A stretch of DNA of 62,948 nucleotides, filler included, from Octopus bimaculoides (lineage: Eukaryota): NCBI RefSeq assembly GCF_001194135.2. It is 5 parts of 5 records of this genome, joined end to end, with 100 filler letters (N's around TTAATTAATTAA, not from the genome) between each part and the next. Parts side by side here need not be neighbours in the genome. Positions count along the whole stretch, not along the records: positions 52,385 to 62,948 come from NC_069007.1; 4 more parts are not named here. One strand, given 5' to 3'. The notes under the pieces were generated by a model. That model worked only from the letters and a program-made list of their open reading frames with translations, was not told the origin of the DNA and ran no database searches. The translations under genes and the position numbers were made by a program. Shown piece after piece: positions 1 to 62,948 of the stretch (positions are counted from its first letter, which is position 1; each line of letters starts with the position of its first letter).

Positions 1-69
1 TATATATATATGTATATGTATATATATATGTATATATATATGTATATGAACCATTAATTAGTATGCTAT

Positions 70-385
70 GTAGAGGCAATTGGACTAGTGGTTAGAGCAG
101 CAGACTCACGGTCGATGGATCATGGGTTCGAATCTAAGACTGGGCAATGTGTGTTTTTACGAGCGAAACATCTAAGCTCCACGTAGCGCCGGCAGAAGAT
201 AATGGCAAACTTCTGTTGACTCTTTCACCACTGCTTTCTCTCACTCTTTCCTCGGGCATCTAACAGCTTACCTGCAATGGACCAGTGTCTCATCCAGGTG
301 GGGAACCTTTACAACAGTGAAGCCGGGAAATTGGCCCTTATGAGCCAGGCATGGCTTGAGAAGGAACAAACAAACAAACAACAGC
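70..385 (+). mobile_element. tRNA-head SINE with (AAAC)n tail
   Basis: A-box-like GGACTAGTGGTTAGAG, B-box GGTTCGAATC, short-repeat tail. Confidence 0.75.
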
Positions 386-1104
386 AATTAGTATACTATA
401 AGTATTTAACATTTTATTCGGTCATCTTTAATTCTGTTTTTCTCTACTGGTATGCAATACAAAAATACATAATACATTGTTTTTCAGCCAGCTACCCTTC
501 CTGTTACTAACCCTTATCTGTTTTCCAAGTTGGGGGAATTTTTATTTATTCCACACCTGTTTGTGCAAATGTAAATCCTGCAAACAGTTTGATGACAGGA
601 GAAACGATGACAGTATTGCTGTTAAAAGCTATTCAAAATGTGATACCGAAATTTGGCTCTCATGATTTGTTTGCTGCACAATTGTCTTTGAACTCTGACA
701 ATAGAAAGTTAAAGAAGTGATTTTTTAAATTCTCAATCGCAGAATAATGCTAATAATATAACCTGAATAGGATAAACTACCCCTATTTTGCAGAGAAAAG
801 TGTAGGTGGCTAGCTGTGGACTCAAACTCACATCCCCGTGATTACATGTCATGATGCTTTGACCGATTAAGCTAAACTACCCACTACAAATTCCTCTGCA
901 AATTAAGATATATAAATCTCGCTTAATGAGACACTCTCATATGTTAAGTTCAAATTACGACAAACGTAAATAAACAAATGAAGTTTGCTTTTAGAAGCGT
1001 TGAGATGTCTTTTAGAAAGTTAAAGAAGTGATTTTTTAAATTCTCAATCGCAGAATAATGCTAATAATATAGCCTGAACAGGATAAACTACCCCTATTTC
1101 TAAA

Positions 1105-1432
1105 AGCCATTATTTCTACTGTGGGACTCGTCAATGTCTGTGGTCTTCCAGAATATTTGTTGTGGTTATTCTGAACATTTCCATCTATCTTCGTACTTAT
1201 CTCAAATTCGTTTCAAACTGGATCTGTTTGAAACTCCTTCCGAAACTGTCATTGAAATTTGACTGCACATTCAAACTTACAGTCAAACTTTAGGATAAAT
1301 TTCCATTCTTCAAAGATCAATCTGCTTCTCTTTATTACTTGCAATGGTTTAATTTTGGAAGGAAATGAAAATTTAGCAAGTTATCAGCTGTTAAGTTGTG
1401 TATACATTTTTTTTTGGGGGGGGGACACCCTG
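1105..1432 (-). mobile_element. Tc1/mariner 5' relic (DUF4817-type HTH transposase)
   Basis: TA-CAGGGTGTCC terminus and a decayed EWKFILK...QFRKEFQTDP...SGRP reading. Confidence 0.7.
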
Positions 1433-1440
1433 TATGTTTG

Positions 1441-1650
1441 TACACACACACACACACACACACATGTATGCACACACACATACACACACACATGTACACT
1501 TGCACAGGCACCCACACACACACATGCATACTTGCAAGGTCTCCCCCCCACACACACATAGGTAAGAAATAGAGAAAAGGAGGCATATATATCCTGTATA
1601 TCCACACACTCATATATATATGTATGTATATATGTATGCACGTGCGTGTT

Positions 1651-1698
<48 letters not shown>

Positions 1699-2000
1699 TA
1701 TATACGCACATGTATGTGTATATGTATACATGCACACATGTATATATCTATTACGTACATGTATATGTGTATATACATGCACACGTATATGTTATATATT
1801 GTATATAATATAAATTAACATATAATATTTATAAAATATATAAATATATATGTGTGTGTGTATGTATGTTCATTTATATCTATCTAACCATTTATTTATA
1901 TATTTTATATATATAAATTATATATATACATATATACATATATATATACATATATATATATACATATATATATACATATATATATATACATATATATATA
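1441..2000. repeat. Compound (CA)/(TA)/(TATG) microsatellite
   Basis: Seen directly. Similar blocks occur at 9172-9231, 33697-33860, 37035-37362, 42925-43150, 44211-44333, 55609-55730 and 56385-56945. Confidence 0.95.
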
Positions 2001-2433
2001 TGAGAATGAGAAAGAGGGAATATAATCAGAAGAAAAAGGAGGAGGGATGAAAGCTTACATCCCTATATCATACATATACATATATATTTGTAGGCGGAGC
2101 TCAGCATTGCTATCTTAGAAGAAAGTCTAACCAAAACTTGACAGCTAAAAACGTCTTAGTACTTTAAAGGTTTGGTCTGGAAGCAAGCAGGCAGGACTGC
2201 CTGCCGACCAGCCAGCCAACCAACCAATCACCAGACTTCCATTTTGGCTTGCTACTTAGTATTGAGTCATGAAGCTACACTTCTGGCATTTCTTCCACTT
2301 CTTCTTTCTTCTTCTTCTTCTGCTTCTTCCATTTCTTCTTACTCCCTCCTCCTCCTCCTCTTTCTCCATCTTCTGCTGCTGTTGTTTGGATAATGGCAAG
2401 AAGGAGGAGGTGGGTGTCTTTTATAGGTTTTCC

Positions 2434-2533
2434 NNNNNNNNNNNNNNNNNNNNNNNNNNNNNNNNNNNNNNNNNNNNTTAATTAATTAANNNNNNNNNNN
2501 NNNNNNNNNNNNNNNNNNNNNNNNNNNNNNNNN
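2434..2533. other. Scaffold join (44 N + TTAATTAATTAA + 44 N)
   Basis: The identical 100-bp construct also occurs at 33887-33986, 44777-44876 and 52285-52384. Confidence 0.95.
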
Positions 2534-3053
2534 GAATCAAATGCAGCAAATGGTGGAATTGACACTGTTGTTGAAGCAGCTGAAAAATAGCCACTAGAAT
2601 CGCCTTCAACTTGTCGAGCACTAAACAGTTTTAACAGAGCGTCCATATCTCTCTGATGTTGTTGCATTTGCTTGTCCATTTGTTCCCTAAACAATTTAAT
2701 AAGTTCTACTGTCTGTTTTTCAGCCATTGTTATTACGATGAATAATTTTACAGTAAAGTAAGCATGTATCCTACTGGCGACGCCAATAAACTCTGTTGTA
2801 TTTCCTTCGGAAGACTCGCAGAGATAACACAATGAGTTGTACAATTTAATTATTACATTTATTATTCAATTACATACAAAGAACGCACTCACCTAAAGTT
2901 CGTTATGAATAAACAAGAATCATGTCCGCCATATCTATCAATGACATTTTACTACGACAGTCACACAAGACAACAATGAAACAATGAACTCAGACGAACC
3001 ACAGTGACACACGGAACGTCAGACGAATAACATATCCAATAGTCCATATAACA
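2534..3053 (-). mobile_element. Ty3/gypsy-like LTR retrotransposon 5' end: LTR 2794-3053, PBS 2769-2785, gag start 2727
   Basis: TGTT...AACA 260-bp LTR, PBS TGGCGTCGCCAGTAGGA, gag-like MAEKQTVELI...IPPFAAFD running into a gap. Confidence 0.8.
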
Positions 3054-3474
3054 CTAGCTACTATTTCTAGGAGGTTGAATGACTATGTTGAGGCTCCCTT
3101 GTTAATTTATGAAATAAATGGTTGTTCATGTTAGTAGGAGACATGTTGCTTATTTTTGGTTTATAACAAAATAAAGTGTTGTACGGTTATAACTGAACAA
3201 ATTATTATAAGCTTCTTGACAATTTTTAGTTTCTATCTACTATAACTCTACAATCCCAAACTATCAAAGCATCAGTCCATAAACTTGACAAAACTTGACT
3301 TTCTTTTGTAAGCTACCAAACAATAGATATTTAGATATTCTATTGGTAGATTATTACACAGATTCCCCAGTTACTTAATGGCAGCTAATTAGGCTGAATG
3401 AAAGAGAGCTCTAGGATAGAGTCCTACACAAGTGATAGATGGAAAATTAAATGAAAACATTTCAAAGTGTTTAC

Positions 3475-3643
3475 CTATGTTGAGCGATAACAGTGCCATG
3501 GTTGAATTCATCAGTTAAGAAAGAGCAGAAAGCAAATGTAGGTCTTCCTTGCCGCAGATAATATGTAAAGTCAATGTCTTCATGTTGAGCATATTTAGAA
3601 ACCAGCTCAGGTAAAGAGAAGTGAGGCATCACTTTCAAATTTT
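3475..3643 (-). CDS. spg11: Spatacsin exon (NLKVMPHFSLPELVSKYA...YYLRQGRPTFAF...AQH), last one found in the window
   Basis: Resembles human LPHFSSPDLVNKYA...YYLHNGRPSFAF. Phase 1 to 2. The gene must continue beyond the join at 2434-2533. Confidence 0.95.
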
Positions 3644-4351
3644 CTGCAAGAAGAAATCAAAATTAAGCGTAAGAATAATTGTATCAGGAAATCTGTCTCA
3701 AAAGAAGCTAGAATTAAGACGGGAGAAATATTTTGTATAAAGTTTGAAAATTAAAGACAATACTCGCTTCCACTTCAATTTGTTCTTGTACATGCTAGAT
3801 GAATTGAGGATCTTTGTTCATAAGGACATGAAATTTGTAAATGACAATAATATTTGGATTGATTAAATTTGGAAATTTGGAAATAGGAAGGAAAGATCAA
3901 ATCTCAGTTTTTACCCATGTTCATAAGAAGACATATACAAGGAACAAAAGAAACTGAATATATTTTATATTGACGAAAATTCTAGTTTAAGTCAATAATT
4001 TAATAAAAATTAATTTCTGAGCATAGTCACTGAAATAGTTAGCAAAAAGGTAAACGAAAATAATAATAATGGAGTCAATTCAAAGAAATGTTTCACAACT
4101 ATTTTATTTCTGATGTCAAGGGATCCTCTCACTGAAATGCTCTTACATCATCTTCAATGGGGACAGTCCATCATCATCATTATTACTATCCTTGTGCAGT
4201 GGCTTTCTTCCACTTTCTGTCAACCAAATGATTCATAAGGCCTTGGTCAGCCTCAGGATGCAGTAAAAATATTAGCCTAAAGTGCTAAGCAGCAAGATTG
4301 AACCTGAAATTCAGCAAAATGCATTTCACTGAATCAGTCATAAATACATAT

Positions 4352-4404
<53 letters not shown>

Positions 4405-4489
4405 TGACAGTTAGGATTTAGCCAAACCATCTAGTGATGGAGTAGTCATAACTGATGAGCTTGTAATTTTCAGGTGAAACTAGTCTTGA

Positions 4490-5237
4490 AACTAGATTTG
4501 TGATCGAAACCTTTGGAAATATGCTGTGCGTGAGAAGACCCAGCAAGCCAAGTGAGACCAAAATCCAAGGCCTCTGCCAGAGATGTAGTCAGCCCACTTA
4601 TGCGTAACATTCCTTCATTGGACACTAAACTCCGCTTGCGAAGACCTGTTGAGGCAAGTGAAATCGAAATCGAACTAAATTTGTAGACTGGCACCCATGC
4701 CAACGTCTCTTTCATTGAACACTAAACTCGGCTTGCGAAGACCTGTTGGGGCAAGCGAAAGCGAAATCGTGATGGCACCTGTACCAGTGGAGCAATAAGA
4801 GCACCTTCCGAGTATGATCGTTTGCCAGAGCAGCTGTCTGGCTTCCGTGCAGGTGGCACATAAATAGCACCATTTGAGCGTGATCATTACTAACATCGCC
4901 TTCCTGGCACTTGTGCCAGTGGCACGTGAAAAGACATTCGAGTGAGATCGTTGCCAGTGCTACTGGACTGGATCCTGTGCAGGTGGCACATAAAATACAC
5001 CATTACAAGCGTGGCCATTGCTAGTACCGCCTGACTGGCCTTCGTGCTGGTGGCATGTAAAAGCACCCACTACACTCTCGGAGTGGTTGGTGTTAGGAAG
5101 GGCATCCAGCTGTAGAAACTCTGCCAAATCAGAATGAAGCGTTGTGTAGCCACCTGGTTCACCAGTCCTCAGTCAAATCGTCCAACCCATGCTAGCATGG
5201 AAAGCGAACCTGAACGATGATGATGATGATGATGATG
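4490..5237 (+). mobile_element. RTE-clade LINE 3' end with subrepeat-rich 3' UTR and (GAT)n tail
   Basis: ...LWKYAVREKTQQAK* followed by the UTR and tail shared with 46413-47168. Confidence 0.8.
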
Positions 5238-5238
5238 A

Positions 5239-5937
5239 AAAAAACTTTGACCAAGATTGAAAATTTAACAGAATAAATGACAGATGGTTATGTGCAGATC
5301 CTTCTAAAGTTCCAAGTGCTATTGATACAAAATTTCCTGCACCTGTCATGATTTTACGAGTTGTCAGCAATGAAGGATATGTGATGCCTCCTTACTTCTT
5401 TCCACAAGGCCTTAGAGTTAACTCTGCCACCTACATTGAGGTCCTGGAAAAAATTTTAAGCCCTGGATAGACAGTGTATGCAATGGAAGGCCATATGTGC
5501 TTCAGTAAAACTCTGTACTATCACACATGGCTCTAGTAACGCAAAAATGGATGGCTGAAAATTTTCATGATCATTTAACCCCTAACATTTGGCCTCCTAA
5601 TTCCCCAGATTTCAACCCATTGGACTATTACATGTGAAGCTTTGTTGAGAGAGAGGTCAATGAACACGCCCATAACACCAAAGATTCTTTGAAAACTACC
5701 ATAGTCAGAGTAATGCCCAAAATGAACCAGGACCACTTGATTTGAGCATGTAGATGATTTAGATTTTATATAGAAGCAGTTGTTGAAGCTGAAGGTGGCT
5801 TTATTGAATAACATTATAGAAAAGGTCTATTTTAATCATCATAGCATTTTTTGATAAATAAAGTTATTATCTGTTATTATATATCTGTTTTTTTTTTTAT
5901 AAATATAAATCTGTCCTCAAATATTTTACGCACCCTG
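5239..5937 (+). mobile_element. maT (DD37D) transposase relic, 3' half with right TIR
   Basis: VSNEG.VMPP.FF, KPWID, WPPNSPDFNPLDY with 37 residues between the D2 position (now N) and D3. Ends ...CACCCTG-TA. Confidence 0.9.
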
Positions 5938-6329
5938 TATATAATAATACTTTGAATGTGGCAACCGAGAAACAGTTAAAGTAATTACTGGATCAACGAC
6001 AGGTATTACTGCTAGTACATGATAAAGGAAGTTTTTAGTCATGGCATGTAACTTCTCTAGTGTCAGGGATGTCATAAAATGCATTCAATGCATGAGGTAG
6101 AAAAGCTAGCAAGAGGAAGGGCAGCTTATCATAGAAAAAACCCCCAGAAAACATGACATACACAGCATCAATGTGTATCAAATGATGAGGAACTACAAGG
6201 AGTGGGTCACTGTACTGGAACAAACCTGCTCAACCATGACAACATTGAGGAAACAAATGTAAAATAAAGAGCATCATGAGAAAGAGGGAGAGAGAATCAG
6301 ATGAAAAATATGATAATATAAAGATTTAC

Positions 6330-6396
6330 CTTCAACCACTGATGTATTTGTATTCTGCCATCCATACAACCAGGCAGGATCAAATGGAGTGTTTCC
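6330..6396 (-). CDS. spg11: Spatacsin exon (GNTPFDPAWLYGWQNTNTSVVE)
   Basis: Resembles human SPFDPSRLFGWQSAN. Phase 0 to 1. Confidence 0.92.
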
Positions 6397-6524
6397 CTTT
6401 AACAGAACAACAAAGCCACAGATTAGCTCACTGTCACATAAATTAATCACTTACTTTGCTCATCTGCTCATATCACATCTGTTTTTCTATGCTAGCATGG
6501 ATTAAACAAATATATATTGTTGAG

Positions 6525-6655
6525 GGGAGGGCATCCAGTTGTAGAAACCCTGCCAAATCAGATTGAAACCTGGTGAAGCTCCCCAGCTTACCAGTTTTCA
6601 ATCAAACCATCCAACCCATGCCAGCATGGAAAACAGATGTTAAGTGATGATGATA
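6525..6655 (+). mobile_element. RTE LINE/SINE 3' tail fragment
   Basis: GGGCATCCAG...CCATGCCAGCATGGAAAA...GATGAT. Confidence 0.7.
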
Positions 6656-7039
6656 GTGAGAGCCTTCACATTTGATGTACTAAGTCAAGAAATATTAATT
6701 CATTAAAATTATTAGTATATATCATTATCTAAATGTTTTTTGTTCAAAAAGGTAAGGAGATTAAGATTTAAGTTTTCCCATACTGTGAAATTATATCAGT
6801 GTGGTCAATCTGTCTTAGTTCTTTCCACTCTTGTTCAATTGGTCTTTATGTATATGATGTCTTGCTACAATGTCTGGTGCCTGGTGTTCTTAGGGCAGCC
6901 TATTTTCTATTTTCCTTTTTCTAGTGTCTACATCACTGCAATCTTTATACACTTATAGGTTGGCCAGAACAAAATCCATTCACCAGGTGAAACCAACATA
7001 TCATCATGATGTTTTGAGCGGCTGAGATTTACATTGTAG

Positions 7040-7215
7040 GAAGACTTTGTCATTTGTGTTGGTGGAATGTGTCTTAGCTTCTTGGTTACTTTTGCTACTG
7101 TTTTCCATGTTCCACTACCATACAGAACTACTGGCAGAACTATTGCATTATATAGCTAGACCTTCATCTCAGTGTTGATGTATGTTATTACCCAGACTTG
7201 GCAAATGAACTGAAA
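7040..7215 (-). mobile_element. RTE-clade RT C-terminal relic
   Basis: Decayed Y.AIVLPVVLYGSGTWK..TKKL motif. Confidence 0.65.
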
Positions 7216-9168
7216 TATATTTTTTCTATTTGCTCAGTAGAAAACCTTTGTAAACCAACAACCACAAAAAAAGGTATAAGCAATAAAGAAATTCCTGGGG
7301 AGGAAGGACTGGGTATTAATGATTGGTGCAAGGTCTGAGGAGACACTGAGCACATCAAGGATGATAAAAGAAGGAGAGATGAGAAAGATTGAAATGCCTG
7401 AATGGATATGGCAAGAGTCCAGCCAGCTCTGAGCAGTAGAAACCATTATAATAGTGGAAGGAAACATTGAGAAAAGAGACAGTATGATTGTGAGCCAGAG
7501 TCTGGAGTGTGCCGGTGAATGACTTTATGGCTCTTTTCTAGATGTGATCAAGGATAAGAGTTGGGAAGAATAAAACCAAACCTTGGAGCATGCTGGAGTT
7601 GATAAAATGAATGATAGAAATAATTTTATCAACACATGCAGCAACAGTGTGATCTGATGAGAAGCAACCAATTAAAAGATGAAAGATGGGTGGATCCCAT
7701 AAGTAGAAAATTTCAACAGGAGATTCACATGTCAGACATATTTGAAAGTTTTGCTGGTAATGAGGAAGACAACACTGCTTTCACTAAAATCCTCAAAAGC
7801 ATGAAACTACTGGTAGCTGACAACAGAGAGGCCATCAGTAGATCTAGTTTCATGGAAATTGTGCTGATACTCATTAAGGGGTGAGAGAATATCATTACTA
7901 ATTGTTGTTTCCATTATTTTCAAAATATACATTAAGAACATGGATTCTTCCTTGCCACATATCAGATTCTAGATTTCCATCATTACTGATCACACAGCCA
8001 CTTTAAGAGAAATTATCTACAACTTTCACAACCTGCTTCCCAATGAAAATGGACAGTTGTGTGGTGGCATTAATCTGTAACCGTTGCTCTTTTTACAAGT
8101 AATTCTGAGTTTGATCTTTCTCACTTGTTCTTTGAGTGTGGTAGTTAGTTATTGCAGTCAAGCTCATTTCTGCTAGCAGAAGCAAAAGCCAGACTATAAG
8201 GTTTTTCCATTATCCTCCATTGCAGTCTTGCAGAATACTCCTATTGGTTACCTTCTTTTAAATTATAACCACCACTAAATTTTAATTTATTAAAATTAAT
8301 TTGGTATGCAGTAAAGAATGAGTTTGATCTATGACAACTCTAGGCAAGTTTTGGTCATATTAGATTTCATAAACAAATGATAGTGGAAACATAACTTCTC
8401 GATCTTAGAAAGAGAGAGAGAGATAGAGTTTTTTGTAAATAAACATTGAGTGATGTGTGAAGCCTAATTGTTAGGGTGAAAGTTTCACAATTATAAGGTC
8501 ATGAGCTTTATTCCTAGATGAGGCAGTATGTTGTGTCTATATGGAAAACAGTTCATTCCATATTGCTTAGTTGAATAGAGTACCATTTGGGTGCTAGTAC
8601 AGCCCTACTTTGCCTAAGCTATCCTGGAGATTTCCACTAGGTTAAGGATGAGTGAGTCAAAAGTTTCTAAAACAACTTGTAAAAGTATGGTACATGCTAC
8701 CAAGTCACACTTGATTGCAAGTGACAACGATGTTTTTTTTTTTTTGTTTTCTTTTGTATATTGACTTATAAGCATGGAAGGAAAAATACTGAGGGATAAC
8801 TGTGGCACAAAAATATAAAACTGATATGTACACTAGCACATTTGCTGTAGTAAGCTAGGAAATTTGAATTAAAATGAGTCCTTTAATAATGAGAAATCAA
8901 TCTAAATGATTCACTTGGGTCAAAAAAAAAAAAAGTGGGTAAACTTTAAAAAAAAATTTGAATTGTATTTTGGTTATAATTAATAACAAATTTCATTGTT
9001 GTCTCCTCTGCCTATATTTTCTTGTCCAGAATCAATCATTTAGTGATTTGTTCTTGTCTTTGTTCAATTTTAAATGATTACAATTTCCTGGCTATTTACA
9101 TCAAGTATGCTGGTGTACACGTTACAATTAAATTTGCATGCAGCATTCTTGGATATTTCTCTCAAGTC

Positions 9169-9233
<65 letters not shown>

Positions 9234-9729
9234 ACAAGCAAGTGTTTGTGTGTGCATACATGTCTGTATATAAAAAAGGAAGAATAAACAATGATTCCTG
9301 CTCTTTTTAAACAAGTTTTAATTCAAAGCACAGTTCCATCTGCAATAAACCAGCCTTCTGACAATAACTATCTTTCATCTCATTAACTGTTTATGTAAAT
9401 AACAAAAGTGAGTTTACTTGGACTTGTCAACTTAGTATCAACCAACAGGACCCAATCAATAACAAATCATCACAAAATCCACATAACACTACACTGTTTC
9501 TTGTTACGCATACTTAAAACTCCAAAAGTCTTCAAATATCTCATAACCACTCATACCAGTCATACCACTCATACCAGTCATACCAGTCATACCAGTCATG
9601 TAGTGTCCACACAGCCAAACCTTTATTGTATAGAGTTGGTGTTCTTTTTAAAACTGTCAAATAATTTTAATCGGTTGTTGACCTTTGAATAAGTTGAAAT
9701 CTACCCAACATTAGAAGACTATCCATGTA

Positions 9730-11802
9730 TCTATACTATAAAAGGCAAATTTTCTCTGAGTGTGTGTGTATGTTTAAAATTCATACATTTACACAATTCC
9801 AAATTTCTTCAATTAAACAATCGCAATTAATATTCTAAATACAATTTGTTAGGTCACTGCGTCATTTTTTTCACTCCAAAAATTTCCTAATAATGAATAA
9901 AATCCATAAAACTATGGAAGTAAACATTTTCTCCCTACTAAAATCTAATTTCCTCTTTCTAATACAAATCCTTTCAACTCCTACTTTCTCTCATGAACCT
10001 TTACGAAAACTCCAACAACAAATACAAAAAGAAAGGAAGGAGAAAAAGAAAACTATCAAAACTGAAACAATCACATTTCGATACTGTAATGACAGATACT
10101 AAAACTACATACAAAATTAATTTGCCCCTCTAAAATTNNNNNNNNNNNNNNNNNNNNNNNNNNNNNNNNNNNNNNNNNNNNNNNNNNNNNNNNNNNNNNN
10201 NNNNNNNNNNNNNNNNNNNNNNNNNNNNNNNNNNNNNNNNNNNNNNNNNNNNNNNNNNNNNNNNNNNNNNNNNNNNNNNNNNNNNNNNNNNNNNNNNNNN
10301 NNNNNNNNNNNNNNNNNNNNNNNNNNNNNNNNNNNNNNNNNNNNNNNNNNNNNNNNNNNNNNNNNNNNNNNNNNNNNNNNNNNNNNNNNNNNNNNNNNNN
10401 NNNNNNNNNNNNNNNNNNNNNNNNNNNNNNNNNNNNNNNNNNNNNNNNNNNNNNNNNNNNNNNNNNNNNNNNNNNNNNNNNNNNNNNNNNNNNNNNNNNN
10501 NNNNNNNNNNNNNNNNNNNNNNNNNNNNNNNNNNNNNNNNNNNNNNNNNNNNNNTTATTATTATTATTATTTATTTATTATTATTATTATTATTTTTAAT
10601 TTTTCCCACAACGGCGGCTTCGGGCAGGTGGAGAATAGTCGATTATATTGACCCCTTTGTTCAACTGGTACTTATGTTTTAGACCCCGAAAGGATGAAAG
10701 GCAAAGTCAACTTCGGCGGAATTTGAACTCACACACTCATACATACAAATATCTGTCATTCTCTTCCAAATATGATCGACAGACAAACATTTATTCCTTA
10801 CAAACTGAATTTTTTTAATATCTTTCTTAAAACGCATTTACTTACTACCATATATAGACACAGAATACACATTAATACATACATACATACAAATACCTGT
10901 CATTTTTTTTATTTAGTGTGTGTGTGTCTTGCCCATCTTAATATATAATGCTGAAGTTCTGTACTTACTAATATTTTTTTATTTAGTGTGTATGTGTGTG
11001 TGTGTTGCCCATATATATATACACTTAAGACTTAGTTGTGGGTTGATCTGCACAGGTCATTATTATTATTATTCAGATTAACACCCACACGATTTTCACT
11101 AGGGTGTTAGGGTTACGGTTTTTGGGTCAGGGTTATGGTTTTAGGGTTACGATGAGGGTTAGTCTTACGGTTACGGTTTTAGGGTTAGGGTTATGTAATC
11201 GTGCGGGTGTTAATCTGAAAAATCACCGAAATGTGAAAACTACCGACCCTCCCATCTGTTATAACTTTTGTTGTTCTGTTGAATATGTACATAGATTATG
11301 CATCCAAACAAGAGAGCTTGCTGGGGAAAGAAACCAACCGGTTTAAAAAGACAGCAATAGACTGCAGCAATTCACCACATTCCAGAAGTTACTTTGAACA
11401 TAATGCAAAACGGTGCATCATCATCTACTGCCCAATCTGATAGAATTCTGGCAGAACTGTGTAGCAACAGATCGCCAGCAATTGCTTCATCGGAAATTGC
11501 CGTCCTACCTCCTGCGAAAAGGAATTACCCTGCTATGTATAATCAAGGCAGCGCAAAAAGTTGTTTTGCACAAGCATTTGTATAGCCAATTAGACGGATG
11601 AAATTTACGTACACTTAATAATGTTACGCAAAACAGCCTTCAGACTTTCCCTATTAATTTCGTCTTTTGAATTATGAACATATTTACATCATAAGGGTTT
11701 TTTCATTGTAAGGCTTTCTTTTTTAGTTGATTTTCACCTAGCAAGACTTATCGTAGATGGCGTAATAAGTCACACCCGGACAACGTCGGGTTATACTGCT
11801 AG
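9730..11802 (+). mobile_element. Non-autonomous Helitron
   Basis: A|TCTATACTATAAAAGGC 5' end, hairpin ACCCGGACAACGTCGGGT at 11774-11791, CTAG|T 3' end, no TSD. Confidence 0.8.
10605..10730 (-). mobile_element. SINE with Deu/Nin-like core nested in the Helitron
   Basis: GCCTTTCATCCTTTCGGGGTC...GTACCAGTT core on the minus strand. Confidence 0.75.
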
Positions 11803-12244
11803 TACAGAATAAAAGAAGAATAAGATCCACCTTTTCTATTGTCAATACAAGCACACACGACAGCAACTATAAGTTGATGTTTGAGGTACAACATTTCAGT
11901 CATCACATGTCAAACTACTGCACAACTTGCTGTGTCCTTCCATCCATTCAAACAGTACTGTAGTAGTCTCTTCTCTCAGTTTGTGAATTGTATGTCACTT
12001 TCACCTAAATCTACTTATGACAATCACCCCTTATTCTATAATTAAAATGCTAACTTTCTACCCATAATTTGACCATCATTCTTATGTAGAACCACATTTC
12101 TTTCACAATATTACACTTTCCAAGTTTTTACTTTCAACTGTTAACATGTCACCTTGTTATCTCTAACTGTTTGACTGTGATTCTGAATGAACACAACAAC
12201 TCCTTTGTTTAACAAATATGTAAAATATTAGTTCGGTTACTTAC

Positions 12245-12403
12245 TTTCATTAACTGGTAAACTGTGATATCATATTGGCAAACTTTCTTCACTGAAGTTG
12301 GAAATAAGGCATCATGTAGCCGAGGGTAGTGAAGTAGGCTATCTTCAAGAAGATTCATGTCGATTCCTTGGAATATATCAGGAACAGTGGAGCTGGCAGT
12401 CAT
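12245..12403 (-). CDS. spg11: Spatacsin exon (MTASS...IDMNLLEDSLLHYPRLHDALFP...DITVYQLMK)
   Basis: Resembles human VDPQLLKMALTPYPKLKTALFP...DITIYHLIQ. Phase 0/0. Confidence 0.95.
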
Positions 12404-12599
12404 CTGAAAAATGTTATTACAGAGAACAAAGTGCATATAGAATTAGATTCCCTTCAACGTATAAAGACGATAAACGTCACCCTTTCAAAGCCTAGCCAGG
12501 CTCATGGGCCTGGTTTCCCGGTTTCTATGGCGTATGTGCTTCCCCCAGCTGGACAGGATGCCAGTCCATCGCAGTGTTACTCAAGAAACAGGAAGAAAG

Positions 12600-13610
12600 A
12601 GTGAGAGAAAGTTGGGGCGAAAGAGTACAACAGTTATCTCTGAGACGAGCAAAAGGACAGTGTCTAAGGCCCTCTTGCAGACCATCTCGAGCACAAATGG
12701 CATCAACCACATTATTACAGATAATGACTTTAATGGTCATGTTGGCTAGCACAATGATTGCTGTTGCAGCATACATGGAGGCTACGGAAATAGTACATGA
12801 AATGTCAATTGATCAAGGCTCTAAGAATTTTTTGTGATGCAAAATGATCTAACCATCTGTAACACTAACTTCAGAAAAAAACTAACCAATCATTTGATCA
12901 CCTTCTAATCAGGCAAATACACAAGTCAGATACTTTTAATAGCCATGAGGAAATGGAGTAGACAAATGATTGCAACTAGAATGTCTTCCCCAAGATAAAT
13001 GTACCATCCCACATGGAATAGTGATTAGTGAGTTCAGAGTAACAGCTCAAAGACACAAGTCCACCTGGAAGAGGAAAGTGCAGAAACTGAAAGAACCCTT
13101 TGATAAGCTTAAGTTCAGAGAGGTCTTGGTGATACATATGGTAAGAAAGATTGGATGGAAACCACTAATATAGAAGACAGCAGTGCACTAATCATCACCA
13201 ATCTTGAAAAAGGTTCGGAAATGTTACTACAAGAAATTATTGAACAAGAAGAATGTATGAGAGAAGAAAGGGCAATCCCAAATAGATCCCACAGAGAAAC
13301 CAGTTACTGAAGTTGACAGTTATATAGTCAAAAGTTCAGATGCAGACTTGAAAACAGGGAAAGCAGCAAGATCATTGGATATGTCAATGAGACGCTGGAA
13401 TTATTTGGTGATGTAAGGCTCAACCTTGTCACTCACATAGTCAACTAGGGAGTACAGAAAGGTGTCAAATCCAATAATTGCTAAAAAAGGCTGATCTCAA
13501 GAGGCTTCATCTATCATATGCTGAATGTCTTGCTTCCCTGGGCATGGACACATTAAAGCTCTGACGTCTGGCAACTGATTTGGTAGACTCCCACAAGATC
13601 ATCCAACACC
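12600..13610 (+). mobile_element. RTE LINE endonuclease-region relic
   Basis: DFNGHVG, HGGYG, ICNTNFRK, HLITF motifs, with stops and frameshifts. Confidence 0.8.
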
Positions 13611-13889
13611 TTTCCAACAACAACCTTGGGCACCTTTTTGAATGTGTACATGTGTCATATGTGTGTATATGTATTGTGGTTCTGTGAGACGTATGTACCT
13701 ATGGTTGTGTATTGCTGTGTATGTATTTGTAGACGTTTGTGTACTTGCATGTGTGTGAGTATCTGCATAGGATTAGATAAGAGAGAACACATACATACAC
13801 AAAAGGAAAGAGAGAGAGAGAGAATGGGAGGGGGAGGAGAGAGAAAGAGAAAGAGAAGGGGAGGGGTATCTGAAAGGAAGACAAGGTTT

Positions 13890-14130
13890 TACATCAGACC
13901 ATCTTGGAATGCTGCAACTCCTTCAGCATCAAATCTCCTATAGTCAAGCATCAACATTGCTGGACTGACCACCATTTCATCAGGATGTGCCCCTTCCATC
14001 AAGATAAGCACCAAACAAGGCATGCTGCAGCTAGATTGTCCCCAACATCCATCTCATCGGTTCCTTGTCTCACCTGTGGAAAATTCTGCTGCTTGGCTTT
14101 TGGTCTCCACTCGCATTAGTGTGTTCACCA
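13890..14130 (+). mobile_element. RTE LINE C-terminal zinc-finger relic
   Basis: CLTCGKFCCLAFGLHSH resembles the C..C...F....GL.SH end of RTE ORFs. Confidence 0.55.
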
Positions 14131-14380
14131 ACTGCATTTGGCACCAACTTGAAGGAATGTTGTCATCTTCAGGCTGACAGGATCTTCAAGCTAAGCCATC
14201 TCTTCTCTCGCCACTATGACCCTATAATTCTCCTTCAATGATCCTATCTAAATCCTCATCAACTTCATCTATTTTTGCTTTTACATGTTACCTTTCCTTC
14301 ACACTTTCCAGTTATACTCACATTTATATTGTAGGATAGCCCACATTAGATTTGCTAGAACAGATCTGTTCCCACACACA

Positions 14381-14428
<48 letters not shown>

Positions 14429-14584
14429 AATTAAGTATAAGTTTATTAATCATGTTAATTGCGTAAAATCCTGAAGAAGGCAGGAATGCACATATTTCCC
14501 TTATAGGTACATGAAATTTGTATAAAACATTTTTAAGATAATTGATATGGTAAAAAAAAAATTATATAATAAAGAAAGCCATAC

Positions 14585-14730
14585 TGAGGTTAACAGGTCA
14601 TTGCCATAAAGAATAGTTGCTAAGGCAGCTAAAACATGACCTTCTTGGATGAGGTCAGTAACTGATGGTTCCTTCAAGTTCCAAACAACTGCAGCATTGG
14701 ACAAGCTAGCTTCATAAATGGGGCTGGTGT
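14585..14730 (-). CDS. spg11: Spatacsin exon (TSPIYEASLSNA...QEGHVLAALATILYGNDLLTS)
   Basis: Resembles human PKLIFQASLANA...LEGHTLLALATTMY. Phase 1 to 0. Confidence 0.95.
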
Positions 14731-15236
14731 CTGCCAAACAAGAAAAATCATTAGAATTAGTTAAATAATGATCTACATACAACTTAAACATGTGCATAAT
14801 AGTGTACCAACATACACTTCATTTTGTGAAGTATAGAAATGGAGATTAATGATTTAGGAAAAGGATATCTCTAAAATATTTATAGCTGGTCTTTCTTTCA
14901 TTTTCCAAAGCAATTTTACAACTATCTGCATACGATCCCTCGATATTTTTCTCCTGTCTACCTAAGAGAGCAATTCAAATTAAGCACAACAGAAATCTCG
15001 CTTTCTTTCTGTTAGTTATAATCATGTTTCTAACATGACATATTTGAAAGAAAAGCTATTCCATATTTATATGTAGCGTGTGCATGTGTGTATGTGTGTG
15101 TGCACACATGCATGCTCATGTGTGTGATGAGAAATCATTTAATGCCCTTGTGAAAGACAAAAGTGTCACAACTTTTCCTATATGTTAGAAGAACCATAAT
15201 ATCTAATGCATAAATTATATACTGAAGCAATTAACT

Positions 15237-17350
15237 TGTAGTAACGCCGTGCGCATGCGTGTTCTCACGCATGCGTGGAATTAAACAACCAAGCGTTCCC
15301 GCTTCTATTCTAGCTCTTTCTCGGCCGGCCGGCCATGAGCATGGACGTGTCAAGCAGTGTCTCCAACATTCCAACTCTGGAGAGTCTCTTTACGTGTTTA
15401 GCTGTCTCTCTCCATCTTTCAGACTTACGCTCGACAGCTCGCTTACATCTACATAACAACGTCCCAACAACAAAGCTCACACACACAGAAGCTGTAACAA
15501 CAAACAAGAGCTAAAGATGTATATATTTACCACCTGAATAAATGTTGTTTAAGTTGATAGTCTGGAATTCAGCGTTCCGTTATATTCGTAATTTTATATA
15601 GGAAAATCAGGACTACATCTAATGATGTATAACCAAGTTTCCTATAAAGTGGTGACCCCGACGTGATTCGAACACGCAGCCCGCTGAGCTGCAATAACCC
15701 ACTTTCTACTCAAGTGGTGACCCCGACGAAGAAACAAACGCAGCATGGACTCTGGACTACCAACTTATAACTGGTGAACCCGACTAAAGAACAAATGCGA
15801 CCATGGAGACTGAACTACTAACCAGCATCATCGTCATGACCAACACGATTCTACGATTACTACGCCACCAACATCTCCAACCATAGTCAACACGACTTAC
15901 TACGTATTACCAACATCAACAAGCGCGGTTTTTATCTCGCCTCTGTTAGAGTGGGTGTTTCCACTCACGATAAACAGACAAGAATNNNNNNNNNNNNNNN
16001 NNNNNNNNNNNNNNNNNNNNNNNNNNNNNNNNNNNNNNNNNNNNNNNNNNNNNNNNNNNNNNNNNNNNNNNNNNNNNNNNNNNNNNNNNNNNNNNNNNNN
16101 NNNNNNNNNNNNNNNNNNNNNNNNNNNNNNNNNNNNNNNNNNNNNNNNNNNNNNNNNNNNNNNNNNNNNNNNNNNNNNNNNNNNNNNNNNNNNNNNNNNN
16201 NNNNNNNNNNNNNNNNNNNNNNNNNNNNNNNNNNNNNNNNNNNNNNNNNNNNNNNNNNNNNNNNNNNNNNNNNNNNNNNNNNNNNNNNNNNNNNNNNNNN
16301 NNNNNNNNNNNNNNNNNNNNNNNNNNNNNNNNNNNNNNNNNNNNNNNNNNNNNNNNNNNNNNNNNNNNNNNNNNNNNNNNNNNNNNNNNNNNNNNNNNNN
16401 NNNNNNNNNNNNNNNNNNNNNNNNNNNNNNNNNNNNNNNNNNNNNNNNNNNNNNNNNNNNNNNNNNNNNNNNNNNNNNNNNNNNNNNNNNNNNNNNNNNN
16501 NNNNNNNNNNNNNNNNNNNNNNNNNNNNNNNNNNNNNNNNNNNNNNNNNNNNNNNNNNNNNNNNNNNNNNNNNNNNNNNNNNNNNNNNNNNNNNNNNNNN
16601 NNNNNNNNNNNNNNNNNNNNNNNNNNNNNNNNNNNNNNNNNNNNNNNNNNNNNNNNNNNNNNNNNNNNNNNNNNNNNNNNNNNNNNNNNNNNNNNNNNNN
16701 NNNNNNNNNNNNNNNNNNNNNNNNNNNNNNNNNNNNNNNNNNNNNNNNNNNNNNNNNNNNNNNNNNNNNTTCATTTGTACATTGCATGCATGTATCACAC
16801 AAGTGTACATTTCATTTCTTTCATTTTTCTTTGTGTGCGTTTTGTGCTACATCTTGTGGGTGGTTTTCAGTGGCCATCCTGCCTCAGGCGTTCTAACAGA
16901 TTTCATATTATCGTGCATTTTTGCACTGGCAAGGGAGCCCTGTAGTAACGCTGTGCGCATGCGTAGTCTCACGCATGCGTGGAATTAAACAACCAAGCGT
17001 TCCCGCTTCTATTCTAGCTCTTTCTCGGTTGGCCGGCCATGAGCATGGACGTGTCAAGCAGTGTCTCCAACATTCCAACTCTGGAGAGTCTCTTTATGTG
17101 TTTAGCTGTCTGTCTCCATCTTTCGGACTTACGCTCGACAGCTCGCTTACATCTACATAACAACGTCCCAACAACAAAACTCACACACACAGAAGCTGTA
17201 ACAACAAACAAGAGCTAAAGATGTATATATTTACCACCTGAATAAATGTTGTTTAAGTTGATAGTCTAGAGTTCAGCGTTCCGTTATATTCGTAATTTTA
17301 TATAGGAAAGTCAGGACTACATCTAATGATGTATAACCAAGTTTCCTATA
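15237..17350 (+). mobile_element. LTR retroelement: LTRs 15237-15646 and 16941-17350, TSD AACT, tRNA-Trp PBS at 15650, purine tract before the 3' LTR
   Basis: Two 410-bp repeats with 12 mismatches (hand count), AACT on both flanks, TGGTGACCCCGACGTGAT 3 nt after the 5' LTR. The interior is mostly N. Confidence 0.92.
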
Positions 17351-17528
17351 AACTGAACTAATAAATTTTTAAATGAATTTACTAGATTCCTAAATTACAG
17401 TATGCAAACATTATTGACAATTAAATTACAGCTATAAATACAAATCAAAATTTTTTTTAGTTCATCAATAATCTATTTGTACTGATGCTCTGCATGAATC
17501 TATTACGTTATAAAATCTATCAACTCAC

Positions 17529-17629
17529 CATAAGGGTTTATAGATAAAGCATAAAAGCTGTTGAACATCTTCATCCACATGTCTTCGTTACTCTCAAAGT
17601 ATTGCAAAGATAATTGCTTGGGGCTAATC
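17529..17629 (-). CDS. spg11: Spatacsin exon (ISPKQLSLQYFESNEDMWMKMFNSFYALSINPY)
   Basis: TTTTAG acceptor and G|GTGAGT donor. Phase 2 to 1 links its neighbours. Confidence 0.88.
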
Positions 17630-18463
17630 CTAAAAGAAAAGAAAATATCAATGAGCATTTCTAATTAAAAAAAAAATTACATTAATAATAATGGGCACTT
17701 TTATAAATGTCAGATATTATTAATATCTTTTGGCAAGTTTTTGTAGGTGTGCAATATTGATGGTGCTCAACTTTGCTATATCATTTATATTTATTGAATT
17801 CTAGAAATGAAAAACAAAGTTGATTTCAAAAGGATTTGATCTCAGAACATTTAAATATCAATAGACCCACTATGAAGCTCTCATAAAGAATCTGTGCTCA
17901 TATAGCATATATAACGGAAGTCCTGAGTACAACTCAGTGCTACAAAGGAAGTAAATATTTATCTTACAGTGCTGCTGCTGCTAATAGCAGCGGTGGGTTA
18001 TTCCTACAAGGAAGCTTAAATTTACAACTGGATAAATTGTAGAATTTGAGGGTCACTGTCTTCACTGAAGACACTAAGTGTAGCTTTCAAAATACAAAAC
18101 AGTTCAGATACTTTGTCTTATACATTATCAACTTGCTTATCTTCAATGTGAGAATCAGGTATAATGAAATGAAATTCTCAGATCCATTGCTCCAGATCAA
18201 TCATCTTCCACGATTCTAAAAGGATCATACCATGTGTGCTCTCAGACAGAACGTTTCACTTTAGGAGTGCACAGTGTGGCATTTTGGACTTGCTGCATTT
18301 TCTTCATCATTCATGCTATTCTATAAGTCTACACAGAATTTAGTAACCTTAGAGAAAAAATGTGAAACAGTGTAGCTAACCTCCAACTTTGCAGTAGATA
18401 AAGGAAAGGAAGGTGAGAGAAAAAGCAAAACTATTTTGTCAAAGTAAACAACAGGCTGCATAC

Positions 18464-18676
18464 TTATGAATCTGGCAGTATTTCCACAGCAGATAACCAA
18501 AGTTGTTCTTGGTACAATAAGCAATCATATCTTGGTGGAATTGGCGTAATTCTATGGAACATGTTTTCACTTCAGTTATTGGGGAAGGAAGTTTTAAAAC
18601 ACCTTTTAAGTGGTTCAATAAATGAAGGAACATTGCAAAATTGTGAGTCAATAGTGAAGGATCCAGAATTCCGTTT
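18464..18676 (-). CDS. spg11: Spatacsin exon (NGILDPSLL...FHQDMIAYCTKNNFGYLLWKYCQIH)
   Basis: Phase 2/2. Resembles human NGVF...FHSQFILYCLEHSLQHLL. Confidence 0.92.
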
Positions 18677-19080
18677 CTGAGCAAAGAAAAATTAAAACAG
18701 TTTATGCATAAAAACAGCAAGTAACACTGAAAAAAGAAATTACAATTCTACACTCAAACCCATGTTTTATACTGCTTCAATAAGAGGTTCCCAACTTGGA
18801 AGATAAACCTTCACTTACCATCAGCATGCAGAAAAGGGGCAAAGAGAGTGAGATACATCTTAAGAATTGGCTAATGTTGTGGATCATTGTTTAGTGCAGG
18901 GTTACTTCTCAGATCCTGCACTAAACATATTCTCTCAGTGAAAACCCCACTTAAACTTTCTGCCAATGTATCTCCTTCAATTACTAACTTACTGACAACA
19001 ATTTAAATAAAGCATATTTACCAACAGTGGCTATTGTTGCTCCTTAGAATAACAATTTGATACTAAATAGACAAAGTCAT

Positions 19081-19296
19081 TATCATCATCATCATTGTTT
19101 AACGTCCGCTTTCCATGCTAGCATGGGTTGGACGATTTGACTGAGGACTGGTGAAACCGGATGGCAACACCAGGCTCCAATCTGATCTGGCAGAGTTTCT
19201 ACAGCTGGATGCCCTTCCTAACGCCAACCACTCAGAGAGAGTAGTGGGTGCTTTTACGTGCCACCGGCACGAGGGCCAGTCAGGCGGTCCTGGCAG
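19081..19296 (-). mobile_element. RTE LINE/SINE 3' tail
   Basis: Reverse complement of the ...GGAAAGCGGACGTTAAAC(GAT)n tail family. Confidence 0.8.
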
Positions 19297-20433
19297 ACTG
19301 TGATTAGTTGCTTACTTGTTTCTCTCAGTGTTTTCTTGAGCTGATTTAAAGCATGGTGGTAGTCAACAGAATGACTCTCACCTAACACTCCAAATATGCA
19401 ATGATTCAGTCTTATTTGCTTGTTGTTTTGGTGACACAGTAAAAGAACACCACTTAAAGAATGCTAAGATCTAATATTTCTCACACCATGAACTTTAAAA
19501 GTCATACAGGGAACAAAATCAACTCTAGTATAAAGACAAAATCTAAAAGTTATTATTACTTTATAGGGTAGTCATTAAAAATAGCATTCAATTCTAAGAC
19601 CTTTGTACACATGAAAACAATTTCTATAGAGTTTAATACATCTCAATCCAGTTGTTGACAGAGGCAGGTTTCATTGAATGTTTTAACTCATGCAAGAATG
19701 GGAAAACGTATTCAATGAAATGATATAAATTAATTTAATTCAATTAATAATTAAATCACTACAGCTTCGATTACAAAACAGCACTAGCCCAAAGTGGACT
19801 GACTAATAATACTGCTGTTGAACAATTACCTTTGTCAAGGTTGCCATCATTGTAATCATAAAGAGCATCAAATGGTATGATATAGTCAAAAATATCATTA
19901 GAGCTTTAGAAAATTAATATTCGAGCTTCTTAAAAACATGTTATAGATAATTTTGTTATACACAAATATGATTAACAGAATGAAGTGAACAATAGTTTTC
20001 TACATATCTCACTGAATTTTTAACTTTAGAAAAATGTTTTCTTCTTAATTTCTCATACAAAGTGTGCTAGCAATTTTAAAAAATCTGATTTCCAGTGAGT
20101 CAAAGTAAAAAAACTGAATCACTGATCTAAAATTGATGTCTCGAAGCAAATATATTTTCATTTCTAAAGATGATATATTTACAGGATCATAAACAGTTCA
20201 TATACAACTACTACTACTACTGCTGCTTGTTGTAGTAGTAGTAGTAGTTGTTGTTGTTTAACATCAAATATTTAAATATCTTGTGTCAAAGCAAGTTAGC
20301 TAGATCAGTACAACAGTTTGTCTCTATCAATGTTCATCTACTATAGATTTGTGTGTCAGAAACAATATTTCAAATACTAGCACACTTCATATAAATTACA
20401 TCCATGTACATGTTAATGAGTCAAACTACATAC

Positions 20434-20653
20434 GCTGCTAGTAAAGTTTGAACCAATTCCTGGAGATAGTTTGTTCCATGAGTCTTGACAATATGAAAAA
20501 TTTGTCGATAAGAAATATCATCAGGTGGTGTGACTAATTCCTTTTTCGAACTGATATGTTCGAATAACCAATTTAATGCGGCATCAATCCGGTTGTGGCT
20601 GACTAAGTATTCCCACATGACACTGGGAGGAACATTCTGGACAGGAGCAGCTG
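20434..20653 (-). CDS. spg11: Spatacsin exon (AAPVQNVPPSVMWEYLVSHN...VQTLLA)
   Basis: Phase 1 to 2, NAGNAG acceptor (20653 or 20650). Resembles human ALWRYLTARH. Confidence 0.9.
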
Positions 20654-22188
20654 CTAGAAATTGAAGAAATAATGTATGCTTATAAATAATATTTATATTT
20701 ATGAAATTAAGAAGGTACCTTTACAGAACCATTCTGACTTATTGAAATGCTTTCTTCTATTCCTGTATCACCAAAGAAATGAAAAACACAACCATCTAGT
20801 CATCATGGTTGGCTGTCAATTCTTCCAGCCACATACACTGAATATTCAACTATATAGACCCAGGATATTGTTGGTCATTCAGGTTTCCTTTCTCCATCAA
20901 TTTTTTCAGATTATACCTTAATAACTTGCCATCTACATCATTTTTGCTACTGCTCATTTAAAACAGGTCGACTTTTACTCTTCTCCTTCTGTGTATAGTG
21001 TTTGCAGTAGCCTAAGTAAATAGGAAGGGCTGAATACCATATTAATTGTGTGATTGTCATAGTCATTGCTATTATCAACACCTTTACATCTATTTCCCAT
21101 ACTGACATGATTTCCTAAAGAGATTGCTTGTACTTTCTTATTTTGGCAAGGTTTCTGTAGTTGGATTGTTTTCCAAGCCACAACCATTTAACAAACTGCA
21201 TTGAATCCTTTTATTGTGCTACCAACCGTAGAGAGATTTTGTTGAGGTCATTTCTACAGATATTCTATAGCCAGCACTTGTCATATAACTCTTTCAGTAA
21301 CTTCCCATAATCTAGAACAATTATATTCATCAAGAAAAAAACTGCAATAAAAGTAAATGACATAATTAAGTAAATCCTTTACCCCAGAAAATATCTAAAT
21401 TAATTAACCAGTACTTTTCAAACAAATGTTGTTATAATTTGCTTTAGAAGTAGAAATATTTTCATGATCCCTCTCTCTCACATAACTCTATTCCCAGGAA
21501 GAAGTCTACTGAGGAAGAGAAAGATTAAGAATTAATAATTTCACATAAATAATGTTAATTTATCTATTTGTCCACTTTGGTTCTTCCCATTTACTTTTCC
21601 TCATTCTTTAATCAATCATCCTCCTCACAGAAAAACCTCACAATGAAGTTAGAAAAACGAAAATTCTCTAAGAATTTAATATCAATGGTGTGAAGAAAAA
21701 TAAAATGTCCCTATCATTGAGCTTTCTAGTTTCATTTCTAGAAGGATAAGATCAGACTCTTCAGTGATGGGTGTATGATGAGAGTGTATATAGTTAATCA
21801 GTGATGGTGTGCATTCAATGAAAATAGGGTAGTATATTGAATTTTTTAGTTTGGTGAGAAAGAAATCAAGTGTCATCCACAGGATGTGAATGCAAGGGTT
21901 TTGAGAGAGATCAGTGACATGTAAGACATCAACTAATGAATCTACAAAAGAAAACTGTCCTTGTATAACCATAAATATGGATGATAGGTGTTATGAAAGT
22001 AGAGAGCAAACAAAACAAACTTAGATTAAAGAGTTCTTCAGATGGCAGATTAAATTTCAAAACATTTAATATAGAAAAATTATCAGAGGAATGAGATAAT
22101 ACACACAAAGACATGTGATAGATTTGGATAAAAGAGTCATTAAACACTGATGATATTTTGATTAATAAAAGAGTAAGAATGTTGATAC

Positions 22189-22406
22189 CTTGACTGGTCA
22201 TATTGGCATCAAGAATAACCAAATGTCTGGTATCATAGGACCAAGACAAAAGCCAATCAAGTTGCACATCACTGTATGGGGAGGTTACAGGAGACACCGA
22301 TTCCTCAGGTTTGTTAATGCTCACTTCTCCACAGGATGCTTTGATATTAACACAAGATGGTGCAATACTCATGCAAGCAGCAATCGCGTCCACAACTTTC
22401 CAGCCA
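22189..22406 (-). CDS. spg11: Spatacsin exon (GWKVVDAI...DVQLDWLLSWSYDTRHLVILDANMTSQ)
   Basis: Phase 2 to 1. LDWLLSWS resembles human LNWALWWD. Confidence 0.9.
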
Positions 22407-22485
22407 CTGCAATGAAATTGAAAGGAGTCATAATATTAATTTTTAAGAAAATCTTTCTCCATCTATACATATATATATATATCTT

Positions 22486-22528
<43 letters not shown>

Positions 22529-22599
22529 TATGTATATATCTTCTATATATATATATATCTAGAAAGACATTCTGTCCGTTTGTGTTTGTCCCAAAAAAG

Positions 22600-23000
22600 T
22601 GAAATTAAATTGTTCAAGGGAGGCTATTCTGGAAGCTATTATGCTTTTTCTATATCTCATATTATGCTATTGCCTAATTTGTCTCAGCAAAAATTATGCA
22701 GTGGTACAACACTAATTGTGCACAAACCTATGAGGAGCTGCATTGAGGCAAATATTCTTACTGGTAGTGGTAAATGTTACACCATCTTCATTCCTTGCAT
22801 ACCAGTCATACCAGCTAATGTCCCATTCCAATTTAAGCCTCAACAGTTGTGGTAAACATGACACCATCTTTGTTCCTTGCATACCTGTTATACCATTTAA
22901 TGTCCCATTCAAATTTAAGCTGTTACAGTTTCCTACCCCCCTTACTTTTGCCATGAGCATTAATAAAACTCAGGGCCAAACACTATGTAATACACACATA
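22600..23000 (+). mobile_element. Helitron Pif1-like helicase C-terminal relic
   Basis: IMLLPNL...KLCSGT.LIV, IPCIPVIP, LQFP..L.FAMSINKTQGQTL. Contains an internal ~83-nt duplication. Confidence 0.9.
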
Positions 23001-23239
23001 CAGGATGAGTAAACCTAAATCAGCAGTTGTAGTCTCAACCTGGTTAAGATTCGAAGCTGAATCTTTCAATTCTCCTTGGGCCTATTCAAGTGTCAAAAGA
23101 AACTGTGACAAATAGGTCTTCCACTTCATCTGTGGCCTTCTCAGTGCATCGCACAGTCACCTGGATTCCGTAAAGCTACTCTTTTATATGACATAGCTAT
23201 TCTTCTAGCATTATTCAAATTCAAAGTGAAACTTTCGAT

Positions 23240-23885
23240 TCTCCTTTGGCATACTGTCTATTCAAATACCAGATTTATTTATAACTTTTACATGTAACCC
23301 AAAATGGCCTGAAATACAAAAAGAACTCCTTCTTGATCAACAGGCACACCAGAGACATGGTCTCATAGCATGGGTTTTTCACTTGAAATCAAATAAGATG
23401 ATGCACCTCTTTTGGGGAAGTTCGCTGTTTCATGTATACAGTGGAAATTACAGAATGGGAGATTACCTCACGCCCATATTTTACTTAGGCTATGCACAAA
23501 AATAAACTCAAATCAAATTAATCAGCTGAAATTGCTGATCTTGATACTGATCGGACACTCCGTGACATCATGGTGTTTCATATGGTTCATGGCCCTTGTG
23601 GTGTTAAAAACCCTCAGTCACCATGCATGAAGGAAGGGAAATGCACAAAAAAAAAATCCAAAGGATTTTATTTCTCACACTCAATTTGGCAATGATGGAT
23701 ATCCAACGTACAGAAAAAGGAAACCAGAAAATGGAAGACAGCGAGCCAAACCTGGAAATCATGAAGTAGACAATCAATGAATAGTTGCTTGCTGCCCATT
23801 TCTGCCAAAGACTTTCAATATTCATATCAATGCAGAGTATTGTAACTCCATAAAGAGCATAAAGTATATCTGCAAATACATAGAG
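23240..23885 (+). mobile_element. Helitron Rep (HUH) domain relic
   Basis: FITFTCNPKWPEI, LPHAHILL, MVHGPCG...SPCMKEGKC, DGYP.YR, KYICKY. Confidence 0.92.
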
Positions 23886-23991
23886 GCAATAATGCTGCTT
23901 GTCTAGGTTAATGCCGAGTCCAAATGCCTAGCAAGATGCAGAAATATAATCCATATATACATACACACAGAGGCAGACTCATGCTCATACA

Positions 23992-24105
23992 TCATCATCA
24001 TTATCATCATCATCGTTTAACGTCCGCTTTCCATGCTGGCATGGGTTGGACAATTTGACTGAGGACTGGCGAACCAGATGGCTGCACCAGGCTCCAATCT
24101 GAATT
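23992..24105 (-). mobile_element. RTE LINE/SINE 3' tail
   Basis: (CAT)n CGTTTAACGTCCGCTTTCCATGC. Confidence 0.75.
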
Positions 24106-24225
24106 GGAGAGGATAGGAAATTTCGGTACTGGTGGAGGGGATAGGAACTTCTGGTACTGGTGGAGGGGATAGGAACTTCCGGTACTGGTGGAGAGGATAC
24201 GAACTTCCGGTACTGGTGGAGGGGG
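24106..24225. repeat. 28-bp G-rich minisatellite, ~4 copies
   Basis: Unit GGTACTGGTGGAGGGGATAGGAACTTCC; ends at a gap. Confidence 0.85.
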
Positions 24226-24361
24226 NNNNNNNNNNNNATTAAGATCGAGTGGGGGAATCGGGGTGCGTGTGTTAAACCATTTGGAAAATACTGTTCATTA
24301 AAATTTTATACTTTAAAAATTTCATTTGTAAAAACTATTTCAAATAATAAACAAAACTTAC

Positions 24362-24555
24362 TTTAATGGTAAAATATTTTCTTTAGCCTTTTCATATGAG
24401 ATACAAGGATAAGTTTGTTGTAATAAATGGAAGAAAGTAATTAATTTCTGCTGTTCTTCAGTTGTTTCCGTGAAATAATTAAGAATACAGTCTCTTAACA
24501 AGCAATCATTTGTGTAAAGGGCAAATTCCCAATATTTTTCTACAGGTTTATAACC
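24362..24555 (-). CDS. spg11: Spatacsin exon (GYKPVEKYWEFALYTNDCLLRD...ILPL)
   Basis: Phase 0 to 2, GTAAGT donor. Resembles human GFDVKGQLLKICFYTTNKNIRD. Confidence 0.92.
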
Positions 24556-24676
24556 CTGGAAAAGCAATAATATTTCCAGTAAATAATTTCAAAAATAAAC
24601 AGATGTTTATGAAAAATATCCAAGCAAATTTTAACTAAAAACAGCAAAAATTAAAATTTTAAACTTTTAACCTTAC

Positions 24677-24856
24677 AAGATTTGATAGGAGTAGTGATGC
24701 TTCATCAAACTTGGCATTCATCAAATATTTAATTCCTTGAAGTAAACCTAAACGAGTAACTTCAGAAAGACTGGCTAATTCTGGAGAGTTCTGTTGGAGA
24801 AGGTAGTATTGGACAATAGGGACAGTATTTTTTCTAATGCTATCTTCAATGGCATC
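24677..24856 (-). CDS. spg11: Spatacsin exon (DAIEDSIRKNTVP...EASLLLSNL)
   Basis: 180 nt, phase 0/0. Resembles human EVIASAILNNKIP...EASELLKNM. Confidence 0.92.
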
Positions 24857-26294
24857 CTGAAATAAAAATAAGAGAAAAATTTAACATGTTGATGGAATAT
24901 ACAACTTGAAAGTATTTGAGCATTTAAGATTGAAGAATTTAGTGATGACAGTAGCTAGCCCAGAAGTGGACAGTTTGAAAGTAATGGGAGGGATCTATTT
25001 TGATTTTCCTCTTGCTACAACATTGTCTGATTTTCTCAATGAACAAGCTATGCACTACTCCTGTACAAACTTATTTGATGTACCTGCAGTGTTTTATTTC
25101 CCAAATTCTATAATAAAAACTTTTCTCAATCTTTCTACAAATAACTACAATCTTTTGAAAGCTCATCCTTGCTCACATTTTCTTGCAGTAGTCAAATCTG
25201 AACATAAAGTTGGTGTCTGTGAGGGCCTACATAAAGGAAATACAATAATGAAGAAAATTGAAAATAAAATATTTTGAGTATTTCAGAATTGATGTATTGA
25301 GATGAAGTGATGGAGACTGATCTCAAAATGTTGCACTACACAAAGGAGATAATAAATGAAAGAAGTGTTGATTGGTAATATGCAGAGCTGCAGAAGACTC
25401 GACAACTGTGCAAACGTAAACTTGAACATTAAAAATGGTGGTAGTGATGGAGGTTAAGAGGTGTAATATCTATGGCATACTATATCTGCTGTCAAGTCCA
25501 CATCTTTCATGTCACTGATACCCTCTCATCTCCTTATCATACATCTCCCTCTGTACTGCATACTGCCCATGTAAGGATGGATGGTTTGGTACCTATATAT
25601 AAGGGACTGTATCAGATCTATTTGAACTAAGCATCTCCTACAACCACCCTTTCTGTAACTGACAATAAGTCATTCGTTTTCTTCCAGTTCACTTGTTATC
25701 GTTATACATCACTTAATCCTACCATTGTCTACTTTTCTCTCTCTCTCTCCTCCTCATCCCAATCGCACTATCTCTACCATCACTCTTTTATTCTCCATCA
25801 GGGCATTAACAAAATGTTGTTGCCATACAGGCTGCAAGAGTAAAAAGTCCTCACTCCTCTGAGACGTGTATATTCATAAGAGAGATGATAGAAGAACCAT
25901 TCTGATCCTAAAGCAATGATAAAATGTACCCAGTGCAATCTGCTAATTCTTAACAAACCAGTAAAAACTGATAGCATGGAGAGGACTTTTGGTCTTGATA
26001 AGAACATAAAAATCCCACCTGAGCTATCATGATAAAATGCTCCCAGGACACTCTGTAAAATGATTAGTGATAGGAAAAGCATGCGGTAGCAGAACACAAG
26101 CCAAAATGCAATATGTAGAAGACAAGGTTGAGACAGGTAACTCCTGATAAAATCTTATTGGATCATAACAACCAAAACCCAACTGAAGCCAGCATGGAAA
26201 GTGGATGTAAAATAATAATAATAATGAGGAGAAGGATGGTTTCTCTTGAATAAACTATATTTCATAATCAGATTTCTGATGTAAAAGGTCTTAC

Positions 26295-26731
26295 CGTCAC
26301 ATCCATTTCTGACCATTCATTGTACTCAGCTGTACTGCTTTCTATTGAAGTGCAGATTCCTATTTTAGCATCATCTGTCAGAGAATTCTGTTTCTTCAAA
26401 CCAAAAGCATTCATATATGTGCGTACTTTAGCAATATACTGTAGAACAGTTTGGGTCATTGACTCTGTTTCTTGCAAGACTTCAAGTGCAATATTGTCTA
26501 GTAAAGAATTCTTGAACGCAAGGATGTCATTTAGCACAGAATATAAATGATTTAACATTATACCAAGTAGTTGTTGTGCAAAGAATAAAGATTGTTGTTC
26601 AGCCATGTTGTCTTCAATGCTCTGCAATAGCAGTCGATAAGCTGGTTCTAATGCCTGCAGTTTAGGCAGACAGCTATTTACATTACCATTCTTCTGTTCA
26701 TTCCCATCAGTTTTTTTCTCGTGTGAGAATA
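26295..26731 (-). CDS. spg11: Spatacsin exon (FSHEKK...WSEMDVT)
   Basis: 437 nt open, phase 1 to 0. FAQQLL and LQYIAKVRTYM resemble human FSEQLL and LTSYINELRTFM. Confidence 0.92.
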
Positions 26732-26914
26732 CTGAAAAATATACATTATACACTCATTAAAGAAGACCTTTTAATTAGTAACAAAATCTAAATACTAGCA
26801 GAATATATGTTAAATTTTGGTTATTGTATGAATTGTGTGGTGTAGGCATTTCAGGAAATGTGTGGATTGTGAACTGCTGGGGCAAGTAGTTTACTTTTCT
26901 AATGTATTCTCATC

Positions 26915-27530
26915 ATCATCATTACCACCATTTAATGTCCACTTTCCATGCTGGCATGGGTTGGACGGTTTGACTGAAGACTGGTAAGCCNNNNNNNNNN
27001 NNNNNNNNNNNNNNNNNNNNGGGGGGGGGGGTCGGCTGCACCAGGTTCCAATCTGATTTGATAAAGATTCTATGGCTGGATGCCCTTCCTAATGCCAACC
27101 ACTCTGAGAGTATAGTGAGTGTTTTTGACATGCTACTGGCATGGGTGCCATTGACCTCACACCAGCATTGGCCATAACTGCAGTCTCACTTGGCTTGGCA
27201 GGTCTACACAAGCATGGTTCATTGCCAAAAGTCTTGGTCACCTGTTACTGCCTACAAGAGGCCCAACACTTGAACCGTGCCTTTTACATGCCACTGGCAT
27301 GAGTGCCAGTCAGACGGCACTGGCATTGGCCACGGTTACGATTTCACTTTGGCAGGTCTTCACAATAACAGCATATCGCCGAATGATTGAAGGCTACTTT
27401 TAACAGGCTAGTTACAAGACACTGGCATTGGTCACGACTACGGTCTGGCTTGATGTCATTGCCCCCATAGATAAACCACTTTACAGTTGACAAACAGAAT
27501 AATGTGCCTTCCTTAAGAACACAATGCAAT
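26915..27530 (-). mobile_element. RTE LINE 3' UTR and tail
   Basis: Same subrepeat and tail family as 46413-47168, inverted. Confidence 0.7.
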
Positions 27531-27833
27531 GTTAACTTTGAGTTTCAAGTTAATTTAATTTTTTGGGTAGGAGACACTAAGTGGTTTTCTTCCTTTCTGA
27601 CATTTTGTCTGTCCCTCTTTCTTTCTGAATGTGTATTTATGTAGTTAATAAAGTTATTTGTTTTTTATGAAGAAGCTTTATGAAAAATATAACATTCCTT
27701 TCACATTTCGATTTAAACTTTCAAATAGAAAAACATGTTCTAAAAAACAAAAAAACATTCTCAAGCATATATTTTCCCTATCTTGAACACATACATAATT
27801 GGATAGGACTGACCTAGAAACATCAATACTTAC

Positions 27834-27984
27834 AATTCTGTCTAGTCTGCAGGAATATGGTGACAGTGTCAATCTGTCGATATTTTAAGCCAAGTTCCAG
27901 AGCCCGAAGGGGTAATGAACAACGCCCCCAATGATTCATCTGGCACAGTTCATCAGTGAAACGAGCTCCGCCATAAGTCATAAC
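27834..27984 (-). CDS. spg11: Spatacsin exon (VMTYGGARFTDELCQMNHWGRCSLPLRALELGLKYRQIDTVTIFLQTRQN)
   Basis: Strong similarity to human LMIHGSASTVDTLCHLNGWGRCSIPIHALEAGIENRQLDTV, with canonical splice sites. Confidence 0.95.
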
Positions 27985-29068
27985 CTGAAAAATCAATTCC
28001 AATTTAAATTAAGCATATTTTCCTTACCCTACCCACACAATTAATATAACTATTTTTGAAGATTAACAATTTTTCACCCCCATCACCTCACCAAACCCAA
28101 TCCAGCCTTCAGACCAATTTTGGCTAACGTTTTTTGCACCATGCACTTAAAAACGACAGGAAGAAGCCTTTTTGATAAAAAGAGAAAAATGTTTTGAATA
28201 TATTTTCAAACAAAAAAGTGCGTGATTTAAGGGTAATTTAGCAGTTGTTTCTAGCACATCTCACAACTACTTGGTACCTTTCTCAATTCCCATTGCATGT
28301 AGATCTAGATTAAAAAACAAGAAAAACGTGAGAACTAATCCTTGCTTTAGCATGAAAAGCATAAATTAAAAGTCGTTAAAAACATTCATAATGTACAGCA
28401 AACTCTTTCGTAGGAGAGAAAGGAAAAACACTGAAAACGAATTTGTAAACATTACCATACATAATCCAACTGCAAAATCAGAAAAAAGATCCCCCAAAAA
28501 ACATCACACCAGACTTTAATAGTCTACAAAACAATATTCATTGCACAACATAGTTGTTATTGACAAAATTTGACCAATATTTCTCAAAGAGAAACAAAAT
28601 TTACATCTACAAGAATATCTGCCAGGTAAAATTTGGACAGCGAGAGAGAATAAACAACATTCTCAATGATTCAATGTTAATTTTGCACTCTAGAAGACTT
28701 ATGTAGCTCAATTTAGTGTATATTTTTGCAGGAATATATGTTTATTTCGTAATTAGTTTGTCTTTTTCTTGAAATTCTTGTTCAAACTCAAGATAATTGT
28801 TCACATTCAGAACTTTCAAATGATATATAATTTTCAATGGAAAAATGTATCTTGACATGAAAATGAACAAGCAAAACGTGCTTGTCTCCCTTCTACGGCA
28901 CTGTATAATGATATTTAATCAAAAGTGATACATGCAACACATCAATTCTGTATGAATCACATGAAGCATGAGAGAGCTACAAATAGTACTTCTCAGACAA
29001 TAATAACAAGCATGAAATGCATTTTGATATCCAAGTTTACAATATATACAAATAAATAAACAACAAAC

Positions 29069-29192
29069 CTTATCCACAAATTCCTCTTGGTGAAGCTCAT
29101 CAACTATTGCAAATATTCCAGTTTCTTTTAGGATAAGAGGTGGGTGACATTTTTCCATACCCAGTACAAGGAGACCAGTCTCTTTTTTAAAA
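29069..29192 (-). CDS. spg11: Spatacsin exon (FKKETGLL...LHQEEFVDK)
   Basis: Phase 2 to 0. LILKETGIFAIVDELHQEEF resembles human VLTENGLSLILFGLTQEEF. Confidence 0.9.
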
Positions 29193-29286
29193 CTGAATAT
29201 CAAATGACAATATAATAAGAAGATTATAGAAATATACATACTTAAGCATGCACAGAAAATACATACACACAAATATACACATGCAT

Positions 29287-29319
<33 letters not shown>

Positions 29320-29424
29320 AATACAAATACACTTGCATGCCCACATGGATATACATGAAAAGATATAAAGTGCATTGATAAGAAATTTCTTCTTTTATGT
29401 TCAATGTAAAAAAAAACAACTCAC

Positions 29425-29971
29425 CGTTTTAATTTGACATTGCCAGTTGTAAAGTCACACAGCCATAAAATTGATAGATCTATGTTGTCTCTCTTGGAGA
29501 ACAGCACTTTTGCTGATGTTGTTGACAAAGCAATTTCTTTGACACTATGTTGTTCTAGGAATTCTGGAAGTTGTACTACTTTAATTTTTTCATCCAGAGT
29601 TGCTGATGAAAGACATTTTTTCAATCCAGATACTCTTCTTTTAACAACTTTTCCAAGACATGATACATTAGAAAACTGGCCTCTTTGGATCACTGGCAAA
29701 CAATAACCATATTTATGAATGCGTATCCACTTTTTGTATTCTCTGTCTTGTGAAAGGTTATTGGATGGAAAAAAGAATTTGCAGTCTGCTGGACATAAAG
29801 TGTATAAATCCTTCAAAGAGAGGCAGATAGCAGAGTTTATTTCAGTGATAAGGAAGAGATGTGCAACATCATTTGACATACACCAAAACCGGGGCATACT
29901 GCTACAGAGGTGAACAACAGAGCAAAGATCAACCTGAAGGTAACATACTCCATCACTGCTATCATATAGAT
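29425..29971 (-). CDS. spg11: Spatacsin large exon (LYDSSDGVCYLQVDL...TGNVKLK)
   Basis: 547 nt open, CAG acceptor, CG|GTGAGT donor. CMSNDVAHLFLITEINSAICLSL resembles human KVSQDLDVAVIVSSSNSAVALNL. Confidence 0.9.
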
Positions 29972-31137
29972 CTGGATAAAATTCAGTTAAGGACTACAAG
30001 GAAAAATTTTCCTGTGTTGTAAAACAAAAAAAAATTTTTAACAAGCTGCTTTTTTTCTTACTTGTTTCAGTGATTTGACTGCAGCCATTTTTTTTTTTTT
30101 TTTCAGTACCAAAACATATTTATGCTGAAGGAGTCGACTAACTAGTTCAACTTGATATTTTTGAAGCACGTGACATAATGGTAAATTGTATTTTGTTTTG
30201 CTGTGTCATTACATATATTGTTGAAGTTTATTATTTTGTAACAGAAATTTGGCTTTTAATCTCAACTTAAGCTTACAAACTTGTATACTTAAAATTTTGT
30301 TCCTTTCTCTCTCTACTTATCAATCATCCCACCCAGTTCTCCATTTTACACAGGCTTGCTCAAACATACATCTGCCACTTGAATTTTGACTTTTGTTGAA
30401 AGATATGGAAGTTGACTTAAACGTGAGCTGTGTATGTTGGTTTTTACTTCCAATCTTTTCACCTGCCCACTTCACCATTAACTACTGGAAATCTCTCCTA
30501 GTAACTAAGAGACCATCAGCCTTCCTTTGAGACAGTCATTGTTGACTTAATACTTACATACACATCATATACCTTGGACTGCTAACACCTACTAGCTGAG
30601 GCTGTACACACAGTAGTGGTAATGAGTGCAGTTATGGTAATAACTGGTAAAGCTTTGGGATGTAAGTTAATGATAGCAAATCAAATGAAAGAAGGACTAA
30701 TATAACTATGTGCGCAAATTTTGAAACTGTTGGCAATCTACACAGACGTCTTTCTTTTTTAATGGTGCAGAACTGAAACAGCAACTAATAAAATTACTAC
30801 CTGAAATTCTCCTCTTCCTGTCACCATATGACTGAAAACCACCACTTAGCTGTTATTTCTACATTTCTGAACTTCCTTGCATAGATTACTTCATTCAACT
30901 AAATTCTACATTTTGATTATGTTTCATCAACAACCAATAAATAAAATATATTTTTATGTAGTAAATATATAGTTCTTAAATTTATTCTTCTTCTTTGTAA
31001 GAATTCTTCTAATAATATGCATGCAGCCATTTCAATACTTGATACTGAACGTATATTCTACACTACACCTTCCTATGCCAGTGCCATGGTAAGAGCCCCC
31101 CCCNNNNNNNNNNACTGATAAGGTAAGCAAGTAAAAA

Positions 31138-31367
31138 TTAAACCTTTCATTACCAACCCAGCTGAAACCGGCTCTGGCTCTATAGTACAAATGTCTTGCT
31201 TTCATAAGTTTTGAATTAAAATCTTCCACCAAACCTTAGTCACAATTTATGTTCCTAACACTAGTTTAATGATAACTAAGTTATTTTACTAAGTTCTTTG
31301 TTATATTTAAAATTAATTGAAAGAAACAGAGAGCATCTCAAAATAGATACAGTAATGAAAGGGTTAA
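31138..31367. mobile_element. piggyBac-type MITE
   Basis: TTAA at both ends; TIRs ACCTTTCATTAC and GTAATGAAAGGG. Confidence 0.7.
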
Positions 31368-31455
31368 GATTGAGAATTCCCTTTAGTCCTGCACATAGCC
31401 ACAAGACAACCTCTCTAGTGTTGTTGCCACAATAAAAACAATGCATGCAGTATAC

Positions 31456-31626
31456 ACTGTAAAGGGGTTGGCAAACAAACAAAGAAAACATTAAGAGAAC
31501 TCTTTAGTGTTGTGTTTTCAAAGATGTATGACAACTTTTCTAGTCCTGGTGTTAATTTTATTACTCTATAGGAGAATATAAGTTCAAATTGAATGTGGCA
31601 ACATTCAAATACCAAACAATGAGTAA
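31456..31626 (-). CDS. spg11: Spatacsin probable exon (THCLVFECCH...VFFVCLPTPLQ)
   Basis: Strong poly-T CAG acceptor and 171 nt open in phase 1/1. Length and pattern fit human NKCVIL...GILFVL. The donor is weak, and a two-small-exon alternative exists. Confidence 0.5.
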
Positions 31627-31831
31627 CTGAATTAGGAAAAAAAAAAGTGAAATTATACAATATAGTATTTTAATGTCTGAACTGTTTCCACTGACTTTTG
31701 AAGTAAAATACTGACTAATGCAGTGATTAATTGATTGAATACAAAGCAATGGCATAGAAATATCAATTATAAAATAAGCATAAACTTCAGATTTAAAACA
31801 ACTCGAAAAATATTTACTTTGAAAAGGATAC

Positions 31832-31965
31832 AAAGTGTGTGTTGTGGCCAGTTTAGAACAGATATAGTTGACTCATAAAGTTGAACTGATGGCACAATAT
31901 GATCCTCTTCAAATTGGTCTGACAATACAATAGTGTACTGACAGCAGGGTTTCTGTGATGCTTCA
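31832..31965 (-). CDS. spg11: Spatacsin exon (EASQKPCCQY...LNWPQHTL)
   Basis: CAG acceptor in phase 2. ISVLNWPQHTL resembles human LRILSFHNNTS. The donor is either T|GTATCC (31832) or AAA|GTAAAT (31818) and is unresolved. Confidence 0.65.
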
Positions 31966-32317
31966 CTGGTAAAATACACACAAGCTATGGTAAGGGTAGT
32001 AGTAGTAGCGATGGCATCAGAACTAGCTTGGCAATTAGTTGGCCTTTTCTTGGTAAGTAAAATAACTGAAGAGTGTGCATAACCAAGTAAATAAGGTGCA
32101 GTAGATTTAAAGAGTTCAAGACCTGTTTAAAAAGTAACAACATACAAAAGTTAATGTAGATTTAAGATGCCAAGCCATAAAATAATTTAGAATGACAATC
32201 AATAAAATGAGAAACAAGTTGAAGGAGACTTTCTAGAATGTTTTACAGATGCTTTTCATTAGCTTGATGATTGTGTAAATTCAAATATTAGTGAAATTGT
32301 TGGCAGTGTCTTCTTAC

Positions 32318-32366
32318 GAACTATTGAATATGAAGTGGAAGTCATGGCTATATATAGCCAGATAAT
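32318..32366 (-). CDS. spg11: Spatacsin 49-nt exon (YLAIYSHDFHFIFNS)
   Basis: CAG acceptor and GTAAGA donor. Phase 1 to 2 bridges both neighbours. Resembles human ENYELLIYEF. Confidence 0.6.
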
Positions 32367-32469
32367 CTGATATAAGACATAATGGAAGCGCTTATTCAGT
32401 GGCAAAAAACCACACCACTCAGAGGCATTCTACAATAGTAAGTCAGTGCCAATAAGTGAGAACACTTAC

Positions 32470-32621
32470 CTTCTTTACATAGCACCAGAGCCAATACAGA
32501 TTCCTCACAAGTAAAAAGATATCTCAGATCATCCTCCAAGGAAAAAGCTGACAATTTACCATCTATGTGGTGCATACACAATGTAGTCTCATGATGTTCA
32601 TTGCTGTCATAATGAATTGAG
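32470..32621 (-). CDS. spg11: Spatacsin exon (SIHYDSNEHH...LALVLCKE)
   Basis: (CT)n-TAG acceptor, G|GTAAG donor, 152 nt open, phase 2 to 1. Confidence 0.8.
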
Positions 32622-32719
32622 CTAGAGAGAGAGAGAGAGACAGAGAAAGAATTAGTGATATTTTAAGTTTATTAGTAAACATAATTTACAACCTTAAGTA
32701 GTTTAAAAATAAAAAGTAC

Positions 32720-32790
32720 CAGTTTGTTGCCGGTAGCTTTTCCTGACAAGAGAAATTGAATTCATTTCTGAAAACCAACAAAATGCTCAT
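32720..32790 (-). CDS. spg11: Spatacsin candidate first coding exon (MSILLVFRNEFNFSCQEKLPATN)
   Basis: ATG at 32790. The phase-2 donor TG|GTACTT matches the phase of the next exon. The exon could instead extend to an AG acceptor near 32832, so the start codon is uncertain. Confidence 0.5.
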
Positions 32791-33789
32791 TAGCCTTGTT
32801 GCTGTTGTATTAGTAAGAGCAAGGTGGATAACATGAGTATGGCTATAACATATAGAACAGGGAGAAATAGATGTGAGTTGTGCATAGAAGATATGTGCCA
32901 ATTACTTAACAGTAGACTAGAACAGGCCTTGAGATGTTTATACCTGCATGGAAAAACCTTTAAGCATTTTCATGAAGGAGGTCAGGTAGGATGACATCCT
33001 ATACACAAAGGGGTGCTGAATGAGAGAGGTATATATTGGGATATTATCTGGCCTAACTTTCAACTAAATATCATTGTTATCACTAGCTTGAAATATCTTG
33101 TGGGTTTTTCACAGCAACACATACATGTATGGAAACTGAATAACCTAAAAGTGCACCATCATAAAAATATATTGATAAAACCCCATCAATGTAACTTAGT
33201 TTAATTCTATTCAATCTCCTTTTATCCAGAGAAAAAAAAACAAAAAACATTCAGCTATACTTAAGCCTAATTTCATATATACATTAAACTCCCAATTTCC
33301 ACTCTGGTACTGGTGTTGAGGTTGTCCTAAGAATGAAACTTTATAGCCATATTGGATTTCAACATATCCTCCATCACTTCCTTTTGTGTCTTAAACTAGC
33401 CACAAACAGATAAGTCAACTCCGTTTTGAACCATGCTTGCTGATGGACCCTAAATGGGAACATTATGCTGGGTTGCATGTACAACTTCACATACTCTGTG
33501 CAGTGGAATCCTGCCCAAGGGCTAAAAACCTATGGCCACTAACAACATGCTGTATGAAAAAAAAAACAAAAAAAAACGAGCAAAACAGATTTTATTTAAT
33601 GAGATATGCTGAACATGGAATGAAATATATTTATTTATAAACTTTAAACTGAACTTCATTTGTTTAAATTCTACGGAAACAAGCAAAGGTGGACGAGTGA
33701 TAGATAGATATATAGAGATAGATAGATAGATAGATAGATGGATGGATGGAGAGAGAGAGAGAGAGAGAGATAGAGAGAGAGAGATAGAG

Positions 33790-33824
<35 letters not shown>

Positions 33825-34783
33825 TAAGCAGACAGACAGACAGACAGATAGATAGATCACTTCTAACAGCTAATACCATGACAGTGNNNNNNNNNNNNNN
33901 NNNNNNNNNNNNNNNNNNNNNNNNNNNNNNTTAATTAATTAANNNNNNNNNNNNNNNNNNNNNNNNNNNNNNNNNNNNNNNNNNNNTATATATATACGTA
34001 TGTATTATGTACACTGAAAGAAAAGCTGCTCTCGGCGAAACTTGGAAATCACAGTTACTTTTTTCTCTTCAATAAATGTCAAGACACTACTTTAAGTCAT
34101 TTGCACAGTTAACGTTTGATAATGTTTTTGTTATTTTTTTTCTTTTTGTATTATTTACCATGTATAACGATTAATTCATAATGTGTACTTCTCTATATGT
34201 ATATCTACCATTGATAATATATATATATATATTTGTGTGTGTGTCTATATGTTATCAATGGTAGATATATGAATTAATGTTTATGTGCGTTTAGTGTGTG
34301 TGTGTGAGTATGTATGTATGTATGTGTATTTATTAGAAATGACACGGAAATATATTTATATATATTCATTTTTCCATATGTCAAGCAGTAAGTGGTAAAA
34401 AATAGAAAAAAAATTGGTACAAACCAAACAGTATTGAAAATATTTTATCATCTATTTGTTATTATGTGACTTCTGGCATATATACAAATATAGTCTTGTG
34501 AGGATATGTGTGTATATTCATATAATACATACATATAAATACCTGCATGTACTAATATGCCTGTGAGTGTATATATATATGTATGTATATAAATGTGTGT
34601 GTGTGTGTGTGTGTGTAAGAAAGCCTGATACATAAGTACGGATCACCTCTCGCGTGTGCATCGTGTTTATATCTTTGTGTGAAAGTAAGATTGCTTGTCG
34701 ACGTTTATTAAGGTGATATCTTTATATACCCTGCATGTGCTTACGTACCTGTGTGTGTATTATGTATATGTGTGTGTGTGTGT

Positions 34784-34831
<48 letters not shown>

Positions 34832-35035
34832 NNNNNNNNNNNNNNNNNNNNNNNNNNNNNNNNNNNNNNNNNNNNNNNNNNNNNNNNNNNNNNNNNNNNN
34901 NNNNNNNNNNNNNNNNNNNNNNNNNNNNNNNNNNNNNNNNNNNNNNNNNNNNNNNNNNNNNNNNNNNNNNNNNNNNNNNNNNNNNNNNNNNNNNNNNNNN
35001 NNNNNNNNNNNNNNNNNNNNNNNNNNNNNNNNNNN

Positions 35036-35107
<72 letters not shown>

Positions 35108-35714
35108 GGGTATACGCTCTTGCGCCTGTATATGCGTTTACCTGTATTGAAATGTCGCTACTTTCATCATGTATGTCTACATCTTTATTCATTTATTTAT
35201 ATATTCATATATACATGTCTGCGTGTGTGCGTTCAAATACGTGTGTGTGTGTGTGTGTATGGATGCATTTTTATTCGCTTGTATTAATGAAAGGCATACA
35301 AATACAGACTCAATTATATGTGCATATACAGAGAGCAAAAAAATAGACAGAGACGAATTAAGTGTTTTCTTTTTCGTTTAGTTCCATTTTACAATGAATG
35401 CCGTAAAATCTTTCTAGTTTGCATTTAATACAACCTATATAATAGATGTATTTATTGAAGTTATAAGCTGTCAATGTGGAAAGTTTTATGCTCTCCGTAT
35501 TTGAGTTAAATTGTTGTTGATAGCCTGCCAGCATTTTGTATTTAAATAATCTGCAGAAAAATTTCCTTAATATACGTGTGTGAGTGTGTGTGTATGTGTG
35601 TGTATGGATATATGTATCCATTTGTGTGTGTATAGGTATATGAGCATATATATATTTTGAGCAAACCGATCCCGGAAGTATGGAAGTGTATATATGTCCA
35701 CATAACATATTACA

Positions 35715-36082
35715 GGGGTCGGAGTGGCTGCGCGGTAAGAACTTTGCTTCCCAACCACGCGGTTTCTGGTTCGGTCCCAGTGCCTGGCACCCTGAGCAAG
35801 TATCTTCTACTCTAGCTTCGGTCCGACCAAAACTTTGTGAGTGGATTTGGTGAGCGGAAACTGAAAGAAGCCCGTTGTATATACGCGCGCGCGTTTTGTA
35901 TGTGTGTTTGTACCCTGCGTCGCTTGACAACAGGTATTGGTGTGTTTACGTCCCCGTAATCTACAGTTCGACAAAAGGGACCGATAGATTACCAAGGTTT
36001 TTAAAAGAAAGTACTGCGATCGATTCGTTCGATAAAAAAAAATTCTTGAAAGCTTTGCCCCAGCATGGCCGCACTTCTGTGA
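35715..36082 (+). mobile_element. tRNA-head SINE with central microsatellite (family B)
   Basis: GGAGTGGCTG..GGTAAG head, GAAACTGAAAGAAGCCCG, CAGCATGGCCGCA tail. Confidence 0.8.
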
Positions 36083-37251
36083 AAAAAGAAAGAGATTGAG
36101 TGAGCGAGAGAGAGAGAGAGAGAATTACTACATGCTGTAGAAAACGCTTTGAGTTCCCTTCGTTTGAGTTCTCTTCTGTCGGCAAGCCCTGAAAAAGGAA
36201 CATCACGTAAGATTTTGTATTCTAAAGTTTTAGGGAGAGTTGCTAAGTATATGTTAAACTGCATATGTTTCCACATTTTCCAGTTATTTATTTATTACAA
36301 ATGTGTTACTTTCGTTAAATCATACATGCGTGGAAATACACACATATATGTACACACATATTATGCACAGACATATACAGTAATCCCTAGACTATCGCGG
36401 ACGTTACGTTTTAAAATATTTCCATAGAAATAAATAAAATCTAAAAAACAGTATAAATGCCTATCGGCCGCAGAGACCCGGATGTATTGAGGAGTCCGCG
36501 ATGTCTTGCAAGCAACCTGCACATGCAAGTGCTACCAGTCGAGAACTCTGCATACCGGAAGCCAGCAAGTGTATGGGGTCATCAGGAGAGAATGCGCACC
36601 GTTTCGGGGCCTACCTCTCGACGGCATCAATGCGCACCGGCCCCACTCACTGATATGAGGCCCCGCTTGCTAGATCAACTGGTTATTAAATAAAGCTCAA
36701 TATTTCTCGAGCCATCGCGTTTCGTCTCTTTTTAAGAAATATGTACACGTTGTTATGTAGAGATAGATAAATACATAGAGAGAGAGAGAGATAGANNNNN
36801 NNNNNNNNNNNNNNNNNNNNNNNNNNNNNNNNNNNNNNNNNNNNNNNNNNNNNNNNNNNNNNNNNNNNNNNNNNNNNNNNNNNNNNNNNNNNNNNNNNNN
36901 NNNNNNNNNNNNNNNNNNNNNNNNNNNNNNNNNNNNNNNNNNNNNNNNNNNNNNNNNNNNNNNNNNNNNNNNNNNNNNNNNNNNNNNNNNNNNNNNNNNN
37001 NNNNNNNNNNNNNNNNNNNNNNNNNNNNNNNNNNATATATATATACTATATATATATACTATATATATGTGTGTTTATACATATATGTATATATACATAT
37101 GTATATATATATGTATGCATATATATGTATATATATATGTATATATATGTGTATAAATATATATGTATATATATATGTATATTTTTATATGTGTATATAT
37201 ATATATATATGTGTGTATATATATGTATATATATGTATATATTTGTATATA

Positions 37252-37282
<31 letters not shown>

Positions 37283-37289
37283 GAATATG

Positions 37290-37365
<76 letters not shown>

Positions 37366-37839
37366 ATGCGTAGAAAAGAAATACATTAAATTATTTCAAT
37401 ATGATCATACTGAATAGCTGATCGTTTCATTCAAAGGAATAACTTTTGATTTGTCGATATTCAATATAACTATTCATTTTGTATCAATATAGTTTATTGA
37501 ATTTCTTAGTATTTATATTTTATTTTCTTGAAGAATGTGCCAATGTGTTTGATATTTCCCATTTTCAATAATTTGTACACAATAATGAGTTCATTTTTGA
37601 AACATTCTCGGCACGCACAAAAAAAGAAATCTACCGATTCATCAAGTCGAAATTTACTTCGCTACTTTACTTAAGATATAATTTCATTCGGCTTTCAGTA
37701 AATCCCATTGAAATATCTTGTTTGGATTAGTTTGCAGTAAGTTTGTTATAACTTTCCGGTGGTCGCTATTGTTTTTGTTTCACTTGAAACAATAACTAAG
37801 TAAGTATATTGTTTCGGGAAAATAGTACGATATACTTAC

Positions 37840-37921
37840 ATGTGCTTCTTTACCGATGAAAATCTGCTTTCAAACAAGCGAACTTCTGCTTGATTCAGAT
37901 CAAACCAGTATCTAACGATGC
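37840..37921 (-). CDS. Candidate orphan exon (IVRYWFDLNQAEVRLFESRFSSVKKH)
   Basis: CAG acceptor, GTAAGT donor, only one open frame (phase 1 to 2). No homology recognised. Confidence 0.3.
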
Positions 37922-38098
37922 CTGATATTATCAGCAAACAGCCAACTGTAAACCATAACCAAAAGTTAACAACTTCGTACGCTAAATTACTGATTCAGAA
38001 AGAGAGGTTTACGTCTGTCTTTCCTATCATTAATAATGTGTTAACAACAGTGAATAATATCACATTGGTAAAATATATATTAAAATTAGATTAATGAG

Positions 38099-38255
38099 CA
38101 AGGCGGCGAATTGGTAGAATCGTAACCCTTTATATTCTTGAGTTCAAATTCCACCGAGATCGGTTTTTGCCTTTCATCCTCTTGGGATCGAAAGAACAAG
38201 TACCAGCTGAACACCCCGAAATTACCAGCCTTGTGCCGAAATTTGAAAGCAAAAT
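38099..38255 (+). mobile_element. Deu/Nin-core SINE (family C)
   Basis: GGCGGCGAATTGGTAGAATCG head and GCCTTTCATCC...GTACCAG core. Confidence 0.7.
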
Positions 38256-38692
38256 CAGAATGACGAGCGCCCAATGAGTGTATATTGTATTCAGGTCTGA
38301 TTCTAAAGTTTTGATTTCATACTTTATCTATTATGATTATGACTGTTAATGTCGTAGCGAAGTGCTCCTGGGGTCTGTGGATAATTTTCAAGGGTTACTA
38401 ATTATTTTATCCAAGAATCTTGAATTAGTCACGATATAGCCATTTCCAACATTATAATATTAACATTAAGCAATGTCAAAACAAAACGATATCTTCCTAT
38501 AGAACAAACGATTTTTCATATTTGAAGATCTCCATTGATGGGAAAGAGTGAAATAATCCGAATTTGTGAAATCTTGGGCATCAAAGGAAAAGTTATATGA
38601 GCATGTTAAATGACATTAGAATGCTTCTTAAATGCAAATAGAAAGGTTAACCTTTGCGGGGTTTTTTGTTTATTATTATTTGTATTTGTAGT

Positions 38693-39031
38693 AAGGCGGT
38701 GAGCTGGCAGAATCATTAGCACACCTGGTAAAAAGCTTAGCGGTATTTCGTCCGTCTTTACGTTATAACTGTACTGAAACATATCTTTCTGTACGTGTAG
38801 GCGTGGCTTTGTAGGCGCAGGCGTGGCTTAGTAGGTTCGGGCATGGATGTGTGGTAAAAGAAAAGCTTACTTCCCAACCACATGGTTCCTGGTTCAGTCT
38901 CATTGCATGGCACCCTGGGCGAGTGTCTTCTACTATATCCTCGGGCCGACCAAAACCTTGTGGGTGGATTTGGTAGACGAAAACTGAAAGCCCGTCGTAT
39001 GTATATATATATGTGTGTATGTATGCATGTA

Positions 39032-39103
<72 letters not shown>

Positions 39104-39292
39104 GTTTGTCCCGTACCACCGCTTGACAATGGATGTTGAGGTATTTATGTCACCGTAACTTAGCAGCTCGGCAGAATAAATGTCAGGCTTTAAAAAAAAT
39201 ATGTACTGAAGTCGATTCATTCGAGTAAAAATTCTTCAAGGCTCTGCCCCAGCATGGCCGCAGTCTAATGGCTGAAACAAGTAAAAGATAAA
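38693..39292 (+). mobile_element. Chimeric SINE: family C head followed by family B body
   Basis: GGCGGTGAGCTGGCAGAATC head is truncated at ~38763, then a duplicated GTAGGCG head start and a family B body with (TG)n. Confidence 0.7.
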
Positions 39293-40444
39293 AAAATAGC
39301 ATATAGCTGTAATACATTTTAACTGTACTCTATATTTCTATTTCTGTGTGGCTGTAATTCATTATAAAATCGAAAACTAAGACTGCTATCACGTCAGTAA
39401 TTTATTTATATTCTTACCTTTATATTTCTAACCCAAAGGATTCCAGACTGTCGCAGCTCTGAAATGTGCCAATAATAATCACCTAAGTTTGTCTCGAAAT
39501 TAAGTTAAATCTGATCAATTGTTTATAAATATTTTAGCTGTGAAATATATTTGAAATTTGACAGGCCTATCTCGATAACGTGTAATGTGATGTTGAATTA
39601 CCGACTTATTAATTTCGTTAATTTTATGTTCGATAAAATGGATAGGTTTTTATTCACAAAAGAAATTCTGTCGTAGATAATAATTGCCAAAATCAACTGA
39701 ACGTAGTGTTGACATGAAATTATTCGAATAATGCCAAACATTCAGGAATATTGTTCTTCGCATTAAACTTATGTATCCTACCGAATTATTGGTACCGCGA
39801 CACGCACAAGTGAAGGAAGACGAAATTTTAATAACATTTTTGCTAGGGTCACCAGCCAAAAAGACACCTGGACATACAACGGCTGCAGGGAGAAAATGGC
39901 GAGGGGAAAATATGATTCGATGGATAGTGTCTTCTTGCTCAATGAATACATCCAGGAAATGAGAAATGGCAAAAAAAAGAGAGGAACTTACGTGTATCAT
40001 GCTACAATAGAAACTGACTTTCATCTGTCCACAAAAGAGTTGAAAGAACCCCTAATGGGTGCATGGACGTTGTCCATACACTGAGATGGGAATATATATC
40101 TGTTAACGCTTACGACAGAGAGAGATGAAAAGATAAGCGAAGTTGATGCTGCCCAATGGTTGGTGTTATAGAATAACGGGGGCGGTGGAAGGGTCGTGAA
40201 TTAGGAAATTAGTAGAGCTATTTGACCGTTAATTTGTGTTCACATTTGTGATACAGCGAAGGATAGTAGTGAACGCGAAGGTAACATCAAATAACGTTGT
40301 CAAGTCAGGTTTGAAAAGACAAGAAAGTTCTGTTAACTCTGGAGAAGACAAGGTTATCTTGAAATCGGATCTCATTGTTGGGGATGGAAAGAAATCAGTT
40401 AGGATAATCGTTTGGGTAGAAAGCCCATTTACTGTAAGAGTTAT

Positions 40445-40658
40445 CTTTCTTTTATCTTTCACTTGTTTCAGTCCTTAGATTGCGGCCATGCTGGAGTACC
40501 ACCTTGGATAATTCTAATCGAACGAATCAACTCCAGTACTTTTTTTTTTACCTGACACTAACTCTGTCGTTTCTATCGACGAACCGCTAATTTACGAGAA
40601 CGTAAAGGCACCAAAACCGGTCGTAAAGCGGTGGTGGGAGACAAGCACAGAACCAAAC

Positions 40659-40693
<35 letters not shown>

Positions 40694-40903
40694 TACATAC
40701 ATACATACATACATGTATATGTGTGTGTGTGTGTATGTATGTGTGTGTGTGTATGTGTGTGTGCATAGTATTTTTGGTCGATAACTAATGAAGCACCAGG
40801 GTCCTTGTGTCTGAGCTACGTGTTTTTAATGTAGTATTTAATGCATTTATCATTTATGGAATAACTGAACGCCACGCATCCCGACTTTTGTTAACAGTAA
40901 GTT

Positions 40904-40948
<45 letters not shown>

Positions 40949-41070
40949 GATAGGCTTCTTTCAGTTTCCGTCTGCCAAATCCACTCACAAGGCTTTAGTC
41001 GGCCCGAGGCTATAGGAGAAAACACACGCTCAAGGCGCCACACAGTGTAACTGAACCCGGAACCATGTGG
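40445..41070 (-). mobile_element. Family B SINE
   Basis: Inverted body, central (CA)/(TA) tracts and tail. Confidence 0.75.
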
Positions 41071-41959
41071 GGATTTTTATACCCGAAAGAGCTGGTAATT
41101 CGGAGAGAAAGAGGAAATGGACCAACATCAACTGCATATCCTTACTTTGGAAACTACTGTTTTCAAATTAGTGCCGATCTCAGTTCCGAGAATAGTAAAA
41201 AAACTTGTCCCTTTCACGATTTCTAGAGCCAACGGCCAGGGAGCCCAAGGGCTCCTTCCTAAAGGGTACCACCCCACCATTTTGCGAATATGATTAGTAT
41301 ATTAAGTATAGAGAATAGTAGAAAATTGTTCCGAATGAAAAACAGTAGAAAAGAAGGGGCGAATGAAATGAGTCCAAAATAAAGGCGTGAAATACCAACG
41401 AAAAGGATGTCACAGGGTCACATTGAGGAGGAAAAATACGACCAAAATTCAATAAGACTCAGACTTTGTAAATGAAATTGGGAAGATGGAAACTGTGCGG
41501 AAGCCCGTCGGATAGATTGTACGTGTAATTAAAATGGTACACGTGTCTCTGGAATACTCAGCCACTTATACGTTAACTCAGGAGCACGTAACTCGGTTAA
41601 TCGAACAACCGAATCCTCGGCGTCGAACGACGAAGATCCACCACCACGTGCAGTTATATTTTTATTTTACAGAGCTTATTTCGCATTATAAGTTAAGCTG
41701 TGGGCAGTCTTTTATCAAATTCGAAATTTTAAAACTTTGAATGTAATATCAATTTCTTCAACGTCTTTACTTCATCTTTTTTTTTTATTCCCTCGATTAA
41801 AATAAATATTTTTTTAACAAGAAAGCCACAAATAACACTTGGAAATAACTGCCACGGTTTTATTTTTCATCTAAGTGATGTTTTTGATATTGGTCTGCTC
41901 AAGCAACTGCACATGTCTCTCATTTATCATCACAAACATTTCTACATGTGAAACGTGTA

Positions 41960-42513
41960 TTCTTTTATTTTACTTGCTTCAGTCACTTGACTGTGGCCAT
42001 GCTGGAGCATCACCTTTTAGTCGAGCTAATCAACCCCAGGACTTATTCTTTGTAAGCCTAGCACTTATGCTAACGGATCTCTTTAGCCGAACCGCTATGT
42101 TACAGGGACGTAACAACACCAGCATCTGTTGTCAAGCGATAGTGGAGGGGAAAATATACACACACAAGCATACACACACACACACANNNNNNNNNNNNNN
42201 NNNNNNNNNNNNNNNNNNNNNNNNNNNNNNNNNNNNNNNNNNNNNNNNNNNNNNNNNNNNNNNNNNNNNNNNNNNNNNNNNNNNNNNNNNNNNNNNNNNN
42301 NNNNNNNNNNNNNNNNNNNNNNNNNNNNNNNNNNNNNNNNNNNNNNNNNNNNNNNNNNNNNNNNNNNNNNNNNNNNNNNNNNNNNNNNNNNNNNNNNNNN
42401 NNNNNNNNNNNNNNNNNNNNNNNNNNNNNNNNNNNNNNNNNNNNNNNNNNNNNNNNNNNNNNNNNNNNNNNNNNNNNNNNNNNNNNNNNNNNNNNNNNNN
42501 NNNNNNNNNNNNN

Positions 42514-42545
<32 letters not shown>

Positions 42546-42703
42546 GATGGGCTTCTTTCAGTTTTCGTCTACCAAATCCATTCACACGGCTTTGGTCGGC
42601 CCGAGGCTATAGTAGAAAACACTTGCCCAGGGTGCCACGCAGTGAGACTGAACCCAGAACTATGTCGTTGGTAAGCAAGCTATTTGCCACACAGCCACTC
42701 CTG
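41960..42703 (-). mobile_element. Family B SINE with a gap in the central microsatellite
   Basis: Head CAGGAGTGGCTGTGTGG on the minus strand and a matching tail. Confidence 0.8.
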
Positions 42704-42862
42704 TATGCTCAATATTAAATGTTACAGTATACATTATTCGTGGTGATGGTCCTGGTGGTAGAGGTGACGGTGATGGTGCTGTAAGTTAGTAAATATTGTT
42801 TCATTTTTACTATCGATGTGTATTTAGTGTGACAAAGATGTAGAGTTTTAAACGTCATGGTC

Positions 42863-42899
<37 letters not shown>

Positions 42900-43159
42900 T
42901 CTATTTTCCTCACTTTCTCTGCTGCTACTACAACTACTACCACTATTACTCCTACTACTACCACTGCAATAATTTCCACTTGTAGTAGTAGTAGTAGTAG
43001 TTATGGTGGTGGTGACGGTGGTATTGGTTGTGGTGGTGGTGGTGGTGGTGGTGGTGGTAGTGGTATTGTTGGTGGTCGTAACGATGGTGATAGTAGTAGT
43101 AGTAGTTTTGGTGGTATTGGTGATGGTGGTGGTAATGATAGTAATGGTTGCTCTATTGG

Positions 43160-43362
43160 GAGAATCGTTTAAGTACTGGACAAAATGCCTTGAGGTATTA
43201 GTTCTGGCCCTTTACGCACTGAGTTCAGATTCCGCCTAGGTCGACCTTGCCTTTTATCTTTTCGGAGTCGATAAAATGATTAACAATTGAGCACTGGGGT
43301 CGTTGTAATCGACTTATCCTCTCCCCCTAAATTGCTGGCCTTGTGCCTAAATTTGAAATCCT
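43160..43362 (+). mobile_element. Family C SINE
   Basis: CTGAGTTCAGATTCCGCC, GGGGTCG..GTAATCGAC, AAATTTGAAA tail. Confidence 0.75.
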
Positions 43363-43363
43363 C

Positions 43364-43729
43364 ATTATTATTGTTTTACATCTCAGAACGTTCGGTCTTG
43401 TTTGTTCTCGGTAGATTCTGTGAGAGCGGACAGCAGCCTGATGTCAGAGGTCTCGCAGGGTCTCTTTCCGCAGAATATAAGCTTTGATACTTGGTTGTTA
43501 ATTATCATGGAAGACATTCAACACCCAAGTACCAGTTTCAAAATCCTAGCTGTCCCCAGCAGAGCACTTTTTGGGCTTACTCTTTTCTCATGTCAATTCC
43601 GGTTTCTTTGACGTATTTCTCGAACTTGGTTGTGAGTGCTCCTACTGGAATACCAGACACTCTCCTCTTAGTCCATATTCTTGCAATTTTGCCTTTTAAT
43701 AGTCTGTATTTTTCAATCTTTTCTAGTTC

Positions 43730-43730
<1 letters not shown>
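43364..43730 (-). mobile_element. 5'-truncated R4/Dong-like non-LTR element (restriction-like endonuclease C-terminus and 3' UTR)
   Basis: EKIEKYRLLK..IARIW...IPVGAL...GI...QK reading, bounded by TAA repeats at both ends. Confidence 0.7.
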
Positions 43731-43764
<34 letters not shown>

Positions 43765-43767
<3 letters not shown>

Positions 43768-44210
43768 ATGAGAGAGCAGTGCATGCCGTCAAAGTGACAC
43801 TGGGGTAAAATATACGAAGCCCAGTATACCCATCATGACTACCCGTCTGATAAGGGTACACCAGGCACATGCATCACAACCATATGTACGCGACATAATG
43901 ATATCATATCAAGATAAACAGCACATGACTTTGCAGATGGGTCCCAGTTAAAATTTTCTTCAGGTTGAGTACTCTATCCTGCTCAAAATGTCCCTGAATA
44001 AGGTTTGTTTAAGGATGTTGAGCAAAACACCCAGGCGAATTATTCAAACCCTGCTCGTGATCTGAGATTCATATATCGTCAGCTACAAAGGGACACGTTC
44101 AACTGGTTAAGGTCAAACAACTGACAAGCAAATCTGAGGTAATGAGTAGAATATTTGCTGTAGCCCATCTTTTATACCAAGACGAAACAATGTACATGAT
44201 CACACTTCCA
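43765..44210 (-). mobile_element. Unclassified interspersed element between (TAA)n arrays
   Basis: Complex sequence ending ...CTCTCTCATTGAA(TAA)n with TAA arrays on both sides. Confidence 0.45.
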
Positions 44211-44265
44211 ATCAGTTAGGATCAAAAGCCATTATTATTATTATTATCATTATTATTATTATTAA

Positions 44266-44301
<36 letters not shown>

Positions 44302-44340
44302 CATTATTAGTATTATTATTATTATTATCATCATTTGAGA

Positions 44341-44460
44341 CAGACATTGCATTTCATCCTGTCGGGTTCGATAAAATAAGTACCAGTTGAGCACTTGAGT
44401 CGATTTAATTGACTTATCCACTCCTCTGAAACTGCTGGCGTTGTGCCTAAATTTGAAGCC
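44341..44460 (+). mobile_element. Family C SINE 3' half
   Basis: TTTCATCC...AAGTACCAGTT...AAATTTGAAGCC. Confidence 0.7.
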
Positions 44461-44697
44461 ATGATTGTTATTGTTATTAAATCCTCCTCTTTTATTCCTC
44501 CCTCCTCGGTGTATGTTTGTCAATTTTTTTTATGCTAGGCTTTCACTCTCACTTCAAAATCTGATGCATTTTCAAACATACTCTATTTATCCATGAAACA
44601 AAATCAAGTTATTCAGAAAGAACTCACAAAATAAGCTTCAGTAAATATTCCAACTGCTTTTGGTGTGTATATATTTGTGTATACACACACATACACG

Positions 44698-44776
<79 letters not shown>

Positions 44777-44876
44777 NNNNNNNNNNNNNNNNNNNNNNNN
44801 NNNNNNNNNNNNNNNNNNNNTTAATTAATTAANNNNNNNNNNNNNNNNNNNNNNNNNNNNNNNNNNNNNNNNNNNN

Positions 44877-45085
44877 GAGCGTGGCCGTTTTCGTGCGGGT
44901 GACACGTAAAAGCACCCACTACACTCTCTGAGTGGTTGGCGTTAGGAAGGGCATCCAGCTGTAGAAACTCTGCCAAATCAGACTGGAGCCTGGTGTTGCC
45001 ATCCGGTTTCACCAGTCCTCAGTCAAATCGTCCAACCCATGCTAGCATGGAAAGCGGACGTTAAACGATGATGATGATGATGATG
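44877..45085 (+). mobile_element. RTE LINE/SINE 3' tail
   Basis: Near-identical to 19081-19296 and 51207-51390. Confidence 0.8.
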
Positions 45086-45269
45086 AAGATAAACAAAGTT
45101 CTTTTTTAATCTAAAATATACTCTCCTTCATTTTCTACTACGCTCTTCTAGCTATCTCTCTTCCAAAATTCACTTGTCTGTGACGAAAAATAAGATTATT
45201 ATTATAATGAAGGTGAAGAGTGATATATGCTCTGCTGACATCATGATCACTTTTGCTTGATGGTGAGGC

Positions 45270-46160
45270 CTTTGTTTTGGATGAGATATAGACTGCATAA
45301 GAATGTAGTCCATCCTGTTGTTGAGAGAAATACTTTTCTTAAACAGTCTCTGCTTTGCACAAAGCTTGATGGGCTTTATACAAGACAGCTTTGACAATAT
45401 CACCCAGGATACTGTAGTTTAACAGTCTATGTAACATGGTCCTTCTGTTGACACTATTATATGCTTTGGAAAAATCTACAAATACAACTGATGCTTTTTG
45501 CTCAAAGATTCTGAATGCTTCAATGAGTTTTCTTATGAAAAAGATCTCAGTTATGTTGATCTATGATAGTATTGATCTACCTTTGGGGAAGCCACTTTTG
45601 TTCTGTTATAGAATGGGATTGATATCAGGAGAAAATCTATAAAGGATCATAGAGTTGTAGATTTTTGAAGTTAGAGGTGAGGGCGTAATACTGAGGCAGA
45701 TGAAGAACACCTTTCTTTGGAAGTGGAGTAATTGCAGATTTGGCAAAGGTTGTGGGTTTGTTTCCTTTATAGTTCTTGTTACAGAAGTTCAATAAATATT
45801 TGTGGAAAAGTGGACTCTTCCAGATGATAGGGTCTTGACATTTCTTTGATAATTTTAAAGCCTTTTCTAGAGTAAATAGGCTAATCTGACCATCAGGCTT
45901 TCTGCTACTTTATGGTAGAAAAGCAGATCATTGTCAAATTTAATGAGATATGTTCCATGAAGAATCAATCTGAAGTGCTGCAATCAGGTATCTACATGCT
46001 GGTCATAAGTTTTCTCCACAATAGAAACCAATGGAAAGCCCAGTATTTATAAGTTCCAATGGAGTTGCCCACTTGCTTTCAACATGGAAATTGTTGACTA
46101 TTTTAGTTCTAGAGTAGATGTGTGCTTCTCATGCTTCATACACATTATCACATGTGACTT
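45270..46160 (-). mobile_element. RTE-like reverse transcriptase relic
   Basis: SAITPLPKKG, decayed VFVDFSKAYNS, many stops. Confidence 0.75.
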
Positions 46161-46412
46161 CAGCTGAACTGAAATGCCTTTCATTGTGCCCAAAAGATCA
46201 AAATTGATATTTCTACACTGCTTTCTTCAGATCCTCTCTGGCTTTTGTTACCTTCACATTGATAGCGAAGGTTAGTGGCTTCTTTCTCTTCTTTGAGAAC
46301 ACTATATCTCTGTTGACAGAGATCCACACACAAACACACACACATATATAGCATGTGCATATGTGTGTGTGCGTATATATATATGCATACACACACATAT
46401 AGTATGTGCATA

Positions 46413-47165
46413 GACATAAGAAGCATCGGATGTGGAGTGCAAGAGAGACGTTTGTGTTGGTATGGTCATGTACTGCGGATGGACGAAGAGAGCTGTGTGA
46501 AAAAGTGCCACTCCCAAACAGTGGAAGAAATCCGGGGTAGAGGGAGACTCAGGAAGACATGGGATGAGGTGGTGAAGCATGACCCTCAAACGTTGGGCCT
46601 CACAGAGGCAATGACAAAAGACCAAGACCTCAGGAGGCATGCTGTGACTGAAAAGACCCAGCAAATAAAGTGAGTTCACAGCTGTAACCTACACCAGTGT
46701 CGCATAACCAGCCCGTTCAAAAGTACCTTGGCTCGTAGGGCAACATGCCGTGCTTGAGGAGACCTATTGAGTCAAGTACATCAACATCAATATCAAAATC
46801 AAAATAAAATCAAATCATGGAAATTGTAGTTGTGACCCTCGTGCCGGTAGCACGCAAAAAGCACCACCCGAACGTGGCCGATGCCAGTGCCGCTTTGACT
46901 GGTTTCCGTGCCGGTAGCACGTAAAAAGTGCCATCCGATCGTGGTCGATGCCAGCTCCTCTGGCCCCTGTGTCGGTGGCACATAAAAAGCACCCACTATA
47001 CTCTCGGAGTCGTTGGCATTAGGAAGGGCATCCAGCTGTAGAAACACTGCCAGATCAGATTGGGGCCTGGTGCAGCCTCCTGGCTTCCCAGCCCTCAGTT
47101 GAGCGGTCCAACCCATGCCAGCATGGAAAATGGACGTTAAACGATGATGATGATGATGATGATGA

Positions 47166-47168
<3 letters not shown>
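46413..47168 (+). mobile_element. 5'-truncated RTE LINE: ORF end, 3' UTR and (GAT)n tail
   Basis: RRLCWYGHVLRM...GRGRLRKTWDEVVK.D...AVTEKTQQIK*. Confidence 0.9.
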
Positions 47169-47212
<44 letters not shown>

Positions 47213-47216
<4 letters not shown>

Positions 47217-47680
47217 GGCCTGGCTGTATGGTTGAAAAGCTTGTTTCCCAACCATGTGGTCTTAGGTTCAGCCCTTCTGCATGGTACCTTGGGCAAGTGT
47301 CTTTTACAATATCTACAAGCTAAGCAAAGCCTTGAGAGTGGATTTGGTAGATAGAAACTGAAAGAAACCTGCCATGTGTACATATATGTATGTATGTATG
47401 TATATGTGCTTGTACATATGTATGTATGTATATGTGTGTGTATATATGCATTTGTGTGTACCCTTATCTAGACATCATGTGAAGGGTCTAAGTGAGCATC
47501 ATTGTCATACAAACAAGGCTCTTTATTTCCAGTTTTCCATGATTAGCTATGAGAAAATATTACCTTACTTGGAAACAAGTGAGGGTTAGTGACGGGAAGG
47601 GCATCCAGTCAGAGAAAATCTGCCTCAACAAATGTCATCTGACCCATGCAAGCATGGAAAAGTGGATGTTAAATGATTAC
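47213..47680 (+). mobile_element. Family B SINE head joined to an RTE-type tail
   Basis: Family B head at 47213; GGGAAGGGCATCCAG...GCATGGAAAAGTGGATGTTAAA at 47594-47674. Confidence 0.6.
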
Positions 47681-48148
47681 CACATTTTAGTACAAGTCAT
47701 ACATTTAACCAATAAGCAGCACTGTCATGGGATTACAATGACCTCGATAAAGCAAAGCAACTGACCAATCATGGACACTGTATTATGTAGTAGAAGACTT
47801 AAGATGTCTTCAGCAGGCATAGCAATTTGTAGAAAGCTAACCAACTTTCTATAAAACCAATTTCATAGCATTTCATAATAACAATCAAAACCACTTTATT
47901 GATTTTGTAAGAAAGTTGGCGAAATTTGACAACAAATGAAGTGAAATTATAACGGTGACTGTAATGAATTTTGGTATTAATTTTTGAGATGTAGAAACGC
48001 ATTGTTGCCCCATAGACACCTACAGAATCTTCACCCTGTCCATACTGAATGTAATGGGTACAAATGGGATAACATAAAACTATTCCTTTGTGCTATGCAT
48101 CTTTGTTATGTAATAAACAAAATATAAGAATATTATATAACATATAAG

Positions 48149-48205
<57 letters not shown>

Positions 48206-48287
48206 TCAGAGTGAGAGAGACACACACACACACACACACATAAACATGCGTGTGTATCTGTGTGTGTATATATATCTATATACATAC

Positions 48288-48350
<63 letters not shown>

Positions 48351-48591
48351 CACACACACTAAAGACAAAGATGATGCTGAAAATATGAACCACATTTGAT
48401 AGAATAACTACATCAAATAACAATTTTAACAAGTAGGCAGCCATGAATTCTTATCAAGTGTTGCATAAAGAATATGCCAAGATTCTACAAAATCCGAACT
48501 TCCATGCTTGTGTACACACACATAGACATATAGATATATACAAATATATATATATATATATGTGGGTGTGTATGTTTGTGTCTATATATCA

Positions 48592-48790
48592 TCACCATCA
48601 TCACTGAACAGCTGTTTTCCCTACTGGCATGGATTGAACAGCTAGATAGAACCTGGTGAGCCATAGGGCCACACTGTGCTCCATGTCAGCTTTAGCATGG
48701 TATTTACAACTGGATGCCCTTCCTAACACTAACAACTTTACAGTATGTACTGGGTATTTTGGCCATCAGCCCCAGTGTGATGGCCAAGTA
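48592..48790 (-). mobile_element. Degenerate RTE tail
   Basis: CATCATC...CAACTGGATGCCCTTCCTAAC. Confidence 0.55.
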
Positions 48791-49059
48791 TCATGCAAGA
48801 CAAAAGAGAACAAGAAAAGGGGAAAAGGTGGGGAAAGGAGAAAAGCCCACTTCAGTAGGGGTATAATTGAGAGGGTAGCAAGGTGATTTTTATGCCAGGG
48901 GCAAGCAGATGTGTCTTGCTATGAGGAAGATACATGGCTACCCAGAGCAAACCCACAAGAGACAAGTGATGATATGGATAGTGGATAAAGAGAGGTGGGA
49001 CAGTTATAAGAGCATGAGAGGCACATATATATACATACACACACACACACATTATATAT

Positions 49060-49215
49060 GTATAGGTGCAGGTATGGCTGTGTGGTAAGAAGCTTGCATC
49101 CCAACCACATAGTTCTGGGTTCAATCTTACTGAGTGGCATGTGGCTTCTACTATAGCCTCAGGCTGACCAAAGTCTTGCAAATGGATTTAGTACACAGAG
49201 TGAAAGATGCCTGTC

Positions 49216-49258
<43 letters not shown>

Positions 49259-50808
49259 CAGACTGCAGTGAATAAATTGTCGTTTAAATTATACAAAAAT
49301 GAAAATAACAGACATCTCATTTTAATAGATATATTTGCTAAAATTACATTAAAATATCTTGAAGTACAAAAGGGTAAATTTATTCAATAAAATCGCCATT
49401 GGCTTCAATCACAGCCTCCAGATGACTTCAGAATCTCCTGTAACTCTTCTGGATGGTCTCCTTGTTTGAGTTGGTGAATGCTGTCATAATCCTTGCCTTC
49501 AGTTCATCTTTGGTGTTACAAGTTGTTTTGTTGGTCTCTTGCTCAACTGTGCCCCACACATAATAAATAATCAAGGGGATTGCAGTGTGGGGAGTTAGGT
49601 GGCCAGATGTTAGGGGTGATGTGGTCACAAAAATTGTCATGACTGGATTCTCCTGCTTGTGTGACATGGTGCAGAGTCCTGTTGCTAGACATAGGGTCTT
49701 CCAGCAGCCACCCTCTTGACCCAGGGCAGCACTACTTCCTCCAGGCACTTGATGTAGGCCTCCATATTGAGTCTGAGGCCATGTGAGAAGATGAATGGAG
49801 GCATAATGTCACCCTCACTAGTGATCACTCCAAACACCATGATGTTGACTGGATGTTGATTTTTATCACTTCCAGTATGTGTTTTTGGGACACGGCAAGC
49901 CAACGGCAAGCCAACGGCTGTTCTGTATATTCACCATCCGATCCTGGTAGAAATTTTTCTCAGCTGAGAAAAACCAAAGCATGTTCAGTTAGAAGGGATG
50001 GTTGAGTTTGTTCAAAAGCTTTGTAGCACAATCTTTCCTCTTGTCCTTGATGACTTGGGATAGAAATTGGCCCTTTCTCATCCCATATGAGGAGTACCGA
50101 AAGTCTTCATGCACTACCTGCCTGATAAGAAACTCAGACACTCCCATGTCCCTGGCGATGGACCTGATTGACTTGGAGGGATCGTTGTCAATCATGGCCT
50201 GGATCTCACCAACAAATTCAGTTCTTTTCTTATCAGAATGATCAGAGTGAGTTTTCCGAGCTGCCGTACCTTCGTAATCACCATGAGACTCATCCAACTC
50301 TTTCCAAATCCTCTGCACTGTCCTCAGATTAACACCCAAACACTCTGAAATGTTTGTATTGGAGCTTCTGGTACAACTGCTAATCAGTACAGCATGTTGT
50401 TTCCAAATTTCTGACAGAGTGAATTGTGTCATGGTGCTGTTTTTCTCATAGATGGTGCCCAACTGATCCTACTATACTATGTAGTTGACAAAATCAAAAA
50501 CAAACAATGCGTGTATGCAAAATAAAAAATGGCAACAATTTACTCATTGCACCTTGTACATATATATATAAGTGTGTGTATGTGTGTGTGTGTGTGTATT
50601 TATGTCCATGTCTTTGTGTCTGTCTGTGTTTGTACCCCCATCACTGCTTGACATCCAGTGTTTAACATAGCAGTTCAGCAAAAGAGACTGATAGAGTAAG
50701 TACCAGGCTTTAAAAAATAAGTCTTGGTGTTGATTTGTTCAACTAAAATCCTTCAATGTGGTGCTCCAGCATAGCTGCAGTCAAATGACTGAAGCAAGTA
50801 AAAAAATA
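49060..50808 (+). mobile_element. Family B SINE interrupted at its (TA)n centre by a maT element
   Basis: Head at 49060-49215; body and tail resume at ~50559. Confidence 0.75.
49255..50556 (-). mobile_element. Near full-length, frameshifted maT (Tc1/mariner) element
   Basis: Matching TIRs, HTH (SIRSIARDMGVSEFLIR), VMPP/QQDSAPCH regions, TA flanks. Confidence 0.92.
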
Positions 50809-51206
50809 AAAAAATATATATATTTATTTATTAATTAATTCATTCATTTTTTTTTTTTATTATGTTTTAGAGTGTGCTTCTTTTTCAGATATATGATACA
50901 CTGATGATATGTATGTATGCATGTATATAAAATCACTTCTATGTTCCACTTTTGATTTCTAACAACAAAATTTCTAGAGCACAGAGCATCCTACTATTAT
51001 TGTAGATCAATAGATCTCCTCACTCACTCCATATGGCCATGCAATCTTTTCCATTTATCCCCACCTTCTCTCTCTCTCTCTTTCTCATTTGTTCTCACTG
51101 CAGCTTATGATTTCCTTCCTCATTTCTGGATCTTCATTTCTGTTGCTCTTTCACATCCTCTCTGTATATGATCATACATGCATGCACAAACACACATAAT
51201 ATATAT

Positions 51207-51385
51207 ATCATCATCATCGTTTAACGTCCGCTTTCCATGCTAGCATGGGTTGGACGATTTGACTGAGGACTGGTGAAACCGGATGGCAACACCAGGCTCC
51301 AGTCTAATTTGGCAGAGTTTCTACAGCTGGATGCCCTTCCTAACGCCAACCACTCAGAGAGTGTAGTGGGTGCTTTTACGTGTCA

Positions 51386-51390
<5 letters not shown>
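51207..51390 (-). mobile_element. RTE LINE/SINE 3' tail
   Basis: Tail family match. A second copy in the opposite orientation lies at ~51530-51625. Confidence 0.8.
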
Positions 51391-51449
<59 letters not shown>

Positions 51450-52231
51450 AAATTATCATCATCATTTAAAGGGATGTTAAATGATGATAATGAATGCACA
51501 CACACACACACATATATATATATACACAGATTAGATTGGAGCCTGGTGCAGCCGCTGGCTCTCCAGACCTCAGTCAAACTGTCCAACCCATGCCAGCATG
51601 GAAAACGGACGTTAAACGATGATGAAACATACACACGTATATATATAAAGAATTTATATCTATACACACACATATGTCAGTGTATACATACATACACACG
51701 CACACACACACATATATATATATATGTGTGCAACAATAGGTATCAAGAATTTATATATATTAGTGTGTGTATATATATATATATATAAATACATACATGT
51801 ATCAGACAATCAGGGTATCCAGTGATATCCTGATTTGAACAAAGACAAATAAAAATACATTAAATAACAATACAAGATAAATTTTTGATTTATTGAAATT
51901 GTCTTCAACTCCAGAAACTGTAGATCAACCACTTAGCAGCAATTGGCACCAACTCCAAATGAGAAAGGGAGATAATCTCAAGAGCCATGAATTCTCCAAA
52001 ATTTAACTGACTTTATGGGATAGACAGCCTAACTGTCTGGAAACAAAAGGACAGCAGTGGACATGTATTTCTGCCTCAATAGGCATCACCAGCACAGCAA
52101 ATGTCATATCCTATCTTCAGCAGACAAGACACAAAGTTATAAAAAATAATACACATCTATAACTGAGGTAATTTGTATAAGTGAAGTAAAAATAAGACAT
52201 ACTCTTAATTTGTCTTTGTTATCTATCTATA

Positions 52232-52284
<53 letters not shown>

Positions 52285-52948
52285 NNNNNNNNNNNNNNNN
52301 NNNNNNNNNNNNNNNNNNNNNNNNNNNNTTAATTAATTAANNNNNNNNNNNNNNNNNNNNNNNNNNNNNNNNNNNNNNNNNNNNGAACACTGGGGTCGAT
52401 GTAATCGACTCATCGCCACCTGCCCCCCAAAGCTGCCCTTGTGACAAAAATTTGAAATACATATATATACATATATATATGTTGACACCAGAAAGGAACA
52501 ATTATGAACTTTTCTTTTAATTACATTTTTTAAAATATGTATTTTTGATAAGGTTCGTTTTTTCAAGAACCGAAACATGTTAAATATCTCTGAGAAAATT
52601 ATAAATTAAAATTCATTTTTTATATATTGGCGTTTTCAAACTTCTTTTTTATAAACATATATATATATAGGGAGAGAATTCACGAACAAAAAAAAATAGG
52701 GAGCGATCCTCTCAATTGATTCCTCTGAAATTCAGATTACCATTGTCTGCTCCAAAAACTTAGTACTTAATCTATCGTTTCTTTTGCAGAGAAGCTAAGT
52801 TGCGGCTACGTAAAAAAAGACCAGCACCGTTTTACGAGCGGTGGGGCTGGAACAACACACAAACACGCACGCGCACACACAAACACGCACGCGCACACAC
52901 AAACACGCGCGCGCACACAAACACGCACGCGCACACACAAACACATAG

Positions 52949-53106
52949 CGGGTTTCTTTCAGTTTCCACCTACCTCACTCGCAAGGCATCAGTCGATCCA
53001 TTGCTATTGTAGAAGACGCTTTCCTAAGATGCCGCGCAGTGGGACTGAACCGGAAAACGCGCGGTTGCAAAGCGAGTTTCTTAACCATGCTGCCATTCCT
53101 GTGCCT
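52949..53106 (-). mobile_element. Family B SINE 5' half
   Basis: Head and GGAAACTGAAAGAAACCCG on the minus strand. Confidence 0.7.
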
Positions 53107-53229
53107 GATATGATGCAAAATGCATATTACACTGAACGCATAATGAGTGAATACGTACACGTCGTCGTGGCCACTGAACCTGCCAGAAATAGCAAGTAAT
53201 TATCCACAAACTGCTCAATATTGTCTTTA

Positions 53230-53410
53230 AAACGTGGTCATTTTATATTGGAGAACCTTCTGTCCAATCACCCTGCTGTTGATCGAACTCAAACAGGTAT
53301 GGTTGCCTATTTGATGAAAGGCAAGGACCTCACTTTGTACCACGAGGTTTTATGTTCAACCATTTTGTACAACAACTTAGACAAGTATATCCTCCGTTTG
53401 GCTCAAATGA
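53230..53410 (+). mobile_element. Very old maT HTH relic (copy belonging to unit E)
   Basis: LMKGKDL...LYNNLDKYILRLAQM aligns weakly to maT HTH/linker relics at 57790-58300 and 61160-61235, at the same position relative to the exon. Confidence 0.4.
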
Positions 53411-53598
53411 CCGAACATTTTCCTTGATTTTGGTATTTTGAGAGATAGAGAATAAGTAAAAATCCATATAAAAGTGGTACGTGATAAAACTGAGTCACAA
53501 TAATAACGAATCTAAAATATCTCACAGAAAAGGATAACTACAGCTTCTTTGCTATAAGAAATATAGATTTACAAAATACAAAGCTAAAAAAAACTTAC

Positions 53599-53700
53599 TT
53601 CTAGGAGTGCACACAAGTCCATATTCCTGACAGAGGCAAGTCATATGAGGCTTCTCAATTGTGATTCCGACACCGTATTGTATTCCGTCCATGATACATT
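53599..53700 (-). CDS. 4-Cys module gene, exon E (CIMDGIQYGVGITIEKPHMTCLCQEYGLVCTPR)
   Basis: TAG acceptor, GTAAGT donor, 102 nt, phase 1/1, C-x19-CxC-x6-C. Its flanks are a more diverged copy of the same unit. Confidence 0.85.
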
Positions 53701-54184
53701 CTATAACCGAAGCAAAGTGACACATTTAGATTTGATAGATTAGAAAATACCAGTTGATGCACAATGTTATATTTAGAAGCAGTAAAGCGTCTAATTGCTG
53801 CAGTGACATGGGAATTCTAAATCACAACTGTGTAAGGGATCACCCAAATAGTTTACCAAGGTTGAGACATAAATAGAGAGTAGTGGCTATAGACATAAAT
53901 TAGCAAATTATAGTCACAGGAAGAAGTGTAACCAATCAGTTAAAATATATATGAAACAAAAATGATATACACGACAAGCAACATTACAGTCTCCAAGCCA
54001 TTAATTGCGATTGAACACAAATGGACATAGTTGCGAACCGAAATCTTTATCCATCCCTCCCTCCATCCAGCCAGCCAGCCAGTCAGCCAGCCAGCCAACC
54101 AGCCATCCATCCATCCATACATACATACATACATGCATGCATACATACATCTTGGCCGTCCACTCGTGACCAAGGAAAACCATT

Positions 54185-54620
54185 GCTGACCTTCAGGAAC
54201 ATTGTGCGCTCTAGGACTAACTTATATTTTGCATTTGCGGCTCCGTTGGTGGCTAATGAGCCCAGCTCTTGACAATCATACACGACTGCGAACATTGCAC
54301 ACCAAGCTTTCCCCATTCATGCTGAATACGTGCTCTCTCAAAAGTGTCGATCCCCTCCTTAACCTGCTTCCTCCATCTTTGGCGATGACAGACATTGTTC
54401 TCCCAGTCAGTGTCCTGCATATCACAGGCCTTTACTGAGGACTTGACACAGTCCTTAAATCGCAGCCTTGGTTTCTGCTAGGGTCTCGTTCCATTCACAA
54501 GTTCCCCATATATCATCTGCTTAGGAATCCTGCTATCCTTCATTCTAATAAGGTGTCCAGTCCAACGTAACCGGTGCTTGTGCACCATTGCCTCAATACT
54601 CAACATATCAGCTGTCCTCA
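54185..54620 (-). mobile_element. RTE LINE 3' end
   Basis: SIEAMVHKHRLRWTGHLIRMKDSRIPKQMIYGEL..G.R, RLRFKD, SRAGLISH. Confidence 0.9.
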
Positions 54621-54624
54621 GATA

Positions 54625-55605
54625 GCCACTCTTGCTAGCAGCACAGATGATACAAAAGTCTCTCAGAGGATACAGAACCTTGGAGACGTTGTGCATCTGA
54701 AACGGAAGTTGAACGCAATATACAAGTGTGCTAAGGAAAATAAAATGCAGTTTAAGGTTGGAAAATTCCAAGCCCTGCGCTATCAATGAAAAGCAGACAG
54801 GATACACTGGACCAAGAGAGACTGCAATCTCTGAATCAAAAGGCGTGCACAACCTGGCCAATGACTCGAGTAATAAAGCATCTTTCTATAAGCATTTTTC
54901 TATGTTGGCAATTAAACGCAGACAATCGATTTTCCAGAAAGAGAGAACAATTAACTGTGATAGACATCAGGAGGACATTGATCCTCAGTCGATTGGATTA
55001 CTGCTTCCAACTGTGGTCGCCACACAGTTTAAAAATAACGACGGAACTCGATGCATACCAGCGAAGCTACACAAAAAAAATCATCTCAAGGTGACATGTC
55101 AGCCACTGGGAGAGATTGAAAAAGTTAAGGCTCTACTCCTTAGAACGAACGAAGGAAAGATATGCAGTGATATACAACTGGAAAATCCTAGAACTTGCAC
55201 CAGAATTTAGCACTGTCAGTTGCATTAACAGTCAAACGGGTCGCCACTGCTTAGTACTAAAAACCCTATTGCCATCAGGATACAGGACCAGATACTGCAA
55301 CAGAAGTTTCTGGGAACCCACAGCAGTATCAAGGGTTCACGGCTCTTCAATATCCTCCCAGAAAGCCTGAGAGACCTACATGGGGAGGAGGTAGGCGTCT
55401 TCAAAACTAGACTGTATCTCCTCCAGTCAAGAGTTCCGGGTGAACCTACCTCGAGGCAAGAAACGCAGATGAAGGTAACAACGTCAAACTCCCTCATTCA
55501 CCAAATGCCACACATCAGAGGAGGTTTAGTGAAAGTGTATCAAAGCAAACGGCAGTGCTAAAGCATGGCTTCAGCTCCCGAGCTGAAACTAGAAAAGGAA
55601 AAAGT
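54625..55605 (+). mobile_element. CR1-group LINE RT and 3' relic
   Basis: SS(T)DDTKV, ENKMQF...KFQALRY, SRLDYCFQLWSP, LKKLRLYSLER. Confidence 0.85.
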
Positions 55606-55611
55606 AAAGTG

Positions 55612-55689
<78 letters not shown>

Positions 55690-55696
55690 TGTGTGT

Positions 55697-55733
<37 letters not shown>

Positions 55734-56004
55734 CATGGACATTTGGGTAAGAATTTCACTTTCCACCACATGATTCTGTTCGATGGTCTTGCTCGCTAGC
55801 TTCAACAAATATATTCTTCAAGTGACTCCAGTTGACCAAAGTTATATTTGTTGATTTTCATAGACGGAGAATGTGCAGAAGTCCATATATAAATAGCAGT
55901 TAATAAAGTTGTATAACAACGATGATGAATCCGTTATGTCACATGGAAAAGAATAATCATAGCTTCGTTTATATAAGAAATACAGATTTAATAAACAAAC
56001 TTAC

Positions 56005-56121
56005 TATATTTCGCGCAGCATGATATAACTCCGTTTGGAAAGCATCGGCATTCCGAAAACGAATCTTTACTCACTAATGCTCCGACCGTGTACAAAGCAT
56101 TTTTATGCACACATACTTCAG
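56005..56121 (-). CDS. 4-Cys module gene, exon D (EVCVHKNALYTVGALVSKDSFSECRCFPNGVISCCAKY)
   Basis: TTCAG acceptor, GTAAGT donor, 117 nt, phase 1/1, C-x20-CxC-x7-CC. Confidence 0.85.
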
Positions 56122-56392
56122 CTGAATAATATCAAAATAATATATAGATTAGATAGATCAGAAATTAGTAGCTGATACCAATGTATTGTTAAGGTTAATC
56201 AAAGATGTTAGTGAACGTGGAGATATTTAAGGATTATTATATTTAAGGATCTTTCAACCTATTATAACAAATCATTGGCTCATACAGGTTTGAAGGAGGA
56301 ATTGTGGTATATTAAAATTATTTTGTATACATGTCTACGTTTAGAAATGTGTTTGCAGACTGTAAATTTGTGTGTATGTTTCTGTGTGTGTG

Positions 56393-56434
<42 letters not shown>

Positions 56435-56521
56435 GGTTTTTAAACTTTTAAATTTTCATATTCAAAATGTAAGTTCTTATGCTATATTGGTAACGGTTGC
56501 TACATCCTCTGGAAAAATTAT

Positions 56522-56564
<43 letters not shown>

Positions 56565-56762
56565 GTATGTATGTATGAATGTATGTATGTATATATGTAT
56601 GTATGCATGCATGTATATATATGTCTGTATGTATGTATGTATGTATGTATGTATGTATGTATGTATGTATGCATGTATGTATGTATGTATGTATGACNNN
56701 NNNNNNNNNNNNNNNNNNNNNNNNNNNNNNNNNNNNNNNNNNNNNNNNNNNNNNNNNNNNNN

Positions 56763-56803
<41 letters not shown>

Positions 56804-57559
56804 GTATGTATGTATGAATGTATGTATGTATATATGTATGTATGCATGCATGTATATATATGTCTGTATGTATGTATGTATGTATGTATGTATGTATGTA
56901 TGTATGTATGCATGTATGTATGTATGTATGTATGACTGTATGTATATTTATGTTCTTCCGCCCTTTGACCGGTCTTATTTTTCATCCTGCAGGGTGTCCA
57001 ACAATCAGCCCCCACCCCCACCCCGGCCTCATCAAGCCAGCTTGATGGGGTTGCCAGTTTAGTCGCCGATGCAGCTTGTACTGGGTTACATGTTATCCAA
57101 TGACGTAGACTAGATCTTTTCGACTTTATGTTGCCCGTGTTCAGAGAATGGGATTGGATTTGTGTAAATCGTTTTCCGACTATAAACAAAAAAAGCCAGG
57201 TATCGCACAGGTATCGCTCGAAAAAGAAAAACTCAGACCTAGCACAAAAATGGTTGGTTGCAACCTTCGCATTTGTGGGAATTTCGAGTAGAAGATGGCA
57301 ATACTCAAACACGGGTTTGTAGTCATAATGTATGTTTGTATGTATATCCATACACATACATGTGTGTACATGTATGCATATAGTTATAAATATGTGCACG
57401 CATGCGTGTTTGTGTATGCATGCGTGCATATATCGTTATGTATGTATGCAATCATGTGTATATTTATGTTTAGCATAAGCGAGGTGTTTCAAAATAATTT
57501 ATTACTTTCTTCAAACCTATTAAAAGGCTTCGATTTCGCTCAGATCAATTATGTAGGAT

Positions 57560-58635
57560 AAAACACTGACACAAGAAATGAAAATATATGCAGTCATTGT
57601 TGCCATGTGCGTAGAACACTGCGGTTTATAAGTAACCACCTTCATAATTTTGCAAGACTATTTTTTTGCTCAGTTCGGATGGAATTGCAAGTCTCTGATG
57701 AGAATGTTTTGCTTATATGAAGAGAAACAACATTCTAACTGTTCAAACACTATAATTACACCAGAAATCACGAATTGTGTCCCTTGATCACAGGAAATCA
57801 ATGAAGGCCATTACGAAAGATCGTCAGGTATCAGAGTGTAGACTATCAGAATTGAGGTGCAGGACATTCAATACNNNNNNNNNNNNNNNNNNNNNNNNNN
57901 NNNNNNNNNNNNNNNNNNNNNNNNNNNNNNNNNNNNNNNNNNNNNNNNNNNNNNNNNNNNNNNNNNNNNNNNNNNNNNNNNNNNNNNNNNNNNNNNNNNN
58001 NNNNNNNNNNNNNNNNNNNNNNNNNNNNNNCATAATTTTGCAAGACTATTTTTTTGCTCAGTTCGGATGGAATTGCAAGTCTCTGATGAGAATGTTTTGC
58101 TTATATGAAGAGAAACAACATTCTAACTGTTCAAACACTATAATTACACCAGAAATCACGAATTGTGTCCATTGATCACAGGAAATCAATGAAGGCCATT
58201 ACGAAAGATCGTCAGGTATCAGAGTGTAGACTATCAGAATTGAGGTGCAGGACATTCAATACACGTCGAATGCACAGAAGAGAGACCAATTCATGTTTGC
58301 AATGAGGAAGGAAAAACTTTCGATCTCTGTGAAGCAACTGCATAAAAAGTTTAAAACACGCTCACAAACATTCTTCCCTGAAGATTAAAACTTCAACCAA
58401 GACAAAGGTGTAACAGGTGAAATGCCAGACGGTTAATTACAGGTCCTTCTGATGTGCACAGAGTAATGTACACTGTGTTTCCAGGAATTGCAACGGCTTT
58501 ATGTGTGGTGAATAAGAAAGGTCATATATGCTGCCTCACGCCTTACTGCAGTATCATAGAATCAATGCTGATGAATACGTGGAGATGTTGAAGACAGTTA
58601 TTAAGCCCTGGCTGGATGAAGCATGCACGGAAAGG
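57560..58635 (+). mobile_element. Old maT transposase relic (with a gap-flank false duplication inside)
   Basis: EMKIYAVIVA, HTH, RDQFM, NFNQD, RINADEYVEML.TVIKPWLD. Partial copies at 60075-60215 and 60935-61240. Confidence 0.8.
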
Positions 58636-58788
58636 ACAAAATTTGAGATAACTAAAGTTTTGAGTGTCGATTTTGACAGATGGGGGAATGGGTTGACACT
58701 CGTATATAAATGGGAATTGATAAAGTTCTGTATTAGTGACAACGAATCTGTTATACTACACAGAATAGGATAATCACAACTTCGTTTA

Positions 58789-59677
58789 CAAGGTGTAGTC
58801 AAGAAGTATCCAACCTTGATTTTTTTTTTTGCATAAAATAATAATGCGTGAGCAAAATCCACATGGGTATTAGGTGGCCACGTCCTTCCTGAGCATGCGC
58901 AAAAAGTCTCGTATGTGTAGGTTGTGCTATTCGCCCATAGTGACGAGTTGAGTACAGACGTGAAGAATATGCTATGCGATTTTACTTTTTGAGTCAAGAT
59001 AACCGAGCACATTGAGCAAAGATGCTGTATCAAATTCTGGCAAAAACTTGGTGATACGCAAAACCAGACTCTCGAGAAGATTCAGAATGCCTTTGGATAT
59101 GATACTAGGGGGAAAACACAAATAAAGGAGTGGTACAACCGGTTCAAAAATGGCCACACCTCAGTGGACAGTGAGCCTCGTTGTGGTAGAACATCGACGA
59201 GAAGAAACGACGAAATGATTGCAAAGTTTCTTCATCACCTTCGTGAAACTATNNNNNNNNNNNNNNNNNNNNNNNNNNNNNNNNNNNNNNNNNNNNNNNN
59301 NNNNNNNNNNNNNNNNNNNNNNNNNNNNNNNNNNNNNNNNNNNNGTGAAGCAAAACACACCACTTGTTCGTCAGGCGTCCTGCTCCCCAGACTTAGCTCC
59401 GTGAGACTTTTGGCTATTCCCAAAGCTCAAAAAAAAAATACACTCAAAGGGAGAAGATTTGAGACAACAGAGGACACGAAGCAAAATTCTAAGGCACAGC
59501 TCTACAGCATCCCAAAAAGTGATTCCCAGAAATGTTTCCAGCAGTGGCAGGAACGCTGGCAGAAGTGTGAAGACTCTCAAGGCGAATACTTTGAAAGAGA
59601 GACTAAATCAAAATGGTGAGTTTTTAAATATTACTTGTTTTTTGGCCAAAGGTCGCATACGTTTTGACTACACTTCG
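58789..59677 (+). mobile_element. Internally deleted mariner (Mos1-type HTH, SPDLAP.DF) with TA duplication
   Basis: ~30-bp TIRs, EQRCCIKF...WYNRFKNG, SPDLAP*DFWLFPKLK. Removing it restores the conserved intron motif CTTCGTTTATATAAGAAA. Confidence 0.92.
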
Positions 59678-59712
59678 TATATAAGAAAAACAGGTTTAAT
59701 AAACAAACTTAC

Positions 59713-59823
59713 GTCGAAGATGGCAAGTAAAAGCTCCTGAATCAGTGCACTCGCAAATATAACCTCTGTCTTCAATCACTGTTCCGACCGCGAACTTACC
59801 GTTAAAGTATTGACACGTCTTAG
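59713..59823 (-). CDS. 4-Cys module gene, exon C (KTCQYFNGKFAVGTVIEDRGYICECTDSGAFTCHLR)
   Basis: TTTTTCAG acceptor, GTAAGT donor, 111 nt, phase 1/1, C-x19-CxC-x7-C. Confidence 0.85.
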
Positions 59824-59829
59824 CTGAAA

Positions 59830-60028
59830 AATATTAATTTCAAATTCTGATGTAAGTCCAGTAAGTTCGGGATGGGGTCTAGTCGATTACATCGACCCAA
59901 GTGCTCAACTGGTTAAAATTTTAGTCACTCCGATAGGATGGAAGACTAAGTCGACCTTGGCGGAAAATTTAACTCAAAATGCAAAGACGATTCTACCAGC
60001 TAACGATTCTATCAGCTCGCCGCTTTCT
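59830..60028 (-). mobile_element. Family C SINE immediately upstream of exon C
   Basis: Head GCGGCGAGCTG; core GTCGATGTAATCGAC; tail ends at the acceptor. Confidence 0.8.
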
Positions 60029-60398
60029 CTGCTGAATAATTTATTTAGTTTAGTGAAATCAGAAATTGTAATGGCTTTATGTGTGATGAATAACCAAGGT
60101 TATATATGCTGCCTCACATCTTTCTGTAGCATCATAGAATTAACGCTGCTGGATACGCTGAGGTGCTGGAGACAGTTGTTAAGCCCTGAATAGATGGGGC
60201 ACGCACGGAAAGGTTAAAATTCGAGTCGACCAAAGTTCTGAGTGTCGATTTTGGCAGACGAAGAATGTGTAGACGCCCATATATAAATAGCAATTAATAA
60301 AACTCCGTAGCAGTGATAAAGAATCTATTATGTCACACAGAACAGAATAATCATAACTTCGTTTATATACGAAATACAGATTTAATAAACAAACTTAC

Positions 60399-60509
60399 GC
60401 GGTACACGGCATATAATATTTCCTGTGCTTACGCACTTACATAGGAGACCGTCGTTTTCAATCACTTTTCCAGCCTCGAAGACAGTTCTGTCAAGAACAC
60501 ATTTCCCAG
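60399..60509 (-). CDS. 4-Cys module gene, exon B (GKCVLDRTVFEAGKVIENDGLLCKCVSTGNIICRVP)
   Basis: TTTTTCAG acceptor, GTAAGT donor, 111 nt, phase 1/1, C-x19-CxC-x7-C. Confidence 0.85.
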
Positions 60510-60515
60510 CTGAAA

Positions 60516-60737
60516 AATATTGATTTGAAATTTTGGTGTAAGTCCAGTAAGTTCGGAGGACAGGGTATAGTTGATTCCATCAACCCCAGTACTCAACTGG
60601 TTCTTATTTTAGCGACCCCGAAAGGATGAAAGGCCAAGTCGAACTTGGCGGAATTTGAACTTAGAACGTAAAGACGGATGAAATGCCGATAAGCATTTTG
60701 CCCAGTGTGCTCACAATTCTGCCAGCTCACCGCTTTC
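60516..60737 (-). mobile_element. Family C SINE immediately upstream of exon B
   Basis: Head GCGGTGAGCTGGCAGAA; core GCCTTTCATCCTTTCGGGGTC; same insertion point as the copy at 59830-60028. Confidence 0.85.
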
Positions 60738-61432
60738 TCAGTTGAATAATATTGAAATTAATATAATTTAGAGAAATCAGACATTTGTAGGTAATGCAAA
60801 TAGCTTGTTGATATTATTCTAAGATGTTAGTGAACATGCAGATAGCTCAGGATCATTCAACTTAATATAACAAAGCATTAGCTCATAGTAGTTTGAAGGA
60901 GGAATTGTGATATATATTATCAACAAGCGTCGGGTTAAGAGGAATAGACCCACCTATATTACCATGCAATACAGGTGTCTTAACGGTTATAGCCAAAAAC
61001 ATTTTTCGTTACTCAAGAAACATATAATTCGTATGAAATTGGAACACTTCTGGCAAGAATGTTTTAATTCTATCAAGAGAAAAAAAGCATTCTAAATGTT
61101 GGAACGCAAAAAGGACACCACAATTCATCATACGTGTTCAAATTATTATCTATGATGATCCTAGGAAATTAATGAGGGTCATCGAGAAAGATCATCAGGT
61201 GACGGAGTGGACTATCAAAAATATGGTGCACAACAACAGTAAGAAGATCAAAATCTGAGTCGTCCAAAGTTTGTAGAGTCGACTTTGGTAGATGGAAAAT
61301 GTGCAGAAGCCCATATATAAATAGCAATTGATAAAACTGGGTAGCAGTGATTATAAATCAGTTATGCCACACAGAACAAAATAATCATGGCTTCGTTTAT
61401 ATAAGAAATACAGATTTAATAAATAAACTTAC

Positions 61433-61546
61433 GTGGAGGAGAAATGCAGTTATAAGTTAGGTTCGAGTAGCAGTCGCAATGCCAAAGTGGATTACTGAGA
61501 TCATGGATCTTTCCCAACTTTTCTTCCAAAACTTCACAGCTCATCT
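61433..61546 (-). CDS. 4-Cys module gene, exon A (MSCEVLEEKLGKIHDLSNPLWHCDCYSNLTYNCISPP)
   Basis: TTCAG acceptor, GTAAGT donor, 114 nt open, phase 1/1, C-x19-CxC-x7-C, NLT sequon. Lies in a duplicated intron unit. Confidence 0.8.
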
Positions 61547-61914
61547 CTGAATAATGTGAAAATAATTTATAAATTAGACAGATCAGAAATAAGTAGCTGA
61601 TACAAATGTATTGTTAAGATTAATCTAAGGCGTAATTGAACGTGCAGATATTTAAGGATCATTCAATTTATTATAACAAAGCTTTAGCCCATAGTTGCAT
61701 GAAAGAGGAACTGTGATATATAATCTACAGGGTCGAGTAAAGACGAATAGATCTATGTATATTACTTGGTATAATCCACCATATAACACGGCAGTGACAA
61801 CAGTCATAGTCTAAAACATCACAGGTAATATAATGTCATTCTTCCACAACTTCTAATATTGCCCAAAGTATTGAGTCTTTAGACGTAGCTAAATTAACAA
61901 CTAATAATAATAAT

Positions 61915-61966
<52 letters not shown>

Positions 61967-62948
61967 GGAGGAGGAAAAGTAACTTAACCATGTCATGGAT
62001 CGACTATCGTAAGGCGCACGATATGATCCCACATTCTTGGATTATGAAATGTGTGAATCTATTTGGTATTGCATCGAATGTTGAGCGATTGCGTGGAAAA
62101 AGTATGGCGAATTAAAGGACGGACCTGACAGCATACGGAAGAAGTTTAAGGACAGTAGAAATTAGGAGGGGCATCTTCCAAATGGACTACCTGTCCCCAC
62201 TGATCTTTGTACTGTGCTTGATACCACTGACACTTATTCTGAGGAAAGCAAAAGCTGGGTATGTATTCAAAAGCCGCCATCAAAAAGTCAACCATTTATG
62301 GTAAAGATGAAGCCCAACTCAGTTCTCTCAATTAAGACTATGTCTGGCTTCCTATTCTCAATCTCATGGTCGCACTGTATCATAAAATCCCATAGGATCT
62401 TTGCATTTCTATTTTCGACAATGCCCTCAGGTTTTTGGTTGTACCAATTTTTTTCTCTGTCAAGTCCATACTTGTTGCAAAGTGTCCAGTGGACAAGCCT
62501 GGCTATATTGTCGTGGCGTCTCTTATATTCCTTCTGAGTTAGTGGCGTACATTGTCTGGTAACATGCCATACGGTTTCACCGTTTTGTTCACAGATTCTA
62601 CACTTATCACTTTCTGATGTGTTGTCTTTTCTGTATTTTACGTAGTTTGTTCTTAGCGCTTGCTCTTGGGCAGCACAGATTAGAGTCTCCGTTAACGGTT
62701 TTAGATACTTTTAGTCATCCACAGCGATCTTTTTTCTCTGTGTCTTGTCTTCAACATCCCTATGAAATTGTCCATGCATTCTTTTCTTTACCCACCTATT
62801 TTCAGTTTCATTCGTTTTCAATTTCTTGTATAGTGCTTTATCTTTGCAATCTTTCATCCTCTCGTTTTCAGCTGACAAGGTATGCGATAATGAAGAAAGA
62901 AAAGTCGATAGATATGACAGGTTATCTTGGGAAGTTAAGCAGTTGTGG
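61967..62948 (+). mobile_element. R4/Dong-like non-LTR element with an internal inversion
   Basis: Plus 61967-62320: RT (WIDY.KA.D..PHSW, IRRGIFQ.D.LSP). Minus 62321-62870: MHGQF...AAQEQAL...CRIC...H...C...RHDN...ILWDF...KPDIVL. Plus to the end: ADKVCDNEERKVDRY. Confidence 0.9.

Follow-up and report, generated by a model that had tools for sequence, protein, structure and literature searches.

Along a single gene of Octopus bimaculoides, exons that each encode one small protein module differ from each other far more than the introns on either side of them. How can coding sequence have been scrambled while the adjacent non-coding sequence stayed alike? We addressed this question in a window of 62,948 nt (the whole stretch of DNA analysed, filler included), at positions 53,411 to 61,914. 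An earlier note on this DNA had read the pattern as accelerated, toxin-like evolution of the exons. We favour, with a probability of about one half, a combination of tandem exon-intron units of recent origin, loop codons that have diverged to an extreme degree, and introns subject to both gene conversion and splice-signal constraint.

Modules and introns of LOC106883955

The source gene is LOC106883955, located on the minus strand. The piece analysed holds five consecutive phase 1-1 exons of 102–117 nt, each encoding one module of ~37 aa with four cysteines. These are m5 (61433–61546, 114 nt, encoding (E)MSCEVLEEKLGKIHDLSNPLWHCDCYSNLTYNCISPP), m4 (60399–60509, 111 nt, encoding GKCVLDRTVFEAGKVIENDGLLCKCVSTGNIICRVP), m3 (59713–59823, 111 nt, encoding KTCQYFNGKFAVGTVIEDRGYICECTDSGAFTCHLR), m2 (56005–56121, 117 nt, encoding EVCVHKNALYTVGALVSKDSFSECRCFPNGVISCCAKY) and m1 (53599–53700, 102 nt, encoding CIMDGIQYGVGITIEKPHMTCLCQEYGLVCTPR), all on the minus strand. 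The first four correspond to exons A, B, C and D of the earlier note; m1, the fifth module, is the most divergent unit. Spliced together, the exons agree 100% with XP_014790598.1, including m5, which has canonical AG/GT sites and an open frame and contains the ATG annotated as the CDS start. In m2, a second AG 6 nt into the exon would yield a 111-nt version, while the annotated protein corresponds to the exon of 117 nt. Loop lengths are nearly constant among the modules, and no exon contains a stop codon or frameshift, as had been stated before. The Cys/Gly framework described as fixed holds for C1, G, CxC and C4 in all modules; the second glycine is absent from m5.

All five modules are present, one after another, in each of the two annotated isoforms, and no conserved RNA pairing was found, which rejects a Dscam-type arrangement of mutually exclusive exons. 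Upstream of the five modules lie a signal-peptide exon and one further module in compatible phase, and the polypeptide comprises up to six or more modules strung together, each in its own exon. The product is an uncharacterised and probably secreted protein. In the literature searched, LOC106883955 was not mentioned, and no functional homology was found. Seven distant sequence relatives were found, at about 30% identity, and the sequence collections searched yielded no homologue above ~32% identity and thus no cephalopod orthologue for comparison. A venom, immune or gamete role for these modules would be pure speculation.

Whole units are collinear, introns included. On the donor side, the block of m1 (53409–53598) is 70–73% identical to those of the other units; m2 and m4 have their conserved blocks at 55815–56004 and 60209–60398, respectively. 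The block of m5 spans 60915–61432; its first ~190 nt are common to every unit, and over its whole stretch it agrees ~99% with the intron that follows pseudo-exon n1 of an inverted paralogue outside the window. A frameshifted pseudo-exon array (the n1/n2 copy) was observed nearby, in this paralogue. In the block of m3, the first 35 nt (59678–59712) are separated from the remainder (58482–58786) by a mariner-like transposon (58787–59677, plus strand) with a TA target duplication and an HTH_48 match (E 7.6e-6), which does not belong to the conserved unit. On the acceptor side, class I sequence is common to m5 (61547–61722), m2 (56122–56312) and n1. The acceptor-side intron of m4 (60510–60916) consists of three parts, namely a functional acceptor copy (60510–60534), a SINE-like insert (~60535–60732) and a fossil in which the exon start and the old acceptor are preserved (60733–60752), the latter followed by class I sequence. 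That of m3 (59824–60060) contains the same insert (~59850–60032) and, at 60033–60052, likewise a fossil exon start with its acceptor. The insert, with its junction-spanning duplication, is common to m4, m3 and n2.

Three assembly gaps occur in the array. The gaps at 56698–56762 and 57875–58030, both in the intron between m3 and m2, are flanked by duplicates of 174 nt (56524–56697 and 56763–56936, exact) and 232 nt (57643–57874 and 58031–58262, one mismatch), respectively, and look like unmerged contig overlaps, the former in microsatellite sequence; the third (59253–59344) lies inside the mariner-like insert of the intron after m3. Since all three are confined to introns or the mariner insert, they leave the exons and reading frames intact, and none touches the stretches compared among the units.

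Divergence of exons and introns

The counts on which the earlier claim was based were reproduced exactly: m2 shares 51/53 nt after the donor with m4 and likewise 51/53 with m5, and m4 and m3 share 43/47 nt before the acceptor, compared with 59/111 nt and 11/36 aa in their exons. The introns beside the modules are 70–99% alike, while the codons of the loops have become almost random. The mean pairwise difference amounts to 0.666 (K about 1.6) at variable exon positions and to 0.266 (K about 0.33) over the 200 nt of intron that follow the donor. The pattern far exceeds what chance would give: exon divergence exceeded intron divergence in all 15 module pairs and on both flanks, and when intron columns were resampled, 0 of 5000 resamples rose above 0.33. 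Between units, the body of the SINE-like insert differs by about 0.16. A 42-nt donor motif occurs five times in 33 kb, against an expectation of zero.

The implied rate ratio is about 5–13. It is not known to be as high in the classic toxin families, so the intron K may be deflated by conversion. By the NG86 method, pS between modules is 0.52–0.79 and pN 0.47–0.69, corresponding to a dN of 0.73–1.9 and a dS of 0.9 to infinite; the ratio of about 0.6–1.5 is uninformative, as both rates are saturated. Identity is 33%, 34% and 33% at the three codon positions and 38% at the 4-fold sites of loop codons.

A neutral reference within the exons is provided by the invariant Cys and Gly codons, at the synonymous sites of which the mean pairwise difference is 0.111, over a sample of only six sites. 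Codon usage there is position-specific: C1 is TGT and C4 is TGC in 7/7 modules each (Fisher p = 6e-4), C2 to C4 are TGC in 18 of 21 cases against TGT at C1 in 7/7 (Fisher p = 1e-4), and the framework glycines are GGA in 11/11. The framework accumulated at most 2 changes over 35 lineage-sites, which rejects a per-lineage change probability of at least 0.3 (p = 5e-4). Low synonymous divergence and position-specific Cys codons argue against the exons being older than the introns, and loop codons therefore truly changed faster than neutral markers. The fossil exon-start copies in the introns point in the same direction, with 2 changes at 24 sites compared with 9/24 in the live copies (one-sided p = 0.018).

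Thus, the contrast between exons and introns is borne out, and of the accelerated evolution claimed for the exons the part that stands is that loop codons outpaced neutral markers; saturation of dN and dS leaves their ratio without information on selection.

How the contrast may have arisen

Gene conversion and constraint, raised in the earlier note as explanations of the intron similarity that would count against acceleration, account for one part of it and probably for another, respectively. From the donor onwards, m5 and n1 are about 99% identical over about 470 nt, whereas identity is 85–90% upstream and drops to about 50% within the exon, and the near-identical tract ends at the donor. 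The flanks of n2 are mosaic, nearest to m4 upstream and nearest to m3 downstream. Exon similarity is not predicted by intron relatedness (Mantel r = 0.05, 319/720 permutations). Homogenisation of introns by gene conversion hence occurs as well, and another part of the similarity is probably due to constraint on the ~50 intron nt nearest the donor, as the difference is 0.136 over the first 53 nt versus 0.32 beyond.

In the reading that we favour, a unit of ~0.7–1 kb comprising exon plus intron would have been duplicated in tandem, and part of the array would have been copied again to give the inverted paralogue. The codons that separate the framework Cys and Gly residues would then have undergone replacement close to saturation, outpacing neutral markers, most likely driven by diversifying selection on loops exposed at the surface of a secreted binding protein with multiple modules; exchange of entire segments may have contributed. 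Gene conversion between units and paralogues would keep homogenising the introns, its tracts halting where homology collapses, i.e. at the hyperdivergent exon. The donor-proximal ~50 nt of every intron would experience additional purifying selection, possibly because fast-changing exons cannot keep stable splicing enhancers.

The most serious alternative, which we nevertheless regard as unlikely, assumes that the exons are simply old. They would have evolved at ordinary rates with purifying selection on the framework, and the introns would merely look young through homogenisation, by gene conversion or unequal crossing-over, and donor-proximal constraint. The abrupt end of the m5–n1 tract, the mosaic flanks, the uncorrelated distances, the high dS and a donor-proximal segment twice as conserved as the rest of the intron would all follow from such a history. 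It is at odds with the silent third positions of the invariant Cys/Gly codons, which are 88% identical between modules, and with the position-specific Cys codons, because conversion cannot preserve the likeness of isolated codons amid diverged sequence. What a truly old module looks like is illustrated by the outgroup module m0: its introns are unrelated, it carries TGT at every Cys and it differs at 3/4 Cys codons. Moreover, the fossil exon start indicates that m4, m3 and n2 derive from one ancestral exon that was present when the SINE-like element inserted.

Somewhat less probable still is that selection only filters foldable products, the inter-cysteine blocks being replaced (ASSET, 'block substitution') or subject to a locally raised mutation rate, with the framework codons serving as anchors. 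Randomisation is equal at the three codon positions and at the 4-fold sites, a pattern that a mutational or replacement process fits as well as selection does; equal divergence at three positions is, however, also expected once replacement substitutions saturate. Such processes have been proposed for toxin genes (PMC7285919, PMC3823881). They would be consistent with the sharp boundaries at the exon edges, the frameshifted pseudo-exon array nearby and the closest trio of modules, in which codon columns 3–8, 21 and 26–27 are at 11–33% identity directly beside columns at 78–100%. Yet a donor sequence was not found for any segment within the 33 kb searched, and near-constant loop lengths argue against sloppy replacement.

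An assembly artefact, i.e. short-read collapse or cross-filling of the repeated introns around correctly assembled unique exons, appears improbable. Because the assembly is short-read and gappy, intron tracts that are nearly identical may have been collapsed in part; the duplicates flanking two gaps, a 129-nt stretch at 100% identity that adjoins gaps in two places and the 99% identical m5–n1 tract are in line with this. Most intron pairs, however, are only 70–93% identical with many fixed differences and indels and hence not collapsed, the pattern extends to all 15 pairs and both flanks, and collapse would itself need high true similarity. Highly improbable is the idea that the intron blocks are functional or mobile (an RNA gene, an editing or splice-choice duplex, or an intron-generating transposon between pre-existing exons), because, although the blocks begin exactly at GT and their first 53 nt are extra conserved, they have no Rfam match, their consensus fold is weak (-7.7 kcal/mol over 190 nt), unit pre-mRNAs show no excess of folding over shuffled sequences (z -1.4 and +0.5), a search for exon-bridging inverted repeats gave none that was consistent, the exon edges are without target duplications, the introns share one phase and one module position as duplication predicts, and an annotated mRNA that holds all five exons shows that these are not mutually exclusive.

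Module fold and parallels in toxin genes

An AlphaFold model (single-sequence, pLDDT 70.8, moderate confidence) is all-beta, and its top Foldseek matches were fibronectin FnI pairs (2.6e-6; 3cal_C at 32% identity, 2rl0_F with TMt 0.55), followed by the VWC domains of NELL and VWF. With moderate confidence, the modules are thus predicted to adopt a fibronectin-type-I/VWC-like fold. They have the features by which FnI is defined (about 40 aa, C...CxC...C, a two- plus a three-stranded beta-sheet), the sheets being those of the model, and resemble FnI and the N-terminal subdomain of VWC in the spacing C-x(18–20)-C-x-C-x(6–8)-C and an aromatic-x-x-Gly hairpin. The score against Pfam Fn1_2 (PF23003) was 21.8 bits (E 2.2e-4), under the cut-off of 27, and fibronectin 2cg6 reached an E of only 0.09. 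FnI is regarded as restricted to chordates, so the module fold may reflect convergence or a truncated VWC.

Assignment to the VWC domain (PF00093) was rejected, with no match at E ≤10 and four cysteines per module versus ten, with CxxCxC and CCxxC, in a full VWC. The UniProt label 'VWFC domain-containing' is that source's own naming. Pacifastin (PF05375) was likewise rejected, with no Pacifastin_I match at E ≤10. Its six-Cys pattern is C-x(9–12)-C-N-x-C-x-C-x(2–3)-G-x(3–6)-C-T-x3-C, two cysteines of which are absent from the octopus modules. Pacifastin_I and VWC Pfam domains occur in 5/7 of the distant relatives, which also consist of tandem small Cys-rich modules. Pacifastin-type inhibitor domains are among the protein types of coleoid venom glands (PMC4619613).

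Hypervariable exons between conserved introns are, by analogy, a pattern known from venom-toxin genes (PMC7285919, PMC3862624, PMC3823881), and the parallel drawn to conotoxins and snake PLA2 proved apt, with two further published hallmarks: position-specific Cys codons (PMC3823881) and divergence spread evenly over the three codon positions (PMC7285919). In the crotaline PLA2 isozyme genes, as far as summarised in PMC7285919 (Ogawa 1992, Nakashima 1993), substitution rates are similar at the three codon positions, which together with the kept Cys framework is also seen in the octopus exons. However, PLA2 has another fold, and the comparison there is among paralogous genes with measurable KA ≥ KS, whereas here it concerns tandem exons of one gene plus one inverted paralogue, with saturated rates and without a known venom link. 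Within conotoxin superfamilies, introns are 84–99% alike and each framework cysteine has its own conserved codon, according to the accounts in PMC3862624 and PMC3823881 (Conticello 2000 as cited there). Both systems are molluscan and combine hypervariable inter-cysteine loops, alike introns and position-specific Cys codons; yet conotoxin genes encode a single small peptide with a conserved signal and propeptide exon, whereas the octopus polypeptide has up to six or more modules, for which a gene superfamily was not found. Accelerated segment switch in exons (ASSET), described for three-finger toxin and serine protease genes (Doley 2008 and 2009, as reported in PMC7285919), resembles the present case in that short surface segments differ wholly between close paralogues while framework and introns stay alike; its mechanism is itself unproven and no switched octopus segment was traced to a source.

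A bolder proposal, which we hold doubtful and to which we give less credence than to the mutational account in general and more than to an assembly artefact, is that the loop codons acquire their diversity in the germline through a dedicated mutational process rather than through selection-filtered point substitution. This process could be block replacement templated by adjacent pseudo-exon arrays (e.g. n1/n2), or locally targeted error-prone repair anchored on the Cys/Gly codons. If true, LOC106883955 would represent a cephalopod diversity-generating locus inside one multi-module gene.

The gene LOC106883955 and its genomic context

Window positions 52385-62948 are identical to part of chromosome CM046627.1 (GCA_001194135.2, Octopus bimaculoides) and correspond, in reverse orientation, to positions 8597-19160 of a longer genomic locus (from here: L001), with N runs at both ends. 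On the minus strand, this region encodes five short, open exons with canonical AG/GT borders, m5 (61433-61546), m4 (60399-60509), m3 (59713-59823), m2 (56005-56121) and m1 (53599-53700), each of which starts and ends in phase 1. Spliced together, m5-m1 yield residues 1-184 of XP_014790598.1 at 100% identity. This 197 aa protein is the product of LOC106883955 and carries the UniProt label ‘VWFC domain-containing’. Exon m2 possesses two AG acceptors 6 nt apart (56110-56121, ttcag/CTGAAG/TATG), resulting in an exon of either 117 or 111 nt with the frame kept in both cases; the annotated protein represents the 117-nt form. The annotated isoforms of 197 and 200 aa differ solely in the acceptor of the last exon. 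Mutually exclusive splicing of the modules was ruled out, because both contain all five exons.

A signal-peptide exon (L001 69-123) and a further Cys module, m0 (L001 2664-2802; 139 nt, phase 1-1, with extra Cys), are located upstream of a 4.3-kb N gap, and the annotation treats them as a protein of their own (A0A0L8I5R8, 65 aa). Because the phase of m0 is compatible with splicing into m5, the gene model was probably split by this gap. Judged by phase compatibility and position, the gene most likely encodes a secreted protein in which six or more modules resembling fibronectin type I (FnI) or VWC domains follow one another.

Every module follows the pattern C-x(18-20)-C-x-C-x(6-8)-C plus an aromatic-x-x-Gly hairpin. 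Searching the protein against Pfam gave a sub-threshold match to the fibronectin type I family Fn1_2 (21.8 bits, cut-off 27) and no VWC or pacifastin match. AlphaFold, run on the single sequence, predicted an all-beta structure with a mean pLDDT of 70.8 (80-87 for m4 and m3), which most closely resembles FnI module pairs of fibronectin and, next, the VWC regions of NELL and VWF. Nothing in the PDB sequence search scored below an E value of 0.03. Homology searches comprised an exhaustive HMMER run and word-indexed searches whose queries were the complete protein, a profile of the modules and the protein of the signal-peptide and m0 exons. Apart from the gene's own products, no homologue above ~32% identity was found in the collections searched. 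The nearest relatives, at ~30% identity, are metagenomic repeat proteins of the VWC or pacifastin type and repeat proteins of a fungus, the latter without a VWC or pacifastin Pfam domain.

Three assembly gaps interrupt the introns. Those at 56698-56762 and 57875-58030, both between m3 and m2, are bordered on both sides by duplicates of 174 nt (exact) and 232 nt (one mismatch), respectively, and look like overlapping contig ends left unmerged; at 56524-56936 and 57643-58262, the scaffold probably overstates the length of an uninterrupted sequence. The third (59253-59344) lies within a mariner-like transposon (58787-59677) that inserted 35 nt after the m3 donor and is recognizable by a Mos1 HTH domain (E 7.6e-6) and a TA target duplication. 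At 891 nt, including the 92-N gap, this element is short, which points either to an underestimated gap or to an internal deletion. Over 129 nt, it matches sequence adjoining another gap (L001 29489-29617) at 100% identity. Exons, reading frames and compared stretches are free of gaps, except for the donor-side intron of m3, which was rejoined across the mariner before analysis.

Decayed retrotransposon-like frames, spotted by eye from HRLRWTGHLIRM- and IDYRKAHD-type motifs and containing stops, occur at 54150-55500, 61990-62290 (plus strand) and 62300-62948 (minus strand); Pfam gave no match to them at E ≤0.01. Long intronic microsatellites of the types (CA)n/(TG)n, (TA)n, (TGTA)n, (CCAG/CCAT)n and (ATA)n are present at 52850-52950, 54060-54150, 55610-55735, 56380-56940, 57320-57470 and 61900-61965.

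Divergence of exons and adjoining introns

The earlier note had proposed that these exons diverge far faster than their flanking introns, as in toxin genes. Its counts were reproduced exactly: after the donor, m2 matches both m4 and m5 at 51/53 nt; before the acceptor, m4 matches m3 at 43/47; and exons m4 and m3 agree at 59/111 nt and 11/36 aa. The contrast extends to every one of the 15 pairs that six intact modules form, with amino-acid identities of 5-11 of 33-37 residues against 72-96% identity over the first 53 intron nt and 70-93% over the first 190. Computed by column, variable exon positions differ between pairs by 0.666 on average and the downstream intron by 0.266, and no resampled intron set of equal size exceeded 0.33.

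Within the introns, the difference is 0.136 in the first 53 nt (61380-61432, 60346-60398 and 55952-56004) versus 0.32 in the next 140 nt. This roughly twofold extra conservation suggests constraint on splice signals or an intronic splicing element over the first ~50 nt. A conserved 42-nt donor motif occurs in five copies in 33 kb with none expected; the donor block had no match in a metagenome scan. Homology is not confined to the splice-site flanks, as whole units of 0.7-1 kb are collinear.

Between modules, synonymous and nonsynonymous substitutions are both saturated (NG86 pS 0.52-0.79, pN 0.47-0.69), so that dN/dS, the check suggested in the earlier note, is uninformative. In the hypervariable codons that separate the framework of invariant Cys and Gly codons (from here: loops), identity at codon positions 1, 2 and 3 is 33%, 34% and 33%, compared with a random expectation of 26-27%, and amounts to 38% at 4-fold sites. 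Such equal randomisation of the three positions was likewise reported for the habu PLA2 genes (PMC7285919) and could reflect either very old exons or extreme turnover. Randomised 4-fold loop sites were initially read as evidence against selection; this reading was dropped as indecisive, because at saturation third positions turn into replacement sites as codons switch boxes.

Intron homogenisation and the relative age of the exons

No evidence emerged for other roles of the intron blocks. For RNA genes, Rfam gave only spurious, miRNA-like matches far below threshold, confined to TG/TA microsatellites, and an RNA structure or editing duplex was rejected, no stable conserved RNA fold having been found. 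An intron-generating transposon was rejected because exon edges are devoid of target duplications, the introns have the same phase and position, and the silent sites of the framework are conserved.

Outside the window, L001 contains an inverted, tail-to-tail paralogue consisting of a pseudo-exon (n1), an exon (n2) and a tail exon. Its modules lie at L001 30444-30557 and 31722-31827 on the minus strand of L001; n2 is intact, while n1 (106 nt) is frameshifted in its first half. The n1 and n2 introns match those of m5, m4 and m3 at 77-99%, but the exons are only ~50% identical. Between n1 and m5, the upstream intron is 85-90% identical and the exon ~50%, whereas ~470 nt from the donor onward are ~99% identical. 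Point substitution following joint duplication cannot explain this last tract. Either conversion produced it and stopped where homology collapses, or an assembly collapse accounts for part of it. The flanks of n2 form a mosaic: its upstream side is nearest to m4, and the downstream side shares 93-97% identity with m3. Identity of loop codons showed no signal of intron relatedness (Mantel r = 0.05). Intron homogenisation is real at this locus, too. Between the last exon of the gene and its inverted copy (L001 23076-23244 and 27014-26858), the 3′UTR past the stop is ~93% identical while the final 12-16 coding codons have diverged with indels, so the contrast between coding and noncoding sequence recurs.

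Four neutral markers decide between very old exons and extreme turnover. Modules agree at 88% of the silent third positions in the invariant Cys and Gly codons, a difference of p = 0.11. The Cys codons are position-specific, the first being TGT and the fourth TGC in 7/7 modules each (Fisher p = 6e-4), and the framework Gly is GGA in 11/11 instances. No more than two changes occurred in 35 lineage-sites, which rejects change probabilities of ≥0.3 per lineage (p = 5e-4). Site-specific conservation of Cys codons in conotoxins has been ascribed to common history together with constraint at the amino-acid level (PMC3823881). The outgroup module m0 has TGT at every Cys and unrelated introns.

A further marker is a SINE-like insert common to m4, m3 and n2, situated in the acceptor-side introns (60535-60752 for m4 and 59850-60052 for m3, including the duplicate), of which further copies exist elsewhere in L001. 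The insert's target duplication (~25 nt) includes the former acceptor together with the 9 nt at the start of the exon. The distal duplicated acceptor is now dead (CAA in m4), and the fossil intronic copies of the exon start differ by 2 changes in 24 sites versus 9/24 for the live exon copies (one-sided p = 0.018). The SINE-like body differs by ~16% between units. Together, the silent framework sites, the Cys codons, m0 and the SINE with its fossil copies point to exons no older than the introns beside them. By the same comparisons, the loop codons seem to have outpaced neutral sequence several-fold, with a nominal factor of ~5-13. The observation of the earlier note is confirmed and its interpretation partly supported. 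Part of the intron similarity is due to conversion and constraint, positive selection would be one candidate cause beside segment switching and assembly effects, and the roles in venom, immunity or gamete recognition raised there are speculative.

Relation to other fast-evolving genes

Conserved introns combined with hypervariable, Cys-framed exons are the signature of the fastest-evolving animal genes, namely those of snake PLA2, conotoxins and three-finger toxins. For ~30 years, it has been debated whether selection alone produces it or a special mutational or segment-switch mechanism does so. As a pattern, the analogy to toxin genes drawn in the earlier note is accurate: the introns are conserved, the loops hypervariable and the Cys codons protected, and all three codon positions diverge at equal rates. 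Published analyses of coleoid venom proteins found mostly purifying selection (PMC4619613).

What is new compared with the known cases is the setting: a cephalopod, an FnI/VWC-like module, tandem exons of a single gene and built-in neutral controls. Because the contrast lies between tandem exons of one gene, these controls, namely the introns, the shared SINE, the fossil exon start and the silent framework sites, lie no more than a few hundred bases from each test sequence. Given long-read genomes of several Octopus species, the locus might serve as a compact system in which selection, gene conversion and block replacement can be told apart. The uncharacterised, probably secreted FnI/VWC-like repeat protein that it encodes would be a candidate for a rapidly co-evolving interaction.

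Follow-up and report, generated by a model that had tools for sequence, protein, structure and literature searches.

Five minus-strand exons (E1-E5) of the octopus Octopus bimaculoides form the core of LOC106883955, and we favour, with some reserve, the reading that they encode a secreted, diversified chain of fibronectin-type-I-like modules of the kind found in subdomain 1 (SD1) of VWC domains. The gene is already annotated and is uncharacterised; it is neither a hidden gene nor a new fold. The exons lie in the window, the whole 62,948-nucleotide stretch of DNA that was analysed, whose sequence here is that of CM046627.1.

The exon array and its gene model

The five exons are confirmed as real, each encoding a single four-cysteine module of about 37 residues:

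61433-61546, minus strand: exon E1, 114 nt, phase 1/1, module 1, (M)SCEVLEEKLGKIHDLSNPLWHCDCYSNLTYNCISPP
60399-60509, minus strand: exon E2, 111 nt, phase 1/1, module 2, GKCVLDRTVFEAGKVIENDGLLCKCVSTGNIICRVP
59713-59823, minus strand: exon E3, 111 nt, phase 1/1, module 3, KTCQYFNGKFAVGTVIEDRGYICECTDSGAFTCHLR
56005-56121, minus strand: exon E4, 117 nt, phase 1/1, module 4, EVCVHKNALYTVGALVSKDSFSECRCFPNGVISCCAKY
53599-53700, minus strand: exon E5, 102 nt, phase 1/1, module 5, CIMDGIQYGVGITIEKPHMTCLCQEYGLVCTPR

All acceptors have a pyrimidine-rich tract followed by CAG or TAG, the donors read GTAAGT in five of five, every length is a multiple of 3, and each exon has a single open frame, with 1-5 stops per exon in the other two. 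Spliced, the exons span 555 nt, with Pro, Pro, Pro and Lys as successive junction codons. The four cysteines are invariant across the five modules, spaced C-x19-C-x-C-x7-C in modules 1-3, x20/x7 in module 4, which has a fifth Cys, and x19/x6 in module 5. An aromatic-x2-G motif and a Gly 3-4 residues ahead of the last Cys are present in four of the five; module 1, the most divergent, lacks both. Shuffling leaves the required frame of an exon open with P = 0.06-0.11 (five-exon product 5e-6), and the Cys pattern arose in 0 of 100,000 shuffles. Furthermore, minus-strand AG...GTAAGT pairs of 99-120 nt, in multiples of 3, number seven, all within E1-E5. None of the five exons appears in the list of ORFs of at least 60 aa.

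The initial annotation described these exons, their phases, splicing and Cys pattern as the public gene model has them, with exactly the same E1-E5 junctions, but its claim of a hidden gene falls. Over its entire length (100%), the spliced peptide shows 100% identity to XP_014790598.1, the 197-aa RefSeq product of LOC106883955 in O. bimaculoides, whose UniProt counterpart A0A0L8I5Q6 was automatically named "VWFC domain-containing protein". The 197-aa product is the same in two annotation sources, down to a 41-nt terminal exon; this is the stop exon to which E5 is spliced, 5.1 kb past the piece that holds the array (L001 23071-23111). The annotated CDS starts at an ATG at 61544, inside E1, an internal-type exon, and lacks a signal peptide. 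No transcript-derived protein for LOC106883955 was present in a search of 5.8 billion proteins, and a literature search found no mention of the locus.

A signal peptide is found in a separate, fragmentary upstream model, A0A0L8I5R8, which consists of MLKYLSIVCFFTAAILTG and a VWC-like CxxCxC exon, U1. Exon U1 matches Pfam VWC positions 1-38 of 57 with CxxCxC kept, and the terminal 'GI*' of the model is read-through of a phase-1 donor. U1 and the signal-peptide exon have compatible phases (phase 1), the junction to E1 is in frame, and the hypothetical A0A0L8I5R8-E1 join is open over 261 codons with 28 Cys beyond the signal peptide. The upstream model lies 7.2 kb from E1 with a 4.3-kb gap between, and is joined to E1 in neither RefSeq nor the original annotation. 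Because the join is in frame, A0A0L8I5R8 and LOC106883955 are probably one secreted gene split by the 4.3-kb gap. The secretion first proposed from the modules has become plausible, since upstream there is a signal-peptide exon whose phase fits.

Introns, insertions and exon divergence

Conserved introns lie around the exons, together with inserted elements and assembly gaps:

61053-61432, minus strand: conserved intron directly downstream of E1
60199-60398, minus strand: matching downstream flank of E2
55805-56004, minus strand: matching downstream flank of E4
53399-53598, minus strand: matching downstream flank of E5
59678-59712, resuming below 58789 past the mariner insert, minus strand: downstream flank of E3
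61547-61729, minus strand: conserved intron upstream of E1, 80-87% identical to other units
56122-56312, minus strand: its counterpart at E4
60743-60943, minus strand: its counterpart at E2, SINE-displaced
60510-60742, minus strand: SINE-like insert, 233 nt, directly 5' of E2
59824-60034, minus strand: SINE-like insert as at E2, 211 nt, directly 5' of E3
58789-59677, plus strand: mariner-like transposon inside the E3-E4 intron; both terminal inverted repeats are present, as is a TA duplication
57643-58262, no strand: gap 57875-58030 with flanking duplicates, 232 nt, 99.6% identical, intronic
56524-56936, no strand: gap 56698-56762 with flanking duplicates, 174 nt, 100% identical, microsatellite-rich, intronic

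The exons differ far more than the introns that adjoin them. Flanking introns are 65-99% identical (K 0.15-0.46), with 83-86% identity to the E2 and E4 units over the first 150 nt downstream of E1, whereas exon identity among units is 0.30-0.52. Exon dN is 0.7-1.9 and dS runs from 0.9 to unbounded, saturated at silent and replacement sites over only about 35 codons, so that selection and age are indistinguishable in these values. Between E1 and unit D2, mismatches number 24/183 upstream, 48/106 in the exon and 9/373 in the downstream intron (exon against downstream intron, Fisher 3e-27). Snake three-finger toxin genes (ASSET) likewise have conserved introns (>85% identical) and diverged exon segments (12.5-50%) with Cys positions kept (PMC2474615), but those are separate paralogous genes, whereas the octopus units are tandem exons in one gene plus an inverted neighbour.

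The current acceptor tract of E2 is the T-rich 3' end of the SINE-like insert, and the ancestral acceptor upstream of it now reads CAA. The same insert is present in paralogous unit D1 and is therefore older than the duplication of E2, E3 and D1. All three assembly gaps fall in the E3-E4 intron and break no exon, one of them (59253-59344) inside the mariner-like element, which scores 26.4 bits for HTH_48 against a cut-off of 24.1. The other two are probably unmerged contig overlaps, since duplicates flank each. No orphan unit flank adjoins any of the three; there is therefore no sign of a hidden exon, with true gap lengths uncertain. The frame is carried across the gapped intron, since phase 1 holds at both the end of E3 and the start of E4.

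These data bear on whether E1-E5 could be a relic that is decaying or not translated, severed from its signal peptide and annotated only because its frames remain open, which we consider unlikely. Parts of the module family do decay, as in the neighbouring paralogous exon D2 (106 nt, frameshifted), and a relic would be consistent with the consensus residues lost from module 1, with an annotated start in an internal-type exon lacking a signal peptide, and with searches that found neither a transcript-derived protein nor an orthologue. However, five open frames with GTAAGT donors, multiple-of-3 lengths and invariant Cys have persisted despite saturating divergence, two annotation sources agree down to the distant 41-nt exon, and a signal-peptide exon and U1 lie in phase upstream.

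Module fold and relatives

Module 3 (E3) was chosen for structure modelling. AlphaFold returned a pLDDT of 90.2 with a 47-module alignment and 91.6 with the five window modules only, and the strand layout was identical in both runs: a hairpin of two strands, then a sheet of three. For each module the predicted fold is, with high confidence, the fibronectin-type-I-like fold of VWC subdomain 1. Foldseek matched NEL VWC (TMq 0.72-0.85), the E modules of MUC2, MUC5 and VWF (0.75-0.80), CCN3 VWC (0.77-0.79, rmsd 1.6-1.8 A), collagen IIA VWC (0.73-0.75) and fibronectin 2F1-3F1 (0.66-0.74), with pacifastins less close (0.51-0.59); no single E-value is significant (best 0.046), the query having only 38 residues. 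The FN1-like fold inferred at the outset is thereby borne out.

In sequence the protein stands without close relatives. Among the Pfam families initially compared with them, fn1, VWC, SVWC, pacifastin and PSP94 match neither the spliced E1-E5 peptide nor single modules; the only match, to Fn1_2 at 21.8-23 bits, is below its 27-bit cut-off, and no curated Pfam model reached threshold. A phmmer search of 1.84 billion representative proteins gave only seven relatives, all distant, and no orthologue, with a best identity to anything known of about 30%, in line with the lineage-specific protein first proposed. Pfam assigns them VWC (positions 1-41 of 57), Pacifastin_I and FnI_RECK, and their hosts are uncultured organisms and a fungus. 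With hhalign, the octopus-only profile aligned to 6-Cys modules at 95.9% probability (E = 5.6e-9, 38 columns), and a mixed module profile matched E modules best (MUC5AC, E = 1e-13). The case for novelty made from chordate-restricted FN1 therefore lapses, given this link to VWC/pacifastin-type modules, their occurrence in a fungus and uncultured organisms, the VWC SD1 spacing, and the CxxCxC kept upstream in U1; the exons and fold of the initial annotation stand.

In CV2 VWC1, Cys9-Cys31 and Cys29-Cys38 lie inside SD1 and Cys26 is bonded to SD2 (PMC6270503). The octopus spacing matches that SD1 (C-x19-C-x-C-x6-C, or x19/x1/x6) minus the Cys tethering subdomain 2. VWC domains (CV2 VWC1, CCN3, collagen IIA, NEL/NELL) fit the models at TMq 0.72-0.85 and rmsd 0.8-2.2 A and share phase 1/1 exons, but the octopus modules have 4 Cys rather than 10, lacking subdomain 2, CCxxC and the first Cys of CxxCxC, and five SD1-only modules stand in tandem. 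The best structural matches (rmsd 0.8-2.3 A) are the E modules of VWF and gel-forming mucins (MUC2, MUC5AC, MUC5B, FCGBP), which are similarly short (about 35 residues) and FnI-like; they occur singly, after VWD-C8-TIL in large D assemblies, partner domains that the octopus protein lacks. Two unannotated proteins of the fungus Smittium simulii (PVU88284.1, PVU84805.1) and metagenome protein P0004 have nearly the same pattern, C-x17-21-C-x-C-x6-8-C, in long tandem arrays (phmmer E 1.8e-7 to 5.6e-5), at an identity of only about 30%. Pfam models miss the two Smittium proteins as well.

Tandem 36-42-residue modules sharing the G, aromatic residue, CxC and G-x3-C are also found in 6-Cys pacifastin-type or truncated-VWC arrays (P0003, P0006, P0008, P0009 and insect pacifastin inhibitors). 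Set against the 6-Cys consensus, the octopus modules lack the Cys at the second and sixth positions; in pacifastins these two form the third disulfide, beside the inhibitory loop. A serine-protease-inhibitor precursor of pacifastin type is accordingly improbable, even though the nearest relatives score strongly on Pacifastin_I, the mixed profile matches solved inhibitors (E 1e-6 to 1e-3), and such precursors are reported to be highly expressed in the posterior salivary gland of O. vulgaris (PMC7693380): Pacifastin_I itself is unmatched, the structural fit is poorer than to VWC, FN1 and E modules, and dibasic processing sites between modules are missing.

A chordin/crossveinless-like modulator binding BMP/TGF-beta ligands is very unlikely. 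In chordin-family VWC domains it is SD1 that binds the ligand (PMC6270503 and its reference 46), and the CV2-like spacing and VWFC naming agree with such a role, yet high-affinity binding by CV2 VWC1 requires an N-terminal Clip segment (PMC6270503) and here only 2-3 residues precede Cys I; moreover, hyperdivergent exons with no orthologue found and at most about 30% identity are atypical of conserved developmental regulators. A bona fide PF00039 repeat protein outside chordates, as the framing of the initial annotation suggests, is equally remote, for all that fibronectin, tPA and factor XII share the four Cys, central CxC, about 40-residue module per phase-1/1 exon, 2+3 strands and tandem arrangement, that Foldseek matches fibronectin 2F1-3F1 and that Fn1_2 gives a sub-threshold score, because PF00039 is unmatched in this orthologue-less mollusc protein, loops are shorter, hhalign and spacing point to VWC/pacifastin-type modules, and U1 of the same locus retains CxxCxC.

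Proposed origin and role

In the reading we favour, the octopus module derives from a VWC or pacifastin-type module that kept only its two putative internal disulfides (Cys I-III and II-IV) after losing subdomain 2 or the last Cys, plus its one partner Cys; as modelled, it is a minimal four-cysteine variant of the known VWC/fibronectin-type-I-like fold. The annotated 197-aa model would be the 3' half of a longer gene comprising a signal peptide, a VWC-like CxxCxC module, possible gap-hidden exons, the five modules and a 13-16-residue tail, its product a secreted string of modules, each pinned by disulfides. The array may have grown by tandem duplication of units of upstream intron, phase-1/1 exon and downstream intron, the E2, E3 and D1 sub-lineage duplicating once the SINE had inserted at the acceptor. 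The exons would then have diverged to saturation with no loss of reading frame, splice sites or cysteine framework; the introns either stayed similar or were homogenised by gene conversion, with tracts stopping at the diverged exons.

What distinguishes this array is that its exons are far more divergent than the adjoining introns, in an already annotated gene of known fold. Least certain is the role: the protein is probably an extracellular multivalent binder with diversified module surfaces, as in secreted immune, venom/saliva or reproductive proteins, and less likely a conserved developmental regulator.

Five exons of an annotated gene

The minus strand of the gene-bearing piece (52385-62948) was read and the blocks were extracted, and the five exons described by the initial annotation, with their splice signals, phases, frame and Cys spacing, were recovered exactly. 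They encode one module each (M1-M5):

61433-61546, minus strand, exon E1, 114 nt
60399-60509, minus strand, exon E2, 111 nt
59713-59823, minus strand, exon E3, 111 nt
56005-56121, minus strand, exon E4, 117 nt
53599-53700, minus strand, exon E5, 102 nt

All five acceptors have a pyrimidine-rich tract leading to CAG or TAG, all five donors are GTAAGT, and all five exons are phase 1/1, with lengths that are multiples of three and the phase-1 frame as the sole open frame. Splicing gives 555 stop-free nucleotides with Pro, Pro, Pro and Lys as junction codons. The framework C-x19/20-C-x-C-x6/7-C is found in 5/5 modules, and an aromatic-x2-G motif together with a Gly 3-4 residues ahead of the last Cys in four of them; each module has four Cys, apart from M4 with five, and only the CxC motif occurs. 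When E1-E5 were shuffled, the required frame remained open with P = 0.06-0.11 per exon (product 5e-6) and the Cys pattern appeared in 0 of 100,000 shuffles. Furthermore, the minus strand has seven AG...GTAAGT pairs of fitting length, every one of them inside E1-E5. The exons are indeed missing from the bacterial-style ORF list, as had been remarked for the ORF track.

The gene is not hidden, as had been proposed, since RefSeq and UniProt already hold a model with exactly the same junctions. The spliced peptide has a full-length match of 100% identity in a single database protein, XP_014790598.1 ('uncharacterized protein LOC106883955 isoform X2', Octopus bimaculoides, 197 aa; here P0001), and UniProt A0A0L8I5Q6 ('VWFC domain-containing protein') has the same sequence. 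The piece itself is identical to CM046627.1 (GCA_001194135.2) and corresponds to positions 8597-19160 of L001, a longer chromosome-level excerpt of that record with its own coordinates. Literature searches by locus and accession returned no paper naming LOC106883955 or its protein, and two cephalopod venom preprints of 2026 contained no VWC, fibronectin or pacifastin term. LOC106883955 is an annotated, unstudied gene model.

A four-Cys module of the FnI-like fold group

Relatives of the array are few and distant. A phmmer search that covered all 1.84 billion representatives gave only seven non-self proteins at E <= 1e-3 (best E 1.9e-9, about 30% identity), comprising five metagenome proteins and two hypothetical proteins of the fungus Smittium simulii, all of them long arrays with modules of about 36-42 residues. 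Some of these relatives carry 6-Cys modules that Pfam assigns to VWC, Pacifastin_I or FnI_RECK. The octopus 4-Cys pattern is shared by the Smittium proteins, which have no match to those Pfam families, and by part of P0004. Among the predicted proteins searched, none was an orthologue from a cephalopod or other mollusc. Long C-x17-21-C-x-C-x6-8-C arrays were seen in P0005 and P0007, from the gut-dwelling insect fungus S. simulii, and in P0004, a metagenome protein from a 34.7-kb contig whose N-terminus (…LLASVVGLVAACSEE…) resembles a bacterial lipoprotein signal.

The initial annotation had named fn1, VWC, SVWC, pacifastin and PSP94 as families for HMM comparison, and all five comparisons, now run, were without a match. 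In Pfam scans with E up to 10, fn1 (PF00039) did not match P0001, single modules or a hypothetical merged protein that adds exons beyond the window, and neither SVWC (PF15430) nor PSP94 (PF05825), families of eight and ten Cys, was matched; PSP94 chains were seen only with a mixed profile, at E 0.2-0.3. Similarly, Pfam gave no match of VWC (PF00093) to P0001 or its modules, or of Pacifastin_I (PF05375) to P0001 or single modules. The sole Pfam match was Fn1_2 (PF23003) at 21.8-23 bits, below the cut-off of 27.

An fn1 module has four Cys (C...CxC...C) within about 40-45 residues and sits on one phase-1/1 exon, and this Cys and exon layout is seen in 5/5 octopus modules. The bipartite ten-Cys layout of VWC is absent from E1-E5, which have no CxxCxC, no CCxxC and no second subdomain (SD2); CxxCxC is confined to U1, an upstream exon outside the window. 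The spacing x19 / x1 / x6-7 is that of Cys9, Cys29, Cys31 and Cys38 in the first VWC subdomain (SD1) of CV2, a crossveinless-type VWC protein. In the first VWC domain of CV2, Cys9-Cys31 and Cys29-Cys38 form the SD1 disulfides and Cys26 bonds to SD2 (PMC6270503). Given this analogy, disulfides between Cys I and III and between Cys II and IV, the pairing of fn1, would pin each octopus module; in this we have moderate confidence. The six-Cys pacifastin pattern (C...CNxCxC...G...CTxxxC) is also incomplete, as its second and sixth Cys are absent from the octopus modules. When aligned by hhalign with the 6-Cys modules of the distant relatives, which are Pfam-called VWC, Pacifastin_I or FnI_RECK, the octopus-only profile gave 95.9% probability and E = 5.6e-9 across all 38 columns.

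Structure prediction and Foldseek searches, which had also been proposed, returned an FnI-like fold of two plus three strands. For module 3, AlphaFold2 reached a pLDDT of 90.2 when given an alignment of 47 modules and 91.6 when given the five window modules only, and both models have the same strands, a two-stranded sheet (3-6, 9-12) followed by a three-stranded antiparallel sheet (16-19, 22-26, 32-36). Nearly all listed Foldseek matches belong to one fold group (all of the top 46 for one model, the top 40 for the other), with weak E-values (best 0.046), the query having 38 residues. The Foldseek TM scores were 0.75-0.80 for the E modules of MUC2, MUC5AC, MUC5B and VWF, 0.72-0.85 for VWC domains of CCN3, collagen IIA and NEL, and 0.66-0.74 for fibronectin 2F1-3F1; solved pacifastins fitted less well (0.51-0.59). 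A PDB search with the octopus-only module profile gave chance-level matches only, and weak phmmer matches of the spliced peptide to PDB chains (paramyxovirus fusion proteins and one fibronectin chain, E = 0.09) were rejected as compositional.

Both profile homology and fold are thus those of the FnI-like superfamily. The module belongs to the FnI-like fold group, outside the fn1, VWC and pacifastin families proper, and is best described as VWC SD1 (equivalently, the pacifastin type) stripped of one disulfide and of all that follows C-terminally; that loss yields the Cys pattern of FN1. The earlier suggestion of a chordate-restricted FN1 architecture in a cephalopod was not upheld, as there is no fn1 match and the module is closer to VWC SD1.

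Gene ends and assembly gaps

The initial annotation placed no signal-peptide or stop exon in the window, correctly, as the stop exon and the candidate signal-peptide exon both lie outside it. In L001, the following features flank the five exons:

L001 69-120, signal-peptide exon (MLKYLSIVCFFTAAILTG), ending in phase 1
L001 2664-2801, same strand as E1-E5, exon U1, phase 1/1, encoding DCFNVTCEFNGMPHEIGEVFQIPCYRCECTLNGTSCKNTCNSENE
L001 23071-23111, stop exon (…YMPNIETTRILS, then stop), 5.1 kb past E5 across a 1.9-kb gap (L001 19161-21065)
L001 30444-30557, minus strand, inverted relative to E1-E5, paralogous unit D1, 114 nt, open, with a fifth Cys
L001 31722-31827, minus strand, inverted relative to E1-E5, paralogous unit D2, 106 nt, frameshifted

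U1 has a true CxxCxC and scores 18.3 bits against Pfam VWC, below the 27.6 cut-off, over positions 1-38 of 57. Searching with U1 found UniProt A0A0L8I5R8 (65 aa, 'VWFC domain-containing protein'), which consists of MLKYLSIVCFFTAAILTG joined to U1 and terminates in 'GI' plus stop through read-through of the U1 donor. This entry led to the signal-peptide exon (mean Kyte-Doolittle 2.3). Annotated P0001 has no N-terminal signal peptide, and a heuristic scan of L001 724-4288 and 8597-9998 gave no credible signal-peptide exon, one match being a translated ATT microsatellite; the poly-Leu 'signal peptide' read from such a repeat is false and arises in naive scans.

Upstream of E1, U1 and the signal-peptide exon have compatible phases. 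If they are joined to E1-E5 and the tail, the hypothetical product stays open for 261 codons and has 28 Cys after the signal peptide, the odd Cys counts of U1 (7) and module 4 (5) giving an even total. The U1 and E1 models are separated by a 4.3-kb gap (L001 4289-8596), in which further exons could be hidden. Judged from the sequence, A0A0L8I5R8 and P0001 are probably halves of one secreted gene broken by this assembly gap, with the terminal and signal-peptide exons beyond the window; for annotation, two fragmentary public models would thus become one gene. We infer with moderate confidence that the protein of E1-E5 is secreted.

At the 3' end, isoform X2 uses an AG acceptor in the L001 23071 region (…cgaAG/AGTATATG). 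For the 200-aa isoform X1 (…TPRNYEEYMPN…), the intron would have to end in TG (…gtccTG/ATTACGAAGAG) 9 nt upstream of the X2 acceptor (L001 sites 23062 and 23071), and X1 is therefore a non-canonical splice or an annotation artefact. Beyond the stop exon, D1 and D2 lie about 7-9 kb away on the opposite strand, and UniProt A0A0L8I6Z6, a fragment model, joins them with D2 read in its second frame.

All three N runs of the piece fall in the E3-E4 intron. Two of them are apparent unmerged contig overlaps, because they are flanked by near-identical duplicates: 232 nt at 99.6% identity on either side of gap 57875-58030 (57643-58262) and 174 nt at 100% identity on either side of gap 56698-56762 (56524-56936). 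Overlapping contig ends joined with Ns would inflate the length of this intron. The third gap, 59253-59344, lies inside a single mariner-like transposon (58789-59677, plus strand) that retains both inverted repeats (…AAGTGTAGTCAA…) and a TA duplication, after which host intron homology resumes straight away. Its left part matches a Mos1-type HTH_48 domain above threshold. Of the transposase, nothing but an N-terminal stretch with the HTH and a C-terminal stretch can be seen; either several hundred bases are concealed in the 92-N gap, or this copy has an internal deletion.

The same N runs are present in the CM046627.1 chromosome-level record, so that comparison did not close the gaps. BLAST with unit flanks detected no orphan unit flank beside any of the three gaps, so nothing points to a hidden exon in this intron, and since E3 ends and E4 starts in phase 1, the frame is continuous across it. 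Two open stretches on the minus strand, 62380-62920 (…CRICEQNGETVWHVTRQC…; weak zf-RVT match, E = 0.014) and 54478-54861 (…HRLRWTGHLIRM…), resemble C-terminal non-LTR retrotransposon protein; they are intronic or flanking repeats outside the coding sequence of the gene. Long microsatellites were also observed upstream of E1 and in introns (61918-61965, 55619-55730, 56398-56429 and 56526-56934), being (ATT)16 upstream of E1, then (AC)n, (AT)n and (CATA)n. Rfam had no match in the piece.

Evolution and possible roles of the array

The duplicated unit is larger than the exon, as homology between units extends beyond it by about 180-200 nt on the upstream side and 200-450 nt on the downstream side. 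A SINE-like insert of 211-233 nt is common to E2, E3 and D1, directly 5' of the exon, so these three units were duplicated after its insertion. In the window the inserts lie between the ancestral acceptor region and the exon:

60510-60742, minus strand, SINE-like insert of E2
59824-60034, minus strand, SINE-like insert of E3

The T-rich 3' end of the element is the acceptor tract now used, and the old acceptor is now CAA in E2 and D1. Further SINE-like copies occur at L001 1114-1217, 1929-2012, 28105-28299 and 28659-28827. An 81-aa ORF at 58528-58773 on the plus strand (MLPHALLQYHRINADEYVEMLKTVIKPWLD…), antisense to the extended downstream flank of E3, looks transposase-derived and has counterparts downstream of E2 and D1; if it is so derived, an old transposon fragment was in the unit before the unit duplicated.

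Introns and exons of these units have diverged very differently. The exons are 30-52% identical, and in Cys-anchored codon alignments dN spans 0.7-1.9 and dS runs from 0.9 to unbounded, statistics that are saturated; over the initial 150 nt of the downstream introns, K is 0.15-0.46. The introns are 65-99% identical, with identity dropping at the splice sites. For E1 versus D2, mismatches number 24/183 upstream, 48/106 in the exon (about 55% identity) and 9/373 downstream (Fisher 3e-27). Simple positive selection is not enough to account for the divergent exons because silent sites are saturated too. Either gene conversion, with tracts ending where the diverged exons begin, has homogenised the introns, or the exons have undergone sequence replacement or hypermutation. 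The flanks of D2 are 87% identical to E1 upstream and 99% downstream (P = 3e-6), an asymmetry that favours recent conversion or recombination. It is all that remains of the idea that E4 supplied the upstream and E1 the downstream flank of D2, which was rejected when its 60-nt basis failed over 175-183 nt. In snake three-finger toxin genes, introns are >85% identical and exon segments 12.5-50%, with Cys positions kept (PMC2474615), and the octopus array resembles them in its conserved introns and diverged exons.

The gene model has five FnI-like modules on phase-1/1 exons. Its protein could be a multivalent extracellular binder with diversified module surfaces, a reading of low confidence; binding might occur through edge strands, as in FN1 modules, or through the SD1 face, as in VWC domains. 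A pacifastin-type role in protease inhibition is less likely, since the octopus modules lack the second and sixth Cys, which form the third pacifastin disulfide beside the inhibitory loop. Pacifastin precursors are known components of the octopus posterior salivary gland (PMC7693380), so octopus secretions do make use of this fold group, without this placing LOC106883955 there. A chordin-like role in BMP modulation is also less likely, as the Clip segment is absent and the gene is not conserved.

What is already known is the gene, which RefSeq and UniProt list under a VWFC label, and the fold; what remains new is an SD1-only four-Cys module missed by curated models and arrayed in a lineage-restricted, probably secreted protein with an intron-exon contrast. 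The locus shows that a VWC-type domain can shrink to a two-disulfide module that stands alone and is multiplied by duplication of phase-1/1 exons. This reduction converges on the FN1 pattern outside chordates and bears on the relation of FN1 to VWC; to our knowledge, true FN1 is regarded as chordate-restricted, a view that the octopus locus does not overturn.

The contrast between exons and introns is a signature of toxin, immune and reproductive families and marks the gene as a candidate fast-evolving secreted octopus protein. More speculatively, and in our judgement rather improbably, the locus may represent an octopus-lineage family of secreted effectors built on a minimal two-disulfide 'SD1-only' FnI-like module that curated domain models miss, with similar modules in Smittium fungi and uncultured organisms, its exons being hyperdivergent cassettes between conversion-homogenised introns. 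If true, toxin or immune gene diversification would have a counterpart acting within a single gene, and cephalopods might have a new protein family of venom, mucosal immunity or reproduction.
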